Source of the DNA: Alphaproteobacteria bacterium
GTDB taxonomy: Bacteria > Pseudomonadota > Alphaproteobacteria > Rickettsiales > UBA1997
Reading direction: 5' to 3'
Assembly (NCBI GenBank): GCA_021151765.1
Contig: JAGKWR010000002.1
Span: forward strand, 49,918 to 113,917
Length of the DNA: 64,000 nucleotides
The position numbers were made by a program, and so were the translations under genes. Below, one piece after another: positions 1-64,000 of the stretch (positions within the stretch are counted from its first letter, which is position 1; each line of letters begins with the position of its first letter). The notes beneath the pieces are model-generated. The model searched no databases. It was not told the origin of the DNA and was given only the letters and a program-made list of their open reading frames with translations.

Positions 1-1047
1 TACAATCAAGCCGTTACAAATAACGCAAGCGTCAATAATAACAAACCAGCAATTCCGGTTACAACTATTTCCGTTACTAAACAAAAAGTACAACTTTACG
101 TTGATTTACCGGGACGCGTTAATGCCAAAAAAATCGCTCAAGTTCGTCCTCAAATTGATGGCGTAATTAAAGCTATTAAATTCACCGAAGGTGCTTTGGT
201 GAAGCAAGGTCAACCACTTTATCAAATTGATTCTGAAATTTATAACGCTGCTGTTAAAGGCAACGAAGCCAATGTTAAAGCACTTACAGCCAAAAGAAAT
301 CGTTACAAAATTTTGCTTGAGCAAGATGCTGTCAGTAAACAAGAATTTGATGATATTGAAGCTAGCCTTGATCAAGCAAAATCAGAAGCTTCTAAAGCTA
401 AGAAAAATCTCGATTACACCAAAGTTCTCGCCCCGATTTCTGGTTTTATCGGCAAAACAAATTACACGGAAGGCGCTTTAGTCACCGCTAATCAAGCCGA
501 TGCCCTCACTACAATCGTGCAGCTTGATCCAATCTACGTTGATTTAGAACAACCAGCTCAAGAAGTGATCGCGGGCGGCAATCGCAAAGAAATTCCTGTC
601 AGTTTGATTGCTGATGATCCGAGCAATCGTCTGATCGGTAAATTAAAATTCTCTGAAATGTTTGTTGATGAAAGCACAGATTCAATTCGTCTTCGCGCCG
701 AATTTTCTAACAAAAACCAAAAATTATTACCGGGAATGTTTGTCAGCGCAAAACTTCATTTAGCACCTTTCGCAGCAGTTACTGTGCCGCAACGCGTTAC
801 AACTAGAACTCCTGACGGAAAATTAATGGTTTGGGTTGTACAAAGTGACAACACCGTCAAAGCTAAAATAATCAAAGCTGAAAAAATCTTTAATGATTCT
901 TGGATTGTCCAAGAAGGCTTGGAAGAAGGTGAAGTTGTAGTTTACGAGGGAATTCAAAAAATTTCTGAAGGTGCGAAAGTAGTAGCAACTCCGGCCCAAA
1001 CTGAAGAAACAAAACCGACAGAAAACAAATCAGAAGCAAAAAAATAA
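1..1047 (+). CDS. RND efflux membrane fusion (periplasmic adaptor) protein, AcrA/MexA family; 5' end lies outside the window
   Basis: The reading frame is open from position 1 (YNQAVTNN...), in frame with ORF 196..1047. The product has lipoyl/beta-barrel adaptor-like sequence. It sits immediately upstream of an RND permease, with stop TAA 1045-1047 and the next ATG at 1049. Confidence 0.8.
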
Positions 1048-1048
1048 C

Positions 1049-4000
1049 ATGTCTAATTTTTTCATTGATCGTCCAATATTTTCTTGGGTTCTAGCAATAA
1101 TAATAATGATGGCTGGAGCTTTGGCACTTTTAAAAATGCCAATCGAGCAATATCCAAACATTGCAGCGCCTGCGGTTACAATTTCAACATCACTGCCTGG
1201 TGCATCAGCACAAACCTTGGAAAATAGTGTTACCCAAGTAATTGAGCAAAGTTTAACAGGTATCGACAATGTGCGCTATTTCTCTTCTGCAAGCGACTCT
1301 GATGGTAACGTTACTATTACTTTAACTTTTGAGCCAAAAACTAATCCAGATATTGCTCAGGTTCAGGTACAAAATCGTTTACAATCTGCAATGCCTTTAT
1401 TGCCTCAAGAAGTTCAGCAACAAGGGGTTCGAGTTCGCAAATCTAACAATAACTTCTTGGTTGTCGTCAGCCTTTACTCTGAAGATGACTCATTAAATGA
1501 AGGTGAACTTGGGGATATTTTATTATCTGACATTAAAGATTCTATTTCGCGTATTAACGGTGTTGGAGACGTAACTACATTTGGTAACCCGCGTGCAATG
1601 CGTATTTGGCTTAATCCCCAAAAATTATATAATTATAAACTTACTACCTCTGAAGTAATAAGTGCCATAAAAGCACAAAACGCCGATGTTTCGGCTGGTC
1701 AACTTGGAGGATTACCTTCTGTAAAAGGACAACAATTAAACGCTACTATCACTTCTCAGTCAAAACTTAGAACGGTTGATGAGTTCAAAAAAATAATTGT
1801 TAAATCAAGTAAAACCGGAGCCTCAGTCCGTTTAAAAGATGTAGCAACAGTCGAACTTGGTCTTCTAAGTTATAGCACAGAAGCAAGATATAAAAAACAT
1901 CCAGCTGCTGGTATGGCTGTAATTCTAGCTTCAGGTGCTAATGCTCTTAAAACTGCAGAAGCTGTTAAAAGTAAAATGACAGAAATGTCACAAAACTTAC
2001 CAAAAGGTGTAAAAGTTATCTATCCTTATGACTCAACTCCTTTCATCAAATTGTCTATTGCTGGAGTTGTTGAAACATTACTTGAAGCCATATTTTTGGT
2101 ATTTTTGGTAATGTTTTTATTTTTACAAAACTTCCGCGCTACTTTGATTCCAACTATTGCTGTACCAGTTGTATTACTCGGTACATTAGGAATTTTATTC
2201 TCATTTGGTTATACAATTAATACTCTAACCATGTTTGCCATGGTTTTAGCTATTGGTTTGTTGGTTGATGATGCCATTGTTGTTGTTGAAAACGTTGAGC
2301 GTATCATGCATGAAGAAGGTTTATCGCCACAAGATGCAACCCGAAAATCAATGAAACAAATCACCGGAGCATTAATCGGTATCGCCATGGTATTGTCTGC
2401 TGTGTTTATTCCTATGGCATTTTTTGGTGGATCAGCTGGTGCAATTTATCGCCAATTCTCTATCACCATCGTTTCTTCAATGGGCCTTTCTGTTTTGGTG
2501 GCGCTTGTTTTATCTCCGTCTCTTTGCGCAACAATTCTTAAACCACAGACAAAACATACCAAAATATCAAACAATAAATTCATCGACTACTTCAACAAGA
2601 AACTCGATTTATTACGTAATTTTTACAGCAATTCTTCAAACATAATTATCAAACGCAGTTCTAGATTTTTGATAATTTATGGAGTTTTGATCATTGGAAT
2701 TGTTGGACTATTCCGTTTCTTACCAACATCATTTTTGCCTACTGAAGATCAGGGTATGATGTACTTAATGGTTAATACACCAAGTGGTTCAACGCTTGAA
2801 CGCACTGCTGAAAGTTTACACAAAGTTGAAGATTATTTCTTAACCAATGAAAAGGATAATGTTGAGCATTTGTTTACTGTATCTGGTTTTAGTTTTGCTG
2901 GACGAGGACAAAATGCTGGTTTCGGATTTATTGGCTTAAAAGATTGGAGCCAAAGAGAAAAACCAGATCAAACTGTTATGGCGATCTCTGGTCGCGCAAT
3001 GGGAGCACTTTCTCAAATTAAAGATGCTTTTGTTTTCACTTTTTTTCCACCACCAATTCGTGAATTGGGCAACGCTTCTGGATTTGACTTACAATTACTT
3101 GATCGCGGCGGTTTGGGCCACGAGGCTTTGATGGCAGCACGTAATCAACTATTGGGTATGGCTTCAAAAAATCCTTTATTGATCGGTGTTCGCCCTAATG
3201 GTTTGAACGATATGGCTCAGTATAAATTGGATATTGATTACCAAAAAGCCACTGCTCTGGGAATTTCAATTTCTGACATAAACTCCACCCTTCAAACTGC
3301 TTTAGGCTCAACTTATGTCAATGACTTCATCGACAAAGGAAGAGTTAAAAAGGTTTATTTACAAGGCGAAGCTGAGTCTCGTATGAATCCAACCGATTTA
3401 CAAAAATGGTATGTTAAAAACTCGGATGGAAAAATGGTTTCATTCTCAAGTTTTGCAACTTCTCGTTGGACATTCGGCTCTCCGAAATTAGAACGCTTCA
3501 ACGGTATTTCTTCAGTTAACATCCAAGGTGGCCCTGTTCCTGGAGTCAGTTCTGGAACTGCAATGTTAGAGATGGAGAAAATGATTAAGCAATTACCAGC
3601 AGGCATTGATTTTGCTTGGTCAGGACTTTCTTATGAAGAAAAAGCTTCTGGATCACAAACTCTAGCTCTTTATATCATTTCATTGATCGTAGTTTTCTTG
3701 TCACTAGCAGCTTTGTACGAAAGTTGGTCTGTTCCATTTTCAGTAATTTTAGTTGTACCTTTCGGTATTTTCGGCGCTTTGCTCGCTTCAACAATTTTCC
3801 AAATGAGTAATGACGTTTACTTCCAAGTAGGTTTACTAACGACAATTGGCTTATCTGCGAAAAACGCGATTCTGATCGTCGAATTTGCTAAAAGCTTGTA
3901 TGACCAAGGTGAAGAAATGGTCTCCGCTACAATCCAAGCAATTAAGTTACGTTTCCGTCCAATTATCATGACTTCAATGGCTTTCATGCTTGGTATCACT

Positions 4001-4159
4001 CCTTTGGCGATTGCTCACGGAGCTGGTTCTGCAAGTCAAAGAGCGATCGGTATCGGCGTTATGGGCGGCATGATTGCGGCAACATTTTTAGCTACATTAT
4101 TCGTTCCGCTATTCTTCGTTATCGTTCAAAAATTCGCTAAAAAATTAGCTAAATCATAA
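1049..4159 (+). CDS. RND multidrug efflux permease (AcrB/MexB family, 1036 aa)
   Basis: Length and 12-TM architecture fit the family. Motifs such as '[15 protein letters not shown]' and '[11 protein letters not shown]' are typical of the HAE1 RND family. It lies in an operon with the adaptor and an OMF gene. Confidence 0.9.
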
Positions 4160-4164
4160 GCCCA

Positions 4165-5580
4165 ATGAAAAAAATCGAAAAATCTCGCAATTTACTGTTA
4201 ACAACAACTGCACTTTCTGCTCTTGTTTTAGGCTCTTGCACCATGGCGCCAAAATATGAAACGCCAAAAGCGCCAGTTCCTTTTGAAGCTGCACAAAACG
4301 CTAATAAGAAAAAAATCGCTTTAGTTTCATGGCAGGAATATTTCCAATCTCCTGATTTACAACGCGTTATTCAACTTGCTTTGGATCACAATCGCGATTT
4401 GAAAACAGCAGCTTTAAACATTGAAGTCGCTGAAGGAACTTACGGCGTTTCACGCTCAAATTTATTGCCTACAATTACCGGCACTGCTGCGGAAACACGT
4501 CAAGGCGTTCCTAGCGGATTTGCCAGCTTCACTCCAAAAAGACAATATCGTGCTAACGTTGGATTCACCTCTTACGAAGTTGATTTGTTTGGCAGATTAC
4601 GCAGCTTGAAACAATCAGCTTGGCAAGATTATTTGTCGACGCAAACAGCTGCTGAAATCACCAAAATCAGTGTGATTGCGCAAACTGCTAATGCTTACAC
4701 TCAATATTTGCTTGATCGTCAACTTTTAGAAAACTCACAAAAAACTGTACAAGCGCAACAAAAACGTTACGACTTTGTCAAAACTCGTTACGAAAATGGC
4801 ATCGATTCGCAAGCAACTTTGCTCAATAGCGAAGCATTGTTGGAAACTGCCAAAACCAATGTCGAAACTTACAAAAAATTACTCGCCCAGGACAAAACAG
4901 CTTTAATGGCTTTAACTGGCGTGTTTTATGAAAGCTCAGTTCCGCAAGATAGTACAATTAACGACATTAAAATTAATGAAGATCTTCTTGATTTTGTGCC
5001 GTCCTCAAACTTGCTTTTGCGTCCCGACATTAAACAAGCTGAACATAATTTAAAAAGTGCGAATGCTAATATTGGTGCTGCTCGCGCTGCATTTTTCCCG
5101 AGCATCACTTTAACTGGAACTTATGGTTATGGTTCAAGAAATCTTGATAGTTTATGGGATAATCGCAGCTGGACTTTCACACCGCAAATCAACCTGCCTT
5201 TATTCTCCGGTGGCCGCAATATTGCCAATCTTGATATTGCTAACGCGCGTAAAAACTTACAAATTGTCGCTTACGAAAAAGCTATTCAAACCGCATTCAA
5301 AGAGGCAGCAGACGCTTTAACCGAAAGAAAATCAGTCGTTAATCAAGTTGATTCTTATAACAAAATTTTAGCTGCACGCCAAAAATCGTTAAATATTTCT
5401 GATGCTCAACATCAAGCTGGCAGCATCAGCGGACTTGATATTGTTGATAGCGAAATTTCTTTTTATGCAGCGCAACAAAGCCAATTGGCCGCAAAAAAAG
5501 ATTTGATCGTGAACCTGATCACACTTTACAAAGTGATGGGCGGCGGCTCGGAAGTTGCTGAACAAAGTAGCAAAAAATAA
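4165..5580 (+). CDS. Outer membrane efflux lipoprotein (OprM/NodT/TolC family)
   Basis: It has a lipobox (LGSC) and a 471-aa product with the two-repeat OMF pattern ending '...LYKVMGGG'. It is the third gene of the RND operon. Confidence 0.85.
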   Translation: MKKIEKSRNLLLTTTALSALVLGSCTMAPKYETPKAPVPFEAAQNANKKKIALVSWQEYFQSPDLQRVIQLALDHNRDLKTAALNIEVAEGTYGVSRSNLLPTITGTAAETRQGVPSGFASFTPKRQYRANVGFTSYEVDLFGRLRSLKQSAWQDYLSTQTAAEITKISVIAQTANAYTQYLLDRQLLENSQKTVQAQQKRYDFVKTRYENGIDSQATLLNSEALLETAKTNVETYKKLLAQDKTALMALTGVFYESSVPQDSTINDIKINEDLLDFVPSSNLLLRPDIKQAEHNLKSANANIGAARAAFFPSITLTGTYGYGSRNLDSLWDNRSWTFTPQINLPLFSGGRNIANLDIANARKNLQIVAYEKAIQTAFKEAADALTERKSVVNQVDSYNKILAARQKSLNISDAQHQAGSISGLDIVDSEISFYAAQQSQLAAKKDLIVNLITLYKVMGGGSEVAEQSSKK

Positions 5581-5954
5581 TTTTTAATCTTTGTAGCAAA
5601 GCGTCACAAGACACGCTCCGCCTTGCAAAAATCAATATTCGTATTTCAAAGGAAAATACGAATAATTTTGTTTGAGTTATTCCTAGCATTTAGAATTTAT
5701 TACTCTTTAATGCGCGGCCGCACCACGTTTCAATTTTGATGCACAACTTTAGAAGACCAAACACTTAAAACCCTCTTTTGCAAATCAAAGCAAAGATAAG
5801 TAATTCGGAAATACCTCTCAGGTGTAACAAACTAACGAATTTATTGATCGATTTTATCGCGATTTTTCAGTTAAAAACTATCAACAACAGTTAGTTTGAT
5901 ATAAAGCCAATCAAGGCTTCGTGCAATTTTTAAAAGCAGTTTAAATTTAACTAA

Positions 5955-7877
5955 ATGACTACATTCCAAGAAATCGGATTAAATCCGAAAATCCTTTCAG
6001 CCCTTGAAAGCAAAGGCTATACAACCCCTACTCCTATTCAACTTCAAGCAATTCCGCACTCTCTTGCTGGAAAAGACGTTTTAGGAATCGCGCAAACTGG
6101 AACTGGCAAAACCGCCGCTTTCTCTTTGCCAATCATTCATAATTTAGCACAAAATTCTGGTTCAGTTGGCAACGGCTCAATTCGCGCTTTAATTCTTACT
6201 CCAACTCGTGAATTGGCATCTCAAATTGCTGATCAAATCGAACTTTACGGTAAAGACTTAAATCTGCGTCACGCTGTAATTTTTGGCGGCGTTTCTGAAC
6301 GTCCACAAATCGCTGAATTACAACGCGGTGTCGATATTTTGATCGCAACTCCGGGCAGACTTTTGGATCTTGCCACTCAAGGTTACATTCGTTTCATGAA
6401 GCTCGAAATTTTCGTTCTTGATGAAGCTGATCGTATGCTCGACATGGGTTTCATCAACGATATCAAAAAAATCATCGCGCGCATTCCAGATCGTAAACAA
6501 ACTTTGTTTTTCTCGGCAACAATGCCAACAGCAATCAATGATTTGGCTAACTCGATTTTGAAAGATCCAATCAAAGTTGAAGTTACTCCTCAATCTACAA
6601 CTGTTGAGCGCATCGCCCAAAAAGTTATGTTTGTTGAAAAATCTAACAAATCGGCTTTGTTAAAACGCATCATCAAAGAAGAAGAAATTCAAAGCGTTTT
6701 GGTATTTTGCAAAACCAAACATGGTTCTGATCGCATCCAAGAATTTTTGTTACGCAATTCAATCAAAGTTGTAGCCATTCACGGTAACAAATCACAAGGC
6801 GCACGTGAAAAAGCGTTGGAAGCATTCCGCAACGGCAGTGCACAAGTTATGATTGCAACTGACATCGCAGCTCGCGGTATCGACATTCCAGCAATCAGCC
6901 ACGTAATTAATTACGACATTCCGATGGATCCAGAAAGCTACGTTCATCGTATTGGTCGTACAGCTCGTGCTGGTCGTGAAGGTATTGCTATTTCTTTTTG
7001 CGATCCAAGCGAAACCAAACTTTTGCAAGCAGTAGAAAAAACCATCAACTACAAAATTCCTGTTGATGAAACTCACCCATTCCATGGAGTTGAAGCAGCT
7101 CCAACATCACGCGAGTCAAAACGTGATGACCGTGAATTCAGTGAAGAAAGAGTTCGTCGTAATTTCGGTCACTCACAAAATCGTGAAAAAGGTGATCGTC
7201 CAGAACGCGACAGCCGCAACAATAATCGTTCATCTCAAAGTGAAGACAGACGCGGTAATGAAAGACGTAGCCGTTCTTCTCAAGGCGAAGATAGACGTGG
7301 CAATGAAAGACGCGGTGAAGAAAGACAAGGTGATGATAGAAGAAGAGATCCAAAAAATAATGATCGTCGTTCTAACAATCGCGACAATCGCCGTCCGCGT
7401 GATAAGCAAGACGGTTCAAAAACTGGCTTGCTTGATTTCATCGGTTTTGGTCGCAAAAAAACTGACAATAAAAGTCGTCGTGAAAATCGTCCACACATCA
7501 CCAAAAATGGCGATTTCTTGAGCATCAACGAAAAGAAAGAAAATAAATTCGGCTTTAGTTGGTTCAGAAACAAAAAAGACGACGATTTCAGCATTGGTGG
7601 TGAATCTCGATCGGATAATTTCAGAAGTGGCGGTCGTAGCAGCCAAGGTGAACGCGGCAACCGCAGAAGCGACAATAACCAAAATCGCAGCAGTGGCAAT
7701 AATCGCTCTCAAGCAAGAAGTGGCGATAATCGTTCACAATCACGCAGTGGCGGTGGTAATGGTCGCTCTGAGGGTCGTTCTGAAGGTCGCTCAGAAGGTC
7801 GTTTTGGCGGAAATAATCGTGGTAATTCTAGTCGTAGCAACGACGGCAACCGCGGCGGCAATTTCCGTAAGTGGTAA
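5955..7877 (+). CDS. rhlE: DEAD-box ATP-dependent RNA helicase (RhlE-like) with a ~270-aa Arg/Gly/Ser/Asp-rich C-terminal tail
   Basis: Q-motif, GTGKT (Walker A), DEAD, SAT and HRIGRTAR motifs are present. The C-terminus is low complexity (RRGNERR..., GRSEGRSEGRSEGR). Confidence 0.9.
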   Translation: MTTFQEIGLNPKILSALESKGYTTPTPIQLQAIPHSLAGKDVLGIAQTGTGKTAAFSLPIIHNLAQNSGSVGNGSIRALILTPTRELASQIADQIELYGKDLNLRHAVIFGGVSERPQIAELQRGVDILIATPGRLLDLATQGYIRFMKLEIFVLDEADRMLDMGFINDIKKIIARIPDRKQTLFFSATMPTAINDLANSILKDPIKVEVTPQSTTVERIAQKVMFVEKSNKSALLKRIIKEEEIQSVLVFCKTKHGSDRIQEFLLRNSIKVVAIHGNKSQGAREKALEAFRNGSAQVMIATDIAARGIDIPAISHVINYDIPMDPESYVHRIGRTARAGREGIAISFCDPSETKLLQAVEKTINYKIPVDETHPFHGVEAAPTSRESKRDDREFSEERVRRNFGHSQNREKGDRPERDSRNNNRSSQSEDRRGNERRSRSSQGEDRRGNERRGEERQGDDRRRDPKNNDRRSNNRDNRRPRDKQDGSKTGLLDFIGFGRKKTDNKSRRENRPHITKNGDFLSINEKKENKFGFSWFRNKKDDDFSIGGESRSDNFRSGGRSSQGERGNRRSDNNQNRSSGNNRSQARSGDNRSQSRSGGGNGRSEGRSEGRSEGRFGGNNRGNSSRSNDGNRGGNFRKW

Positions 7878-7883
7878 AAATTA

Positions 7884-7931
7884 AAGCGAGTTTCGTATGC
7901 AATTTTTGTTTTACGAAGCTCGCTTTTTTTT
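7884..7931 (+). terminator. Rho-independent terminator after rhlE
   Basis: The stem aagcgagtttcgta/tacgaagctcgctt (13 bp, one mismatch) is followed by a T8 run. Confidence 0.6.
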
Positions 7932-7966
7932 GTGCCTAAATTTCGGGGTAAAAATTTCTTAACAAA

Positions 7967-8686
7967 TTACGATTTCAATAAATCTGGACGATTCTTTTTT
8001 GTAATTGCAATCGCCTGCTCTTTGCGCCAATCGGCAATTTTTTTGTGATGACCTTGAGTTAAAACTTCAGGCACTTTTTGACCGCGCCATTCTTGGGGTT
8101 TGGTGTAGTGCGGATATTCTAATAAATTTTGATATTCTTCACTATTTGCTGATCCAAAAGATTCTTCGTGAAGCGATTCATCAGCTCCGAGCACGCCTTC
8201 CACATTACGCAAAACTGCATCAATCACAACATAAGCGGCGATTTCTCCGCCACTTAAAACGTAGTCTCCGATTGAAATTTCTTCGATTTCATATTCGTTT
8301 AAAACGCGTTGATCAACGCCTTCGTAGCGTCCGCACAATAAAATTATGCCTTCTTCTTTGGCCAATTCACGCGCAATTTTTTGAGTAAAAACTTTGCCAC
8401 GCGGTGAAAGATAAATTATTTTTGGTAATTTTTTGTAAGTCCGAATTTTGTCAAAAGACAGCGCATCATCAATTGCATCAGCGATAACATCAGCCTTCAA
8501 AACCATGCCAGCTCCGCCACCATAAGGCGTGTCGTCCACTGTTCCGCGTTTATCTTTGGCATAATTGCGAATGTTTATTGCTTCACAAGACCACAAATTT
8601 TTTTCCAAAGCAGAACCAGTAACTGAGGCAGCTAAAGGCCCTGGAAAAAGATCGGGGAAAATAGTGAGAATTTTGAAATTGATCAC
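7967..8686 (-). CDS. trmD: tRNA (guanine37-N1)-methyltransferase
   Basis: The N-terminal 'ILTIFPDLFPGPL' and the 'RYEGVDQRV' signature of the SPOUT-family TrmD are present. Confidence 0.9.
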   Translation of the reverse strand: MINFKILTIFPDLFPGPLAASVTGSALEKNLWSCEAINIRNYAKDKRGTVDDTPYGGGAGMVLKADVIADAIDDALSFDKIRTYKKLPKIIYLSPRGKVFTQKIARELAKEEGIILLCGRYEGVDQRVLNEYEIEEISIGDYVLSGGEIAAYVVIDAVLRNVEGVLGADESLHEESFGSANSEEYQNLLEYPHYTKPQEWRGQKVPEVLTQGHHKKIADWRKEQAIAITKKNRPDLLKS

Positions 8687-8695
8687 TTGTGAAAG

Positions 8696-9895
8696 TTATT
8701 TTTTAGCAAAAATTTGTTTCAACGACGCAACCGCTTTTCTGGTTTCCGCTTCATTTCTAATTAAAGAAAAACGCACAAAACCTTCACCATTAGCGCCGAA
8801 GCTGCTTCCCGGAGTCATCACAACGCCAGCTTCAAGAATCATTTTTTTACAAAAATCAAATGACGTCATATGAGAAAATTCTTGTGGCAAACGTGTCCAA
8901 ATAAACATGCTGGCTTTAGGTTTTTCAACGATCCAACCTAGTTCATTTTTCAAAAGCTCGCACAAAAATTCGCCGCGATTTTTGTAAAGAGCGCGCAGAT
9001 TTTTTAAATATTCATCACTTTTTTCAGAGAGAGCGTCCACCGCAACCATTTGCAGCGGATTAAACGAACCGTAATCGAGATAAGATTTAATTTTGTAAAG
9101 TGCGCCAATCAAAGTTGGATTTCCCACAGCAAAGCCAACACGGCATCCCGGCATTGAATAGCTTTTCGAAACGGAAGAAAATTCAATGGCAATGTCTTTA
9201 GCACCTTCAATTTCAAGGATTGAATGCGGCTTGTCTTTTTCATCAAAATAAAGTTCGCAATAAGCGATATCGGAAATGATGTAAATTTGATGTTTTTTAC
9301 AAAAATCGACGATTTCTTGATAGAACTCCAAGCCAACAATTTCAGTAGTCGGATTGCACGGATAATTCACAATAACTGCCAAAGGTTTTGGCTGATTATT
9401 AGCAACTTTTTCTTCAACTAATTTTTTAAAATCGCGCAGAAAATCTTGTGATTTAATCACCGGCAAATGCACCACGTTACTTTTCGAAAGCGCGAAAGCA
9501 AAAGTATGAATTGGATAAGCAGGTGACGGCACCACGAAATAATTGTCCGGACTAGAAATTGCGGTAGCCAAAGATGCGATACCTTCTTTAGCGCCAATTG
9601 TCACCAAAGCTTCTGACTTAGAATCAAGATCAACATTGAAGCGGCGTTTGTAATAATCACAAACTGCGTCGCGCAAAATGTGAATTCCACCAGTCACTGA
9701 ATAAGCAAATAACGAACCATCTTTTGACAATTCCGCCAAACGATCCATGACAAATTGTGGTGGCGGAGAATCTGGAGTTCCCATGCCAAAATCAATAATT
9801 TCAACGCCGTTGGCCGCCGCTTCCATTTTCAAATGATACATCGCTGCGAAAATATAAGGCGGAAGATTCTCAGTAAGGTAAAACTTATTTTGCAT
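8696..9895 (-). CDS. PLP-dependent class I aminotransferase (AlaA/DapL-like)
   Basis: It has the fold-type I aminotransferase layout with a SxSKxxxMxGxRxG lysine motif ('[16 protein letters not shown]'). It overlaps the aspS start by 11 nt. Confidence 0.75.
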
Positions 9896-11714
9896 TCGGA
9901 TTTTTCTTTATGTCGATATGAAGTTCACGAAGTTGTTTTTGGCTGACTTCCGCCGGAGCATTCATCATCAAATCTTGCGCTTTACCGTTCATCGGGAATG
10001 GAATTACTTCACGAATGTTTGGTTCATCAGCCAACAACATGATAATACGATCAATCCCCGGAGCAATACCGCCGTGTGGTGGCGCGCCATATTTAAATGC
10101 GTTTAACATAGCGCCGAATTTTTGTTCGACCACTTCGCGGCCATAACCAGCAAGCTCGAAAGCGCGATACATAATTTCTGGTTTGTGATTACGAATTGCG
10201 CCTGAAGATAATTCTACACCGTTACAAACGATGTCATATTGGAAAGCGTTAATTGTAAGCGGATCTTGCGAATTCAAGGCTTCCAAGCCACCTTGCGGCA
10301 TTGAAAATGGATTGTGAGAAAATTCAACTTTGCCAGTTTCTTCATCAAGCTCGTACATTGGGAAATCAACGATCCAGCAGAATTTATAAACTGATTCATC
10401 AATCAAACCAAGGTCTTGACCAAGTTTAATACGAACTTGTCCGGCGATTTTTGCTGCTTCCGATTTTTTACCACACGAGAAAAACACGGCGTCACCATTT
10501 TGCAAACCAGCGATTTGCTTCAATTCAGCCAATTTTTCCGCGGACAAGAATTTAGCGATCGGACCTTTTCCTTCACCATTTTCGTCGAAAATAATGTAAG
10601 CCAAACCTTTGGCGCCGTTGCCTTGAGCGAATTCGATCATTTTGTCAAAAAATGAACGCGGTTGCGCTGCACATTTCGGAGCTGGAATTGCACGAATCAA
10701 AGCACCTTGCTCAATTTGCTTGGCAAAAATTGAAAAATCTGAGCCGCGGAAAATTTCAGTAGCATCAGAAATAATGATCGGGTTACGCAGATCTGGCTTG
10801 TCGATGCCGTATTTCAACATGGCATCTTCATATTTGATGTGAACGAATTTTTCGTCAGAAGTTGTTTTGCTGCCGAATTTTTTAAAGATCGTTTTCAAAA
10901 CTGGCTCGATGGCATTGAACACGTCTTCTTGCTCAACAAACGACATTTCCATGTCGAGTTGATAAAATTCTGGAGTACGATCAGCACGTAAATCTTCATC
11001 GCGGAAACACGGCGCAATTTGGAAATAACGGTTAAAACCAGAAACCATCAATAATTGTTTGAATTGTTGCGGAGCTTGCGGCAAAGCGTAAAATCTGCCC
11101 GGATGCAAACGCGCTGGCACCAAATAATCACGAGCACCTTCCGGACTTGATGCAGTCAAAATTGGTGTTTGAATTTCCAAGAAACCTTGTTTGGTCATTT
11201 CTTCACGAATCGCTGAAATAACTTGGCTTCTAAGTACAATATTTTTGTGAGTTTTTTCACGACGCAAATCAAGGAAGCGATATTTTAAACGTAATTCTTC
11301 TGGATATTCGTTTTGATCGTTGATTTGGAACGGGATTTGTTCGGCTAAAGATTCGATCTTCAAATCGTTAACTTTAACTTCAATTTCACCTGTCGAAATT
11401 TTCGGATTCACCGCTTCTGCAGCACGTGATACAACTTCGCCAACAATTGTGATTACTGATTCAAGTTTAATTGATGCAATTTGGTCTAGGTTTAGAGCTT
11501 GATTTTGCTGGTCAATTACTACTTGCGTCAAACCAAAATGATCGCGCAAATCGATAAAAATTAAACTACCGTGATCACGTTTTGAATGAACCCAACCTGA
11601 AAGTTTTACAGTCTGTCCAACGTTATTTTTGTTAAGCTCAGAACAATTGTGTGTGCGATATTTATGCATAATTTCAAACAAAAAAAATCGGATGAGATTC
11701 ATCCGACTAAACAA
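9885..11714 (-). CDS. aspS: Aspartyl-tRNA synthetase (bacterial type, 609 aa)
   Basis: An N-terminal anticodon-binding OB fold, class II motifs ('[14 protein letters not shown]', '[14 protein letters not shown]') and the bacterial insertion domain are present. Confidence 0.92.
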
Positions 11715-11804
11715 TAAAAATTCATCGCGAATGCACGAATTTACTTCGCGCGTAGCGATTCAACTTAAAATAAATTCAAAACAAAGTTTTGAATTTAACT
11801 GTAT

Positions 11805-12101
11805 TTAATAGGCATCATACGAGTTAGTTCCGCCGTGGTGCATACGATTCGGACAAACGTTACATTTCGAAGTCTTTGCCAATAAAAGCTCTAGAGCACG
11901 CGGCTCTTTCAAACAAATAAACCAAGCAATCATGTGATTGAAAGGCAATAAAATCAAAAGATAGAAGAATTTGTTTGTAATTACGAAAGCCAGCAAAGAA
12001 ACCATACCATTCAATGCTGCAAAAGTATAACTCACGCCGAGCAACATCGGAGGTCGAGTAAGACCCAAAAACAGGGGATCAGTACCGAGAGTTCCAGCCA
12101 T
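11805..12101 (-). CDS. VirB3-like small inner-membrane protein (type IV secretion/conjugation family), orphan
   Basis: The 98-aa product has two TM segments, an N-terminal 'DPLFLGLTRPPMLLGVSY' matching the VirB3 'LxKGLTRP..FGVP' signature, and a C-terminal '...GGTNSY' resembling the VirB3 tail. No virB4 or virB6 gene is adjacent. Confidence 0.5.
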   Translation of the reverse strand: MAGTLGTDPLFLGLTRPPMLLGVSYTFAALNGMVSLLAFVITNKFFYLLILLPFNHMIAWFICLKEPRALELLLAKTSKCNVCPNRMHHGGTNSYDAY

Positions 12102-12245
12102 AATTTTTCAGGAAATAAATTGACAAAGGACAGTGGCGTACATAAAACGCGCGGTCTTTAAAAAAGTCAACTCTAGTTTAGTGCTTAGCACATTGTGTCT
12201 ACCACGCATAAAAAAATAATACGCGCACTAAAAACCAACAAATAA

Positions 12246-13457
<1,212 letters not shown>

Positions 13458-13466
13458 TAAACGATT

Positions 13467-13520
13467 TAGTGGTAAGACATTTCAACTTACCACTAACCGC
13501 TTACCACTTACCACTTTTTT
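13467..13520 (+). terminator. Hairpin plus a T run, with 'cttaccact' repeated three times, immediately abutting the coaX start codon
   Basis: The hairpin is tagtggtaag-acatttcaa-cttaccacta, followed by ccgcttaccacttaccactttttt and then ATG. Confidence 0.4.
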
Positions 13521-14291
13521 ATGCTCTTAACCTTCGACATCGGAAACACAAATATCGTTATTGGCCTTTTTGACGGCAATAAATTGACGCACAAATGGCG
13601 TATGATTTCTGACACCAAAAAGTCTGCTGACGATTACGCCGTTGATTTGATTGAACTTTTTTTGACTGATAAAATTGATTGTTTGAAAGTTTCAGGATCA
13701 ATTATCGCTTCGGTTGTACCAGCTTTGACTTCTAAAATTTTCGATGCCTTAAAAAAATTTACTAACGAACAAATTTTCATCGTTGGCGATAAAAACGTAA
13801 AGCTAGACATCGAAATTCTAGTCCAAAATAAAAATGAAGTTGGCGATGATCGCTTAATCAATTCAATTGCCGCACGTCAAAAATTTGGCAACTCATTGAT
13901 CGTTATTGATTTTGGCACTGCGACAACTTTTGATGTAGTCAGCCAAAACGGTGAATATCTTGGCGGCGTTATTGCGCCAGGTATCAATTTGTCGTTGAAA
14001 GCGTTGCACGATATGACCGCAAAATTGCCTAAAATTACTGTACGTTCTCAAAAAAATGTCATCGGTAAAAATACTATTGAAGCAATGAATTCAGGTGTTT
14101 ATTTCGGTTATATCTCTTTAATCGAAGGTTTGATCGAAAGAATCGAGAATGAATTAGGCTACAAAACCACCAGAATTATTACCGGAGGATTATCAGAAAT
14201 TTTTAAAGAAGCCTTGAAAACTCAAGTGCAACATCATGAGCCAGACTTAACGCTCGATGGCTTGAGAATGATTTATGAAAATAACAAATAA
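13521..14291 (+). CDS. coaX: Type III pantothenate kinase
   Basis: The N-terminal 'LLTFDIGNTNIVIGLF' and 'GTATTFD' motifs are present, and the length is 256 aa. Confidence 0.88.
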   Translation: MLLTFDIGNTNIVIGLFDGNKLTHKWRMISDTKKSADDYAVDLIELFLTDKIDCLKVSGSIIASVVPALTSKIFDALKKFTNEQIFIVGDKNVKLDIEILVQNKNEVGDDRLINSIAARQKFGNSLIVIDFGTATTFDVVSQNGEYLGGVIAPGINLSLKALHDMTAKLPKITVRSQKNVIGKNTIEAMNSGVYFGYISLIEGLIERIENELGYKTTRIITGGLSEIFKEALKTQVQHHEPDLTLDGLRMIYENNK

Positions 14292-14305
14292 AAACTAATC
14301 TTTTT

Positions 14306-14390
14306 CTGTCATCCCAAACGTTAGCGAATCTCTCAATTTTAGTTCAATCATAAACTAATTAGATCCTTCGCTTACGCTTGGGATGACAGA
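14306..14390. repeat. Palindromic intergenic element (23-bp inverted arms ctgtcatcccaaacgttagcgaa / ttcgcttacgcttgggatgacag, 37-bp spacer)
   Basis: The near-perfect inverted repeat was read directly. A related copy lies at 16159-16226. Confidence 0.6.
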
Positions 14391-14408
14391 CATAATAAAA
14401 TAAAAAAA

Positions 14409-16148
14409 ATGGAACTTAATCTTAAAAAACACTTCTCAGATTTAATTTTTCTGCCTCTTGGCGGTGCCAACGAAATCGGGATGAACCTTAACGTTTATCA
14501 TCTTGACGGCAAACTCTTAATCGTTGATTGCGGCGTGGGCTTCGCTTCCGACGTGCCAGGAATCGACATGATGACACCAGATATTTCTTTTTTGAAAGCT
14601 AACAAAAAAAATATTTTAGGAATTATCGTCACTCATATTCACGAAGATCATCTTGGTTCAATTCAATATTTATGGCGCGACTTGGAAGTTCCGGTCTACG
14701 CTTCCAACTTGGCAGCCAACTTTTTGCGCACCAAACTCGAAGAATTCAAACTCGATAAACAAGTTCCAATTCGTTTAATCGATTCCAGCAAAGATTTACA
14801 AATCGGACCTTTCAGCATTGAATTTCTTGGCTTGACGCACTCAGTTCCTGAGATGAAAGCTTTGATCATCAAAACTCCGAAAGGCAATATTTTACATACT
14901 GGCGACTGGAAATTTGATCCAAATCCAGTTATTGGCGAAGTTTCTGAAAAAGAAAAAATCCGCGAATGGGGCGATCAAGGAAAATTTTTAGCCGTAATTT
15001 GTGACTCAACCAACGCTATTTCTGAAGGCCATTCCAGATCAGAAGGCGATTTGCATAAATCTTTGAAATATCTAATCGAAGGCCGCAAAGGTATTGTCGG
15101 TGTTACAACTTTCGCTTCCAACATTGCGCGAATTTACACTATCGCATCAATTGCCAAAGAAGTTGGCCGTAAAGTTGTATTGGCTGGCTTTTCGCTACAC
15201 CGCATCTACGAAGTTGCTAAAAAAAGTGGCTACGATTTTTCTGGCTTCGATTTTATTTCTGATCGCGAAATCAAATTCCACGATAAAAAAGATTTGTTGG
15301 TAATCTGTACCGGCTGCCAAGGTGAACCTAACGCCGCTGCCAGAAAAATTGCCACTGATCATCATCCTACAATTCGCTTTACGATTGGCGATTTAATGAT
15401 TTTTTCGTCAAAAATTATTCCCGGTAATGAGAAAAAAATCTTCTCATTATTTGACGCCTTTGCCAAAAAACAAATCGATGTGATGACTGAAAAAGATCAC
15501 TTCGTTCACGTTTCTGGACATCCTTCGCAAGACGAGTTGAAAGAAATGTACGCCCTGGCCCGTCCTAAATTGGCAATTCCAGTTCATGGTGAATTTTTAC
15601 ACACCAAAGCTCACGCTGAGTTGGCTCGCGAATGCGGCGTTCCTCGTACAATTCAAATTGAAAATGGTTTGGCCGTGAAATTGCAGGAAGAAAATTTCCA
15701 AAGCGAATGTGGCATTGTCGGCATGGTAAAACACGGCTATTTCGGCGTTGATGGCAAACAACTCTTGGATTTAAACGGCGAAGTTATTCGCGAACGTCGT
15801 AAACTTCAAAGCGGCGGAATTGTTACTATTTCTTTAGCTTTGAATGATTCATTAGAAATGGCTTCGCGCCCAAGAATTCAGTGTATTGGTTCTTATGATT
15901 TAAAATCTGATCGCGATTCTGAAAAATTTATCCAAGAAGAAATTCAGTTTTTCCTCAAAAATAAAGCTAAAGAATTGGGCTTAAACAAAGTCTCTAAAGG
16001 CTTGTCGTTCTTGAAAAAAACCAAGAAAAAGAAAAGTTCAATTAACGCTGCCGAAATCGAAAAATCATTACGCGGTAAAATGCTAAAAATTTTCGAAGAT
16101 TTGATGGGAAAACGACCAGCTTTAGAGGTGACAGTCCACTTAATTTAA
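14409..16148 (+). CDS. rnj: Ribonuclease J (metallo-beta-lactamase/beta-CASP RNase)
   Basis: The 'THIHEDHLG' zinc motif, beta-CASP region and a C-terminal domain are present, in a 579-aa product. Confidence 0.88.
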   Translation: MELNLKKHFSDLIFLPLGGANEIGMNLNVYHLDGKLLIVDCGVGFASDVPGIDMMTPDISFLKANKKNILGIIVTHIHEDHLGSIQYLWRDLEVPVYASNLAANFLRTKLEEFKLDKQVPIRLIDSSKDLQIGPFSIEFLGLTHSVPEMKALIIKTPKGNILHTGDWKFDPNPVIGEVSEKEKIREWGDQGKFLAVICDSTNAISEGHSRSEGDLHKSLKYLIEGRKGIVGVTTFASNIARIYTIASIAKEVGRKVVLAGFSLHRIYEVAKKSGYDFSGFDFISDREIKFHDKKDLLVICTGCQGEPNAAARKIATDHHPTIRFTIGDLMIFSSKIIPGNEKKIFSLFDAFAKKQIDVMTEKDHFVHVSGHPSQDELKEMYALARPKLAIPVHGEFLHTKAHAELARECGVPRTIQIENGLAVKLQEENFQSECGIVGMVKHGYFGVDGKQLLDLNGEVIRERRKLQSGGIVTISLALNDSLEMASRPRIQCIGSYDLKSDRDSEKFIQEEIQFFLKNKAKELGLNKVSKGLSFLKKTKKKKSSINAAEIEKSLRGKMLKIFEDLMGKRPALEVTVHLI

Positions 16149-16158
16149 AAAATAAATT

Positions 16159-16226
16159 CCTGTCATCCTAAGCGTAGCGCAGGATCTCGTTAGATAAAAT
16201 ATCGGATCTCTTACGCCGGATGACAA
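16159..16226. repeat. Second copy of the palindromic element (cctgtcatcctaagcgtagcgcaggatc ... gatctcttacgccggatgacaa)
   Basis: It shares the core 'tgtcatcc.aa.cgt.agcg' and its inverse with the 14306-14390 element. It ends 13 nt before the start of the alaS C-terminal fragment. Confidence 0.5.
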
Positions 16227-16239
16227 ACTCGTAAAAACT

Positions 16240-18051
16240 ATGAAAGCCGAACTCAAAATTATTGCCGATCACTTACGTTCCACTTCTTTCTTGGTTGCCG
16301 ACGGCGTGTTGCCAAGCAACGAAGGTCGTGGTTATGTTTTGCGTCGTATCATGCGCCGCGCCATGCGCCAACTTCACAAACTTGGTGCTAAAGAAGCTAA
16401 AATGTACAAATTGGTTGATGCTTTAATCAACGAAATGGGCGCAGCTTATCCGGAATTATCACGTGCTAAAGCTGTCATCATCGAAACTCTGAAAAACGAA
16501 GAGGAAAAATTCCGCGAGACTTTGGAAAAAGGTTTGAAAATTTTGGAAGAGGAAATTGCCAAAACTAACTCTGCTAAATTTTCCGGCGAAACCGCTTTCA
16601 AACTTTACGATACTTACGGCTTCCCGCTTGACTTGACGCAAGATATTTTGAAAGAAAGAAATCTCGAAGTTGATATCGAAACTTTCAATCGCGAAATGGA
16701 AAATCAACGCGAAAGAGCTCGTAAAAACTGGGCTGGTTCTGGTGAAATGGCCGAAGAAAAAATCTTTTTCGACTTAAAAGAACAATTCGGCGCGACGCAA
16801 TTTTTGGGCTATGAAACTTTAAGCGCCAAGGCGAAAGTTTTAGCAGTTTATCCCAATTTTATTGTGCTTGACCAAACGCCATTTTACGCCACTTCTGGCG
16901 GTCAAAAAGGTGACGACGGCAAAATTGGCAACATCGAAATTTCTGAAACCAAAAAATTCGCTGGCGGATTATTCGCGCATTTTTTTGCTAACCAAAACTG
17001 CACTTTAAAAGTTGGCGATGAAGTTATCGCCGAAGTAAATTTTAAAACGCGCCAAGCTCGTGCTTGCAACCACTCAGCAACGCATTTAATGCACAAAGCT
17101 TTGAAAGAAGTTTTGGGAAATTCAATTTCGCAAAAAGGTTCTAACGTTGACTCTGATTACTTCACTTTCGACTTCAATTTCAATCGCGCCATGACGCCGC
17201 AAGAAATCGAAAAAGTCGAAGAAATGGTGAATACTCAAATCAAAAATTCCGCTTCTGTAAACACTAAATTAATGGGCTTGGAAGATGCGCGTAACAGCGG
17301 CGCTGAAGCTTTGTTTGGTGAAAAATACGACTCAGAAGTTCGCGTTGTAGCAATGGGAAATTCGATTGAACTTTGCGGTGGAACTCACGTTAAAAATACT
17401 GCAGATATCGAAATTTTTAAAATTATTTCAGAAAAATCTGTCGCTTCCGGAATCAGAAGAATCGAGGCTGTAAGTGGATTTTCCGCTCAAGAATTTTTAC
17501 GTCAGCAACAAGCAAAAGCGCAAAATCAAATCGCTGAATTAAAAGAAAAAATCGCCCAAAAAGATGCTGAAATTGCTTCTTTGAAAAATGCTGCGGTTGA
17601 AGAAAATCCAAGCTATTTGCTGGAAAATGACAGCAAAGTTTTGGAAGAAATTTTGAAGAAGAAAGACAAAGAAATCGAGAATCTCAAAAAGAATGCTGCT
17701 TTGGCAGAAATACAAAATTTAAAATCGGAAAAAATTGCCGATAAAAATTTCGCGCATCACATTTTCAATAATGTTGATGGCAAAATTTTCCGCGACATTG
17801 CTACTGAAATTAAAAACAAAGCTGAGTTCAAAGATAATAGCGTGATTGTTTTATTTAACTGCGTTGCCGATTCTGCAACCGCAACAATTATCGTTTCAGC
17901 CAATATCACAACGCAAGTTAATGGTAATAATTTGTTGAAATTAATCGGCGGCAAAGGTGGTGGCAAAGCTGATTTTGTAACTGGTGGCGGCATTATTTCA
18001 TCTCAAATTGCGACCGCAATTTCTGCAATTAAAGAAAATTTAAATTCCTAA
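16240..18051 (+). CDS. alaS: Alanyl-tRNA synthetase, C-terminal fragment (tRNA-recognition/helical domain, editing domain and C-Ala domain; 603 aa), separately encoded
   Basis: It begins 'MKAELKIIADHLRSTSFLVADGVLPSNEGRGYVLRRIMRRA', which matches E. coli AlaRS at about residues 268-310. It contains the editing-site 'HSATHLMHKAL' motif and the C-terminal 'GGKGGGKADFVTGGG'. There are no class II catalytic motifs, which are found in ORF 46991-47776. Confidence 0.85.
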   Translation: MKAELKIIADHLRSTSFLVADGVLPSNEGRGYVLRRIMRRAMRQLHKLGAKEAKMYKLVDALINEMGAAYPELSRAKAVIIETLKNEEEKFRETLEKGLKILEEEIAKTNSAKFSGETAFKLYDTYGFPLDLTQDILKERNLEVDIETFNREMENQRERARKNWAGSGEMAEEKIFFDLKEQFGATQFLGYETLSAKAKVLAVYPNFIVLDQTPFYATSGGQKGDDGKIGNIEISETKKFAGGLFAHFFANQNCTLKVGDEVIAEVNFKTRQARACNHSATHLMHKALKEVLGNSISQKGSNVDSDYFTFDFNFNRAMTPQEIEKVEEMVNTQIKNSASVNTKLMGLEDARNSGAEALFGEKYDSEVRVVAMGNSIELCGGTHVKNTADIEIFKIISEKSVASGIRRIEAVSGFSAQEFLRQQQAKAQNQIAELKEKIAQKDAEIASLKNAAVEENPSYLLENDSKVLEEILKKKDKEIENLKKNAALAEIQNLKSEKIADKNFAHHIFNNVDGKIFRDIATEIKNKAEFKDNSVIVLFNCVADSATATIIVSANITTQVNGNNLLKLIGGKGGGKADFVTGGGIISSQIATAISAIKENLNS

Positions 18052-18053
18052 AA

Positions 18054-19397
18054 ATGACTCGTAAATATTTCGGAACCGACGGTATTCGCGGCACAGCAAA
18101 TAAATTTCCGATGACTGCGGAAATCGCTTTAAAAGTTGGCATGGCCATCGGCGCTAAATTTATTGACGGCGACCATCGCCATCGCGTTGTTATCGGCAAA
18201 GATACTCGCCTTTCAGGATATGTTATTGAACCAGCATTAACCGCCGGATTGGCAGCCGTTGGCATGGATGTGTTTTTGGTCGGCCCTGTGCCAACTCCGG
18301 CCGTTTCGATGTTGACGCGATCAATTCGTGCTGATATCGGCATTATGATTTCAGCATCACACAATCCTTATCACGATAATGGCATCAAAATTTTCACACG
18401 TGACGGCCACAAACTTAGCGATAAATTGGAACGTGAAATTGAAGATTTGATTGAAGGCGACATCACTCCGCATTTGGCAAAATCTGAAAAATTCGGACGT
18501 GTAACTCGCCTTGATGATGCTTCTAATCGTTACATCGAGTTCGTTAAAAATTCTTTCCCGAAAGATAAAAATTTGACTGGCATGAAAATTGTCGTCGATT
18601 GCGCCAACGGTGCGGCGTATAAAATTGCTCCGAAAATATTTTGGGAACTTGGCGCCGACGTAATTGACATCGGAACTGAACCCAACGGTTTCAACATTAA
18701 CGAAAAATGCGGTTCAACTCATCCGGAAGCTTTATGTCAAAAAGTTATCGAAACTAAAGCTGATATTGGCATTGCTTTGGATGGTGACGCTGATCGTTTG
18801 TTGATCGTTGATGAAAAAGGTCAAGCTATTGATGGTGATCGCTTGATCGCTTTGATTGCCGAAAAATTACACAATGACGGCGCTTTGAAACGCGATACTG
18901 TTGTTGTAACTCAAATGTCCAACTTGGCGCTGGAAAATTATTTAAGTTATATTGGCGTTACGACAATTCGCTCGCAAGTTGGCGATCGTTACGTTTTGGA
19001 AGAAATGAAAAAGAATGGCTGCAACTTTGGCGGCGAACAATCCGGCCATATTGTGTTGTCTGATTACTCAACAACCGGCGATGGTTTGATTGCCGCCTTG
19101 CAAGTTTTATCCGTAATTTGTGACGCAAAAAAACCAGCAAGCGAAGTTTTAAACCTATTCCAGCCTTTCCCGCAATTGTTGAAAAATACTAAGTTTGAAG
19201 CTGGTAAAGCTAATCCTTTAGAACAGAAATCGGTTCAAGATTTCATTAAATCAAAAGAACAAGAACTAGCGGAAAATGGTAGAATCTTGGTGCGTAAATC
19301 AGGAACCGAAAACCTAATTCGCGTGATGGTTGAAGGCAAAGATCAACAACAAATCGAAAGAATCGCTGATGAAATTATCGCGGTAGTTAATTCTTAA
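18054..19397 (+). CDS. glmM: Phosphoglucosamine mutase
   Basis: The 'GIMISASHNPYHDNGIK' active-site serine loop and the four-domain PGM layout are present. Confidence 0.92.
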   Translation: MTRKYFGTDGIRGTANKFPMTAEIALKVGMAIGAKFIDGDHRHRVVIGKDTRLSGYVIEPALTAGLAAVGMDVFLVGPVPTPAVSMLTRSIRADIGIMISASHNPYHDNGIKIFTRDGHKLSDKLEREIEDLIEGDITPHLAKSEKFGRVTRLDDASNRYIEFVKNSFPKDKNLTGMKIVVDCANGAAYKIAPKIFWELGADVIDIGTEPNGFNINEKCGSTHPEALCQKVIETKADIGIALDGDADRLLIVDEKGQAIDGDRLIALIAEKLHNDGALKRDTVVVTQMSNLALENYLSYIGVTTIRSQVGDRYVLEEMKKNGCNFGGEQSGHIVLSDYSTTGDGLIAALQVLSVICDAKKPASEVLNLFQPFPQLLKNTKFEAGKANPLEQKSVQDFIKSKEQELAENGRILVRKSGTENLIRVMVEGKDQQQIERIADEIIAVVNS

Positions 19398-19440
19398 ATA
19401 AGCCCTTTTCTTTATTAATTAACCAAACCTCCAGACAACA

Positions 19441-19479
19441 AAAAAGCCGAGCCAGTTTAAAACTGACTCGGCTTTTTTA
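19441..19479. terminator. Bidirectional rho-independent terminator between glmM and the convergent pilin-like gene
   Basis: The sequence aaaaagccgagccagtt-taaa-aactgactcggcttttttaa has A/T runs on both sides. Confidence 0.65.
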
Positions 19480-19498
19480 ATTCAAAATCTAATACTAA

Positions 19499-20398
19499 TT
19501 ATGATTGAATTACGTTAATCGCATATTTTTTAGACAAATATTTTTCAATTTCTTGACGGTCTGATTTTTTCAAGACGTTATCGAAAACAATAACTTCCAT
19601 AATTTCGCCTTTTAAGCCTTGACCAACTCCATCAATTGCACCAACTGAAATTTTTGCTGTTGGAGAAACCCAAGCACTGCTAGCTACTGTTTTACTTCCT
19701 GTAGAACCATTCATATCAGCCACTCCATTAATATAGCTGAAAACTTCTGGATTAGCCACCAATTGTCCATCAACTGAACTTGGATCAATTGTTAAGCAAA
19801 TGATGCTAGCACTTCCTGCGTTTGCAACAATCTTAGCAGAACCAGTTACAGATCCAGCAACACCGTATACTAACACAACATTTCCATTTTCGTTAATTTG
19901 TACACCAAATCCATCTTGTTCTTGTGTACCGTTATAGAAGATTGTATTTGATTGACTAAGGTCAGTAGTTCTTACAACAAAGAACATAGTGTAAGAGTTA
20001 AAAGCAGAATCAATAACTCTCGTTCCATTAAAATGTCCAGAATCTGTTGAAACACCAGGAAGTGAATTAGTAGAGGTTGAAGCTACATATTTTGGAGAAT
20101 CAGACCCGACAAAGCCATTAGTAATTGAAAGCTGAGGATTTAAATCATTCCAAACTGATAAAACTGATTTATCAGTAGCTTCAGAACTTTTAAAACTACC
20201 TTCCATACTAGTTTCTAACCAAAGGGATAAACCTTTAATACTGTTTACTGGAGAACTTTGAGTCAGAGTTTTAGCAGTAGTGATCTTAGACTGTCTTACA
20301 AGACGACTAGCTTGAGTAACACCGGCAATTAGCACCCCGATAATAAGGATAACAATCGATAGCTCAATCAAAGAAAATGCACTGAGGTTTTTTTTCAT
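19499..20398 (-). CDS. Prepilin-type N-terminal domain protein with a LamG-like jellyroll (Laminin_G_3) domain, 299 aa
   Basis: The N-terminus 'KKNLSAFSLIELSIVILIIGVLIAG' is a class III signal-like pilin helix with E at +5. It is followed by 'LWLETS...SVWNDL...' and a C-terminal '...EIMEVIVFDNVLKKSDRQEIEKYLSKKY', as in pilin-LamG proteins. It is a paralog of ORF 47839-49788. Confidence 0.75.
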   Translation of the reverse strand: MKKNLSAFSLIELSIVILIIGVLIAGVTQASRLVRQSKITTAKTLTQSSPVNSIKGLSLWLETSMEGSFKSSEATDKSVLSVWNDLNPQLSITNGFVGSDSPKYVASTSTNSLPGVSTDSGHFNGTRVIDSAFNSYTMFFVVRTTDLSQSNTIFYNGTQEQDGFGVQINENGNVVLVYGVAGSVTGSAKIVANAGSASIICLTIDPSSVDGQLVANPEVFSYINGVADMNGSTGSKTVASSAWVSPTAKISVGAIDGVGQGLKGEIMEVIVFDNVLKKSDRQEIEKYLSKKYAINVIQS

Positions 20399-20408
20399 AA
20401 TAAAATTT

Positions 20409-21662
20409 TTACTGTTTGTTGAAATACAGGGTGACTAAACTTCCAAAAAAAATGGATAGAATCGATGCGATTAAAATTCCGATTTTTACGCGGTCAAGAA
20501 TTATCATTACTGAATCTGTAATTGTATTATTTTGCACAAAAGACAACTCACCGATAAATAAACTCATGGTAAAGCCAATAGCTGTAAAAATGACTACTGA
20601 GTAAAATTTAGACCAACTAACTCTAGCACCCAGATTCTTAGGCAATTCAGCTATTTTCATTTTAACAGCTACGAAACTAAACAACATAACTCCAATCTGT
20701 TTACCGAAAAACAAACCACAAATAATTCCCAAAGTAAGAGAATCACATAAGTCATTTACAGAAATATTTGAGATTTTTACTCCACTATTCGCCAAGGCAA
20801 AAATTGGTAAGATTAAAAAATTAACCCACGGAGAAATTCTATGCGCCAAATTCTTTAAAAAATCCTGATTATGAGTTTTTAATGGAATAAAAAATGCTAA
20901 CAAAACTCCGGCTAGAGTCGCATGAATACCTGATTTCAGAACGAATAGCCACAACAAAATTCCAAGTAACAAATACAGTACAATGTTTCCTGAATTATAA
21001 CGATTTAACAATCCAAGAACCACTAAAGGTATCAAACTTAACCCCAAAAAAACGAAGCTCAAATCTTGGGAATAGAAAGCTGCAATTATTACAATCGCCA
21101 TCAAATCATCGAGCACTGCCAAAGTGACGATAAAAACTTTCAAACAATGTGGAATTCTTTTGCCGAAGAAACAAATTACTCCGTAAGCAAAAGCAATGTC
21201 CGTAGCAGTTGGTATTGCAAAACCTGTTAAATTTTGCGGCTTATTAAAATTGAAAGCACAAAAAATTATCGCCGGAACTATAACTCCGCCGAAAGCTGCC
21301 AATGCCGGCAGTGAGATTTTCTTTACACTGTTCAACTCTCCAACCAAGATTTCTTTCTTAAGTTCAAGACCGATTAGAAAGAAAAAAATCGCCATCAGAG
21401 CATCATTAATCCAATCTTTGAGGGATAAATTTTTGTGGATCGATAAAAGGTCGATTGTAAGCGGCATTTGCTTGCCTAGTATGGCAAAATAATAGTCAGA
21501 GTAACTCGAATTAACCCAAATTAAAGCGCAAGCGGTTGCTAAAAACAGTAAAATTGCCGTTGCAGCTTCAAGTTCGAAGAATTTTTTTATTCTAGTTGGA
21601 AGTAATTTATATTTTGAAGTCTTCACCAAGATAAACCTTTTTAACATCGGCGTTATTAACAA
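20409..21662 (-). CDS. nhaA: Na+/H+ antiporter NhaA (start probably at an internal Met near 21647)
   Basis: The '[21 protein letters not shown]' and '[13 protein letters not shown]' NhaA signatures are present. The 5' end overlaps lptB. Confidence 0.88.
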
Positions 21663-22332
21663 TTTCGTCTTTTGTACCTGAAGTCAAAATCATGCCATCG
21701 TAAACAATATAAGCTCGATCCACAATTGATAAAGTTTCACGCACATTGTGATCAGTAATCAAAACACCAATATTTTTACGAGTTAGATGCGAAACCAAGA
21801 TTCTAATATCATTTACCGCAATTGGATCAATACCAGCAAATGGTTCATCGAGTAAAATAAATGATGGATTTGATGCTAAAGCACGAGCAATTTCCGCCCT
21901 TCTTCTCTCACCACCAGACAATGCCAAGGCGTGAGATTTTCTGATGTGAGTGATTGAAAATTCTTGTAGCAATTCTTCCAAGCGTTCTTTGCGCTTTACT
22001 GAATCTTGTTCGACAATTTCCAGAATCGAGTAAATATTCTCTTCTACAGTCATATCGCGAAAAATCGAGGCTTCTTGCGGTAAATAGCCGATGCCAAGGC
22101 GGGCTCTTTGATACATTGGCATATCTGTAATATCGATCTGATCGAGAAAAATATTACCATGACCAACATTTACCAAACCAACAATCATATAAAAACACGT
22201 GGTTTTTCCTGCGCCATTAGGACCAAGCAATCCGATAACTTCACCTTGTTTTATCTCAAAACTGATATCGCGAATAACGGTTTTTTTACCGTATTTTTTG
22301 CCTAAATTTTTTGCGCTTAAAACCTTAATCAT
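21607..22332 (-). CDS. lptB: LPS export ABC transporter ATP-binding protein
   Basis: Walker A 'GPNGAGKTT', the ABC signature 'LSGGERRR' and Walker B 'ILLDEP' are present, and it is adjacent to an OstA-like gene. Confidence 0.9.
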
Positions 22333-22979
22333 TGCTGTTCTTTTGACTTTTTAAACTCTTTGGCATCGTCGCCAAGTATCACTGTAACTCTTTTATCAAA
22401 ACCTACCGGATGTTCTTTTTGATCACCCACAAAGTAACTTTTTTTCGTGGCAATATGATGAATAAATTTGTCACCACGTGCCACAGAAACTCCGTTATTC
22501 ACCATAACATTTTTTTCCAAAACAAAAATATCTTGTTCTGGGTCGTAATATCCTTTATCGCCTACTGCTGTGAATTCATCACTAAAAATTCTAACTTTCT
22601 CGTTAGTGTAAACTCGCTTGATTACCGATTTATTTTTATTTGGTTCTCTATTTTGTTCTATTTTTTTTTCTGCGCCCTCTTCTGAAGTTTCTTCAGATTT
22701 CTGTTTTTCTAATTTCTTCTCTTTTTTTTCAGCATAGAGAATAGTCATTTTGTTGGATAAAAAACTGCTGTCATCTTTTTCAACTACAACGTTACCAATA
22801 AAATTTACTTGTTCAGATTTTCTCTTGATGTCGATTATATCTGATCTTATTTTCGTCGGGCTTGTTTTGGAAGATTTAGGCGCGCTCTTTTCTTTCAATT
22901 CAACATCTTCTTGCGCAACAGCGAAGTCACACAAAAAAAGCAAAAACAATAATTTGAATATGATGAAGAACCTGAACAT
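22329..22979 (-). CDS. lptA: LptA/OstA-family periplasmic LPS transport protein (start taken at MFRFF...)
   Basis: A signal peptide is followed by an OstA-N-like beta-jellyroll with a Lys/Glu-rich insertion. Its position upstream of lptB matches lptA-lptB synteny. Confidence 0.65.
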
Positions 22980-23484
22980 GAAATTTAATCTAGGACGATT
23001 TATCTTCTTCGTTTTTATAGGTTTAATTGCAGGAATTATTGTTTTTAACACACCTAAAAGCCTTGACGCAGAAGAGCTGAAACAATTTAACCGCGATCCT
23101 AAAAACTATAATGTTAAGTTGCAAATTTTAAATCCAAACAATTCCACAGTCGCTGAATTCATGGTTGCAGTTGCCGATGATGACAATAAAAGAATGTATG
23201 GTTTGATGTTTTTAGAACAAATGCCACAAGACTTTGGAATGATTTTCCACTTCAACAAAAATTCTGAAGTTAACATGTGGATGAAAAACACAATGATCAC
23301 CCTTGATATGCTTTTCATCAACGATCAAGGCGAAATTGTGACTATAAAAGAAAATACCAAACCTTATTCGCTAGACATCATTTCTTCGGAAAAACCTGTT
23401 ACTCAAGTTTTGGAAATAAATGGCGGAATTTGCAAAAAACTCAGTATTAAAGTTGGTCAAAAAATAAGAATTTTAAAAGCGTAA
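22978..23484 (+). CDS. DUF192-family secreted protein (start taken at MKFNLGRF... signal peptide)
   Basis: The 'MYGLMFLEQMPQDFGMIFHFN...MWMKNTMITLDMLFIN' sequence matches the DUF192 pattern. The chosen start abuts the divergent lptA start. Confidence 0.55.
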   Translation: MKFNLGRFIFFVFIGLIAGIIVFNTPKSLDAEELKQFNRDPKNYNVKLQILNPNNSTVAEFMVAVADDDNKRMYGLMFLEQMPQDFGMIFHFNKNSEVNMWMKNTMITLDMLFINDQGEIVTIKENTKPYSLDIISSEKPVTQVLEINGGICKKLSIKVGQKIRILKA

Positions 23485-24788
23485 TGAAAATATTTGTTAT
23501 CCAAGACAAGCTGACTTCCAACCTCGAATCTTCAGCAAAATCAAGCTTTTATCAATTCATAACCAAATCGCAACAAGATGGCGAAAGCGTTAATGCTAAA
23601 GTTGAAGAAATTATCGCACAGACCAAAAAATCTGGAGACGCTACTCTGATCAAACTTTCCAATCAATTCGATAAAACCAAATTCAAGAAAGCTGCTGATT
23701 TTGTAGTTAGTGAAAAAGAAATTAATGCTGCCGAAAAACTGGTCGATAAATCAATTAAATCAGCACTTGAGAAAGCTTTTAAACGCATAAAATCTTATCA
23801 CGAAAAACAACTTCCCCAAGATTTCCGTTACCGCGACAAAGAAGGAGTTGAACTCGGTAACTTATGGCGAGCTGTTGAAAGTATCGGAATTTACACACCT
23901 GGTGGCACTGCTTCTTACCCAAGTTCAGTTTTAATGTCTGCCGTTCCAGCTCTTGTAGCCGGAGTTAAAGATATCTCGATGTGTGTTCCAACAAGTGCTG
24001 GCGCGATTAATCCTGCAGTTTTATTGGCAGCAAAAATTTGCGGCATAAAAAAAATCTACAAAGTGGGAGGAGCACAAGCTGTTGCAGCTTTGGCTTATGG
24101 CACCAAAACCATTTCCAAAGTTAATAAAATCGTTGGCCCAGGAAATTCATACGTAGCTGCTGCTAAAAAAATTCTTTTTGGAACAGTTGGTATCGATATG
24201 ATCGCCGGCCCAACTGACATTACGATAATCGCCGATAAAAATAATAATCCTGATTGGATCGCCGCTGATGCTTTGTCGCAGCTTGAACACGGAGCCGATT
24301 CTAAAGCCTTTATAATCACTAATGATGAAAACTTCGCCATCAAAGTTGTAGCTGCAATTCATAATATTGCTCACACTCTGCCACGCTATGAAATCATTGA
24401 AAAAAGCATGGAAAATTCAGCAATTTTTGTGATTAAAAATATCGAAGATAGCGCGCATCTGGCTAATTTTATCGCACCAGAACATTTGGAAATCGCTACC
24501 AAAAATCCTGAAAAAATAATGCAAAAAATCAAAAACGCCGGTGCAATTTTCTTAGGAAATTATACTCCCGAAGCAATTGGAGACTATATGGCCGGCCCAA
24601 GCCACACTTTACCAACTTCAGCTTCCGCAAAATTTTCTAGCGGTCTGTCTGTTTTTGATTTCCTAAAAAGAATTTCACTGATTTCTTGCACGCAAGAATC
24701 TTTCAATAAATTAGCCAAAAGCACTTCTACATTAGCTGAATGTGAAGGTTTGCACGCCCATAAATTAAGTGTTGATATTCGCAGATGA
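23484..24788 (+). CDS. hisD: Histidinol dehydrogenase
   Basis: The 434-aa product has the HisD fold signatures ('GPGNSYVAAAKK', 'IDMIAGPTD', 'EHLE'). It overlaps the upstream stop by 1 nt and the bamD start by 4 nt. Confidence 0.85.
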   Translation: MKIFVIQDKLTSNLESSAKSSFYQFITKSQQDGESVNAKVEEIIAQTKKSGDATLIKLSNQFDKTKFKKAADFVVSEKEINAAEKLVDKSIKSALEKAFKRIKSYHEKQLPQDFRYRDKEGVELGNLWRAVESIGIYTPGGTASYPSSVLMSAVPALVAGVKDISMCVPTSAGAINPAVLLAAKICGIKKIYKVGGAQAVAALAYGTKTISKVNKIVGPGNSYVAAAKKILFGTVGIDMIAGPTDITIIADKNNNPDWIAADALSQLEHGADSKAFIITNDENFAIKVVAAIHNIAHTLPRYEIIEKSMENSAIFVIKNIEDSAHLANFIAPEHLEIATKNPEKIMQKIKNAGAIFLGNYTPEAIGDYMAGPSHTLPTSASAKFSSGLSVFDFLKRISLISCTQESFNKLAKSTSTLAECEGLHAHKLSVDIRR

Positions 24789-25534
24789 TAAAAAAAATAA
24801 TCCTAACAACTTGTTTACTTACTGTTGCTTTAAGCAGTTTTTCTTGTTCGAAAAAGAAGGAAGAAAAATCCAATGCTGAAATTGCCTATACCAAAGCAAT
24901 GAAAAAGCTAAAAGATCGTGAATTTGTAAGCGCGGCTGAAGCTTTTAGCAAAATTGACGATGATTATCCTTTCTCAAAATGGGCAGTTAAAGCCCAAACT
25001 ATGGCTGTTTATGCCTACTATAAAGAAGAAGATTACAATAAGTTAATCTCGACAGTTGATGATTTTATTCGTCTCAACCCAGCAAACAGCGATGTGTCTT
25101 ACATGCTGTACATGAAAGGTCGTGCCTTTTTTAACCAAATTCCAGAAATTGATCGCGCCCAAGACAATACTCATGAGGCTTCTGCAACATTTCGCGAGTT
25201 GATCGCACGCTTTCCTGATTCACAATATTCAGAAGATGCACGCAAAAAATTATCCTACATTGATGAACATCTGGCCGGAGCTAAAATGTCGATTGGACGC
25301 TACGAAATTCGTAACAAAAATTATGTGGGCGCGATCGGTAATTTTACTGAAGTTACTGAGCGTTACCGCCTTACTAGCCAAGTACCTGAGGCTTATTTTC
25401 GTCTCACAGAAATTTATTATAAAATTGGTATCAAAAAAGAAGCACTCGCTGCTTTCAATAATCTCAAAAGCACTTTTCCAAACAGTGAATGGAAAAATTT
25501 AGCGACTAAAATCGACCCTGAATTATTTCAATGA
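24785..25534 (+). CDS. bamD: Outer membrane protein assembly lipoprotein BamD (YfiO, TPR-like)
   Basis: It has a lipoprotein signal (LSSFSC) and TPR-like repeats with the 'YKEEDYNKLIST...RLNPANSD...YMKGRAFF' pattern of BamD. Confidence 0.8.
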   Translation: MIKKIILTTCLLTVALSSFSCSKKKEEKSNAEIAYTKAMKKLKDREFVSAAEAFSKIDDDYPFSKWAVKAQTMAVYAYYKEEDYNKLISTVDDFIRLNPANSDVSYMLYMKGRAFFNQIPEIDRAQDNTHEASATFRELIARFPDSQYSEDARKKLSYIDEHLAGAKMSIGRYEIRNKNYVGAIGNFTEVTERYRLTSQVPEAYFRLTEIYYKIGIKKEALAAFNNLKSTFPNSEWKNLATKIDPELFQ

Positions 25535-26775
25535 AAACTCGCGCTATTATTGGCTCCGACAATATTTGGCTGCCCTACACTCAAATGCAAAATCATTTGC
25601 CGCAGCTCGAAGTTTTGCGCACGAAAGATTGTAAAATTTTCCTCAAAGATGGTCGTGTTTTAATTGACGGAATCAGCTCTTGGTGGTCTGTGGCGCACGG
25701 TTACAATCATCCGCATTTAGTTAAAGAAATCACCAAACAAGTCAAAATTTTGCCGCATATTATGATGGCGGGATTTGCCGCCGATCAAACTTACAAGCTG
25801 GCAAATCGCTTGTGTAATTTCGCAAAAATGGATCGTGTTTTCTTTTCCGATTCCGGATCAACAGCAGTTGAAGTTGCCATGAAAATGTGTTGGCAATTTC
25901 ACATAAATAAAGGCGAAAAAACGCGTACGAAATTTATTTCATTTAAAAATTCTTATCACGGCGACACTACTGGCGCAATGTCTTTGGCTGATTTAAACAG
26001 CGGCATGCATCAAAAATTCGCTAATTTATTGCTACAAAATTTTTCGCTCGATTTACCCCAAAATACTCAAGATTTAATCGAATTTGAAAATTTTATCGTC
26101 GCGCATAAATCACAACTTGCCGGAATTTTTGTTGAACCAATGGTGCAATGCGCTGGCGGTATGGTTTTTGGTGATGCACAAATTTTACGTCAGATTTTTT
26201 TGATCGCCAAAAAACATCAAATTCTTTTCGTGGCCGATGAATGCGCTGTCGGGTTTTATCGCCTCGGCAAAAAATTTGGCTGTGATTTTGCAGAAATTTC
26301 ACCAGATATTTTAACTTTAGGGAAAGCACTGACTGGCGGATTTGTTGGCTTGGCAGCAACTTTAACAACAAACGAGATTTTCGAAACTTTCCTCAGCGAC
26401 TCGCTCGACAACGCTTTGATGCACGGACCAACTTTTATGGGCAACCCTCTTGCCTGTTCAGCTGCCAACGCTTCGCTCGATCTTTTTGAAAAATATGACT
26501 ACGCCAAAAAAGTCGCCAAAATCGAGAAATTTTTACTGCGAGAATTAAACAAATGCCGCAGCAAAAAAAATGTCAAAGGTGTACGCGTGATTGGCGCGAT
26601 CGGTGTTGTCGAAATTGTCGGCGACTTCAGCAAAATGTTGGAATTACGCCAAAAATTTATCGCCGCCGGAGTATTCTTGCGCCCTTTCGCCAATTGTGTT
26701 TACGTCATGCCAGCCTTGAACATCAAAAAGAGCGATTTGCAAAAAATCACTGACGCTATCAACGCCATTTTGTAA
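25531..26775 (+). CDS. bioA: Adenosylmethionine-8-amino-7-oxononanoate aminotransferase
   Basis: It is a class III aminotransferase with 'SWWSVAHGYNHP' and 'FVADECAVGFYRLGK'. Confidence 0.85.
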   Translation: MKTRAIIGSDNIWLPYTQMQNHLPQLEVLRTKDCKIFLKDGRVLIDGISSWWSVAHGYNHPHLVKEITKQVKILPHIMMAGFAADQTYKLANRLCNFAKMDRVFFSDSGSTAVEVAMKMCWQFHINKGEKTRTKFISFKNSYHGDTTGAMSLADLNSGMHQKFANLLLQNFSLDLPQNTQDLIEFENFIVAHKSQLAGIFVEPMVQCAGGMVFGDAQILRQIFLIAKKHQILFVADECAVGFYRLGKKFGCDFAEISPDILTLGKALTGGFVGLAATLTTNEIFETFLSDSLDNALMHGPTFMGNPLACSAANASLDLFEKYDYAKKVAKIEKFLLRELNKCRSKKNVKGVRVIGAIGVVEIVGDFSKMLELRQKFIAAGVFLRPFANCVYVMPALNIKKSDLQKITDAINAIL

Positions 26776-26806
26776 TTATTTTCAGCCCTGCCTTAGTTTA
26801 AAAAAT

Positions 26807-28555
26807 TTATTCAGCGTAAAAATTTGCAATCACTTCGCTGTATTTTTTTTCAAGAACTGCTCGCTTAAGTTTCATTGAAGGAGTTATGTCGCCGGATTCG
26901 ATGGATATTGGCTGCGTTGCGATATGAAATTTTTGAATTTGTTCCCAGTGATCTAACTTAGAATTCAGAATTGTGATATTTTTTTCGACGAATTGTTGTA
27001 AAATTTTTGATTGTAGAAACTCAACATCATCGCCTTTGAAATTAAATTTTTGTTTGAATTTTTCCAAAGTTTCAAATTCGGGAAACAACAAAGCACTGGT
27101 AAATTTTCGCCCTTCCCCGATTACAACCGCGCCCAACAAAAAGCCTAAATTTTGCATTAATTTTTGTTCTAAAACTACCGGCGAAACATATTTTCCATTA
27201 GCGTTTTTGAAAACTTCTTTTTTGCGCCCAATAATTTTTACAAAACCATCAGCGTCAATTTCGGCAAGATCACCGGTTTTAATCCAACCATCTTTCATAA
27301 CTTCTGCAGTTTTTGCCGCATCGTTATGATATCCGCGCATAATATTTGAACCACTTGCCAGCAATTCGCCATCCTCAGCAATTTTAAGTTTTACGGAAGT
27401 AAAAGCTTTGCCAACAGTGCCGAATTTGTGATGATCCGGACAATTTGCCGCCAAAACTGGCGCACATTCTGTCATGCCGTAACCACAATATAGTGCAACA
27501 CCGATATTGCGATAAAAGCGTTCGATATCTTGTGACAAAGCTGCTCCACCACAAATCATCATACGCATTTTGCCACCTAAAGCAGCACGGAATTTTTTAT
27601 AAACCAACACATCAAAAATTTTATCGAGCAGATTTTGCGGACACTCAACATCTTTACTCAAAGCACGTTTTATGGCTTTTTGGCCTAAAAATTTTTTGAA
27701 AAAACTACCATTTTCAACATTGTCTTTGATGCGCGCAAAAACTTTTTCCATCACTCGCGGCACAGTCGTCATCAAGTTTGGTTGCACTTCACGCAAAAAA
27801 ACGCCGACATTTTTTACATCGTCAACAAAATGAACCTCAACACCTTGCGTAATGTAAAACATCATCACCATACGTTCAAAAATATGGGCTAAAGGCAGGA
27901 AAGACAAAACTACATCTTCTTTTTCTAAACGATAAAAAATCGCCGTATCGTGAATTTGCGAAACTAAATTTTGATGAGTTAATTCAACGCCTTTGGGCTT
28001 TCCAGTGCTTCCCGAAGTATAAATTATTGTCGCTAAATCTTGCGGATTTGTCGCGCTGACTAAATCTGCAAAATTGTATTTTTGCTGCTGCGCTGCTTGG
28101 CGACCAATTTCTAATATTTCTTCAAAGCTCACTGCACCTTGCTTTCCGGCTGCATAAGAAATTATTTTTATGTCGGGATTATAATTTCTAACTTGCTCTA
28201 AAACCGCGTCATTATCGGTGAAAAAATACGCAACTTTGGCGTCGTTAATTTCAAAAATTAAATTCTCGCTCGAAATATTATCAAAAATTGGAACTGTCAC
28301 TGCACCAGCTAAAATGGAGGCGAAATCAACAATTAACCAGATTGGATTTTGATAAGAACAAATCGCCAAAGTTTGATTTTTCGTAACTCCAATTTCTTTC
28401 AGTCCGCAAGCAAAATGGAAGATATCATCACAAAATTGCTGATTGGAAAAACTGCGCCACTGACCATTTTCTTTGAAATTTAAAGCTCGCGCATTGTTGA
28501 ACTGTTGTGCTTGAAAATCGATTAGTTGCGTTAAAGTTTTGAAATTGGCCATCAA
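26807..28555 (-). CDS. Long-chain fatty acid--CoA ligase (AMP-binding superfamily)
   Basis: The AMP-binding motif 'YTSGSTGKPKGV' and 'GYGMTE' are present. The 582-aa length is typical of FadD/FACS. Confidence 0.85.
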   Translation of the reverse strand: MMANFKTLTQLIDFQAQQFNNARALNFKENGQWRSFSNQQFCDDIFHFACGLKEIGVTKNQTLAICSYQNPIWLIVDFASILAGAVTVPIFDNISSENLIFEINDAKVAYFFTDNDAVLEQVRNYNPDIKIISYAAGKQGAVSFEEILEIGRQAAQQQKYNFADLVSATNPQDLATIIYTSGSTGKPKGVELTHQNLVSQIHDTAIFYRLEKEDVVLSFLPLAHIFERMVMMFYITQGVEVHFVDDVKNVGVFLREVQPNLMTTVPRVMEKVFARIKDNVENGSFFKKFLGQKAIKRALSKDVECPQNLLDKIFDVLVYKKFRAALGGKMRMMICGGAALSQDIERFYRNIGVALYCGYGMTECAPVLAANCPDHHKFGTVGKAFTSVKLKIAEDGELLASGSNIMRGYHNDAAKTAEVMKDGWIKTGDLAEIDADGFVKIIGRKKEVFKNANGKYVSPVVLEQKLMQNLGFLLGAVVIGEGRKFTSALLFPEFETLEKFKQKFNFKGDDVEFLQSKILQQFVEKNITILNSKLDHWEQIQKFHIATQPISIESGDITPSMKLKRAVLEKKYSEVIANFYAE

Positions 28556-29671
28556 TTATAGAATATTTTTAATCAAACCAAAAATTGTCTGAACTTTTAA
28601 GTATAAGTCAGGATTATGCTGCAGATAAGAACGAATCATCACATCAACACCTGAAGTTTTGGCGAAATACAAACAAATTATCATCAAAAACATGATCGAA
28701 AAATAATTGGCGATCGAATCAAAAAAACGTGGCCCAATCATTGATTCTGTAATCTTAACATTTTGCACTTTAGCAATTCTTTTGGCGGTGCCGGGATGAG
28801 TTGAAAAAAGTGTAAAATAACCGCCTTTTCCAAGCATCGACAAAGCCAGTGCCATGTTGTGTCCGCCGAAAGCACGCGCTGATTGATAATCACAACGAAA
28901 TTCCAAAGAACGGCTGATAAAACGGCGTAAAAATTCGTAAACGTTATACACCACGAAACGATTAAAAAAAGTCAGCAAAAATCGCGTCACCGAATATAAA
29001 TTTGTCATGATATAGCTATATTGTCGCATCGCTGGAATCATCACGAAAAATTGCGTAATTACTCGAAATATTGTAGTCAAAACTGACGACACAAAATTGG
29101 TTACTTTTTGATTAGTGATGATCAAAAAACCCGGTAAAAAATCTTTATTCACAAGATGCGACATCTCATGCCCTATAATGCTGCGCAAGGCATTAAGGAA
29201 TTTTTTTGGATCAGAACACTCAACCAAATAATGTTTAATTAAACCGTGAGTTAAAACTATCGCTTTTTTGTTGAAACTGCTCACCGCGTAGGCGTTTATT
29301 TCATCAGAATTCTTAACGTATAAACGTACATTTTTTTCACCAAATTTAGTTTTAACTTGATCGAAAATATCGCTCAAAAAATCGTAATCTTTAATCTTGT
29401 CAAAACGCTTGCAGTTCTTCAAAGAAGAGCGCACAGAAAAGCCAAACAGAAAATCTAAAAATAAATAAAACAGCATCAAAAAGCTGATAACGAAAAAGAT
29501 AAAACAAAAAACCAACTGTAATTTATTTAACATTCCATTATCTAAGGTAGAGTGATTTGCTCCCATATTAATCAATGGCAGAAGCGCAATCGTAAAAGGT
29601 GAAATCAAAACCATAATGTTAATTACGGTAATCACATAAACGAGAATCAAACTAATAGGTTTAGAGAACAT
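28556..29671 (-). CDS. M48-family zinc metalloprotease (HtpX-like), membrane
   Basis: Several TM helices and the HEXXH motif 'IGHEMSHLVNKD' are present. Confidence 0.7.
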   Translation of the reverse strand: MFSKPISLILVYVITVINIMVLISPFTIALLPLINMGANHSTLDNGMLNKLQLVFCFIFFVISFLMLFYLFLDFLFGFSVRSSLKNCKRFDKIKDYDFLSDIFDQVKTKFGEKNVRLYVKNSDEINAYAVSSFNKKAIVLTHGLIKHYLVECSDPKKFLNALRSIIGHEMSHLVNKDFLPGFLIITNQKVTNFVSSVLTTIFRVITQFFVMIPAMRQYSYIMTNLYSVTRFLLTFFNRFVVYNVYEFLRRFISRSLEFRCDYQSARAFGGHNMALALSMLGKGGYFTLFSTHPGTAKRIAKVQNVKITESMIGPRFFDSIANYFSIMFLMIICLYFAKTSGVDVMIRSYLQHNPDLYLKVQTIFGLIKNIL

Positions 29672-29770
29672 GAATTTTCAGAAATTTAAGAGAAAGAATG
29701 TTTGAAATTTTTTAATAACTTATTACTTAGGACATAAATTTTTCAATTCTTTAATCCTACTTTAACAAAA

Positions 29771-30598
29771 ATGCGTACAATCCAAGTTCAAAATCTCAAA
29801 ATCGCCAACAACTTACCATTCACTTTGCTTGCTGGCCCTTGCCAAACAGAATCAATGGATCACAGCTTGATGATGGCAAGCAACATAAAAAGAATTTGCG
29901 ATAAGCTCGGCATTAATTTTATTTACAAATCATCTTTCGACAAAGCCAATCGTTCAAGCGTTGGCGGTCAACGTGGTGCTGGATTGGAGAAAACTTTGCC
30001 AATTTTTGCCGAAATCAAAAAACAATTTAAATGCCCAATCATCACTGACATTCACAACGAAGAACATTGCCGCATTTTGGCTGATCGTGAAGAAGTCGAT
30101 ATTTTACAAGTTCCAGCATTTTTGTGTCGCCAAACTGATTTATTGGAAGCCGCCGCGAAAAGTGGTAAAGTGATTAACATCAAAAAAGGTCAATTTTTAG
30201 CGCCTTGGGATGCCGCAAATATCGTTAAAAAAATGGATTATTTCGGTAACCAAAACGTAATGTTGACTGAACGTGGCGTCAGCTTTGGCTACAATACTTT
30301 GGTTTCTGATATGCGTTCATTGCCAATCATGGCACAAACTGGTTGCCCAGTTGTGTTTGATGCGACGCACTCAGTTCAACAACCTGGTGGTTTAGGCGGC
30401 GCTAGTGGCGGCCAACGTGAATTTGTCGATACTTTGGCTTCAGCAGCAGTCGCAGTTGGTGTTGCCGCTGTATTTATGGAAGTTCACCAAGATCCAGATA
30501 ACGCGCCTTCAGATGGTCCATGCATGGTGCGTTTAGACAATTTAGAAAAACTTTTGACCAAATTGAAAAAATTAGACGAGATCGCCAAAGCTCAGTAA
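29771..30598 (+). CDS. kdsA: 2-dehydro-3-deoxyphosphooctonate aldolase (KDO8P synthase)
   Basis: The '[10 protein letters not shown]', 'FDKANRSS' and '[11 protein letters not shown]' signatures are present. Confidence 0.92.
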
Positions 30599-30613
30599 CA
30601 ACTAAAAAACCAT

Positions 30614-31282
30614 ATGAAACTTCATCTTTTAGTTATCGACGACGACACCAGATTACGTAACCTTCTTGGACGCTTCTTGGAAGAAAATGGCTTTCAGGTG
30701 TCACTTGCTAAAGATACAGCTGAAGCGAAAAATATGATCGAAACCACAAGGTTTGATTTGATGATTGTTGACGTAATGATGCCCGGCGAAAGCGGTATCG
30801 AATTTACTTCTAATTTCCGCAAAAGTTCTACCACTCCAATAGTTATGCTAACTGCACGTGGTGAGTTTGAAGATCGCATTAAAGGTCTTGAATCTGGTGC
30901 CGATGATTATTTACAAAAGCCTTTCGAACCAAAAGAATTACTACTACGCATCAATAATGTTTTGAAGCGTTTTGGCGTTGCTAGCAAAAATCCAAATATT
31001 TGTAGTTTTGGTGAATTCTCTTTCAATCTCAGTGACGGCCGTTTGAAAAAAGGCGAAGATTTCATTCACATCACTGATTCAGAAAGCAAAATTTTAAAAA
31101 TATTGTGCCAAGAAACTGGCAAAGTAATCAGCCGCGAAACTTTGTCTTCATTATGCGGTGACATTGACGAACGTAGTATCGACGTTCAAATCACTCGCTT
31201 AAGACGCAAAATCGAATCCAATCCAAAACAGCCACACTACCTACAGACTGTAAGAAATAAAGGTTACGTGATTTACAATTAA
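30614..31282 (+). CDS. OmpR-family two-component response regulator (receiver plus winged-helix), no adjacent kinase
   Basis: The receiver 'LLVIDDD...DLMIVDVMMPGESG' is followed by a trans_reg_C domain ('...RLRRKIE...GYV'). Confidence 0.85.
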   Translation: MKLHLLVIDDDTRLRNLLGRFLEENGFQVSLAKDTAEAKNMIETTRFDLMIVDVMMPGESGIEFTSNFRKSSTTPIVMLTARGEFEDRIKGLESGADDYLQKPFEPKELLLRINNVLKRFGVASKNPNICSFGEFSFNLSDGRLKKGEDFIHITDSESKILKILCQETGKVISRETLSSLCGDIDERSIDVQITRLRRKIESNPKQPHYLQTVRNKGYVIYN

Positions 31283-31315
31283 AAATTGGATTTTGTTTTG
31301 CTACCAATTGTAGTT

Positions 31316-32686
31316 TTAATTATCTTTTTTCGGCAAAATTTTGTTCAAGATTTTTTCGCCTTCTTCACTTTGAGCGATTCCAGATAACATTGAGGCAATA
31401 TCAGTCCCACCTTTAGCAGAAAAAATATCAGTAATTTTATTAATGCCACTGCTGATATCACCACCGTTTGCGATAACTTTTAAATTAGCGCCTTTCAGTG
31501 ATTCAGCTTGTTTCATGCCGATTGCTTGATCGGCCTCAATTTTACGAACAGTGAGTAAGTAATGTTGATAAGATTGATTTTGTCCAATCTCTTTCGCCAA
31601 CTCAATCTGTGCATTTACTGGAGCTAATTGCATCAATTTCTCAGCTTCTGCTTTTGCTTCACCTTCAGCTTTTATACCTTCAGCTCCAAGTTTCTGTGAT
31701 TGTAGATTTCCTTCGGCATGCAAGATGTTTTGCTGTTTTACACCTTCAGCATTTATAATACTTTTTTGTTTCTCGCCGTCAGCTTTTATAATGTTGGTTT
31801 GTTTATCTTGATCTGCTTTTACTAGATTTTTATCGCGTTCGATCTCAGCTTTCTTGATCTCTTCAACTCGCACAACATTCATTTCTTTTTCTTTGGTAAT
31901 ACGTTGCTGTTCTTTGATTTCTTGCGCAGACATTTCAATTGCGATCCCAATTTGCTTGTCTTTCTCAGCGGTTCTTTGTCCGACTTCTTGTAATGATTGT
32001 TGTTCTTGCAAGGAAGTTTGTTTGCGGGCTTCAATCTCTGCTATTTGTGCAATTTGCATATTTTTTGCGACTTCGGTACGAGACTGCATTTCGATATGAG
32101 ATTTTTTCTTCTCCATGATGTTTTTAATCACCGAACTATCTTTGTGATCTCTGATATCCATCAGCTCAATATTCTTGACTGTTGAAACCCCCCAATTTGA
32201 TAATTGAGCACTGACTTCTTTAGTAAATTCATCACCAAACTTTGAACGACCTTGCATAATTTCTTCAATTTCACTGCTAGCGAGAATTGTTCTAACCGAT
32301 CCTTGAACTACAGCTTTTAATTGTTCTCTTAATTCATCAAAAGAGGCAACACGTTGAGCAGATACATCACTCGAGGTGATTCTAAAAAATGCCTTGATAT
32401 CAACCACAAAAGGAAGACGTCCTTTATCGTAAGCTTCATATCCACTAAGATCTAAGTCAAAAACACTTACTGGTAAAATTGTCTTAGTCACCCCAATTAC
32501 AGGAAGAGCTGACGGCCATTCGTAATAAGTATTTCCATCAGCCATATCTTTTCCGTAAGATACTGTTTTTTTGCGTGACTGCACAATGTGCACTTCATTA
32601 GTTGGAACAACTCTGCGTAGAAAATAAGGAATTGCGCAAATAGCCAAAATTATAATCACAACTGTAATTGGTAGTAAGCTATCCAT
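31316..32686 (-). CDS. SPFH/band-7 (flotillin/YqiK-like) membrane protein with an extended coiled-coil
   Basis: An N-terminal TM segment and SPFH domain are followed by a long EA/KA-rich repeat coiled-coil ('KADQDKQTNIIKADGEKQ...'). Confidence 0.75.
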   Translation of the reverse strand: MDSLLPITVVIIILAICAIPYFLRRVVPTNEVHIVQSRKKTVSYGKDMADGNTYYEWPSALPVIGVTKTILPVSVFDLDLSGYEAYDKGRLPFVVDIKAFFRITSSDVSAQRVASFDELREQLKAVVQGSVRTILASSEIEEIMQGRSKFGDEFTKEVSAQLSNWGVSTVKNIELMDIRDHKDSSVIKNIMEKKKSHIEMQSRTEVAKNMQIAQIAEIEARKQTSLQEQQSLQEVGQRTAEKDKQIGIAIEMSAQEIKEQQRITKEKEMNVVRVEEIKKAEIERDKNLVKADQDKQTNIIKADGEKQKSIINAEGVKQQNILHAEGNLQSQKLGAEGIKAEGEAKAEAEKLMQLAPVNAQIELAKEIGQNQSYQHYLLTVRKIEADQAIGMKQAESLKGANLKVIANGGDISSGINKITDIFSAKGGTDIASMLSGIAQSEEGEKILNKILPKKDN

Positions 32687-33129
32687 AAATAAAACAAGTT
32701 TAATGTTGGTAATGAGTGACGAAGCTAAGTTTTAGTCACTTATGATTTCATATTCCCTAATTTCTAATTAAAATCATGAATAATTTGTTACAAATCCAGA
32801 TCAGATTAATGAACTACTATCTATGATCTTTTTAAAATTAATGGATAGTGTTCCAAGGTAATTCCGAGAAACAGACTTTTCTAAAAACTAATAATGATAA
32901 CGACAGCTAGTCACCGTAATCTTTTGACCTATCAACGATATAAAATAATCGATGCTCTTTAGTAATTCTGCGCAACCAAAAGCCTGAAAGTTCAAATTTT
33001 AGCTTTTCTAGCTTCCCTGTCACTTCGAATAGATGTTTTGATATTTCGTCAAACAGCTCCACAATCCGATTAAAAAAATTTTAGACGTTTGTCCTTTTCC
33101 GTATGCTAAAGGGAAAACGCCTTACTTTT

Positions 33130-34281
33130 TTACAAATCCAAAACCGTAAAGCGATTACGCGTAAATTTTGCGTGGAGCACGCAGCTTTGATATTGTTGAT
33201 TGGAAAGATGCAAAGATTTGGCCGTAAATTTAATTGCAAAATGCTTGAAAACTTTACGCAGTTTTTCTTGATCAAGGTGAATAAGGCGCAGCTCTTTTTT
33301 TAGACTTTCCCAATTAAATTTTTGCGACACAAGTTTAAGCTTCTGCTCATATTCAGCACGACATTGCGCATTAACTTTAGCGGAAAAGAAATTACTCATT
33401 TTATCGCTTTTGATGATTTCAATTTCTTTGCAGCTTAACAATTTTTTTTGCAACTCAGATGAAGTGAACGTAGTCACGGCAATCATTTCTCCGTGCAGTT
33501 TATTCAAAGCAACTTTTGGATATTTCATTTCAATAGTGTGAGCAATCATATGCTCTGATTGACTCGCCGGATATGAACCATTGGCAATTGTCATTCCTTG
33601 CCCTGACAACAACAAAATTTCGGTTAATAATTGAATAAATTTGTCGTCACGCAACGAAAATTTGTGATAATTTTTCAACAATAATTCCATCTTTGCAGAC
33701 AGCATTTGGAAGGGCTGGTCGCTGAAATAAGTATTGTAAATTTTGTGCGACAAATACCAATCAAACCAACAGCTGTAAAAACACAAACTATCGCCAATTC
33801 CGGCTTTGGTAAGTCTTGTGGGCGCTGATTTTAAAATTCTGACATCGCAAAAAACCGCTTCTGGCAAAGTTGCTGGCAAAGTTTTTTTGTGACGTGAAAT
33901 AGTAATCGAAGCGTTGCGCGACAAATATCCGTTCATCGACAAAGCTGAAGCGATAATCGCGTAAGGAATATTGCGCTGCGCTGAAGTATATTTGCACAAA
34001 TCGTTAATTGTGCCGCTACCCAAAGCGATGATCAAATCAACATCGTGCAAATTTTTGGCGATTTTTTGCAGGTTTTTTTCATCCGGATGCGGATTTTTCA
34101 AAATCAAAGTTCGATAATTTTGCGGCAAAAAATCTTGCGCGAAAAAGCGTGAACAATTCTTCCAAATCTTTTCATCCGTGACAAAAAGCACTTTTTTACG
34201 AATTTTCCCCTGAATTTTACTCGCCAAAAAATTTGCGAAATCTTGAGTGAAATTATCTGAAATTCTTACTCGATCGTGCAT
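33130..34281 (-). CDS. sn-glycerol-1-phosphate dehydrogenase (AraM/EgsA)-like protein of the dehydroquinate-synthase/iron-ADH superfamily
   Basis: The 'IIALGSGTINDLCKY....IPYAIIASALSMNGYLS' sequence matches the GGG..D..K...P..PT..S.DG motif of the G1PDH/DHQS-like fold. Confidence 0.55.
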   Translation of the reverse strand: MHDRVRISDNFTQDFANFLASKIQGKIRKKVLFVTDEKIWKNCSRFFAQDFLPQNYRTLILKNPHPDEKNLQKIAKNLHDVDLIIALGSGTINDLCKYTSAQRNIPYAIIASALSMNGYLSRNASITISRHKKTLPATLPEAVFCDVRILKSAPTRLTKAGIGDSLCFYSCWFDWYLSHKIYNTYFSDQPFQMLSAKMELLLKNYHKFSLRDDKFIQLLTEILLLSGQGMTIANGSYPASQSEHMIAHTIEMKYPKVALNKLHGEMIAVTTFTSSELQKKLLSCKEIEIIKSDKMSNFFSAKVNAQCRAEYEQKLKLVSQKFNWESLKKELRLIHLDQEKLRKVFKHFAIKFTAKSLHLSNQQYQSCVLHAKFTRNRFTVLDL

Positions 34282-34371
34282 GAAAATGAAAAAACTTGTT
34301 AGATAAAATTGCCTTTATATTTTGCGCGCTCTCTTTACAAAGCCCTCGCTTTCAAATCAAACTTAATTACA

Positions 34372-34737
34372 ATGGAAAATCTACAACTATTCCTGCTTAT
34401 TTTGCAGGTTATCATCGCTGTTGCCATGATTGTTTTGGTTCTAATTCAAAAATCTGACGGAGATTCTTTAAGCGGAATTGGCGGCGGTTCTGGTGGTTTA
34501 AACTCAGTTATGTCAAGCAAAGCTTCTGCAAATATTTTAACCAAAATCACTATGGTTTTGATTGGATTATTTATGTTGAATTGCTTGGTTTTGGCTTCAA
34601 TTTCCAACGCTAAAAAGAAGGAAATCCAACAACAGCTTGAAAAAACTATTCAAGAGCAAGAACAAAATGCTACACCTGAAGCCTCACCTTCACAAGTTCC
34701 AGCTCAAAAAACTCCTTCTGCTCCAAAGGTTAATTAA
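34372..34737 (+). CDS. secG: Preprotein translocase subunit SecG (start taken at MENLQ)
   Basis: It has two TM helices with a Gly-rich loop 'SLSGIGGGSGGLN' and a low-complexity C-terminal tail. Confidence 0.75.
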   Translation: MENLQLFLLILQVIIAVAMIVLVLIQKSDGDSLSGIGGGSGGLNSVMSSKASANILTKITMVLIGLFMLNCLVLASISNAKKKEIQQQLEKTIQEQEQNATPEASPSQVPAQKTPSAPKVN

Positions 34738-34755
34738 TCCTAATTTTAAATTATA

Positions 34756-35856
34756 ATGAAAGTTACAGCCCTAAACCAAACTCATCGCGATCAAGGCGCA
34801 AAAATGGTTGAGTTCGCTGGCTACGATATGCCAGTTCAATATGCAGATGGTATGTTGAAAGAACATGAATGGACTCGCTCTGGCAATGTCGGCATTTTCG
34901 ACGTTTCACACATGGGTCAATTCTTCATCGAAGGTGCTGAAGTTGTGAAATTTTTGTCACACATCACGCCAACTGATTTTTCTTTGAGCACTCCAAATTT
35001 GGCGAAATACACTGTTTTGACCAACCCAGAAGGCGGCATTATTGATGATTTGATCATCACTAAATTAACCGACACTAAATTCTTCATCGTGTTGAACGCC
35101 GGCTGCAAAGAAAAAGATTCAGCTTGGATTAGAAAAAATCTTCCAGCCGACATCACTTTCACTGAACTTTCTGATCGTTCATTGATCGCAGTTCAAGGCG
35201 GAAAAGCAGAAGAAATTTTGAACAAATTTTTAGCTGCCGGAAACTTGGCTGAATTGCCTTACATGAATATTGGTTTCTTCAAATTGAAATCTGGCGAAGA
35301 AGTTTTCATCAGCCGCACCGGCTACACTGGTGAAGATGGTTTTGAAGTTTCAATTCCAAATTCAGCTGCGGCGAAATTCTGGCTTGATCTTTCTGCATTG
35401 TCAGAAGTGAAACCAATCGGTCTTGGCGCTCGTGATTCACTTCGTTTAGAAATGGGTTATCCGCTTTACGGACATGATTTGGACGACACAACTTCACCAA
35501 TCGAAGCCGCATTGGGTTGGGTTGTTAGCAAAACTAATACAACTTTCATCGGCGCTGATCGCGTTTTGAAAGAAAAAGCTGAAGGTGTTAAACGCAAAAG
35601 AATCGGTGTAAAATTGCTTGATCGCGGTATTGCTCGCGAAGGCACTGAAATCAGAAAAGACGGCGTTAAAATCGGCTTTTTATCAAGCGGTGGTTTTTCA
35701 CCAAATTTAAAAGTTTCAATTGGTCAAGGTTACTTCGACACTTCTTTAGCGAAAGTTGGAGATGCGGTAGTTGCAGTAGTTAGAGATCGTGAAATTCCAG
35801 CGGTTCTAACTTCGCCAGTTTTTGTCGAAGCCAAAACCAAATCAGTTAAGAAATAA
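34756..35856 (+). CDS. gcvT: Glycine cleavage system T protein (aminomethyltransferase)
   Basis: Its 366-aa length, 'GYTGEDGFE' motif and position upstream of gcvH all fit. Confidence 0.9.
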   Translation: MKVTALNQTHRDQGAKMVEFAGYDMPVQYADGMLKEHEWTRSGNVGIFDVSHMGQFFIEGAEVVKFLSHITPTDFSLSTPNLAKYTVLTNPEGGIIDDLIITKLTDTKFFIVLNAGCKEKDSAWIRKNLPADITFTELSDRSLIAVQGGKAEEILNKFLAAGNLAELPYMNIGFFKLKSGEEVFISRTGYTGEDGFEVSIPNSAAAKFWLDLSALSEVKPIGLGARDSLRLEMGYPLYGHDLDDTTSPIEAALGWVVSKTNTTFIGADRVLKEKAEGVKRKRIGVKLLDRGIAREGTEIRKDGVKIGFLSSGGFSPNLKVSIGQGYFDTSLAKVGDAVVAVVRDREIPAVLTSPVFVEAKTKSVKK

Positions 35857-35883
35857 TTAATAACATTAAAATAAGGTAAAATT

Positions 35884-36249
35884 ATGAAATTTACTAAAGA
35901 CCACGAATGGATCAAAGTTGAAGGCGATGTTGCTACAATCGGTATCACCGAATATGCAGCTGAAGCTTTGGGCGAATTAGTTTACGTTGAATTGCCAAAA
36001 GTTGGCAACACTTACAAAGTTCACGATGCTTTCGCGGTTGTTGAATCTTCAAAATCTGCAAGTGACGTTTACATTCCAGTTGCTGGCGAAGTTGTTTCGG
36101 TTAACGAAGCTTTGTCTTCTCAACCAGAATTAGTTAACAACTCTTCTTACGAGAATGGTTGGATTGCTAAAGTTAAAATGAGCAACGCTGCTGATTTAGC
36201 TGATGCAATGGATGAAGCTGCTTACAAAGAATTTTTGAAAAACCAATAA
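35884..36249 (+). CDS. gcvH: Glycine cleavage system H protein
   Basis: The lipoyl-lysine motif 'VESSKSASDVY' (lipoylated Lys underlined by context) is present in a 121-aa product. Confidence 0.92.
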   Translation: MKFTKDHEWIKVEGDVATIGITEYAAEALGELVYVELPKVGNTYKVHDAFAVVESSKSASDVYIPVAGEVVSVNEALSSQPELVNNSSYENGWIAKVKMSNAADLADAMDEAAYKEFLKNQ

Positions 36250-36267
36250 TTCAAGATTCATCATTAC

Positions 36268-36310
36268 AAAAAAAACCGGATTGGGTTTCGAACTCAATCC
36301 GGTTTTTTAT
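36268..36310. terminator. Bidirectional terminator between gcvH and pth
   Basis: The sequence aaaaaaaaccggattgggtt-cg-aactcaatccggtttttt forms a stem with flanking A/T runs. Confidence 0.65.
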
Positions 36311-36319
36311 TGGACGATT

Positions 36320-36889
36320 TTATAGATGAAATTTATTCATAAAACTTTCCACCTTCCCTTCTATCATCTCTTCAATCAAATCAGAAATTTTTAAGTTGGT
36401 TTTTTCAACCGTCTTCATTTCTTCCACGCTAAATCTTCCCAGCACATAATCAGCAGTTTCATATTCTTGATTTTGTGGACGACCAATTCCTAAACGTAAA
36501 CGCCAATAATCTTTACCACAACATTCGTCAATTGAACGCAAGCCGTTGTGTCCAGCGTGTCCACCACCGATTTTAACTTTGACTTTCCCTAAAGGCAGAT
36601 CGAGATCATCGTGAAAAACGATCACATTTTTCAAATCGATTTTGTAAAAATTAATCGCTTCTATCACCGCAGTTCCAGAACGATTCATGTAGGTTTGCGG
36701 CTTAATCGCTAAAACTTTTTGATTAGCAATTGTTCCGCTAAAAACTTCGCTTTTAAACTTTTTGGATTGCGCCGTAAAACCATAATCATCAACGATTTTG
36801 TCGAGCAACAAGAAGCCAAAATTATGGCGCGTTAATTCATATTCAGAGCCAATATTTCCAAGCCCGACCAACAAGAACATAGATTGCAA
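36320..36889 (-). CDS. pth: Peptidyl-tRNA hydrolase
   Basis: The 'LLVGLGNIGSEYELTRHNFGF' N-terminus and 'HNGLRS' motif are present. Confidence 0.9.
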   Translation of the reverse strand: MQSMFLLVGLGNIGSEYELTRHNFGFLLLDKIVDDYGFTAQSKKFKSEVFSGTIANQKVLAIKPQTYMNRSGTAVIEAINFYKIDLKNVIVFHDDLDLPLGKVKVKIGGGHAGHNGLRSIDECCGKDYWRLRLGIGRPQNQEYETADYVLGRFSVEEMKTVEKTNLKISDLIEEMIEGKVESFMNKFHL

Positions 36890-36952
36890 AAATTATTGAA
36901 AGAAATTTAACTGAAGTAATAAGAAAAACTTACGATCAAACTGTTTAATTAA

Positions 36953-38083
36953 ATGCCAAAAAAATCATTATATTTTCTCACATTAGTTTTTTGCGCTTTA
37001 ATTTCTTGCTCAAAAAAGAAGGAAAATATTCCGCCGAAATACATACTTTCAAGCAATCCCAACGTGCAGAAACTTGAACTTGAAGATCATAAATTTTGCG
37101 TCTCGCTTGATTTGAACTCTGGCTCAACCAACAAAAATTTCAGCAATGATCTTTACTGGCATTGCCGTCTTTCCATGGCTAAATATAAACTCAACAGCCA
37201 AGTAAATTCGAATAAATCGATCCTCTACAATACCGAAATTACTAATCTTATCACTAAAATTAGCCAAAACTTGTCTGATGCACGTGAATCTGTTTTTGTC
37301 AAAGAAAACAAAAAAATTGATTCCCGAGATCATCAAAAATGCGTAGAAATGGGCTATAGTTTTAACATGGATGATCGCATCAAAACTGATCAATATTTAT
37401 TGTGTCGCAAAAGATTGATTGATGACGCACAGCTTGATCCTGCTTACGGAATTGACGAATATTTAAAATATCCTAATCGCTCTTACAATTTAAGTTTCGT
37501 GCTCGACACACGCTTAGATATTGAAAATCAGAAATATGCCGAAGCACAAAAAAATTATCCTTATTGCGTAAAATATTTTCGTGATGACGTTCTTTTCAAA
37601 GAGTGTAAAACTGCACAAGACAATTCAAAACAATGCCTGAACGAAGTTGACGCTAAAAAATTTAAAAAAGAATCTGAACAAAAAACTCTTTGTCAAAAAG
37701 CTGCTTACGTAAGATTTCCTGACTATTATTTAAAAGATGTTGATCAGCGTCGTAAAGATATCGAACGTGCCAAAGTTAATGCAGATTTATACAACAACAA
37801 CAGCTTCAGCGCTCTTGGATTAATGCAAGGCGACATCGAGCTTTTCGAACCAGATAAAGTTTTTGAAGCGCAACTTGATGCTGCAGAAAAACAAAAAGCT
37901 TTAGAGAAAAATATTAACTCAAAACGTGGTCTTTACAGCCGTGCGGAGCTCACTAAATTGCGTCAGAAATATATCATCGCTTGTCAGCAAAATACCGAAA
38001 GCGCTATTACCGCTTACGTTGAAAATTTGAAAAAAGATTGCGCTGATATTGCAAACTACAAAGTTAAGGACGAACTTTACTAG
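36953..38083 (+). CDS. Cys-rich repeat lipoprotein of unknown function
   Basis: It has a lipobox (LISC). Internal modules each pair a 'K(F/C)C(V)' with an 'L(L)CR/CQK' about 20-25 aa downstream ('HKFCVSLD...YWHCRL', 'HQKCVEMG...LLCRKRL', 'YPYCVKYF...'). I recognise no family. Confidence 0.45.
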   Translation: MPKKSLYFLTLVFCALISCSKKKENIPPKYILSSNPNVQKLELEDHKFCVSLDLNSGSTNKNFSNDLYWHCRLSMAKYKLNSQVNSNKSILYNTEITNLITKISQNLSDARESVFVKENKKIDSRDHQKCVEMGYSFNMDDRIKTDQYLLCRKRLIDDAQLDPAYGIDEYLKYPNRSYNLSFVLDTRLDIENQKYAEAQKNYPYCVKYFRDDVLFKECKTAQDNSKQCLNEVDAKKFKKESEQKTLCQKAAYVRFPDYYLKDVDQRRKDIERAKVNADLYNNNSFSALGLMQGDIELFEPDKVFEAQLDAAEKQKALEKNINSKRGLYSRAELTKLRQKYIIACQQNTESAITAYVENLKKDCADIANYKVKDELY

Positions 38084-38120
38084 TAACCAAACTAGTTCAA
38101 CACCAATTCTCCTTTTAGAT

Positions 38121-40424
38121 TTATTTTAACAAATCTTCGACCACTGCCAATATTTTGGACTTATCATAAATCTTATCCAAATAATGGCTGGCACCAGCTT
38201 CAAGAGACTTATTTTTGGTATCCTCATCGTTATTGCTGCTGATCACTATGATAGGAATATTAAAGTTTCTAAACTTTTTAAACTGACTTCCTTCTCTAAT
38301 CATTTTAGTCATAGTAATGCCATCTATGATTGGCATTTTTACATCGGTAAAGATCAAATCAAAATCCTTGTTATCCATTAATTCCAAAGCTTCTTGGCCA
38401 TTTTCTACGCTGAAAATTTTGTAGCCGGCATTACGTAAAATACGATCTAAAACTACTCTATTTATTAGTTCATCATCACAAATCATAATAATCCCTTTAT
38501 TGACTCTCTCATCTTTAGAAACTTGTGAATCTTGGCTACTCTGATTTGAATTATCTTTTACCTGATTCAGATCTAAATCAAACCACAGCTTAACTTTTGT
38601 GCCTTCAAATTTTTTTGATTCTATCTCAATTTTCGCTCCAATCGAATGCACCAAGCTTTTAACAATTGGCAGACCAAAACCATGAGAATCAACAACTTTA
38701 GCCAATCCAGTTTTATCAATTTTCGCTCCCTCACCGTCCAAAGCCATCTTGATTTGATTTTGAGTCATACCAATTCCATTATCTATCACCTCAACTTTAA
38801 TCTTATGTTCCGCAAGCACGTGGCTTAACAACACTTTTACTTCAGTATTTTCGTTACTGTATTTGATGGCATTAGTGATAATGTTATCAAAGATACGTCT
38901 TACTACAATTTGATCTGAGCTGATTAAAGGAATTTCATTTTCAAGAATTAAAGAAATTTTAACTGAATGCTTTGCTGCAAAGTTTTGATTGATAAAGATC
39001 AGCTCTTTTAAAACCTCTTTAATACTAAACTCTTCAATCAAGTTTGTTTTTTTCAGATCAATCTTTGGTAAATTAATAGAAAGTAGCTCTTGAGCCATTC
39101 TAAGAATGCCGTCAGATTGTTTAAAAATCATATGAGAATATTTGGAAATCTGCGCTAAATCTTTTTCTTCATTAATCAAATTTGCCAATCCACAAATTCC
39201 AGCAGCATAGTTTCGTAGATCGTGATTAATTGATTTTGTAACTTGCTGCAGATCTTTATTAACTTTACTTAATTGATTCTTTAGCAGTTCTTCTTTTTTG
39301 ACAAACTTCTTAATCGACAAGATTGCTTTGGCTAATTGATTCATCTCAATGCTACTATATTCAGCAATCTCCACTTCATAATTTCCGTCAGCAATACTTT
39401 TTGCAGCTTTTGCAATCACAATAATTGGCTTAACTAAGCTGCTGTACAGCAAAAAGAACAACAGCAAAACTAAAACAACCAAAGAGCAAAAAATAATAAT
39501 ATCATTGAAAACCACTTTATCTATTTCTGCCCTTTCCAACTTTTGGTTATAAATGGTGAAGATTATGTAAGGGTAATCCTTCATTTTATTATAGTAGATT
39601 GAGCCAAAACCTTCATCGCTAAAAACACTTACATCATCGATAAAACCTTTTTCTTTACTGGCGATTTCTAACTTTTTGCTATCCAAATATTTTAGAATTT
39701 CTGCATGGTTAGTTTTAGGAGAAGCGGCAATAAAAGAGCCATCTTTGTGCGTTAAGATAAAACTAACGCCATTAATATTTATAACCTCATTAAACTTTCT
39801 CTCTAAACTGCTAATAACAAAACTTGTAATTACCGATCCCAAATATTTTCCACTTTTATCTACAACACCATAACCAGCGGGAATTGCGTATTTATAGCTA
39901 TAAATTCCATAAACTGGTTTTCCCAACTGTATCTTAAGAGGATTAGAAACTGTTAGAGGTATGTAATCGCGATCTAACAAATATAACTGCTTATCTAAAT
40001 GTAATCCTTTGTTGCTCGAAACAATAAAACGAAACTTATCATTAGCCCAAGCAAAAGTACTGAATTGCATTATTCGATTATCAGGAATTCTATAACTGAC
40101 CAACAATCTTTTTATAAATTCATAATCATTCCACTTCTTGTTATCGACAATTTGTCTGGCGATAAAGTTCATGGAATGCTCGGTATACTCAATTGCATCG
40201 ATGAATGTATTTTCAATTCTTCCTGACTGATTTTCTAAATTCTGATATATAGTACTTTTGATGTTGTAGTAATATTTGGCAAACAGACCAAAATAAATTA
40301 CAGAACTGAGAATAACAAAAAATGTGATGTAGATGACAAACTTTCTAGAAATTGAAAAAGGTCTTTTGAGAAATTTTAATAACCTTCTGATTTTCATAGA
40401 ATCATCTCGAATTACTAACATCAT
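38121..40424 (-). CDS. Hybrid sensor histidine kinase (periplasmic sensor between 2 TM, HisKA, HATPase_c, C-terminal receiver)
   Basis: Two TM helices flank a roughly 260-aa periplasmic domain. The H-box is 'INHDLRNYAAGI', the G-boxes include 'VIDNGIGM...GFGLPIV', and the receiver domain is 'IIMICDDE...DLIFTDVKMPIIDG'. Confidence 0.85.
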   Translation of the reverse strand: MMLVIRDDSMKIRRLLKFLKRPFSISRKFVIYITFFVILSSVIYFGLFAKYYYNIKSTIYQNLENQSGRIENTFIDAIEYTEHSMNFIARQIVDNKKWNDYEFIKRLLVSYRIPDNRIMQFSTFAWANDKFRFIVSSNKGLHLDKQLYLLDRDYIPLTVSNPLKIQLGKPVYGIYSYKYAIPAGYGVVDKSGKYLGSVITSFVISSLERKFNEVININGVSFILTHKDGSFIAASPKTNHAEILKYLDSKKLEIASKEKGFIDDVSVFSDEGFGSIYYNKMKDYPYIIFTIYNQKLERAEIDKVVFNDIIIFCSLVVLVLLLFFLLYSSLVKPIIVIAKAAKSIADGNYEVEIAEYSSIEMNQLAKAILSIKKFVKKEELLKNQLSKVNKDLQQVTKSINHDLRNYAAGICGLANLINEEKDLAQISKYSHMIFKQSDGILRMAQELLSINLPKIDLKKTNLIEEFSIKEVLKELIFINQNFAAKHSVKISLILENEIPLISSDQIVVRRIFDNIITNAIKYSNENTEVKVLLSHVLAEHKIKVEVIDNGIGMTQNQIKMALDGEGAKIDKTGLAKVVDSHGFGLPIVKSLVHSIGAKIEIESKKFEGTKVKLWFDLDLNQVKDNSNQSSQDSQVSKDERVNKGIIMICDDELINRVVLDRILRNAGYKIFSVENGQEALELMDNKDFDLIFTDVKMPIIDGITMTKMIREGSQFKKFRNFNIPIIVISSNNDEDTKNKSLEAGASHYLDKIYDKSKILAVVEDLLK

Positions 40425-41688
40425 TAGAATTCTCTTTGGCTCGAGATCTCGACCTCATAACTTCCCTAATTTGCAGCTCTCCAGCCCACGCTTCTTCTAG
40501 TATTTTTGTATCCTCTAACGAAGGACGACGATTTTGATCATAAGGTAAATATAGCACATCAGATTCAGGAAGAGAAAGATCATATCTTGGAGATGATAAT
40601 AAAGATAAAATAGTTTTAGTTGTACTTGTGCTATCATGTATTGCCTTTGCGTAACTTTCGAGTCCGTGTCCCAAAAAGTTATGTTTCAAAACATCTGATT
40701 TATCAAAATATAACTCTTTAACTTTACCAGCACCAAATATGTACATAGATTCATTACGACCTAATCTAACAGATTTGAATATTTCCGGTCTGTAAAGAAG
40801 AGAATTACAATGAAAATTATTAAAATCCGCCTCTGGCTTAGCAGTTCCCATATCCATAACTGATCGAATATTCAATACACTGATACGGTCTAGTCTTCTG
40901 ACTTCAGCATCCCCAAAATCAGTATAATCTTTTTCTGTGATATCACCAAGATCGATAGTGCCTTGTTCCACAGCTGTCAAAATTTCTTTAGAAACTTTTT
41001 TGCCTCTCCAATTAACCGGACTACCAATATTAACCACAGCCACTTTTTCAAAATATCTTTGAATCAAAGAAGGATTTTTACCTTCTTTATCCAAAGATTG
41101 CGCAATCTTATCATACAAAAAATTGATGTGAGATATGTTCTCACGATGTCCAATACTAAAGCCAACTAAAAGCAAATTCTGAACTTTTCTAGGATCTTTT
41201 AACTTACCATCAGTAAAGAATCTTTTTTCTAAGACTTGTTTAAAGAAATTCTGTGACTCTTCTTCGTTTACGTAAGACTCGTCGTAATAATATGGCAGAC
41301 CTTTTCTAAACCTTTCTTGTCTACCTTCGGAGTCTCTCAAAGAACTATAAACCGCAACTTCATCTTTGTATAATAAATGAGAAATCGGCTCATATGATTC
41401 AAATAAACTCTTCTCTGATCCACCACCACCTAAACCACAAGAAAGCACGATCGAAAAATGATTACTAATATCGGTTGAATCTAATATCTCAGATTTTCCT
41501 GCTTTATCAAAAGTAACGACTTTGCCAGCAAGGATATTGGGTTTACCCTCTTTTATCTTTTGGGGAGATTTACCTACACCAAGAGTATTATCTCTAATCA
41601 ATTCTACTACATTCGGGGTCACAAAAGAACTACGACGCGCTAATGTTGCAAAGGATCTTATACTAATAATATTAGGTGGTTTCATCAT
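40402..41688 (-). CDS. Hypothetical 428-aa protein with a GxSxG (GFSIG) motif; no recognisable family
   Basis: It is a long ORF with even amino-acid composition, no TM segment and no signal peptide. The 'LLLVGFSIGH' lipase/esterase-like nucleophile elbow is only weak evidence. Confidence 0.45.
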   Translation of the reverse strand: MMKPPNIISIRSFATLARRSSFVTPNVVELIRDNTLGVGKSPQKIKEGKPNILAGKVVTFDKAGKSEILDSTDISNHFSIVLSCGLGGGGSEKSLFESYEPISHLLYKDEVAVYSSLRDSEGRQERFRKGLPYYYDESYVNEEESQNFFKQVLEKRFFTDGKLKDPRKVQNLLLVGFSIGHRENISHINFLYDKIAQSLDKEGKNPSLIQRYFEKVAVVNIGSPVNWRGKKVSKEILTAVEQGTIDLGDITEKDYTDFGDAEVRRLDRISVLNIRSVMDMGTAKPEADFNNFHCNSLLYRPEIFKSVRLGRNESMYIFGAGKVKELYFDKSDVLKHNFLGHGLESYAKAIHDSTSTTKTILSLLSSPRYDLSLPESDVLYLPYDQNRRPSLEDTKILEEAWAGELQIREVMRSRSRAKENSNDVSNSR

Positions 41689-41836
41689 TAAAAATTATAA
41701 AAATTATGACTCAGTTTAATTGAACTAACATGTTACTACTTTGAATCATAGGTAATTCTTTTACTAATCTTGGGCTGTCTTTTCCAATGAAAAACTCAAC
41801 CACTTGATTTTGCAAAAATTCATTACGGCTGATTTT

Positions 41837-42793
41837 TTATGACATTGCCAACATTTTACGCAAAGGCTCTTCGGCTTTCACTCGCAAAGCTTCGTCAAGT
41901 TGTAATTCTCCGCCACTTGGCGATTTGTCGCCATATTTTAAAACTAGGTAAAGCTTCTCTAAAGTGTTAAGCTGCATGTGCGGACAATTGTTGCACATCG
42001 TACAACCAGCACGATCTTCAAAATAGCATTCATAGAACTTTCCGGTCGGATTATCACGTTGCATTTGATGAATGATGTGCGGCTCAGTTAGAACAATAAA
42101 TTCATCACCTTGATGTTGCGTCGCAAATTTCAAAAGCGCTGAAGTTGAGCCAATGTGATGAGCGTACGCCAACAAATGTTGCGGACATTCCGGATGCGCA
42201 ATCACCTTAGCATTTGGATGATTCGCGATCAATTTCACCAATTCTTTCTCGCTGAATTGCTCGTGCACCATACAAGATCCGTTCCACAAAATCATTTTGC
42301 GGCCAGTCACTTTTTCTAAATAACGACCCAAATGTTGATCCGGCGCGAAGATAATTTCACGATCCGCGGGAATTTGTTCGATAATTTTTTTAGCGTTAGA
42401 AGACGTAACGATAATATCTGACAAAGCTTTGATATCGGCGGAACAATTAATGTAGCTTGCAACCAAAGCTTGCGGATGTTTTTTCTTAAACTCGGCAAAT
42501 GGCGCTGGTTGGCAAGAATCTTCCAAACTGCAACCTGCTTTCAAATCTGGCACCAAAACTTTTTTGGAAGGCGACAAAATTTTCGCCACTTCCGCCATAA
42601 ATTTTACGCCACAAAACACGATTGTATCCGCATCAGTTGCCGCAGCATTGCGCGATAAATCAAGTGAATCGCCAACGAAATCAGCAATATCTTGGATTTC
42701 GCCATCTTGATAATAATGCGCCAAAATCACGGCGTTTTGTTCTTTTTTTAAACGAAGAATTTCTTCTTCCAAATTATGAGGAATTGCAAACAT
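41837..42793 (-). CDS. nadA: Quinolinate synthase A
   Basis: The conserved Cys ligands ('CMVHEQF', '[10 protein letters not shown]'), the 'ILAHYYQ' start and the 318-aa length all fit. Confidence 0.9.
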
Positions 42794-42795
42794 GG

Positions 42796-43785
42796 TTATA
42801 ATCCAACGATTTCAAAAACTTCTTTTTTAGTTTGAGCGGCAATCGCTCTTGCTTGTTCTCTGCCTTGATCAAGAACTTGACGAACATAAGTTTGGTCTTG
42901 CTTGAAGCGTCTTAAATTTTCTTGAATTGGGCGTAATTTTTCGATCAAACTTTCGGCTAAATCATTTTTAAATTTACCGTTGCCAGCAGTTTCATATTCT
43001 TGCGCTAAATCTTGTGGCGACTTATTGGCCGCCGCCGAGAAAATATTTAACAAGTTGCACATTTCCAAACGCGACTCGTCAAAATTGATTGTTGGCAATG
43101 AATCGGTTTTGGCCTTTTTAATTTTTTTCAAAATCAAATCAGCGTCGTCATTTAAATTGATGCGCGATAAATCTGATTCATCAGACTTGCTCATTTTCTT
43201 AGCGCCATCTTGCAAAGACATGATGCGTTTGACTTCTTTGACAATCATCGGCTCCGGCAATTTAAAGTATTCGCAACCAAAACGACGATTAAAAGCGCCG
43301 GCAATGTCGCGAGTAAGTTCAAGATGCTGTTTTTGATCTTCGCCAACCGGCACAATATCGGCGCGGTAAAGCAAAATGTCGGCAGCCATTAAAACTGGGT
43401 AAGAGTAAAGACCGAGATTTTCATCTTTTGCTGATTTCTCTTTAAACTGCGTCATACGATTGAGCCATCCCATCGGCGTCAAAGTGCCAAAAACCCAGGC
43501 CAATTCTGCATGTTCAGCCACTTCGCTTTGAACAAATAACGTAACTTTTTTGGGATCTAAACCACAAGCCAAGTAAACCGCAGCAGCGTCAATCACGTTT
43601 TGACGCAGTTCGCGCGGATCTTGCGGCAAAGTAATAGCGTGCAAATTCATCACGCCGAACACGCATTTGTGCTGATCTTGCAAATCAATCCAATTTGCAA
43701 TCGAACCTAAGTAATTTCCCAAATGCAGATTTCCTGTCGGCTGAATTCCAGATAAAACAGTTTTCATAATTTGATTTGATTTCAA
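42796..43785 (-). CDS. trpS: Tryptophanyl-tRNA synthetase
   Basis: Class I motifs are '[14 protein letters not shown]' (HIGH-like) and 'KMSKS' ('KKMSKSD'). Confidence 0.92.
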
Positions 43786-43913
43786 TTTTGAAGGGCGCGC
43801 ACTCTAATTTCGTGATCTTGTAAGGCAACAAAGCTTTTTTAAAATCAGTTCAATTTGGTTGAAAAATTGCAATCTCTTTCAAATGGCTTTGCAAATCTAT
43901 TTCCCGCGACAAA

Positions 43914-46172
43914 TCAGAGGTTCTTTCCTTTAGTATTTTTAGCTGAATTTTCTTCTTGGCTTTGCACTTTTTCACGAAAATCTGCTTTATGATTTTTACG
44001 TTCAAAAACTTTTTCGCCGCTTATTGTTTGAATTTTAAGAGGTTGCGGTGAGCGACTTGGAATTTCGATCTTTTTAGTTTCAAACTCAGTTCTTCCTTGG
44101 TCGGCAGATTGCTGATTTTTCGAAACTTCGTTTTCTTTATTCGGTTTTATCAATTCAGAATCTTGAGTTGGCGACTTTTGCTGCACATTTTCTGGTTGCA
44201 GATTTTTTAATTTTTCTTTCGATCTTTTTTCTTGTTCTGCCATCAAATAACCAATGTCTAAAACTTCAGATTTTGGCAAAACTTTTTGCTCTTTTTCTTG
44301 AGAAATTTGTAACTGTTTTTGTTGTTGAATTGGCTTTATTGGTGCAAAATCTGTTTTGCTTTTGCTATCCAATACAACGCTGGAAGATTCTATTTTCTTA
44401 TCGCCAGAATTATCAGGAACTTTTATTTTTGATTGTTCCACCACTGTTTTGTTTGCTATTTCAGCTTTCTCAGAAACAGAGAATTTTGGTTCTATTGGTT
44501 GTTCTTTTTTAAAATCAAATTGCACAGCTTTTTCAACAAGCTGAGGCAAAGTTTTTGATTCCGTGTTTTCTTGAGTTTTAACCTCAGATTTTTGTAATTT
44601 CTTACTATCGTTACCTAACTCAAATACTTGATCTATTCTAACTTCAAGGCTCTGAAATGAAGTTTTTAAATCTTTAATCGGAGATTTTTTTTCGGATTCG
44701 ACATCAAATTTTTTTGAATCTTGACCAACTATAGCATCACGTAAATCCTGAGTTATGTAGTTACCCTTGGCAATTGCTTGCGAAATTGCACTAACTAAAA
44801 CTTCACGACGTGAAAACATCGACAACGCACCAATCATTGATGAATCAGCGTTATCAACTGCAATATCAATAATAGTTTTACTACCTTCACGATGATTGAC
44901 GTTAGCACCACAATTAATCAACAAAACTGCAATCAAAGACTGGCCAGATTTAACGGCATTAAACAGTAATTTATTGATATCTTCTTTGCTTAAATCGATT
45001 TGCAGCATTTTCTCCAGTTCAGCTATTGCAGCTGATTTGGTTTGTTTCTGTTCTTTATCGTTTTTTATTTCTGGTTGCGGTTTTTCTGCAACTTTTGACG
45101 GCTGAGAATTTTCAGCTTTTTCAGTATTTTGAATTTGACTTTGTTGCGCGATTTTAGCTAAAGCCTCGCTTAATTCTTGACGATTACTCGATTCTCTTTC
45201 TTTCGTGGAATATGTTGTAACTTTTTGAGCAGTTTGGCTTTGAGATTGCAAATTTGATGATTTTTGTTCTGCATCACGAGTCTTTTGTTCTTTCTGAGCA
45301 GATTCTTTGGCTAATTTTTCTCTCGCCAAAGTATATTCGTAAATCGCTTCCATTTCACGATAAATTCGCAACTGTTCTTGCTGCATTCTATCAATCTCAG
45401 CTTGCTGACGCTTCAAAGCTGCTGACTCAGCTTTTCGTTCTTTTGAATCATCATTTTTAGCTTTTTTACGAGCTTTTTCTTCTTCCTCTTTTTGGCGTGA
45501 TCTTTCTTGATCATTTTCTTGTTGTTCTGAATTTATTCCCTTAGCGCCATTTGCTTTCAAAACTTCTACAGCTTTTTGTTCACCAATCATTTCAGCAAAA
45601 TCACGCGCCGTAAATCCGTAAGAATTTTTTTCATTAACGTTAGCTCCGCGATCAATTAAAACCTGCATCTTTTCAATTTTACCGGAAAGCATCGCAGCCG
45701 TCAGCGGACTCAAACCACATTCACCAAATTTACTTAAATCTTCTGGTTTAAGTTGGCATTTATCGAAGAATTCCATCGATTTTTCCAACGGTTTGCTTGA
45801 GGCGCAGGAAATGATAAAAATTTCTTTAGCAATAGCTTTTACGCGGTCGCGACGCTGTTTCTCAGCTTCTACTTCTTTTTTAGTTTTGGGATTATTTGAG
45901 TTTAAATCTTGACCTTCAGAATCTTTATCACGGGCTTTCGCACTTTCTTTTTCCAAAGCTTGCAGCTCTTTTAGATAATCGCGTAATTTTTTTGGCAAAG
46001 TTTCAATTAAACTAGCCGCTTTACGATTTTTTAACTTAGCAATATTTTCAGGTTGGAAGTTTTCATCGCGCAACAAATCTTCAATAAAGTTACGCAAATA
46101 TTGCTCATCAACTTCTTCTTCCAAAGGTATGTTAAAATATTCGTCTGAATTTTGATTTGGATTATTTTTCAC
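43914..46172 (-). CDS. Ankyrin-repeat protein (752 aa) with a coiled-coil/KE-rich middle region; paralog of 49791-50825
   Basis: Ankyrin repeats are visible ('GLSPLTAAMLSGKIEKMQVLIDRGANVNEKNSYGFTA...', 'LLFNAVKSGQSLIAVLLINCGANVNHREGSKTIIDIA'). The N-terminal roughly 200 aa align with the 344-aa paralog. Confidence 0.8.
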   Translation of the reverse strand: MKNNPNQNSDEYFNIPLEEEVDEQYLRNFIEDLLRDENFQPENIAKLKNRKAASLIETLPKKLRDYLKELQALEKESAKARDKDSEGQDLNSNNPKTKKEVEAEKQRRDRVKAIAKEIFIISCASSKPLEKSMEFFDKCQLKPEDLSKFGECGLSPLTAAMLSGKIEKMQVLIDRGANVNEKNSYGFTARDFAEMIGEQKAVEVLKANGAKGINSEQQENDQERSRQKEEEEKARKKAKNDDSKERKAESAALKRQQAEIDRMQQEQLRIYREMEAIYEYTLAREKLAKESAQKEQKTRDAEQKSSNLQSQSQTAQKVTTYSTKERESSNRQELSEALAKIAQQSQIQNTEKAENSQPSKVAEKPQPEIKNDKEQKQTKSAAIAELEKMLQIDLSKEDINKLLFNAVKSGQSLIAVLLINCGANVNHREGSKTIIDIAVDNADSSMIGALSMFSRREVLVSAISQAIAKGNYITQDLRDAIVGQDSKKFDVESEKKSPIKDLKTSFQSLEVRIDQVFELGNDSKKLQKSEVKTQENTESKTLPQLVEKAVQFDFKKEQPIEPKFSVSEKAEIANKTVVEQSKIKVPDNSGDKKIESSSVVLDSKSKTDFAPIKPIQQQKQLQISQEKEQKVLPKSEVLDIGYLMAEQEKRSKEKLKNLQPENVQQKSPTQDSELIKPNKENEVSKNQQSADQGRTEFETKKIEIPSRSPQPLKIQTISGEKVFERKNHKADFREKVQSQEENSAKNTKGKNL

Positions 46173-46227
46173 GGTTAATCTTTAAAACTTAATTTGCTTT
46201 GCAAAGCGACACTTTGTAATTTCCACG

Positions 46228-46730
46228 ATCTTGTAAGGCAAGTAGATGATCGCTGGTTTTAGTTTGGTAACAAATTTGAAAATCAGAGGAAAGTCCGGAC
46301 TCCTCGTCAGAAACGATACCAGCTAACGGCTGGCCACGCAGCTTGAATAAACTAGAGCGGCTGAGGGAAAGTATCACAGAGAATATACCACCAACCATCA
46401 TTGACTAGCTTGATTTTATGCTCTCTTAATCGGAAGTGTTTAGTCGCTACCTTGATGAATTGGCCAGGGTGAAAACGCGAGGTAAGAGCTCACGCGCTTT
46501 CGTGGTAACACGAATTTGGAAAAACCCTATCGGGAGCAAGACCAAATAGGAATGGCAGTTTAGCAATAAACAATGTTCTGACGCATGCCGTTCGGGTAGG
46601 TTGCTTGAGGTCAACAGCGATGTTGATCCTAGATGAATGATCGTCCCGCTTACGCTTCGCTACAGCGCGGCTTTGCCCGTGTTGTTGAAGTGTTTGCGGA
46701 CAGAATCCGGCTTATTCTTGTCTTACATTT
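46228..46730 (+). ncRNA. rnpB: RNase P RNA (bacterial type A) with expanded peripheral helices
   Basis: The conserved P4 strands 'GAGGAAAGTCCGGACTCC' and 'ACAGAATCCGGCTTA' are present, along with the P10-P12 region 'CCAGGGTGAAAACGCGAGGTAAGAGCTCACGC' and a P1 pairing (cttgtaaggcaag ... cttgtcttacat). Confidence 0.75.
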
Positions 46731-46905
46731 TAAATTCCGGTGAGAGCCGGATTTTATTTATTTCTTCTGATCGCAAAACGATCAGTGGCCGGCTTATTCT
46801 TGTCTTACATTTTAAATTTCGGTGCGAGCCGGATTTTATTTATTTCTTCTGATCGCAACACGATCAGTTGGCCGGCTTATTCTTGTTTTACATTCATTAA
46901 ATTTA
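46707..46905 (+). repeat. Tandem direct repeat, period ~82-83 bp, ~2.4 copies, duplicating the rnpB 3' end and a small CCGG hairpin/T-rich terminator
   Basis: Unit 1 is 46707-46788, unit 2 is 46789-46871, and partial unit 3 is 46872-~46905. The units are about 95% identical. Confidence 0.8.
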
Positions 46906-46990
46906 AAACTGCGTTTTAAATTTAGGTTAATTTCGAGTTGCTACAGGCGAAGTAAATTCGCCTATCCACAACAAAGTTTATTTTTTTAAG

Positions 46991-47776
46991 ATGCTTACTA
47001 CCAACGAAATTCGTACAAAATTCCTCGATTACTTTGCCAAAAATGGCCATGAAATTATTGCGTCTAGTCCTTTGATTCCGCATAACGACCCTACTTTGAT
47101 GTTTACCAACGCGGGGATGAATCAGTTCAAAAATTATTTTACTGGCGTGGAAGTTCCGAAATTCAAACGCGCAGCGACTTCGCAAAAATGTGTCCGTGCT
47201 GGTGGTAAACACAACGATCTGGACAATGTTGGCTACACTGCCCGTCATCACACTTTTTTTGAAATGTTAGGTAATTTTTCTTTTGGCGATTATTTCAAAG
47301 AAGAAGCGATTTTTTATGCGTGGAATTTGTTGACGAAAGAATTCGGTATCAACCCACAAAAGCTTTTAGTTACTGTTTATCACAACGATGATGAAGCGGC
47401 AAATTTTTGGAAAAAAATTGCTGGTTTAAATGATGATAAAATTATTCGTATCGCAACTGACGACAACTTCTGGTCGATGGGCGACACTGGTCCTTGCGGC
47501 CCGTGCTCAGAAATTTTCTTCGATCATGGCGATAAAATTTTCGGCGGCCCTCCAGGCAGCAAGGATGAAAATGGTGATCGTTTTATCGAAATTTGGAATT
47601 TGGTTTTCATGCAATTTGAAAAACACAAAGACGGCAAAATGATTCCATTGCCAAAACCTTGTATTGATACTGGCATGGGCTTGGAACGTGTCACTTCAGT
47701 GATGCAAGGCGTTCATGATAATTACGAAACTGACAGCTTCAAAAAATTGATCGGCGAAATTCAAAAAATTGTGTAA
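46991..47776 (+). CDS. alaS: Alanyl-tRNA synthetase, N-terminal catalytic-core fragment (261 aa), separately encoded
   Basis: The '[47 protein letters not shown]' N-terminus, '[19 protein letters not shown]' (class II motif 2 region, near-identical to E. coli) and '[14 protein letters not shown]' are present. The ORF ends with TAA exactly where the 16240 fragment's homology begins. Confidence 0.85.
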
Positions 47777-47838
47777 GTTTTGGAATGTAATTCAATTTCT
47801 TACACAGTCGCTAACCTAGAAATGGTAGATTCCCAATT

Positions 47839-49788
47839 ATGAAAAAACCAAATATCAAAGCCTTCTCTCTGGTTGAAATCACGATCGTAATTTTAGTGAT
47901 TGGTGTTATTATTGCTGGTGTGTTGGCGAGTAATGTTTTGATTAAGAAGTTTCGTATAGCTACGGCGCAGAATTTGACGCAGTCGTCACCGATTCAAGGT
48001 ATTGCAGATTCGGTGTTGTGGTTGGAAACTAGTTTGGACAAGAGTTTTAAGGCTTCAGAGAGTGAGGATAAGTCGAAGTTGAGTGTGTGGTATGATGTTC
48101 GTGAGTCTATGTCTAAGAATAATGCTGTTCAAAGTGATGCTGCTTATGCTCCGAGTTATTCCAATAGTATTAATTATGTGCAAGCGGTGAAGTTTGATGG
48201 CACGAATGGTTATTTTACGGTGGATGGCTCAGTTTTGAACAATACGAATTACACGATTTTTGTTCTAGAGAGGAGAGAGAGTAACAAGAGCGGTAATTAT
48301 TTTATTGGTGATGCTTCATCTGAGAATCAATCAACTACGAATAAGAATTTAGTTTTAGGTTATAGTGCTGATGGGACGGTGATTCATTCGCAATCTAGTG
48401 ATAATTCTTACAGTTCGAGTATTTCGACTTATGCGTCCTCAACTGGCAAGGCGCGAGTTTTTAGTTTTGTTCATGATAGTTCTGTGGGTAAGAAGACTTA
48501 TATTAACGGACTTCTAGCTGCGACTTCGACTGATACTAATAATTTATCTGGGATGAACACTTTGACGATTGGTAAGTCTTATCAGGGTCAGATTGGCGAG
48601 ATTGTGATGTTTGCTCGTGCTTTGACTGATGAAGAGAGAGAATCGGTTGAAGATTATTTGGGTAAGAAATGGAACAGCACAATTTTACGTTCTATTGGTG
48701 GATCTGCTTCATCTGGCGGTATTGGTGGAAGTTGTGTTGGCGGAACTGTCAGCGATTCGGGATGTTTGATTTCTTGTACAGTAACTGCTGCTAATGGGAT
48801 CACAGCTACCACAGTTCAAGACGGATCTGGATCTTTAACTTGTAACGCTGCAGCAAATTTCACTGGTTCTTTGCCTTACTCCTGTGTCAACGGTGTCTTC
48901 CAATATACAGACAAAACAAGCTGCTCCTGCGCAACTGGTTATAATCTAACGGGCTCGACTTGTACACCAATTAACCCAAGTTGTTCAGGTGGCACCGAAT
49001 CTACCACAACTATTTCAGGAATTACTTACAAACTGCATACTTTTACATCTTCTGGAAATCTTGTTTGTACAGCTGGTGGCCGTAGTCAGGTATTAGTTGT
49101 AGCTGGTGGCGGCGGCGGTACATTTTTTGGTGGTGGTGGTGGCGGCGGCGGTGTCGTATTTAAGTCTAGCCATACTCTTACAGTCAAAACTTATAGTGTT
49201 ACAGTTGGTAGTGGTGGTATTGCTAATACTTCAGCTACAACCACTCCAGTTAATGGTGGCAACTCAGTTTTTGATACTATTACCACTTATGGTGGTGGTG
49301 GCGGTGGAAATAACTCTCTAGCAGCTGGAAAAGCTGGTGGCTCTGGTGGCGGAGCAAACAGGGGAGATGTTCCGAGCAGAGTTGGTGGTGCAGTTATTAC
49401 AAATATCGCAGACGGAGGAATTTCTTACGGAAACGTTGGCGGTGCCACAGCAAATATTACAGGTTGGGGTGGTGCTGGTGGAGGTGGAGGAGCTGGATCA
49501 GCAGGTGGTCAAGGAGGTTCTAACGGCACAGCAGCTGGAGAGGTTGGTGGTAGTGGTGGTAATGGCGTATCAATAAGTATAACAGGAACACCAACTTATT
49601 ATGCCGGTGGCGGTGGTGGTGCTGTTCAGGGAAACTTAACCCCATCACCTGGTGGTTTAGGTGGAGGTGGAGCTGGAGGTCGAAATCCAGTCGCCGGAAC
49701 AGATGGTTATGGTGGTGGTGGTGGTGGCTCAACTAACATACCTAAGAGAGGTGGTTCTGGTGTCGTAATTATTCGTTACGCTAAATAA
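47839..49788 (+). CDS. Prepilin-type N-terminal domain + LamG-like jellyroll + EGF-like Cys module + long Gly-rich C-terminal domain (649 aa)
   Basis: The N-terminus 'KKPNIKAFSLVEITIVILVIGVIIAGV' is pilin-like. The LamG_3 pattern runs 'LWLETS...VWYDV...VKFDGTNGYF...TIGKSYQGQIGEIVMFARALTDEERESVEDYLGKKWN'. An EGF-like 'CSCATGYNLTGSTCTP' follows. After that come 235 aa dominated by GGGGG runs and ending 'GSGVVIIRYAK'. Confidence 0.75.
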   Translation: MKKPNIKAFSLVEITIVILVIGVIIAGVLASNVLIKKFRIATAQNLTQSSPIQGIADSVLWLETSLDKSFKASESEDKSKLSVWYDVRESMSKNNAVQSDAAYAPSYSNSINYVQAVKFDGTNGYFTVDGSVLNNTNYTIFVLERRESNKSGNYFIGDASSENQSTTNKNLVLGYSADGTVIHSQSSDNSYSSSISTYASSTGKARVFSFVHDSSVGKKTYINGLLAATSTDTNNLSGMNTLTIGKSYQGQIGEIVMFARALTDEERESVEDYLGKKWNSTILRSIGGSASSGGIGGSCVGGTVSDSGCLISCTVTAANGITATTVQDGSGSLTCNAAANFTGSLPYSCVNGVFQYTDKTSCSCATGYNLTGSTCTPINPSCSGGTESTTTISGITYKLHTFTSSGNLVCTAGGRSQVLVVAGGGGGTFFGGGGGGGGVVFKSSHTLTVKTYSVTVGSGGIANTSATTTPVNGGNSVFDTITTYGGGGGGNNSLAAGKAGGSGGGANRGDVPSRVGGAVITNIADGGISYGNVGGATANITGWGGAGGGGGAGSAGGQGGSNGTAAGEVGGSGGNGVSISITGTPTYYAGGGGGAVQGNLTPSPGGLGGGGAGGRNPVAGTDGYGGGGGGSTNIPKRGGSGVVIIRYAK

Positions 49789-49790
49789 AT

Positions 49791-50825
49791 TTAACGTCCC
49801 ATTCCACCACCTTGGGAATTATTGCTGTGGTGAAATGGATTATTTACGTGAGATTGCAGCGATCCGGCATTGTCAATCATCTGCCCCATGACTTCACTAA
49901 CTCCTCGTACGTTCTCTTTCGTAATCACACTAGCGCGATCAGCAACTATTGCTGTGATTGCCCAATTACCAGTTTTAGCAGCAGTTTGTAAAATTGTTTC
50001 TCCGCCTAAATTGGCGTTCACATTCGCTCCATCTAAAACTAAACTATTAACTGAAGTAATATCGCCACTTAAAATGGCATCGTGCAATTGTTCTTCTTTA
50101 GTTTGCGAATTTTGCGGTGATGTTTGGTTATCGTTTATCTTACCAAATAAATTCTGCGAACTGCTTTTAGCGCCATTTTCTCGCAATACTGAAGTTAAAT
50201 CACGATCAATTTTCAAAATCGCAATATCCAAAGCTGACAAGCCTTCATTATTCAAAACATTGAGCTGCACACCTTCTGTAATTAGAAATTCCATCATCCA
50301 TTTTTTAACTCCAATTTTAACAGCAATATGAGCAGAATTATCACCATTTGGCGATCTAAAATTTACGTTTGCTCCGAGCATAATCAACCATTGCAAAAAC
50401 TTTTTACCGCGATTGCCCAACAAAGCTGCGCTTAAAGCGTTGAATTTACCTTTGCGATTAAATTTGTTGAGATCGGCTACATTAAACTCACAAACATCAA
50501 AAAAATTAGTAATCTCTTCAATATCAAGGTTTGAAGCACAAGCTGTAACAAATAATTCTTGAGCAATTTCCCGCAAATTTTTTTCAAAATTCGCGCCTTC
50601 TTTTTGCAATTCTTTTTTAAGCTGCTTCAGCTGATGTTGTAGTTCTTCCAACCAAGCTTTTTGATCTAAGTTACTACCTAAATATTTGGCACCAGCTAAT
50701 TTCTCTGCAAAATTATTAACATAGTCGCGATCAAATTTATCGGCTTTGTTCTGCTTAGATTTTGGCTCATTTTTTTGCGAAGAATCTTTTACAAACCAAG
50801 AAAAAACTCTCACAAAGAAAGCCAT
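49791..50825 (-). CDS. Ankyrin-repeat protein (344 aa), paralog of 43914-46172
   Basis: It shares the N-terminal domain ('...ELFVTACASNLDIEEITNFFDVCEF...') with the 752-aa protein. Ankyrin repeats include 'LGANVNFRSPNGDNSAHIAV', 'GVQLNVLNNEGLSALDIA' and 'DGANVNANLGGETILQTAA'. Confidence 0.75.
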   Translation of the reverse strand: MAFFVRVFSWFVKDSSQKNEPKSKQNKADKFDRDYVNNFAEKLAGAKYLGSNLDQKAWLEELQHQLKQLKKELQKEGANFEKNLREIAQELFVTACASNLDIEEITNFFDVCEFNVADLNKFNRKGKFNALSAALLGNRGKKFLQWLIMLGANVNFRSPNGDNSAHIAVKIGVKKWMMEFLITEGVQLNVLNNEGLSALDIAILKIDRDLTSVLRENGAKSSSQNLFGKINDNQTSPQNSQTKEEQLHDAILSGDITSVNSLVLDGANVNANLGGETILQTAAKTGNWAITAIVADRASVITKENVRGVSEVMGQMIDNAGSLQSHVNNPFHHSNNSQGGGMGR

Positions 50826-50833
50826 AATCAGTT

Positions 50834-52405
50834 TTATTTTATTTTTTCTTCAACCAATTTCACAAAACTTTCAATGCCAAAAAGTGCAATGAAAGATCCC
50901 ATTCTTGGGCCTTGATCTTGTCCTAATAAAATTTGGTAAAGCGCTAAAAACCAATCACGCATATTCTTTTCATAACCGTGATTTTTACCAACTTGGAATA
51001 CTAAATTCTGCAACAACGCGCCGTCATTTTTTTGTTCTTCAGTTGCGTTTTGCAAAGTTGTAACAAGTTCGCGAAGTGCTGATTTTTCAGCGTCAGTAGC
51101 TTCACGATATTTTTTATTTTTCTTGATGAAATCGTTGTAATAGTTGATGGCGTTGCCGACCAATTTCGCTAAATAAGGCGAGTTTTCTTTGGTCAAACCA
51201 GCTTGGTATTTGGAAATAAAACCCCACAGAACCGAGTCATTTTCTGGGTTACAAGCCGATGCCAAATTCAACAACAGCGAATAGCTCAAGTTAAAATTAA
51301 TCGCCGGAACTTTTCCTTCATGAATGTGGAAAGCAGGATTATCAAACTTTGCCGCCTCTTCCTGAGTTGGATAAGATGCCGCAAAAGTTAAATATTCGTC
51401 AGCCGCTTTTGGAATTACATCGAAATATAAACGTTTGGCAGTTTTTGGTTTTTGATACATAAAAAGTGCCATCGATTCAGCTGGCGCGTAGGAAAGCCAC
51501 TCTTCAACTGAAATGCCGTTACCTTTCGATTTCGAAATTTTTTCGCCAGAATCTGACAAGAACATTTCGTAAGTGAAATTTACTGGTGGAATGCCGCCCA
51601 AGATGCGGCAAACTTCGCGGTAAATTCTTTCATTTGGTTGGTGATCTTTGCCGTAAATTTCGTAATCAACACCCAAAGAATACCAGCGCGCGCCGAAATC
51701 AATTTTCCACTGCAATTTGCAATTTCCGCCGGTAACTGGAATTTCTTTTTCAACTCCGTTTGTATCAACGTAAATAACCGTTCCTTTGGCTTTATTTACA
51801 CCTTTCACGCCTTTGTCGATAACAATTCCAGATTCTGGATCAATCGGCATAAATGGCGAATAAGTAGCTTGGCGTTCTTCACCCAAAGTTGGCAACATCA
51901 AGTTCATCAAATCTTCGTATTTTTCCAAAACGCGCAGCATTGTTGAGTCAAAGGCACCAGATTTATATTTGTCTGTCGCTGAAATAAATTCATATTGAAA
52001 ACCAAAACCATCCAAAAAGCCACGCAAACGCGCATTCATGTGATGTCCGTAAGATTCATGAGTGCCGAAAGGATCAGAAACTGAAGTCAGCGGTTTGCCT
52101 AAATTAGCACGTACCATTTCTTGTTGCGGCACGTTGTCTGGAACTTTGCGAAGCCCGTCAATGTCGTCAGAAACGCAAAACATTTTAGTCGGAATTTCCG
52201 GCGCAATTAAAGTGAAAGCGTGACGCACAAAAGAAGTACGTACAACTTCACCGAAAGTTCCGATATGCGGCAAACCTGACGGCCCGTAACCAGTTTCAAA
52301 AAGAACGTAACCTTTAGCCGGAGTTTTACCGCCAATTTTATCGTAAATTCTTTTAGCTTCTTCAAAGACCCAATTTTTGGGCAAATTATTTATATCGAGT
52401 TTCAT
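50834..52405 (-). CDS. lysK: Lysyl-tRNA synthetase, class I type
   Basis: It has the Rossmann-fold class I motifs 'PSGLPHIGT' (HIGH) and 'KISKSKG' (KMSKS). Its 523-aa length and overall pattern fit LysRS-I of alpha-proteobacteria, spirochetes and archaea. Confidence 0.9.
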   Translation of the reverse strand: MKLDINNLPKNWVFEEAKRIYDKIGGKTPAKGYVLFETGYGPSGLPHIGTFGEVVRTSFVRHAFTLIAPEIPTKMFCVSDDIDGLRKVPDNVPQQEMVRANLGKPLTSVSDPFGTHESYGHHMNARLRGFLDGFGFQYEFISATDKYKSGAFDSTMLRVLEKYEDLMNLMLPTLGEERQATYSPFMPIDPESGIVIDKGVKGVNKAKGTVIYVDTNGVEKEIPVTGGNCKLQWKIDFGARWYSLGVDYEIYGKDHQPNERIYREVCRILGGIPPVNFTYEMFLSDSGEKISKSKGNGISVEEWLSYAPAESMALFMYQKPKTAKRLYFDVIPKAADEYLTFAASYPTQEEAAKFDNPAFHIHEGKVPAINFNLSYSLLLNLASACNPENDSVLWGFISKYQAGLTKENSPYLAKLVGNAINYYNDFIKKNKKYREATDAEKSALRELVTTLQNATEEQKNDGALLQNLVFQVGKNHGYEKNMRDWFLALYQILLGQDQGPRMGSFIALFGIESFVKLVEEKIK

Positions 52406-52410
52406 AAATT

Positions 52411-52632
52411 TTATTTTGTTACAGCATTATCGTTATTTTTAACAGACTGATTTTGAGAAATTTGAACTGAAGTAGAGGGTGGTATTATTCCAGCTGGTTG
52501 TTCTGGATTCCAATATTCTTCAATATCAGAAATAGCATTTGATCTTGTGCTACGTCTTTGCTCTTGATCAGTCAATTCTTTTTCTTCAAAAGAAGGAGTA
52601 TGATTATCTTTATTATCAGATTGGTTATTCAT
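52411..52632 (-). CDS. Small hydrophilic hypothetical protein (73 aa)
   Basis: It is an ORF only, with low-complexity N/S/Q-rich composition. It is co-directional and tightly spaced between mtaB-like and lysK. Confidence 0.3.
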   Translation of the reverse strand: MNNQSDNKDNHTPSFEEKELTDQEQRRSTRSNAISDIEEYWNPEQPAGIIPPSTSVQISQNQSVKNNDNAVTK

Positions 52633-52656
52633 TGAAATTATCTCTTAAAAGTTTGT

Positions 52657-54069
52657 TTACTTAATTTCAGAAATGATTTCACCGCATAAGTGATTTCGCT
52701 CAAATCCGGTAATTTTCACTAATTCTATTTCGCCATTTTTGTATTCTAAAATATCAGAAGTAATTTTTACATCCAAAAAATTCTCGGTTTTGCCTTTTCC
52801 ATCTTTTTCAACAATCACGTTGAAACTTTTACCAACCTGCTTTGACAAAAATTTTTGCAACTCAGCTGCGCCAGTTTCGCGCAAAATTTTAGCCCGTTCT
52901 TTGGTAATTAAGCCGTTCACTTGCGGCATTTTCGCGGCCGGAGTTCCTTCACGTTTCGAATAAGGAAAAATATGGGTAAAAATTATTCCAGCTTCTTCAA
53001 TTAATTTGCGTGAATTTTCGAACATTTCATCAGTTTCAGTTGGAAAACCAGCAATAATGTCAGCACCGAAAGTCATATCTGGTCTAATTTCACGAGCTTT
53101 GCTGCAAAAATCTAGGACTTGCTGACGCGTGTGACGACGCTTCATTCTTTTTAAAATTATGTCGTCTCCCGATTGCACACTTAAGTGCAAATACGGCATA
53201 AAACGTGGTTCGGTGCGCAAAATATCGAAAAATTCTTCGTCAATTTCGGCAACATCAATTGAAGATAAACGCAATCTTGGCAGCTCTGGAACCAGCTTCA
53301 GCAAACGTTTTATCATTTGCGACAAAGTAATTTTCACCGGTAAATCTTCGCCGTAACCAGAAATATCAACTCCTGTAAAAACCACTTCTTTATGACCCGC
53401 CGCAACCATTTTTTTGACTTGCGCAACAATTTCACCAAAAGCCACTGAACGAGAATTACCACGACCAAAAGGAATCACACAAAATGTACAACGATGATTG
53501 CAGCCATTTTGAATTTCTAAAAAAGCACGTGTTTGATTTTCAAAGTAAGAAACCAGTTGTGGCGCGGTTTCACGCACTGACATGATGTCATTCACTTTGA
53601 TTTTTTCACTTTCAAAGTCAGTTAGAGAAATTTGCGATTTCTTTTTTTCTTCAACAAAAATGCGATCTTGGTGAGAGTTTAAAGAATTTATGGATGAAGA
53701 GTTCGGAGTTAAAAGTGAGGAGTGTGATTCGTCACTGCTATTTTTGTAACTTTCAGGATTAGATTTTTCGGAGTTCCCTAAGACTAAATCTACTTCCGCC
53801 ATTTTAGCATATTTTTGCGGATCGATTTGGGCGGCGCATCCTGTCACAACTATTTTAGCTTCTGGATTATTTTTGCGAGCTTTGCGCAAGGCGGCGCGCA
53901 GGTCTTTTTCCGCTTCAGAAGTTACGGCGCAAGAGTTGAAAACGATCAGGTTTTTTTGTTCAGTTTGAGCAATCGCTTTTTTGATTCCTTCCGATTCGAA
54001 CGCATTTAGGCGACAACCAAAAGTAACAACCTGATTGGTGTTTGAGTTATGATTTTCTTCTGCGGTCAT
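52657..54069 (-). CDS. Radical-SAM methylthiotransferase, MtaB-like (MTTase N-domain, radical SAM, TRAM)
   Basis: The 'VTFGCRLNAFESEGI' MTTase N-terminus, the 'NGCNHRCTFCVIP' CxxxCxxC radical SAM motif and a C-terminal TRAM-like region are present. A roughly 60-aa low-complexity insertion follows the N-domain. Confidence 0.78.
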   Translation of the reverse strand: MTAEENHNSNTNQVVTFGCRLNAFESEGIKKAIAQTEQKNLIVFNSCAVTSEAEKDLRAALRKARKNNPEAKIVVTGCAAQIDPQKYAKMAEVDLVLGNSEKSNPESYKNSSDESHSSLLTPNSSSINSLNSHQDRIFVEEKKKSQISLTDFESEKIKVNDIMSVRETAPQLVSYFENQTRAFLEIQNGCNHRCTFCVIPFGRGNSRSVAFGEIVAQVKKMVAAGHKEVVFTGVDISGYGEDLPVKITLSQMIKRLLKLVPELPRLRLSSIDVAEIDEEFFDILRTEPRFMPYLHLSVQSGDDIILKRMKRRHTRQQVLDFCSKAREIRPDMTFGADIIAGFPTETDEMFENSRKLIEEAGIIFTHIFPYSKREGTPAAKMPQVNGLITKERAKILRETGAAELQKFLSKQVGKSFNVIVEKDGKGKTENFLDVKITSDILEYKNGEIELVKITGFERNHLCGEIISEIK

Positions 54070-54664
54070 TGATCATGATTACGTGGCTAACAACTTTTTC
54101 CACGCCTCTAACGTTAGTAATTATATCGGTAACTCTTTTTAATTCAGCTTGATCTTGGGCAACGCCAATCAAGTAAACTGTGCCGTTAACTGTGGTAACT
54201 TTGTAATTGAAAGTAGCGATATTTTTAGCAAAGACCAATTTAGTTTCGATTTTTGACGTGATGAAATAGTCATAAGTTGCGGAAGTATAATCACGAAAAT
54301 GCACTGAATCACCATCACGAATTTGAATCTCATCAATAACTTCTTTTACACCAAAGGCTTTCCAAGCAAGCTCGGAAGCAAGTTTGGCTTTTTGGACATC
54401 ACGCGCAATTCCCGTTAAAAGAACGCGACCTTCGTTAACCGTAACATCGATTGAATTGCCAAAGTTTTTCAAACCGTTTTGCAAAAAATCAGCGTGTAAA
54501 GTTGTGTAGATTTGAACGTCGTAACGCGTGTTGTTTAAACTTTTTTCACGAGTTGCAACTACTGCAGTTGTTACAGAACCAACAACGACTGTTTCAACAC
54601 AAGAAGTGAGGATAGTTAATGCCAAAATTGCTGATAAAATTTGACGATTCCCAAAAAAACTCAT
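54047..54664 (-). CDS. Lipoprotein with two BON domains (OsmY-like); start taken at MSFFGN
   Basis: It has a lipobox (LTSC) and two BON-like segments ('IDVTVNEGRVLLTGIARD', 'KVTTVNGTVYLIGVAQDQAELKRV'). It overlaps the mtaB-like 3' end by 23 nt. Confidence 0.65.
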   Translation of the reverse strand: MSFFGNRQILSAILALTILTSCVETVVVGSVTTAVVATREKSLNNTRYDVQIYTTLHADFLQNGLKNFGNSIDVTVNEGRVLLTGIARDVQKAKLASELAWKAFGVKEVIDEIQIRDGDSVHFRDYTSATYDYFITSKIETKLVFAKNIATFNYKVTTVNGTVYLIGVAQDQAELKRVTDIITNVRGVEKVVSHVIMINDRRRKS

Positions 54665-54842
54665 ATTTTTAGTATGTTTTGAATGCTTGATAATAAAGGC
54701 GGGAAGACATATGGAAATATTTTTTACGTTAGTTTTTCGATTTGAACATTGCAAATTATTTTTCGATTCATAATTTGCGCGACCTCACTTTCGAAATCAC
54801 TTCAAAAATTTTTCAAAAATTCGCAAAATTTATTTTTTATTT

Positions 54843-54917
54843 GCGGGCGTAGCTCAGTGGTAGAGTGTCACCTTGCCAAGGTGAATGTCGAGGGTTCGAA
54901 TCCCTTCGCCCGCTCCA
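54843..54917 (+). tRNA. tRNA-Gly (anticodon GCC), CCA encoded
   Basis: It reads gcgggcg-ta-gctcagtggtagagt-gtcac-cttGCCaag-gtgaa-tgtc-gagggttcgaatccctt-cgcccgc-tcca. A cloverleaf is evident, with the T-loop GGTTCGAAT. Confidence 0.9.
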
Positions 54918-54956
54918 AAAAACCAGACCTAATCGAAGGTCTGGTTTTTTTTTGCA
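54918..54956 (+). terminator. Rho-independent terminator after tRNA-Gly
   Basis: The sequence is aaaaaaccagacc-taatcgaa-ggtctggttttttttt. Confidence 0.65.
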
Positions 54957-55180
54957 CTAAATGTTTCCAGTTTTAAAAGAACCACAAATTAAAAATCTTC
55001 CCTACAAAACTGTTTTATTGAAATATTTCTCACCAAATAATCGTAAGTAGAATATTCTGACTGTTTAGAAAATACTCTGTATTCCAAAAAAATGGTCTGC
55101 ACAAAAAATCGTAGCCTAAATGAAAACAACATTTTAGTTTCAGAGCTGGTTCAAAATTCTTCGCTAAAGACCTGTCATTA

Positions 55181-58100
55181 ATGAATTTCAAAATCCCTAA
55201 ATTGCACAAGAACAAAATTCTTCAAGCGAGTATATCGTTGCTTGTGTTTGCTGGGATATTTCTGATATTTAATACTATTTCTCCTCCTAAAGATCTGCAA
55301 AGTGCGGTTTCTTCCTGCGTTTCTTATACTGGCGCTAATTCCGGAGTTAATTGCGCCTACCCTCCTTGTGCTTTATTAACTTCAGGTGCTAATCCTGGGG
55401 TAAATTGTTTACCTAATTGTGCAAATTTAACTGCTGCAACTTCCATAACTGGTAACTCAACTCCAGTTGGCGGTGTAAATTGTTATTATCTTGATAAACC
55501 TCTGTGTACTGCAACATCAAGATCCGTTTCGGTTATGGATATAAACATTCCTAATATCATGACCCCCCCTACAGCACCGGATCCTAGAACTAATTGTGCA
55601 GACTTAATTGATCTACCTCTTTGTGAACAAGTTACTCTTTCAACCGCGAATCCAACAGCCAATTGTGTAAAAGAATGTGGTGCAAACGATAATGTTGATA
55701 CAGCAACGTCCGGACATAATGTAACGTGTGTAAGATTTTGTGATAACATGCCAAATATAAATGGCACTAGTACCAAAATGACAGCTGTTCCTAGAACTTC
55801 TTCTTCCGTTGGTAATTGCGTTCCACGCCAATGTCATCAATTAGCAATCGGTACAAAACCAAACGGATCTAATTGCTCTTTGAATAGTTGTAATAAATTG
55901 TCTCCGGATGAAATGAATCAGAGCAGAATACAAAATGAAGATGATACTAATTTTGCCCAATATTGCGATGGCAGCACCGTTAAATGTTATGAGTTTTCAG
56001 CAAAACAACTTCCCTTTACTAGATATCGACTAAACAACACAATGTGTCAGATTCATAAATGTAAACCAGCAACCACTTCTTGCGGCAGAATTGACAGTTG
56101 TACTGGATTTACTTTGTACAGTGCAACTACTGATGATACTTTGAATATCTCATGTAACACCACTTCTGCTTTAGATAACGGATCAACTCAGCAATATAGC
56201 AGTCTCTATTCAAAATATATTAATGTTGGTCTTCCAATCTCTGACACTTCTTTTTGTCAAGCAGTTGTATGTAAACCAACTTACTATCTTCCTTACCCTT
56301 GTTCGGCTGATGCTAGTGGAAATCTAACAGTTAGAGATACAAATTGTGATGCTTCAGGTGATGGTTCAATATGCGGTACTGTCCAATGTAGTAAGAATGA
56401 TGAATGTAAAAAAGATCTAGGATTTTGTTACAAAACAATAGACTGCAATTTATCTAGCAACTCTACCAACTCTGTTTGTATTGCAGCAAATGGTTCTGAC
56501 GTTAGTAATGATGGCAATTTTGAAGATGATACAGATTCATCATTTCATAGACCAGTTCCACTTAATAAAGCTTATAAAAATAACGATCCATCACAGGGAT
56601 ATAGAATTTCTGGAACCTGCTACACAATAAATCAAATGAAATCACAATCTGATGATAGTAGCGATGATCATAAATGGGGAGTAGATCCAGTAATTCCAAT
56701 GTCTTGGCTCTTTGGTGCAAAAGATATAAGATTAGGCTATACTCATTCACAACTATCACCTGATCGTACAAGATCTCCTAAAGCTTGTGAACCGTCAAAG
56801 GTTGGTTCAAGAGGAACTGGTTATTCTTATCTGTGTGGCAATAAATCAAGTCTGTATAAACCAATAAGCGAGAAAAGCGCTTTTTACAAAGGATACGTAT
56901 CTACAGAATTTTTGGATAATGGTAATACTATTGCCAAACTAAATGTTTGTTTACGATTCAAAAATACTTTAAGACCTGATGATAATACAATTGATGACTC
57001 AGAAACATGTGGCTCGAGAGAATGCGCCATAAGCTATTTTTCAAGTAATCCAATTTCTCAAGCTTGCGGTTTTGATTATTGTCGCACTCTAACAGTAAAT
57101 TCAGTCAATCCGAAAGAATGTGCAATGAGTGGAGACTTATTTGATGTTACTCAAGCTAGCAACTCTAATAATGATAACAAAGCTTGTAGCGAAATAGTAG
57201 ACAGTAACCTCAGACTACGAGCTGTACAATATGGTAACAGAATATGCGCCTTTGTTGATTCATCGACTCAGTTTGCTTATAATAAAATGTTTTTTGATGA
57301 AAATGTTAAACTTGATGATGGAGTCACTTGCGTTAGCGGAACTTATAACCAAAAAACCAAAAAATGTGAAAATGGCAAAGATACTAATGATAAACCGGAA
57401 GAAGCAACACACTGGCGTACTATATTAAAAGTGAAATATACCGGTTCAAACACTGATCTGAATGGTTTTTATGATCGTAACGGCAAATTTATCAAAGCCC
57501 AAGAATGTGTTCAAGTGCCTCTCAGCGATTCACCACCAAACTTATACAATTTAGCTTCTTTACAAAATTCATCAAGAATGTTCACACCACCTTTATTCAT
57601 AAGAGCAATAAATTCAAAACGTGAAGGAGTACAAGTTTCATCAGATGCTTCCGGCACAACAGATTTCTTAGAACCTGAAGTAGTAGTTCAGTTCGGCACT
57701 TCCAATAAAACTCTTAGTATTGGCACTGGTTTAAGTGGCTATGAATCAACTCTTGATTCAAAAAGTTATGCTATGGACTCTACGGCTATAAAAACTGTAA
57801 TGAATGGAATCACTTACTCAGCTAATATTCTAATTAAAAAAGAATTTAATTCTGCAATCAATCAACCAACAGTTTGTTTATATCAAAGATTTAATTCAGA
57901 TAACGGATATTATGATATTAAAATTGGTTGTGCTAATAGATCGCTTCCAGAAATAGATAACGCCAACACTACTTCTCAAAGCTCTATTGGTGTTCGTAAA
58001 ATTAGTATAACTGCGGATACTAATGGAGTTAATACTCTAGATAAAACTACTCAAAAATACGGAGATGCTACCCTGATATTTAAATATTGTGGCGATGCGA

Positions 58101-61063
58101 GCTGTTCAAATTCGAAATCTATTAATTTCAAAAATATTGATCCATCACAACCAACTTGTTTAGGAACCCAAGAAAGTGATATGGAAAAATACAAAGTTTG
58201 TGTGCAACGCGATGAGTGTTCTCAATTGTGGAAAGAATGCATGGAGAACGAAATATCAATCCAAAATAATGGTGAAACCGAGTCAACTGCTGCAGAAAGA
58301 TTAAGATGTCAAAAGCTGGCTGTTAATTGTAACAACAAAAAAGGAATTACTTCACAAAGCAGTAACTTCGTTGATCAAGTTAACTCAACAATAGCAGATA
58401 CTGATGCTTATGGTTGGTTTAATGAGATGTGTATAGTTTCTGGCTTTTCTGATAAATTGTCACAAAAGCTGATTTACCGTAAAATAACTTCAGCAAGCAA
58501 TGTAAAAGGTAAATGCCTTGCTGTTCCGAAAAGCTCACTATCTTCAGTAAATAGCGCAAATTTACAAACTCTTGCCAATTCTTGCCCAAGAGGTGGTGAT
58601 GGAGTTAATTGTATATGTATTGATGCGACTACTGCAATAAGTGGCTATACAATAGATAATCCAACTCCTCATGAAGCTGGTCTTTGTATTTCAATTCCAA
58701 CGCCAAAAGTTTGTAGTTCTGTAAATTATGGCGGAGATAGTTATAACTCATCTTCTCTCGGAGGTTCAGCATATACTAGCTCCGGAGGAACCGTTAACAC
58801 ACAGCATGCGAATAGATCAACTTCTAACGTTGGAGCATCAGTTGGCGGAGGCTTTGGTGAATTCCCAACTTCAGTTGTTGGTATGAATAATATAAAAGGA
58901 ACTTGTAACGGCTTCTGGCAATCACAATCAACTAGTAGTGGTGTTATAAGTCCGAAAATGAATTGCTTAGACAATACTGCAAGTAGCACAAATGGTAAGT
59001 GGAGCGGTCTAATTACTAATTCAGAATCAGCAGCCTGCGTTCGTTTTTCTTCGCCTGCGATAACTACCGGAAATAATACAAATGATTCTGATGCCTCTGG
59101 CAATTATCCAAGTCAAACTTACACAAAATCAACCGAAACAAACGATGTAGCAAGCAATACCTTCGGAGCCGTTACACTTGGAACTAAAGGAGAATCAAAT
59201 GGCTACGCAATTTGGCCATCATTCACTAAAACTAACGATTTTCTACAAACTTACACCGCTACTTCTTGTATAGCAGGATATCGCACAAATTCACTCCCGA
59301 CAAGAGGAGTTGATCAACTTGGCAATCCAAAAAGCGTTAATAGTAGTTGCACCAGAATTACCTGTCCTGCAATTAATCCTTCAACTAATCCTATCGACTG
59401 GACGGCTTGGGCTGCATCAAAAGGCGCTTCATTTGGAGTTGAAGTTGATGCAATGGGTCGCCCACTTACTACAACCTACACAACTCCAGCCTCACGCAGC
59501 ATTTCTTCAGTTACACCAGGATCAACCAGAAAAGGTTATTGTAACACATCTCTTGGTTTCTTCCAAGCAGTTGGCAATTCACAACCAGAAAGAGATTGTT
59601 TATATGATGGAACTTGGGGACCAGTCAGAAATCCATGCGTGAGTTCTTGTAATGCAGTAACAAATCCTGGATCAAGCGATGGTTTTGCAACATGGCCAGC
59701 TTCAAATAATCTCACTGCTGGTCAAAGTGCTGTCGTATCTGGAACCTGCCAATCAGGTTATTCTCCTTACCCTTATCCAAGATTTAAAGATGATACTGGT
59801 ACAGCAATTACCCCAATCCCAAGCGCAACATCTGGCTCACCTGAAACAAGTCCGAAAAGAACTTGTCAATATTCTCAAGTTGTTGGTGGTGGAAGCGCTA
59901 ATACCTGGACCAATGTTTCTTCAACATGTGTAAATCAATGTCCTGGATATGATATAGATACTAGAGAAGGAGTTGGTAAAACTTCTCATAATACTGCACA
60001 ATTTGGATCAATTGAAATCAGATGGCCTTCAACCTCTACTGGAGCGACAATAACAAGAACTTTTGGTTATAACTCAGCTGGAACCGAAGTCGGATTCAAT
60101 AACCTAACTTCGCAAACTGCTTCTGATTATTCACAAGCTGGAAGAACTAACGGTTATTTCATTGTTTCCAGAACCTGCAATTCAAACTATACTTGGAGTG
60201 CTCCAGTTGTTCAATGCGCTACTAATGGCGGAACTGTTAATAACTCAATTATAGGTTCTAGCGGCAATAACACTACAGTGAATGCCGGCTCATCTGTTCA
60301 AGTAAATTCTTGCACAAGTAACTTCGGCACTCCTTCTATGCCTTCTTACCAATGCAAATCCTACAATGGTAGTACAGACTCTTATGGCTATCAAAACATC
60401 GATCAATATTACTACAGCCTAGTTTCAGGATCAGCTTGTGCAGCAATCACATGCAACTTAACAAATAACACATCTTATGGAGCAAGTGGTGGTTCCGTTT
60501 ATACAGGAACTACAAGAAATATTAACGTTGGAGAAGTAGTATCACTATCTTGTAAAAGTGGTTTTGGTAAAAATATTCCATCCCCTGCAATCACGAATGG
60601 TAACGATAGTAGTTGCGGCAGAACAGCTAACGATAGAACTTCTCAAAGTCCTACAGCAACTTGTACAAATAATAACGGCGTGGGAACAATCGTTGTAAAC
60701 AATGACTGCTCCGCATGTAGAAGTTGCAGTGCTAGCCAATATTCTTATATCAACTCATCTAATGTTAACTACACAGGACTTAACTGTTATGTTGGCTGCA
60801 GTGGCAATACTGACCAATGCTTTGTAATTAATCACTACAACAGATACGCAACAGTTCCAGCATCTGGATCAGTAAACGCATATGACTATTCTTGCGGTAA
60901 CGCTGGAGACAATGTTACAACTGTAACTTTTGATAACTGTGCTGCAAACACAACTTGCTCTAAAATCACGAATGGCGGCAAATGTGGTAGCAACACGGTG
61001 AGATACACGTGCGTCGACGGAGACTATCAGCTCGATTACTCAACTTGTGGATGGAGTTACTAA
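55181..61063 (+). CDS. Giant (1960 aa) secreted/surface Cys-, Ser-, Thr-, Asn-rich protein with N-terminal 'NCxxxC' mini-repeats and C-terminal sushi/CCP-like modules
   Basis: The N-terminal signal/anchor is 'ILQASISLLVFAGIFLIF'. There are more than 100 Cys residues. Repeated 'G(V)NC....C' units occur in roughly the first 240 aa. Residues about 1330-1800 carry CCP-like patterns 'CPAINPSTNP...GYCNTSLGFF....CLYDGTWGPVRNPC', 'CQSGYSPYPYP...RTCQYS..W....STC' and 'LSCKSGFGKNIPSPAITNG..C'. Confidence 0.7.
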   Translation: MNFKIPKLHKNKILQASISLLVFAGIFLIFNTISPPKDLQSAVSSCVSYTGANSGVNCAYPPCALLTSGANPGVNCLPNCANLTAATSITGNSTPVGGVNCYYLDKPLCTATSRSVSVMDINIPNIMTPPTAPDPRTNCADLIDLPLCEQVTLSTANPTANCVKECGANDNVDTATSGHNVTCVRFCDNMPNINGTSTKMTAVPRTSSSVGNCVPRQCHQLAIGTKPNGSNCSLNSCNKLSPDEMNQSRIQNEDDTNFAQYCDGSTVKCYEFSAKQLPFTRYRLNNTMCQIHKCKPATTSCGRIDSCTGFTLYSATTDDTLNISCNTTSALDNGSTQQYSSLYSKYINVGLPISDTSFCQAVVCKPTYYLPYPCSADASGNLTVRDTNCDASGDGSICGTVQCSKNDECKKDLGFCYKTIDCNLSSNSTNSVCIAANGSDVSNDGNFEDDTDSSFHRPVPLNKAYKNNDPSQGYRISGTCYTINQMKSQSDDSSDDHKWGVDPVIPMSWLFGAKDIRLGYTHSQLSPDRTRSPKACEPSKVGSRGTGYSYLCGNKSSLYKPISEKSAFYKGYVSTEFLDNGNTIAKLNVCLRFKNTLRPDDNTIDDSETCGSRECAISYFSSNPISQACGFDYCRTLTVNSVNPKECAMSGDLFDVTQASNSNNDNKACSEIVDSNLRLRAVQYGNRICAFVDSSTQFAYNKMFFDENVKLDDGVTCVSGTYNQKTKKCENGKDTNDKPEEATHWRTILKVKYTGSNTDLNGFYDRNGKFIKAQECVQVPLSDSPPNLYNLASLQNSSRMFTPPLFIRAINSKREGVQVSSDASGTTDFLEPEVVVQFGTSNKTLSIGTGLSGYESTLDSKSYAMDSTAIKTVMNGITYSANILIKKEFNSAINQPTVCLYQRFNSDNGYYDIKIGCANRSLPEIDNANTTSQSSIGVRKISITADTNGVNTLDKTTQKYGDATLIFKYCGDASCSNSKSINFKNIDPSQPTCLGTQESDMEKYKVCVQRDECSQLWKECMENEISIQNNGETESTAAERLRCQKLAVNCNNKKGITSQSSNFVDQVNSTIADTDAYGWFNEMCIVSGFSDKLSQKLIYRKITSASNVKGKCLAVPKSSLSSVNSANLQTLANSCPRGGDGVNCICIDATTAISGYTIDNPTPHEAGLCISIPTPKVCSSVNYGGDSYNSSSLGGSAYTSSGGTVNTQHANRSTSNVGASVGGGFGEFPTSVVGMNNIKGTCNGFWQSQSTSSGVISPKMNCLDNTASSTNGKWSGLITNSESAACVRFSSPAITTGNNTNDSDASGNYPSQTYTKSTETNDVASNTFGAVTLGTKGESNGYAIWPSFTKTNDFLQTYTATSCIAGYRTNSLPTRGVDQLGNPKSVNSSCTRITCPAINPSTNPIDWTAWAASKGASFGVEVDAMGRPLTTTYTTPASRSISSVTPGSTRKGYCNTSLGFFQAVGNSQPERDCLYDGTWGPVRNPCVSSCNAVTNPGSSDGFATWPASNNLTAGQSAVVSGTCQSGYSPYPYPRFKDDTGTAITPIPSATSGSPETSPKRTCQYSQVVGGGSANTWTNVSSTCVNQCPGYDIDTREGVGKTSHNTAQFGSIEIRWPSTSTGATITRTFGYNSAGTEVGFNNLTSQTASDYSQAGRTNGYFIVSRTCNSNYTWSAPVVQCATNGGTVNNSIIGSSGNNTTVNAGSSVQVNSCTSNFGTPSMPSYQCKSYNGSTDSYGYQNIDQYYYSLVSGSACAAITCNLTNNTSYGASGGSVYTGTTRNINVGEVVSLSCKSGFGKNIPSPAITNGNDSSCGRTANDRTSQSPTATCTNNNGVGTIVVNNDCSACRSCSASQYSYINSSNVNYTGLNCYVGCSGNTDQCFVINHYNRYATVPASGSVNAYDYSCGNAGDNVTTVTFDNCAANTTCSKITNGGKCGSNTVRYTCVDGDYQLDYSTCGWSY

Positions 61064-61079
61064 AATATCTGAAAAATAT

Positions 61080-62126
61080 TTAGTAAGAACTAAACAAACC
61101 TTTGATGTTTTTGGAATTACCTACTGAATCAAGCGACAGCATAACTAAAATTCTGGCTTTCTGCGGGGTTAAATTATCCGCAGTTAAAAAACCAAATTGA
61201 TCGTCATTAATCTCAACATTTGGCGCTACATTGCCGCTTAAAAGATGCGAAGAGCGTACAACTAAAATTCCTTTTTTTACCGCCTTTGCCAAAGCTTTCA
61301 CTGTTTCTTGATTAATATTTCCATCACCAACTCCCGCCAAAATTATAGCTTTTGTGTTAGCCGCAACCAAGTCATCAATTTGTTTAGGATCAAAGCCAGC
61401 GTAGGCGTAAACGATATCAACTTGCGGTAATTTCTTAATTTTTGCGACATCAAATTCTGAATCTTTAGTGTGCAAACGTAACGGCGCATAATAAAAATTT
61501 ACCTTACCATAATGAACATTGCCGATCGCTCCAGCATTTGGCGCAGCAAAGGCCATAACGTTTGTTGTATGAGTTTTTGTAACATCGCGAGCTGCTAAAA
61601 TTTGTTCATTCATTACTACTAAAACGCCTTTATTTTTAGCATTATCGTCAGCCGCAACTGCAACAGCATTGTACAAATTCAACGGACCATCCGCACTGAT
61701 TGAAGTTGCGGGACGCATTGCACCCACTAAAATTACTGGCTTATCGCTTTTCACTGTAAGGTTTAGAAAATAAGCCGTTTCTTCCATCGTGTCAGTTCCA
61801 TGAGTAATCACCACTGCATCAACTTCTTTTTGCGCCAAAGTTTCATTCACTTTTTTGGCGATCACTAACCAGTCATTTTGATTAATATCTTGGCTGCCTT
61901 TTTGCATAATTTGCTGCGCCGAAATATTGGCCAACTTTTCAATTCCCGCCGAACTTTTGACAATTTGATCAATATTAATTTTCGACGAAGAATATTGCGA
62001 CTTATTTGCCGATTCTCCAGCACCAGAAATAGTTCCACCCGTTGCTAAAATAACGATATTTTTGGCCATAGAATCAAAAGAGAAAATTGATAACGAAAAT
62101 AATAAACAAAACTGCGATAACTTCAT
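61080..62126 (-). CDS. ansB: L-asparaginase type II (periplasmic)
   Basis: A signal peptide is followed by the 'ILATGGTISG' catalytic Thr motif and 'VITHGTDTMEETAYFL'. Confidence 0.88.
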   Translation of the reverse strand: MKLSQFCLLFSLSIFSFDSMAKNIVILATGGTISGAGESANKSQYSSSKINIDQIVKSSAGIEKLANISAQQIMQKGSQDINQNDWLVIAKKVNETLAQKEVDAVVITHGTDTMEETAYFLNLTVKSDKPVILVGAMRPATSISADGPLNLYNAVAVAADDNAKNKGVLVVMNEQILAARDVTKTHTTNVMAFAAPNAGAIGNVHYGKVNFYYAPLRLHTKDSEFDVAKIKKLPQVDIVYAYAGFDPKQIDDLVAANTKAIILAGVGDGNINQETVKALAKAVKKGILVVRSSHLLSGNVAPNVEINDDQFGFLTADNLTPQKARILVMLSLDSVGNSKNIKGLFSSY

Positions 62127-62668
62127 GAATTGCCTCTACTAGTTGAATTAATTGTAAATTTACTCACATCCCAACCAGCACCTTTAACTAAGTGTGGATT
62201 TTGTTGGTTACTGCGTTTTTCTACACGAGTACCGTTTGTCATAACTGGTTGCATAACATCAATTACACTCTGCAATAACCCAATCGAATTTAAATCAACA
62301 TTGTCAGAAGCTGAAGAAATCTGATCTTCTTGCATGGCAAGATAGAGCAAATCAAACTTTGAAACTTGCAAATCGAAACTTTCAACTATGTGCGAAATTT
62401 TTTGTTCATTCAAAATACCGTATTTAGCTGCTATTGCCAAAAAAAGCTTTTGATCTTCTTTATTCGCAAGATTTGAAGAGAGCTCGATGAATAAATCATA
62501 TCGCAATTCTGAGTTTGAAATTTCTTTAATCTCTTGGCACAAATCAGAAACGGAACGAAAATCACCAAAATTAATTCTGCCAGATAGACCTGACTGTTTT
62601 ATGTTTTGATATTTCTCTTGCTCAAGTCTTCCGTTTTCACTTTGATGATTTGTTGTACGGAACATCAC
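62123..62668 (-). CDS. Hypothetical protein (181 aa)
   Basis: It is an ORF only, with 4-nt overlaps to queH upstream and ansB downstream, which suggests co-transcription. Confidence 0.4.
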
Positions 62669-63348
62669 TTCACCTCTTTTGCAGTAGTTAAATTTTTATC
62701 GACACCAGTTTCGCAGTAAAATTCTTCACCGATTTTGATTTCTTCGCGGCCATTTTTAACGCGCCATTCGTTTGAATCACGCAAGCTGAAAATACAGCCG
62801 CAATATTCTTGTTTGTAAAATTCTTCGCGCTTAGCAATTTCATACATGCGCGCGGCACCCCCTTCTTTGCGCCAATTGTAAGTCCAATAATCAACTCCTT
62901 CGTAATGACTTGCGGCGCGAATACCGCAATCATTGATTTGATCCATATTTTTCCAGCGTGAAATCCCTAGCGAAGAAGTGATTGTCGTAAAACCATTTTC
63001 ATAAGCATGCAGCGCGGTGCGTTCAAAACGCATGTCGAAACAAGCTGTGCAGCGAATTCCGCGTTCTGGTTCCCATTCCATTCCTTTGGCGCGCTTGAAC
63101 CAATTTTGCACGTCGTAATCAGCATCAACGAAAGGAATTCCCAACTTTTCGGCAAAACGAATATTTTCTTCTTTGCGAATCAAATATTCTTTGCGCGGAT
63201 GAATATTGGGATTGTAGAAAAAGATCGTAACATCAATTCCCGAAACCTTCATGCGTTCCATCAAATCACCAGCGCAAGGCGCACAGCAACTATGCATTAA
63301 AACACGATTATCTTTGGCATTTTCGGGCAATTTTAACTCGTAAGACAT
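62665..63348 (-). CDS. queH: Epoxyqueuosine reductase QueH (DUF208)
   Basis: The '[11 protein letters not shown]' motif and conserved Cys pattern ('CTACFDMRF', 'EYCGCIFS') of QueH are present. Confidence 0.85.
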
Positions 63349-63363
63349 TTAGGATTTTTGCTT

Positions 63364-63420
63364 TTAGATTTTAGAAATTAGATTTGCGCCATCATTGATA
63401 AATCTAATTTCTAAAATCTT
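63364..63420. promoter_or_regulatory. Perfect 20-bp inverted repeat (agattttagaaattagattt / aaatctaatttctaaaatct) with a 14-bp GC-containing spacer, in the divergent queH-mutM intergenic region
   Basis: This was read directly. It sits 13 nt upstream of the mutM ATG and about 15 nt upstream of the queH ATG on the other strand. Confidence 0.35.
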
Positions 63421-63432
63421 AAATCAAAATTT

Positions 63433-64000
63433 ATGCCAGAACTTCCTGAAGTTGAAACCGTGCGCCGCGGCATTGCCAATTTAGCCGGCAACAAAGTCAG
63501 CAAAATTTTCCGCTCTGACAAAAAAATGCGCATTGAATCAACTCTTGATTTACAAAGTTTGAAAAATGCCAAAATCACTGAAATCAGCCGCCGCGCTCGT
63601 TATTTGATTATTCATTTCGACAACCAAAAAAGCTTGATTATCCATTTAGGAATGAGCGGCAAAGTAACTGTCAAAAACGACTTCGAAAAACTTAAACATG
63701 ATCATTTCGCGTTGGAATTTTTAGACGGTAAATACTTGATTTTAAACGATGCGCGCCGTTTCGGGTTTGTTGATTTAGTCGCTACTAAAAATTTAGAAAA
63801 ACACAAAATGCTGTCAAAGTTAGGGCCGGAACCTTTGTCGCAAGAGTTTGAGTTCGACTATTTGAAATCCCAGCTCCACGGCAAAAATATGAACATTAAA
63901 ACCACAATGATGGACAACGAAATTGTCGTCGGCGTTGGTAACATTTACATTAACGAATCGTTGTTTGATTCCAAGATTTCACCAACTCGCCAAGCTTCTT
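63433..64000 (+). CDS. mutM: Formamidopyrimidine-DNA glycosylase (Fpg/MutM), 3' end outside the window
   Basis: The N-terminal 'MPELPEVETVRRGI' catalytic Pro2/Glu3 signature is present, and the H2TH region starts ('...ILNDARRFG'). Confidence 0.85.
   Translation, partial: MPELPEVETVRRGIANLAGNKVSKIFRSDKKMRIESTLDLQSLKNAKITEISRRARYLIIHFDNQKSLIIHLGMSGKVTVKNDFEKLKHDHFALEFLDGKYLILNDARRFGFVDLVATKNLEKHKMLSKLGPEPLSQEFEFDYLKSQLHGKNMNIKTTMMDNEIVVGVGNIYINESLFDSKISPTRQAS

Follow-up and report, generated by a model that had tools for sequence, protein, structure and literature searches.

Among the enzymes that load tRNAs with amino acids, alanyl-tRNA synthetase (AlaRS) has been described in 2023 as the only one that keeps its prototype structure throughout biology, with Nanoarchaeum equitans as the exception (PMC10036535). 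In this organism the enzyme is built from an alpha subunit, the catalytic core, and a beta subunit that carries the editing domain and C-Ala, and the two are encoded by distant genes (PMC11392972, PMC10036535). Both subunits are needed, and together they reconstitute strong G3:U70-specific alanylation (PMC11392972). The protein is split at about residue 368 (E. coli numbering), alpha being equivalent to the E. coli fragment 368N (PMC11392972, PMC10036535), and the Nanoarchaeum break is thus located inside the tRNA-recognition domain. The modularity of AlaRS is also apparent from the mini-AlaRS of Tupanvirus and from the engineered E. coli fragments 368N and 461N, which illustrate that N-terminal fragments are active (PMC10036535, PMC11392972). 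In the present case the catalytic core stands alone and a second gene supplies what the core lacks.

A bacterial synthetase that naturally resides on two polypeptides is the alpha-beta LeuRS of Aquifex aeolicus, which functions as a heterodimer (PMC2377443, citing Xu et al. 2002). It provides a precedent for a split synthetase in bacteria but belongs to class I and is broken at another point. To our knowledge, alpha-beta LeuRS is confined to the Aquificae. In the searchable literature, which leaves most subscription journals outside, the split AlaRS of Nanoarchaeota is the only one described and none is reported from bacteria. The 'split genes' of a Pelagibacter preprint are assembly frameshifts and do not include alaS. 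The gene pair presented here appears to be the first split AlaRS from bacteria, with a new break point and a clade-wide distribution.

Two distant genes that jointly cover AlaRS

The window, i.e. the whole stretch of 64,000 nucleotides that was analyzed, contains two alaS-derived genes on the plus strand. An earlier note, made from the sequence alone, had proposed that alaS is divided here into ORFs for 261 and 603 aa, and both are present at the positions it gave. The gene for the alpha subunit, alaS-N (46991..47776, plus strand, ATG...TAA), encodes a protein of 261 aa in which the class II aminoacylation core of AlaRS is present in full. The gene for the beta subunit, alaS-C (16240..18051, plus strand), encodes 603 aa with the tRNA-recognition domain, the editing domain and C-Ala. 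Within alaS-C, the tRNA-recognition domain (16243..17040, plus strand, residues 2-267) corresponds to the latter half of the region that Pfam assigns to tRNA-synt_2c. It is followed by the editing domain (16822..17466, plus strand, residues ~195-409), with an AlaXM-like match over residues 195-409 and a tRNA_SAD match over 367-409, and by the DHHA1-like C-Ala domain (17746..18042, plus strand, residues 503-601), which gives a PF02272 match and features a GGKGGGK motif. In place of the 'prototype structure' of four domains on one chain there are two ORFs with 28.9 kb between them.

Profile searches distribute AlaRS over both proteins. Positions 1-257 of PF01411 (tRNA-synt_2c) fall on alaS-N (E 6e-123) and positions 269-549 on alaS-C, in which Pfam also detects tRNA_SAD and DHHA1. 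Similarly, the alaS model TIGR00344 is matched from 1-247 by alaS-N and from 269-847 by alaS-C. The bit score of alaS-N (399.6) stays under the equivalog cut-off of 457, while that of alaS-C (505.6) exceeds it; the score of the archaeal model TIGR03683 is far under its own cut-off. When solved structures were searched with phmmer, alaS-N matched residues 3-269 of E. coli AlaRS (E 1e-116) and alaS-C residues 279-437, the match starting at 279. Residues 494-601 of alaS-C match the C-Ala structure 3g98. Together with a MAFFT alignment, these matches bear out what had been read from the letters, namely that 46991-47776 is the AlaRS core with the motifs quoted for it and that 16240-18051 starts with MKAELKIIADH and runs through editing (HSATH) and C-Ala domains.

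In the same alignment, alaS-N retains class II motifs 1-3, the alanine/ATP pocket and DTGMGLER. E. coli AlaRS reads G3:U70 via two residues, N303 and D400 (PMC10036535, PMC11392972). Their equivalents are the Asn of SNEGRGY (within PSNEGRGY) and the Asp of LYDTYGFP, both in alaS-C. The editing-site motifs HSATH, SQKGS and CGGTH, which include the HxxxH and CxxxH zinc motifs, are kept in alaS-C as well. Judged from the alignment, all residues known to matter for AlaRS function are retained across the two pieces. An AF2 model of alaS-N, calculated from a shallow alignment (mean pLDDT 71.5, pTM 0.75), superimposes on the solved AlaRS catalytic fragments 3hxu and 9jc7 with TM scores of 0.84-0.86 and ends in a helix formed by residues 248-260. 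The next-best structural match after AlaRS is GlyQ, with chains of 276-299 aa and ~250 aligned columns.

Alignment with E. coli AlaRS and four intact alphaproteobacterial AlaRS places the last residue of alaS-N at about E. coli 271 and the start of alaS-C, KAELKIIADH, at about E. coli 277-286. The two proteins do not overlap on intact AlaRS. About 5 residues are absent at the junction compared with E. coli and about 10 compared with the alphaproteobacterial relatives; they belong to a loop whose length already varies among intact AlaRS, and none of the conserved residues is missing. The pieces had been thought to adjoin with no residues lost. This is correct as far as overlap and conserved residues are concerned but slightly too strong, since 5-10 residues of the variable loop are absent. 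When the window was searched by tblastn with three intact alphaproteobacterial AlaRS, only the two loci were hit and no other AlaRS remnants were found in the 64 kb.

Like the split AlaRS of Nanoarchaeota, the enzyme is encoded by two distant genes that jointly cover full AlaRS. The earlier note had referred to Nanoarchaeum as a precedent, and the precedent is real, but the site of the split is a different one (~E. coli 368; PMC11392972, PMC10036535). The present break at E. coli ~271-277 is situated ~100 residues before that of Nanoarchaeum, cleanly at a domain boundary, and as a consequence both G3:U70 readers reside on beta. Furthermore, the nanoarchaeal enzyme is of the archaeal type and found in one small phylum of hyperthermophilic symbionts, whereas the present one is of the bacterial (alphaproteobacterial) type and occurs in a large environmental clade. 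The distance between the break points and the bacterial-type sequence make this an independent fission.

Genomic setting and independent assemblies

On the plus strand, alaS-C comes first and alaS-N follows 28,939 nt downstream, in good agreement with the ~29 kb noted before. The order of the genes is therefore a permutation of the order within the protein. Between the pieces lie about 25 genes for proteins and the RNase P RNA gene rnpB (46234-46729, identified with Rfam). A large number of intervening genes had been recognized correctly, but RNase J, named as one of them, is encoded upstream of alaS-C and not between the pieces. The same-strand C-before-N order would, as we infer, fit either duplication with reciprocal loss or a translocation. 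Both pieces are native by composition, their GC and GC3 lying within the spread of the window genes.

The gene for beta is embedded in a coaX-rnj-alaS-C-glmM arrangement that all examined relatives keep, to as low as 57% identity. Only 2 nt separate the alaS-C stop from the glmM start in the window, which suggests co-transcription of the two genes. Upstream, 91 nt separate the rnj stop from the ATG of alaS-C, and an earlier in-frame start is not present. The usual setting of the gene for alpha is nadA-trpS(-)...rnpB(+)-alaS-N(+), followed by a variable gene and then a class I lysS; in the window the alaS-N stop is 62 nt away from the next gene. A nadA-trpS-(rnpB)-alaS-N arrangement is found in the related loci L001, L002 and L082, and rnpB and alaS-N are adjacent in L108 and L110. 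In one sub-lineage a tRNA-Ile gene takes the place of rnpB upstream of alaS-N. None of 78 related loci without this split has rnj, glmM, coaX, trpS or nadA within ~10 kb, and in two of the loci with intact alaS (L003 and L024) a recA-alaS arrangement is present. The regions upstream of alaS-N and alaS-C are not conserved across the clade, and a simple promoter scan of the pieces yielded nothing over shuffled expectation. A tRNA-Ala gene (G3:U70) was found neither in the window nor in 16 related loci.

Both junctions are reproduced by independent assemblies, and the concern about misassembly that had been attached to the original observation can be laid to rest. Window positions 46852-48285, with the alaS-N stop and the gene after it, recur at 100% identity in the Logan assembly of SRR13740815. 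A metagenome contig from NCBI, of 92-94% identity, is colinear with window positions 8157-26082 across rnj, alaS-C and glmM. The two pieces also co-occur in a second organism, represented by contig k141_758001 (44,990 bp) of ENA ERZ27247967, on which both are located on one strand, C before N and ~26 kb apart. The N piece of this contig is P0253 and the C piece is P0178, the latter being ~64-66% identical to that of the window. In addition, alaS-N and alaS-C are both recorded on contigs the longest of which is the same, with 168,542 bp.

Judging from genes for VirB3 and ankyrin-repeat proteins, the class I LysRS, a GC content of 38% and submitter labels, the lineage is Rickettsiales-like and probably host-associated.

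Distribution, phylogeny and selection

For each piece, the best 120 database matches were listed as clusters at 90% identity from NCBI, JGI, ENA and Logan assemblies. The best 120 matches of alaS-N share 76-91% identity and all have 253-307 aa, 100 of them 259-265 aa, while the best 120 of alaS-C share 55-100% identity and all have 503-714 aa. Intact AlaRS does not occur among these best 120 listed matches of either piece, and all those of alaS-N score at least 482 bits. The termini are conserved, with the N piece ending in ...NLIxEIxKxx and the C piece starting with M(x1-6)[KP][AE]E[LF]KIIADH. The split is therefore shared by relatives, a point on which the original proposal had asked for a check. 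Submitter labels read Rickettsiales, Pelagibacterales and Alphaproteobacteria.

Among 80 species-representative genomes collected as best N-domain matches, only the closest two, L001 (88%) and L002 (85%), have an alaS that stops at 261-263 aa; the genes after alaS-N in these two are unrelated and lie on the opposite strand. In the remaining representatives alaS encodes ~880 aa or runs off the contig end. Isolated stops were noted in four of the 80, after 401 (L012), 418 (L047), 460 (L055) and 786 aa (L030); they are found at arbitrary positions and look like sequencing errors. On metagenome contigs with the 5' end of the gene, none of ten C relatives of at least 56% identity has an N domain in the upstream frame. 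At 36-43% identity, an in-frame upstream N domain is present in five of the six cases with the upstream region on the contig. Further candidate splits among 50%-identity representatives, P0276, P0283, P0356 and others, were rejected because these short proteins, which come from high-GC organisms, resemble fragments produced by frameshifts or contig ends.

In a neighbor-joining tree built from N domains, a single clade, set against the intact alphaproteobacterial ones, contains 42 of the 43 short proteins (bootstrap 75/100). The intact N domain nearest to the split clade is that of L024, an uncultured Rickettsiales MAG. Within the clade, Kimura distances go up to 0.43; between the clade and the intact relative closest to it, they average 0.36. 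We read this pattern as pointing at one single, old fission.

Purifying selection acts on both pieces. In pairwise comparisons, dN/dS amounts to 0.04-0.07 for alaS-N, with dS largely saturated, and 0.12-0.26 for alaS-C, the value of 0.12 stemming from the closest, unsaturated pair (dS 0.18). In alaS-C, the clade shows specific changes at positions where 47 intact alphaproteobacterial AlaRS do not vary, for example E501T, R575K, R595T and Q851M (E. coli numbering). Two further changes, H581S and H600F, replace His residues kept in 98% and 87% of the 47 intact enzymes, respectively. These changes in alaS-C count against the two-subunit enzyme proposed below. S280E, R282K, V283I, H320Q, L323K and A246S are also specific to the clade.

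Alternative explanations and the proposed two-subunit enzyme

Truncated alaS calls do occur in data of this kind, as is evident from the isolated premature stops in the four MAG loci of intact lineages (L012, L047, L055 and L030), and one may ask whether the split stems from a misassembly, from a frameshift introduced by sequencing or from a pseudogene of recent origin. This is very unlikely. The same boundaries recur in at least 120 clusters (90% identity) per piece from NCBI, JGI, ENA and Logan, contigs assembled independently contain both junctions, the pieces are ~26-29 kb apart and abutted by unrelated genes, dN/dS is far under 1 and no AlaRS remnants are left beside either piece; we consider an artefact already effectively refuted. 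Still less probable, with nothing found in its favour, is a rejoining of the halves into one chain after synthesis, be it through RNA trans-splicing or through a split intein, the usual route by which separately encoded protein halves become one chain. A split intein needs ~100 aa for its N part and ~35 aa, including a nucleophile, for its C part. At neither new terminus do intein residues extend past the AlaRS alignment: with no extra residues at the end of the N piece or the start of the C piece, both termini end within AlaRS homology, and a split intein could not be accommodated. The intergenic spaces amount to 62 and 91 nt only, and the lack of intein hallmarks remarked on in the earlier note thus holds. 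Rfam detected no group I or group II intron in the window, only rnpB and one tRNA gene (tRNA-Gly). By sequence, rejoining appears effectively refuted.

Editing homologues that stand alone (AlaX) are known in nature, and so are paralogues of the catalytic core of class II synthetases. It is conceivable that both proteins are real and conserved while the housekeeping AlaRS is an intact alaS elsewhere in the genome, of which the window covers 64 kb only. In that case alaS-C, which matches the AlaXM model over residues 195-409, would be a trans-editing or tRNA(Ala)-binding AlaX-like factor and alaS-N an alanyl-adenylate ligase for another acceptor. We regard this as improbable, though less so than the two explanations discussed above. 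Separate jobs would not require the junction to fall on one and the same residue in all relatives, and the best 120 listed matches of either piece are all piece-sized with no intact AlaRS above them. Free-standing AlaX consists of the editing homologue with or without C-Ala and lacks Mid1 and Mid2; alaS-C, in contrast, has PF01411 positions 269-549 upstream of the AlaX-like region, and so retains the tRNA-recognition domain in full along with the two G3:U70 readers. Strong purifying selection acts on catalytic and recognition motifs, and alaS-C alone is over the alaS equivalog cut-off and named alanine--tRNA ligase by the sources.

The reading we prefer, with a probability of roughly 0.85, is that the two loci encode a heteromeric AlaRS that would have arisen by a single ancient fission of alaS in the ancestor of a large, uncultured Rickettsiales-like clade of Alphaproteobacteria. 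We infer non-covalent assembly and a division of labour from the structure and function of AlaRS and from the alpha and beta subunits of Nanoarchaeum. According to this proposal, alaS broke in the variable loop that joins the class II aminoacylation and tRNA-recognition domains. The alpha subunit (261 aa) would bind ATP and alanine and form alanyl-adenylate. The beta subunit (603 aa) would dock on alpha via the interface that the catalytic domain natively forms with Mid1, a subdomain of the tRNA-recognition domain. Neither a zipper nor an extension nor any other extra element for docking is visible at the new termini, and assembly would therefore rest on the native interdomain interface alone. 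The conserved Asn and Asp of beta would read G3:U70 and, as alpha has no tRNA-recognition element of any kind, they would do so entirely in trans. Beta would then hand the CCA end to the active site of alpha, its editing domain would proofread Ser- and Gly-tRNA(Ala), and its C-Ala domain would bind the tRNA elbow and mediate dimerisation, such that an (alpha-beta)2 particle is expected. Since alpha is devoid of the whole tRNA-recognition domain, amino-acid activation is the only activity predicted for it alone. Somewhat less firmly, it is probable that the whole clade, of at least family- to order-level depth, obligately depends on a two-subunit AlaRS which would be the first of its kind split in bacteria, independent of that of Nanoarchaeota and convergent on the GlyQ/GlyS layout.

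With GlyRS the enzyme shares a catalytic alpha subunit of ~260-300 aa and a beta subunit of ~600-700 aa with acceptor-stem and other tRNA-binding modules. A kinship between AlaRS and GlyRS has been proposed, and Mid1 of AlaRS and the HD domain of GlyS bind the acceptor stem in a similar manner (PMC9908026). The split layout may lend support to this proposal. GlyRS differs, however, in amino acid and tRNA, and GlyS possesses a domain for anticodon binding and lacks an editing domain of the AlaRS type. Moreover, a GlyQ dimer forms the centre of the X-shaped (alpha-beta)2 GlyRS, whereas AlaRS dimerises via C-Ala (PMC9908026, PMC10036535). The resemblance is one of layout only and does not imply membership.

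As a natural minimal catalytic subunit, alaS-N lets one ask whether the class II core alone activates alanine, and whether minihelices without G3:U70 are charged by it, as they are by the alpha subunit of Nanoarchaeum. The split enzyme may likewise serve to study the cross-talk between recognition, catalysis and editing where the parts would meet non-covalently. In standard annotation the split is invisible because alaS-C alone passes the alaS threshold, and a hidden split could bias marker-gene phylogenies and completeness estimates that use alaS. In public databases alaS-C is named 'alanine--tRNA ligase', while alaS-N, where it is named at all, figures as 'hypothetical protein' (MBU6339762.1) or under a generic JGI call.

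RNA and translation genes around alaS-N

The gene for the catalytic core of AlaRS, alaS-N (46991-47776), is directly preceded by a stretch (46234-46904) comprising the gene for RNase P RNA, rnpB, and a tandem repeat. The RNA is of class A (231 bits), and the repeat following it (46707-46904) consists of 2.4 copies of an 82-nt unit that duplicates the 3' end of rnpB together with a terminator-like hairpin. The same adjacency of rnpB and alaS-N is seen in the related loci L002, L082, L108 and L110. In one sub-lineage (L083, L084), rnpB is replaced by a gene for tRNA-Ile(GAU) (9903-9979 in locus coordinates) that is separated from alaS-N by 22 nt, such that a stable-RNA gene precedes the N piece in either arrangement. 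The neighbourhood is also rich in translation genes, as it features, besides rnpB, trpS (42796-43785), pth (36320-36889) and a gene for lysyl-tRNA synthetase on the minus strand (50834-52405). The latter encodes a class I enzyme (PF01921), whereas the usual bacterial lysyl-tRNA synthetase belongs to class II.

The C piece and the gap upstream of it

The C piece, which carries the tRNA-recognition and editing domains as well as C-Ala, exhibits substitutions that are fixed in the split clade, i.e. in those Rickettsiales-like organisms that encode AlaRS in two separate genes. They affect E. coli positions 501, 575, 581, 595, 600 and 851 in the editing and C-Ala regions, and 47 intact alphaproteobacterial AlaRS show no or almost no variation at these positions. 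Examples are FYATSGGQ in place of FYAESGGQ, FTFDF in place of LRFDF, and H581S.

An imperfect palindrome of 66 nt (16161-16226) lies between the stop codon of rnj and the start of alaS-C, is present as one copy within the window and folds as RNA with -24.3 kcal/mol (z -3.96). Similar sequences reside in the rnj/alaS-C gap of L086 and L089, and a different palindrome-like sequence is situated at this position in L094. It is conceivable that the element serves as a processing or attenuation site or that it is a MITE-like insert.

Premature stops occur in lineages with otherwise intact alaS, namely after 401 (L012), 418 (L047), 460 (L055) and 786 (L030) amino acids. Frameshift errors in MAG assemblies, rather than additional splits, are probably responsible.

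Further proteins encoded in the window

A 1960-aa open reading frame (55181-61063, plus strand) yielded no Pfam match at E <= 0.001. Prepilin-like hydrophobic N-terminal leaders are present in a protein of 649 aa that contains a Gly_rich_2 domain and is encoded immediately downstream of alaS-N (47839-49788, plus strand), and in a 299-aa protein weakly matching Laminin_G_3 (19499-20398, minus strand); of the two, only the latter contains a detectable Pfam N_methyl motif. Ankyrin-repeat proteins are encoded on either side of alaS-N (43914-46172 and 49791-50825, both on the minus strand), as is also the case in relatives (L108-L110). Together with the presence of VirB3 close to the C-piece locus in relatives, they hint at a host-associated lifestyle.

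What the first reader, a model, noticed from the sequence alone, without database searches (positions are those of the whole stretch)
55181..61063. 1960-aa Cys-rich secreted protein with eukaryote-like sushi/CCP modules, inserted next to tRNA-Gly
This is the largest gene in the window. It has an N-terminal signal anchor, well over 100 cysteines and long S/T/N-rich stretches. The first ~240 aa form a run of short 'G(V)NC-x3-6-C' mini-repeats. The last roughly 600 aa contain several modules matching the sushi/CCP consensus (C1-P-x-I/P...; Y-x-C2-x-x-G-Y/F; C3-x(3-6)-G-x-W-x(4-6)-P-x-C4), for example '...GYCNTSLGFFQAVGNSQPERDCLYDGTWGPVRNPC'. CCP domains are overwhelmingly eukaryotic (complement regulators, selectins). 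In an ankyrin-rich intracellular bacterium a giant CCP-bearing surface protein suggests host mimicry or adhesion. The gene starts about 260 bp downstream of a tRNA-Gly and its terminator, and tRNA 3' flanks are classic integration sites for horizontally acquired DNA. ansB converges on the far side with only 16 bp between the stops.
Basis: partly seen in the sequence, partly recalled or inferred. Interest (0 to 1): 0.7.

Follow-up and report, generated by a model that had tools for sequence, protein, structure and literature searches.

The report
Giant cysteine-rich surface protein, swappable tip
This gene encodes a 1,960-residue exported, disulfide-rich protein that is inherited vertically in one group of aquatic Rickettsiales that live on protist cells; it ends in seven sushi-like modules and a short tail that has been swapped between lineages, which makes it a good candidate host-attachment protein and not a recently imported eukaryotic gene.

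Summary
The ORF at 55181-61063 is real and under purifying selection (dN/dS about 0.13 against an 88%-identical orthologue). It has one N-terminal hydrophobic segment, exactly 100 Cys and eight NC-x3-8-C mini-repeats.

No Pfam, NCBIfam or PDB sequence hit exists for the window protein. A confident AlphaFold model of residues 1160-1960 matches only CCP/sushi proteins (CR2, factor XIII-B, beta2-GPI, CD55). Pfam Sushi matches 13 of 20 homologues' C-terminal regions at E<=0.1, and three checked homologues pass the curated cut-off. The modules are sushi-like in fold but divergent in sequence.

The recent-acquisition idea fails. About 100 full-length homologues exist, all in uncultured aquatic Rickettsiales (Ca. 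Gamibacteraceae / GTDB UBA1997, reported epibionts of cryptophytes). In 43 of 50 loci the gene lies between murD and purE. Only the window lineage has it beside tRNA-Gly, with native GC, no integrase and no att repeat, so it was relocated.

Residues 40-1170 form an orphan region with no sequence or fold relatives. The last ~110 residues, after a conserved NDCxACRxC motif, are a polymorphic cassette exchanged between lineages.

The most likely role is a surface adhesin with a variable tip. That function is inferred, not shown.

The parts
54843..54917 (+). tRNA-Gly (GCC). It is conserved next to the BON-domain gene in relatives too.
   Evidence: ARAGORN. Rfam tRNA at 72.5 bits. The same tRNA sits beside BON in L055, L056 and L057.
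54917..54953 (+). Intrinsic terminator hairpin of the tRNA (14-bp stem, T-run). It separates the tRNA from the giant gene.
   Evidence: Sequence. Fold dG -19.4 kcal/mol, z -6.5, with 0 of 200 shuffles as stable.
55181..61063 (+). Whole gene: 1960 aa, 100 Cys, S/T/N-rich. It is a member of an orphan family restricted to one Rickettsiales clade.
   Evidence: There are 38 full-length homologues and 144 representatives in 1.84 billion proteins. dN/dS is 0.13 against P0002.
55214..55282 (+). Only hydrophobic segment (residues ~12-34, after a K-rich N-terminus). It is a Sec signal peptide or an uncleaved signal anchor.
   Evidence: Kyte-Doolittle scan: the top 8 windows all start at residues 11-18. 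The N-terminus is conserved in the family consensus.
55316..55900 (+). Run of eight NC-x3-8-C mini-repeats (residues 46-240). The structure prediction here is low-confidence.
   Evidence: 8 motifs against 1.4 expected. The Cys are nearly invariant in the family. pLDDT is 37-70.
55901..56620 (+). Second Cys-rich region (residues 241-480). It is conserved and has no known domain.
   Evidence: Invariant Cys at 269, 289, 294, 364, 374, 389, 398, 416 and 422. No Pfam hit.
56621..58690 (+). Conserved, mostly beta-rich orphan core (residues 481-1170). It is confidently modelled but has no fold or sequence relative.
58706..59044 (+). CCP-like module 1 (res 1176-1288): C1178, C1242, C1262, W1274, C1286. 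It has a long C1-C2 insert.
   Evidence: hhalign M1-M3 at 95.8%. AF2 plus Foldseek.
59045..59356 (+). CCP-like module 2 (res 1289-1392). The window protein lacks C1 (S1291), C3 (V1377) and the Trp, but keeps C1363 and C1390.
   Evidence: The Cys columns at 1291 and 1377 are 96% Cys in 70 sequences. They are lost together only in the window protein and P0002. The Pfam Sushi hit of P0012 maps here.
59357..59644 (+). CCP-like module 3 (res 1393-1488): C1395, C1454, C1473, W1479, C1486.
   Evidence: hhalign M2-M3 at 96.3%. pLDDT is 80-91.
59645..59935 (+). CCP-like module 4 (res 1489-1585): C1490, C1523, C1562, W1576, C1583.
   Evidence: hhalign M2-M4 at 95.9%..
59936..60214 (+). Module 5 (res 1586-1678): C1587, C1666, W1672. 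It is atypical, with three Cys shared with the next module boundary.
   Evidence: Only weak hhalign links to other modules. It is modelled as beta-rich with pLDDT 70-92.
60215..60445 (+). CCP-like module 6 (res 1679-1755): C1679, C1711, C1725, C1753, no Trp.
   Evidence: hhalign to M1-M4 at 65-71%. Cys are >=99% conserved.
60446..60715 (+). CCP-like module 7 (res 1756-1845): C1758, C1791, C1828, C1843, plus an extra pair C1812/C1846. The Trp is lost in the window protein.
   Evidence: Pfam Sushi (P0022, P0034) and Ephrin_CRD (P0016, P0022, P0034) hits of homologues map here. The family consensus scores Ephrin_CRD 27.8 bits. C1812 and C1846 are co-absent in 17 of 18.
60701..60727 (+). Conserved junction motif NDCSACRSC (res 1841-1849). 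Similarity between close relatives stops right after it.
   Evidence: It is the only occurrence in six frames of the window.
60728..61060 (+). Polymorphic C-terminal tail (res 1850-1960): 9 Cys, and a C-V-D-G motif near the end.
   Evidence: 37% identity to P0002 over the last 115 residues (1846-1960), against 88% over the body. Tail types are distributed as a mosaic. No Pfam hit. pLDDT <50.
61080..62126 (-). ansB (L-asparaginase), convergent, with 16 nt between the stops. In relative L057 ansB is separated from the tRNA-Gly only by an HSP20 gene.

Best explanation
**What it is**

This is the window organism's copy of a clade-specific giant envelope or surface protein. The clade is an uncultured group of aquatic Rickettsiales, Ca. 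Gamibacteraceae (GTDB family UBA1997) and close relatives.

**How it is built and exported**

The protein is exported through Sec by its single N-terminal hydrophobic segment. It is then oxidised into a heavily disulfide-bonded structure. From N to C it has four parts:
- A Cys mini-repeat region plus an orphan core, together about 1,130 residues. This is the most conserved part and probably carries the family's core activity or its anchoring in the envelope.
- A stalk of seven divergent CCP/sushi-like beta-sandwich modules.
- A conserved NDCxACRxC junction motif.
- A tail of about 85-150 residues containing Cys, which has been replaced repeatedly by recombination between lineages.

**Most likely function**

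The most likely role is attachment to the surface of a eukaryotic (protist) host. In this reading the CCP modules act as a rigid spacer and the exchangeable tail acts as the specificity-determining tip.

**Origin of the tRNA-Gly position**

The gene is ancestral and vertically inherited, with an original position between murD and purE. In the lineage of this window it was relocated into the variable 3' flank of tRNA-Gly.

**Shown versus inferred**
- Shown: the gene is real, the architecture, the fold class of the C-terminal modules, the clade restriction, the synteny and relocation, and the tail mosaicism.
- Inferred: export route, surface exposure, adhesion, and the tail as a specificity determinant.
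For: **The gene is real and constrained**
- dN/dS is 0.09 for residues 40-1170 and 0.13 for the CCP region, measured against the 88%-identical orthologue.
- About 90 Cys are invariant or nearly invariant across 38-70 sequences.

**Export**
- The protein has one hydrophobic segment, at residues 12-34, and it is conserved in the family.
- 100 Cys implies folding outside the cytoplasm. This rests on general knowledge of bacterial disulfide formation.

**CCP-like stalk**
- The AF2 model of residues 1160-1960 has mean pLDDT 72.6, with most module blocks at 80-92.
- The ten Foldseek-PDB hits with E<=0.001 are all CCP proteins. Examples are CR2 (1.4e-6), factor XIII-B (7.5e-6), beta2-GPI (prob 0.99) and CD55 (prob 1.0). 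Eph-receptor ectodomains come next.
- Pfam Sushi matches 13 of 20 homologues' C-terminal regions at E<=0.1 (best 1.9e-9). Ephrin_CRD matches 10 of 20 and HRM 5 of 20.
- Three checked homologues pass the Sushi curated cut-off.
- The modules are internal repeats, with hhalign probabilities up to 96%.
- C1 and C3 of module 2 were lost together, which fits a 1-3 disulfide.

**Clade restriction and vertical descent**
- There are 38 full-length hits, none with a described function.
- Only 144 representatives appear among 1.84 billion proteins.
- The 50 genomic loci are all aquatic Rickettsiales-like MAGs.
- murD and/or purE flank the gene in 43 of 50 loci.
- UBA2645, RIFCSPLOWO2_01_FULL_40_26 and C-132 carry the gene (L006, L009, L041). 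They are named members of Ca. Gamibacteraceae.

**Relocation**
- Only the window and L055 have the gene between tRNA-Gly and ansB.
- Relatives L056 and L057 keep BON and tRNA-Gly but have other genes in that flank.
- GC is native and there is no att-like repeat.

**Variable tip**
- Seven pairs with 75-96% identical bodies have tails with no detectable similarity. The breakpoint falls right after the junction motif.
- Similar tails occur on bodies that are only 36-42% identical. Examples are P0008/P0023 (E 9e-44) and P0006/L021 (E 5e-45).

**Lifestyle context**
- UBA1997 cells were seen by CARD-FISH attached to freshwater cryptophytes (bioRxiv 10.1101/2023.01.31.526412).
- An ectosymbiotic ancestry was proposed for Gamibacteraceae plus Deianiraea (bioRxiv 10.1101/2021.08.31.458344).
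Against: - There is no direct evidence that the protein crosses the outer membrane. No autotransporter barrel, T1SS signal or other secretion marker was detected.
- The long h-region could make it an inner-membrane signal anchor with a periplasmic body.
- Deep conservation and near single-copy status are more typical of housekeeping envelope components than of adhesins. So is probable co-transcription with murD, where the genes overlap by 20 nt in L003.
- The window protein itself fails the Pfam Sushi model. The family consensus scores only 13.7 bits. Family profiles find no PDB sequences. The CCP assignment therefore rests on a predicted structure plus homologues.
- Predicted disulfide geometry could not be inspected.
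- Codon usage is the most deviant in the window (RSCU distance 0.62, GC3 0.229). This is unexplained.
Confidence: 0.55

Rival explanations
1. One reading: a eukaryote-derived CCP protein was recently acquired horizontally and integrated at the 3' flank of tRNA-Gly. An intracellular bacterium uses it for host (complement-type) mimicry.
For: - The gene lies 263 nt downstream of tRNA-Gly.
- That flank differs between relatives.
- The C-terminal modules have a CCP-like fold.
- Codon usage is the most deviant in the window.
Against: - Full-length orthologues exist in about 50 species-level genomes, with a conserved murD-X-purE position.
- GC equals the window mean.
- There is no integrase or other mobile gene between the tRNA and ansB, and no repeat of the tRNA end.
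- dN/dS is 0.13.
- 60% of the protein is an orphan region found only in this bacterial clade.
- Similarity to eukaryotic Sushi sequences is marginal.
- Relatives are described as epibionts of protists, which have no complement system.
Confidence: 0.05
2. It is a periplasmic or envelope scaffold. The protein stays anchored in the inner membrane by its N-terminus. Through its many disulfides it stiffens or organises the cell envelope, in functional analogy to chlamydial cysteine-rich envelope proteins, and it is linked to peptidoglycan synthesis.
For: - The N-terminal hydrophobic stretch is long enough to be a membrane anchor.
- The ancestral position is immediately downstream of, and overlapping, murD.
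- The gene is near-universal and mostly single-copy in the clade.
- Purifying selection is strong.
- No outer-membrane secretion signature was found.
Against: - A housekeeping scaffold gives no reason for a C-terminal tail that is exchanged repeatedly between lineages.
- Seven tandem CCP-like modules form an extended rod. This is inferred from known CCP proteins and suits reaching outward better than periplasmic packing.
- The family evolves much faster than housekeeping proteins: 36-53% identity where LysRS keeps 77-91%.
Confidence: 0.22
3. It is a polymorphic toxin or effector. The conserved body is a delivery scaffold, and the variable C-terminal cassette after the NDCxACRxC motif is a toxic or host-manipulating domain released at the target cell.
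For: - A conserved junction motif is followed by an abrupt loss of similarity, and cassette types are distributed as a mosaic. This is the hallmark architecture of polymorphic toxins such as CdiA and Rhs (general knowledge).
Against: - No immunity gene is possible in most loci. In most loci the next gene starts only about 30-70 nt after the stop, and in the window ansB ends 16 nt away.
- No tail matches a toxin family or any other Pfam family.
- No orphan cassettes occur in the window or in 50 loci.
- No T5/T6/T7-type delivery domains were detected.
- The tails are small and Cys-rich, which looks more like binding modules.
Confidence: 0.12
4. It is a spurious or decaying ORF, either low-complexity sequence read as a gene or a pseudogene.
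For: The composition is S/T/N-rich, and the window protein has no database domain hit.
Against: - The reading frame is uninterrupted for 5.9 kb.
- Orthologues are full-length and colinear.
- dN/dS is 0.09-0.13.
- Structure models are confident over most of the length.
Confidence: 0.01

Closest known systems
Eukaryotic CCP/sushi (SCR) repeat proteins: complement receptors CR1/CR2, factor H, CD55, beta2-glycoprotein I, factor XIII B subunit, selectin stalks
   Same: - It has tandem small beta-sandwich modules with four Cys and a Trp between C3 and C4.
- Short 3-4-residue linkers join C4 to the next C1.
- These proteins are the top structural matches.
- As in selectins, the modules sit between a membrane-proximal part and a distal, probably ligand-binding end.
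   Different: - It is bacterial.
- The modules are 77-113 aa instead of about 60, with long C1-C2 inserts.
- The window protein fails the Pfam Sushi model.
- Two modules lack the Trp and one has lost a disulfide.
- The modules make up only a third of a protein whose remainder has no eukaryotic counterpart.
Eph receptor cysteine-rich domain (Pfam Ephrin_CRD, PF25599) and hormone receptor domain (HRM, PF02793)
   Same: - These sushi-like disulfide-rich folds are hit by 10 of 20 and 5 of 20 homologues.
- The family consensus also hits Ephrin_CRD at 27.8 bits, against a cut-off of 27.
- Eph ectodomains appear among the structural matches.
   Different: - The hits cover single modules, mainly module 7.
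- There is no ephrin-binding domain, EGF or fibronectin context.
Giant modular bacterial surface adhesins (for example FhaB-type, SiiE/LapA-type and autotransporter adhesins)
   Same: - It is very large, exported and repeat-built, with an extended shape.
- It is a candidate for host-surface attachment in a host-associated bacterium.
- FhaB/FhaC were already proposed as adhesins in this clade.
   Different: - There is no TPS domain, no Ig-like/BIg or RTX repeats, no beta-barrel and no T1SS signal.
- It is extremely Cys-rich, whereas T1SS and T5SS passengers are typically Cys-poor (general knowledge).
- It has an orphan N-terminal body.
Polymorphic toxin systems (CdiA-CT, Rhs-CT, MafB)
   Same: A conserved body, a short conserved junction motif, and a C-terminal cassette exchanged between strains.
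   Different: There is no immunity gene, no known toxin domain, no orphan cassettes and no matching secretion apparatus.
Chlamydial cysteine-rich envelope proteins (OmcA/OmcB)
   Same: It is a Cys-rich exported protein of a host-associated bacterium with a reduced genome, and it may have a structural role through disulfide cross-links.
   Different: No sequence or domain similarity was detected. The size and architecture are quite different. This is an analogy recalled from knowledge, not a tested relationship.

Membership tests
Sushi / CCP / SCR domain (Pfam PF00084) | The sequence matches the Pfam Sushi HMM above the gathering score (20.7 bits). | tested here: not met
   The window protein gets 0 Pfam families at E<=10, both as the whole protein and as residues 1160-1960. 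The family consensus scores 13.7 bits. Orthologues do pass: P0012 25.7, P0022 25.4 and P0034 29.2 bits. At E<=0.1, 13 of 20 match.
Sushi / CCP / SCR domain (Pfam PF00084) | Small beta-sandwich fold resembling solved CCP modules. | tested here: met
   AF2 model of residues 1160-1960 with module pLDDT mostly 80-92. The ten Foldseek-PDB hits with E<=0.001 are all CCP proteins, with prob up to 1.0. This rests on a predicted structure.
Sushi / CCP / SCR domain (Pfam PF00084) | Four conserved Cys per module of about 60 aa, and a conserved Trp between C3 and C4. | tested here: inconclusive
   In the family, modules 1-4, 6 and 7 have four Cys that are >=96% conserved. Trp is present in modules 1, 3, 4 and 5 of the window protein. 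However, the modules are 77-113 aa, module 5 has three Cys, module 6 has no Trp, and the window protein has lost two Cys and the Trp in module 2 and the Trp in module 7.
Sushi / CCP / SCR domain (Pfam PF00084) | Disulfide pattern C1-C3 and C2-C4. | tested here: inconclusive
   The only informative event is that C1 (col. 1291) and C3 (col. 1377) of module 2 were lost together in the window protein plus P0002. That is a single evolutionary event.
Genomic island integrated at a tRNA gene | Integrase or other mobility gene next to the tRNA, and a direct repeat of the tRNA 3' end at the far border. | tested here: not met
   The giant gene is the only gene-sized ORF between the tRNA and ansB. No direct-repeat family involves the tRNA in 54800-61400.
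Genomic island integrated at a tRNA gene | Foreign composition and patchy distribution among relatives. | tested here: not met
   GC is 0.379, equal to the window mean. Codon usage is deviant (RSCU distance 0.62). Orthologues are present across the clade in a conserved murD-purE position.
Polymorphic toxin systems | Conserved body, junction motif and variable C-terminal domain. | tested here: met
   the NDCxACRxC motif, abrupt breakpoints in four independent close pairs, and a mosaic distribution of tail types.
Polymorphic toxin systems | A cognate immunity gene immediately downstream, and a recognisable toxin domain. | tested here: not met
   In most loci the next gene is only 16 to about 70 nt away. 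Eight tail types have no Pfam hit at E<=1. No orphan cassettes were found.
Type V (autotransporter/TPS) or type I secreted adhesins | C-terminal beta-barrel, TPS domain, or RTX / T1SS C-terminal signal. | tested here: not met
   No Pfam or NCBIfam domain of any kind in the window protein. The only adhesin-related Pfam match among 20 C-terminal regions is one stray HiaBD2 hit at E 0.024. The C-terminus is a Cys-rich variable tail.
The orphan family itself (Gamibacteraceae-type giant Cys-rich protein) | Full-length colinearity with family members, including the invariant Cys framework and motifs such as NCADLIDLPLC, YGWFNE and REAGLC. | tested here: met
   28-88% identity over 62-100% of the query length to the 37 other hits, and >=85% for most. 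There are 71 invariant columns in the 38-sequence alignment. The motifs were used successfully to find 50 genomic loci.

The most novel reading that the evidence does not exclude
The family is the host-attachment organelle of epibiotic Rickettsiales (Gamibacteraceae/UBA1997). A membrane-anchored orphan body carries a CCP-module stalk that was originally captured from a eukaryote. The stalk presents a small disulfide-rich tip domain. Cassette exchange of that tip between lineages, at the NDCxACRxC junction, switches which protist surface the bacterium can hold on to. This would be a new type of bacterial adhesin with a recombination-driven specificity module, acting at the evolutionary stage that preceded intracellularity in Rickettsiales.
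Probability: 0.25. Interest if true: 0.8.

Novelty: new variant of a known kind. Interest (0 to 1): 0.6.

Why it matters
- Ca. Gamibacteraceae/UBA1997 sit at the proposed transition between free-living and intracellular Rickettsiales. They have been seen attached to cryptophyte algae, but no attachment factor specific to them has been described.
- This family is clade-restricted, nearly universal, exported and very large. It also carries an exchangeable tip. That makes it a concrete, testable candidate for host attachment.
- It is a well-supported case of tandem CCP/sushi-like modules in a bacterial protein that is inherited vertically, not recently borrowed from a host.
- It contains about 1,100 residues of confidently modelled protein with no detectable relative in the PDB or in 1.84 billion sequences.
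- For genome scanning, it shows that "big odd gene next to a tRNA" need not mean foreign DNA.

Tried and rejected
- **Domain searches on the window protein.** Pfam and NCBIfam gave nothing even at E<=10.
- **PDB sequence searches.** phmmer of the whole protein and family profiles of residues 1160-1960 and 40-1170 gave no hits at E<=10.
- **Profile search with the C-terminal alignment against the 5.8-billion-sequence database.** This returned only five family fragments. It was uninformative about non-family CCP relatives.
- **Pfam on larger relatives (2,500-4,800 aa).** Only sub-threshold SUEL-lectin and Ephrin_CRD hits appeared, and they were not used.
- **Pfam on eight tail types.** Nothing was found.
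- **Search for silent tail cassettes or extra junction motifs in the window and loci.** None were found.
- **Rfam on the 5' region.** Only the tRNA was found, with no riboswitch or leader. The sigma-70 promoter scan of 54700-55300 found none.
- **Literature.** No paper links sushi domains with Rickettsiales. The accession numbers of the window-related assemblies were not found.


Full report
**1. Observation**

The ORF 55181-61063 (+) encodes 1960 aa. tRNA-Gly(GCC) lies at 54843-54917. It is followed by a strong hairpin and T-run at 54917-54953, with dG -19.4 kcal/mol and z -6.5. The start codon is 263 nt downstream of the tRNA. ansB converges on the gene with 16 nt between the stops.

The protein has exactly 100 Cys, and S+T+N make up 32.5%. 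It has one hydrophobic segment, at residues ~12-34. Residues 57-237 contain eight [NT]C-x3-8-C motifs, against 1.4 expected from shuffles and a maximum of 5 in 2000.

**2. Is it a real gene?**

Yes. The closest orthologue is P0002, at 88% identity, and its DNA is held as L055. Against it, dN/dS is 0.09 for residues 40-1170 and 0.13 for the CCP region. Thirty-eight full-length colinear homologues share 71 invariant columns, most of them Cys.

**3. The sushi/CCP claim**

Sequence methods fail on the window protein itself:
- Pfam and NCBIfam give no hit at E<=10.
- PDB sequence searches give no hit.

Three lines of evidence support CCP-like modules:
- *Predicted fold.* An AlphaFold2 model of residues 1160-1960, built from a 20-sequence family alignment, has mean pLDDT 72.6. 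Most module blocks are at 80-92 and the model is all-beta. The ten Foldseek-PDB hits with E<=0.001 are all CCP proteins, and Eph-receptor ectodomains come next. The top hits are CR2, factor XIII B, CR1, beta2-glycoprotein I (prob 0.99), CD55 (prob 1.0) and CD46; factor H and factor B appear further down the list.
- *Homologues.* Pfam Sushi matches 13 of 20 C-terminal regions at E<=0.1 (best 1.9e-9). Ephrin_CRD matches 10 of 20 and HRM 5 of 20. Three checked proteins exceed the Sushi gathering score. These hits map to modules 2 and 7 of the window protein.
- *Internal repeats.* The modules are mutually related, with hhalign probabilities of 96% for M2-M3, M2-M4 and M1-M3, and 89% for M3-M7.

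A 70-sequence alignment shows the module Cys are >=96% conserved. The only paired loss is C1 and C3 of module 2, in the window protein and P0002. That fits a 1-3 disulfide.

The limits of the assignment are clear:
- The family consensus scores only 13.7 bits on Sushi, and 27.8 on Ephrin_CRD.
- The modules are 77-113 aa long.
- Module 5 is atypical.
- The window protein has lost the Trp in modules 2 and 7.

I therefore call them CCP/sushi-like in fold. They are a divergent offshoot, not clean PF00084 members.

**4. The rest of the protein**

Residues 40-1170 are the most conserved part. Mean pairwise identity is 0.41, against 0.38 for the CCP part and 0.20 for the tail.

An exhaustive profile search of 1.84 billion representative proteins found only 144 hits. 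All look like family members, fragments or longer relatives of 2,400-4,800 aa.

**5. Who has it, and where**

A scan of one genome per GTDB species found 50 loci. All are in uncultured aquatic MAGs labelled Rickettsiales or Alphaproteobacteria, and some carry clearly wrong names. The loci include UBA2645, RIFCSPLOWO2_01_FULL_40_26 and C-132. These three are the named members of Candidatus Gamibacteraceae (bioRxiv 10.1101/2021.08.31.458344). A MAG called UBA1997 is also among them. The GTDB family UBA1997 was shown by CARD-FISH to live attached to freshwater cryptophytes (bioRxiv 10.1101/2023.01.31.526412).

The window's LysRS is 77-91% identical to proteins of the same kind of MAGs. The giant protein is only 28-53% identical outside its closest relative, so it evolves fast but keeps its architecture.

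**6. Synteny and the tRNA-Gly question**

In 43 of 50 loci the gene is flanked by murD (TIGR01087, 360 bits) and/or purE. The wider block NDUFA12-MlaD-DUF2155-rpe-murD-X-purE is conserved. In L003 murD overlaps the gene start by 20 nt. No relative has tRNA-Gly beside the gene.

Only the window and the 88% relative L055 show BON-tRNA-Gly-X-ansB. Two relatives were reached through their LysRS genes. Both keep BON and tRNA-Gly but have other content in the tRNA's 3' flank. In L057 this is an HSP20 gene followed by ansB. In L056 it is a 136-aa ORF followed by ftsW.

So the flank is a variable spot, and the clade's own gene moved there in one lineage. There is no integrase, no att-like repeat and no GC anomaly. 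The one oddity is codon usage: GC3 is 0.229 and the RSCU distance of 0.62 is the largest in the window.

**7. An unexpected feature: a polymorphic tail**

Similarity between otherwise close proteins stops abruptly after the nearly universal motif W-x4-NDC-x-AC-R-x-C (window residues 1841-1849).
- The window protein and P0002 are 88% identical in the body. Over the last 115 residues they are 34-37% identical (34% in the pairwise alignment, 37% in the family alignment), and no nucleotide similarity is detectable.
- The same pattern holds for P0013/L020 (body 96%), L013/L026 (86%), P0018/P0023 (83%) and three more pairs.
- Conversely, similar tails sit on distant bodies. Examples are P0008/P0023 (56% identity, E 9e-44, body 42%), P0006/L021 (54%, E 5e-45, body 38%) and P0002/L021 (43%, E 2e-27, body 36%).

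The tails are 85-150 aa long, carry 3-9 Cys and usually end with a C-x-D-G motif. This is cassette exchange by recombination.

It resembles polymorphic toxins, but three features are missing:
- There is no room for an immunity gene.
- No tail matches any Pfam family.
- There are no silent cassettes nearby.

**8. Mechanism**

The best-supported reading has four steps:
- Export is Sec-dependent through the N-terminal segment.
- The protein folds oxidatively outside the cytoplasm.
- A conserved body is followed by a rod of seven CCP-like modules.
- The rod presents an exchangeable tip.

The relatives have an epibiotic lifestyle, so attachment to protist surfaces is the most economical function, with the tail setting specificity.

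The main rival is an envelope scaffold tied to peptidoglycan synthesis. That rival explains the murD linkage and the deep conservation, but not the tail exchange. A toxin or effector role for the tail is possible but lacks its usual hallmarks. The export route across the outer membrane is unknown, and that is the weakest link.

**9. Novelty**

None of the papers my searches returned describes this family. All database copies are unnamed or labelled "hypothetical protein".

It is a new variant of a known kind, the giant modular bacterial surface protein. The combination is unusual: an orphan body, a vertically inherited CCP-like stalk and a recombining tip.

Noticed in passing
window 60701-61060 (protein residues 1841-1960); the same region in L005-L055: The last ~110 residues form a cassette-like polymorphic tail after a conserved NDCxACRxC motif. 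Close relatives carry unrelated tails, and distant relatives share similar ones.
   Followed up: yes
L056 7122-7661; L057 6012-7375; window 54918-61079: The 3' flank of the conserved BON-adjacent tRNA-Gly(GCC) differs in every lineage examined. It holds a 136-aa ORF in L056, HSP20 then ansB in L057, and the giant gene in the window and L055. This looks like a local rearrangement hotspot without visible mobile-element genes.
   Followed up: partly
window 62123-62668 (-): A 181-aa ORF with no Pfam family sits between ansB and queH in the window (and in L001/L002). It is absent from the 88%-related locus L055, where ansB and queH are adjacent.
   Followed up: no
window 47839-49785 (+) and 49794-50825 (-): A 649-aa Gly_rich_2 (PF21722) protein and an ankyrin-repeat protein lie 5-7 kb upstream. 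One family member of the giant protein (P0027, 2472 aa) carries a precomputed PF21722 (Gly_rich_2) hit and has a glycine-rich C-terminal end instead of a Cys tail.
   Followed up: no
L050 7335-20258; L054 7494-20438: Two distant relatives have ORFs of about 4,300 aa starting right after murD; in L050 the ORF also ends just before purE. Representatives of 3,700-4,800 aa also exist (P0117, P0120, P0154), with sub-threshold SUEL-lectin hits in two of them.
   Followed up: partly
L015 and L024 (both from MAG CAZUPN01): One MAG carries two diverged copies (34% and 30% identity to the window protein). Neither is in the murD-purE context. They may be paralogues or a mixed bin.
   Followed up: no
window 55181-61060: Codon usage is the most deviant of all long ORFs in the window (RSCU distance 0.62, GC3 0.229), although overall GC is average. 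The cause is unknown.
   Followed up: partly
L003 13113-14105 and equivalents in L013, L029, L035, L043: One to three copies of a ~330-aa protein with a weak N_methyl (prepilin-type) signal lie a few kb or less downstream of purE in many relatives. A link to export of the giant protein is conceivable but untested.
   Followed up: no
record titles of L005-L054: Many MAGs that carry the gene are deposited under implausible names (Rickettsia typhi, Rhizobium sp., Lentimonas sp.). Gene content and synteny place them with the Rickettsiales-like group.
   Followed up: no
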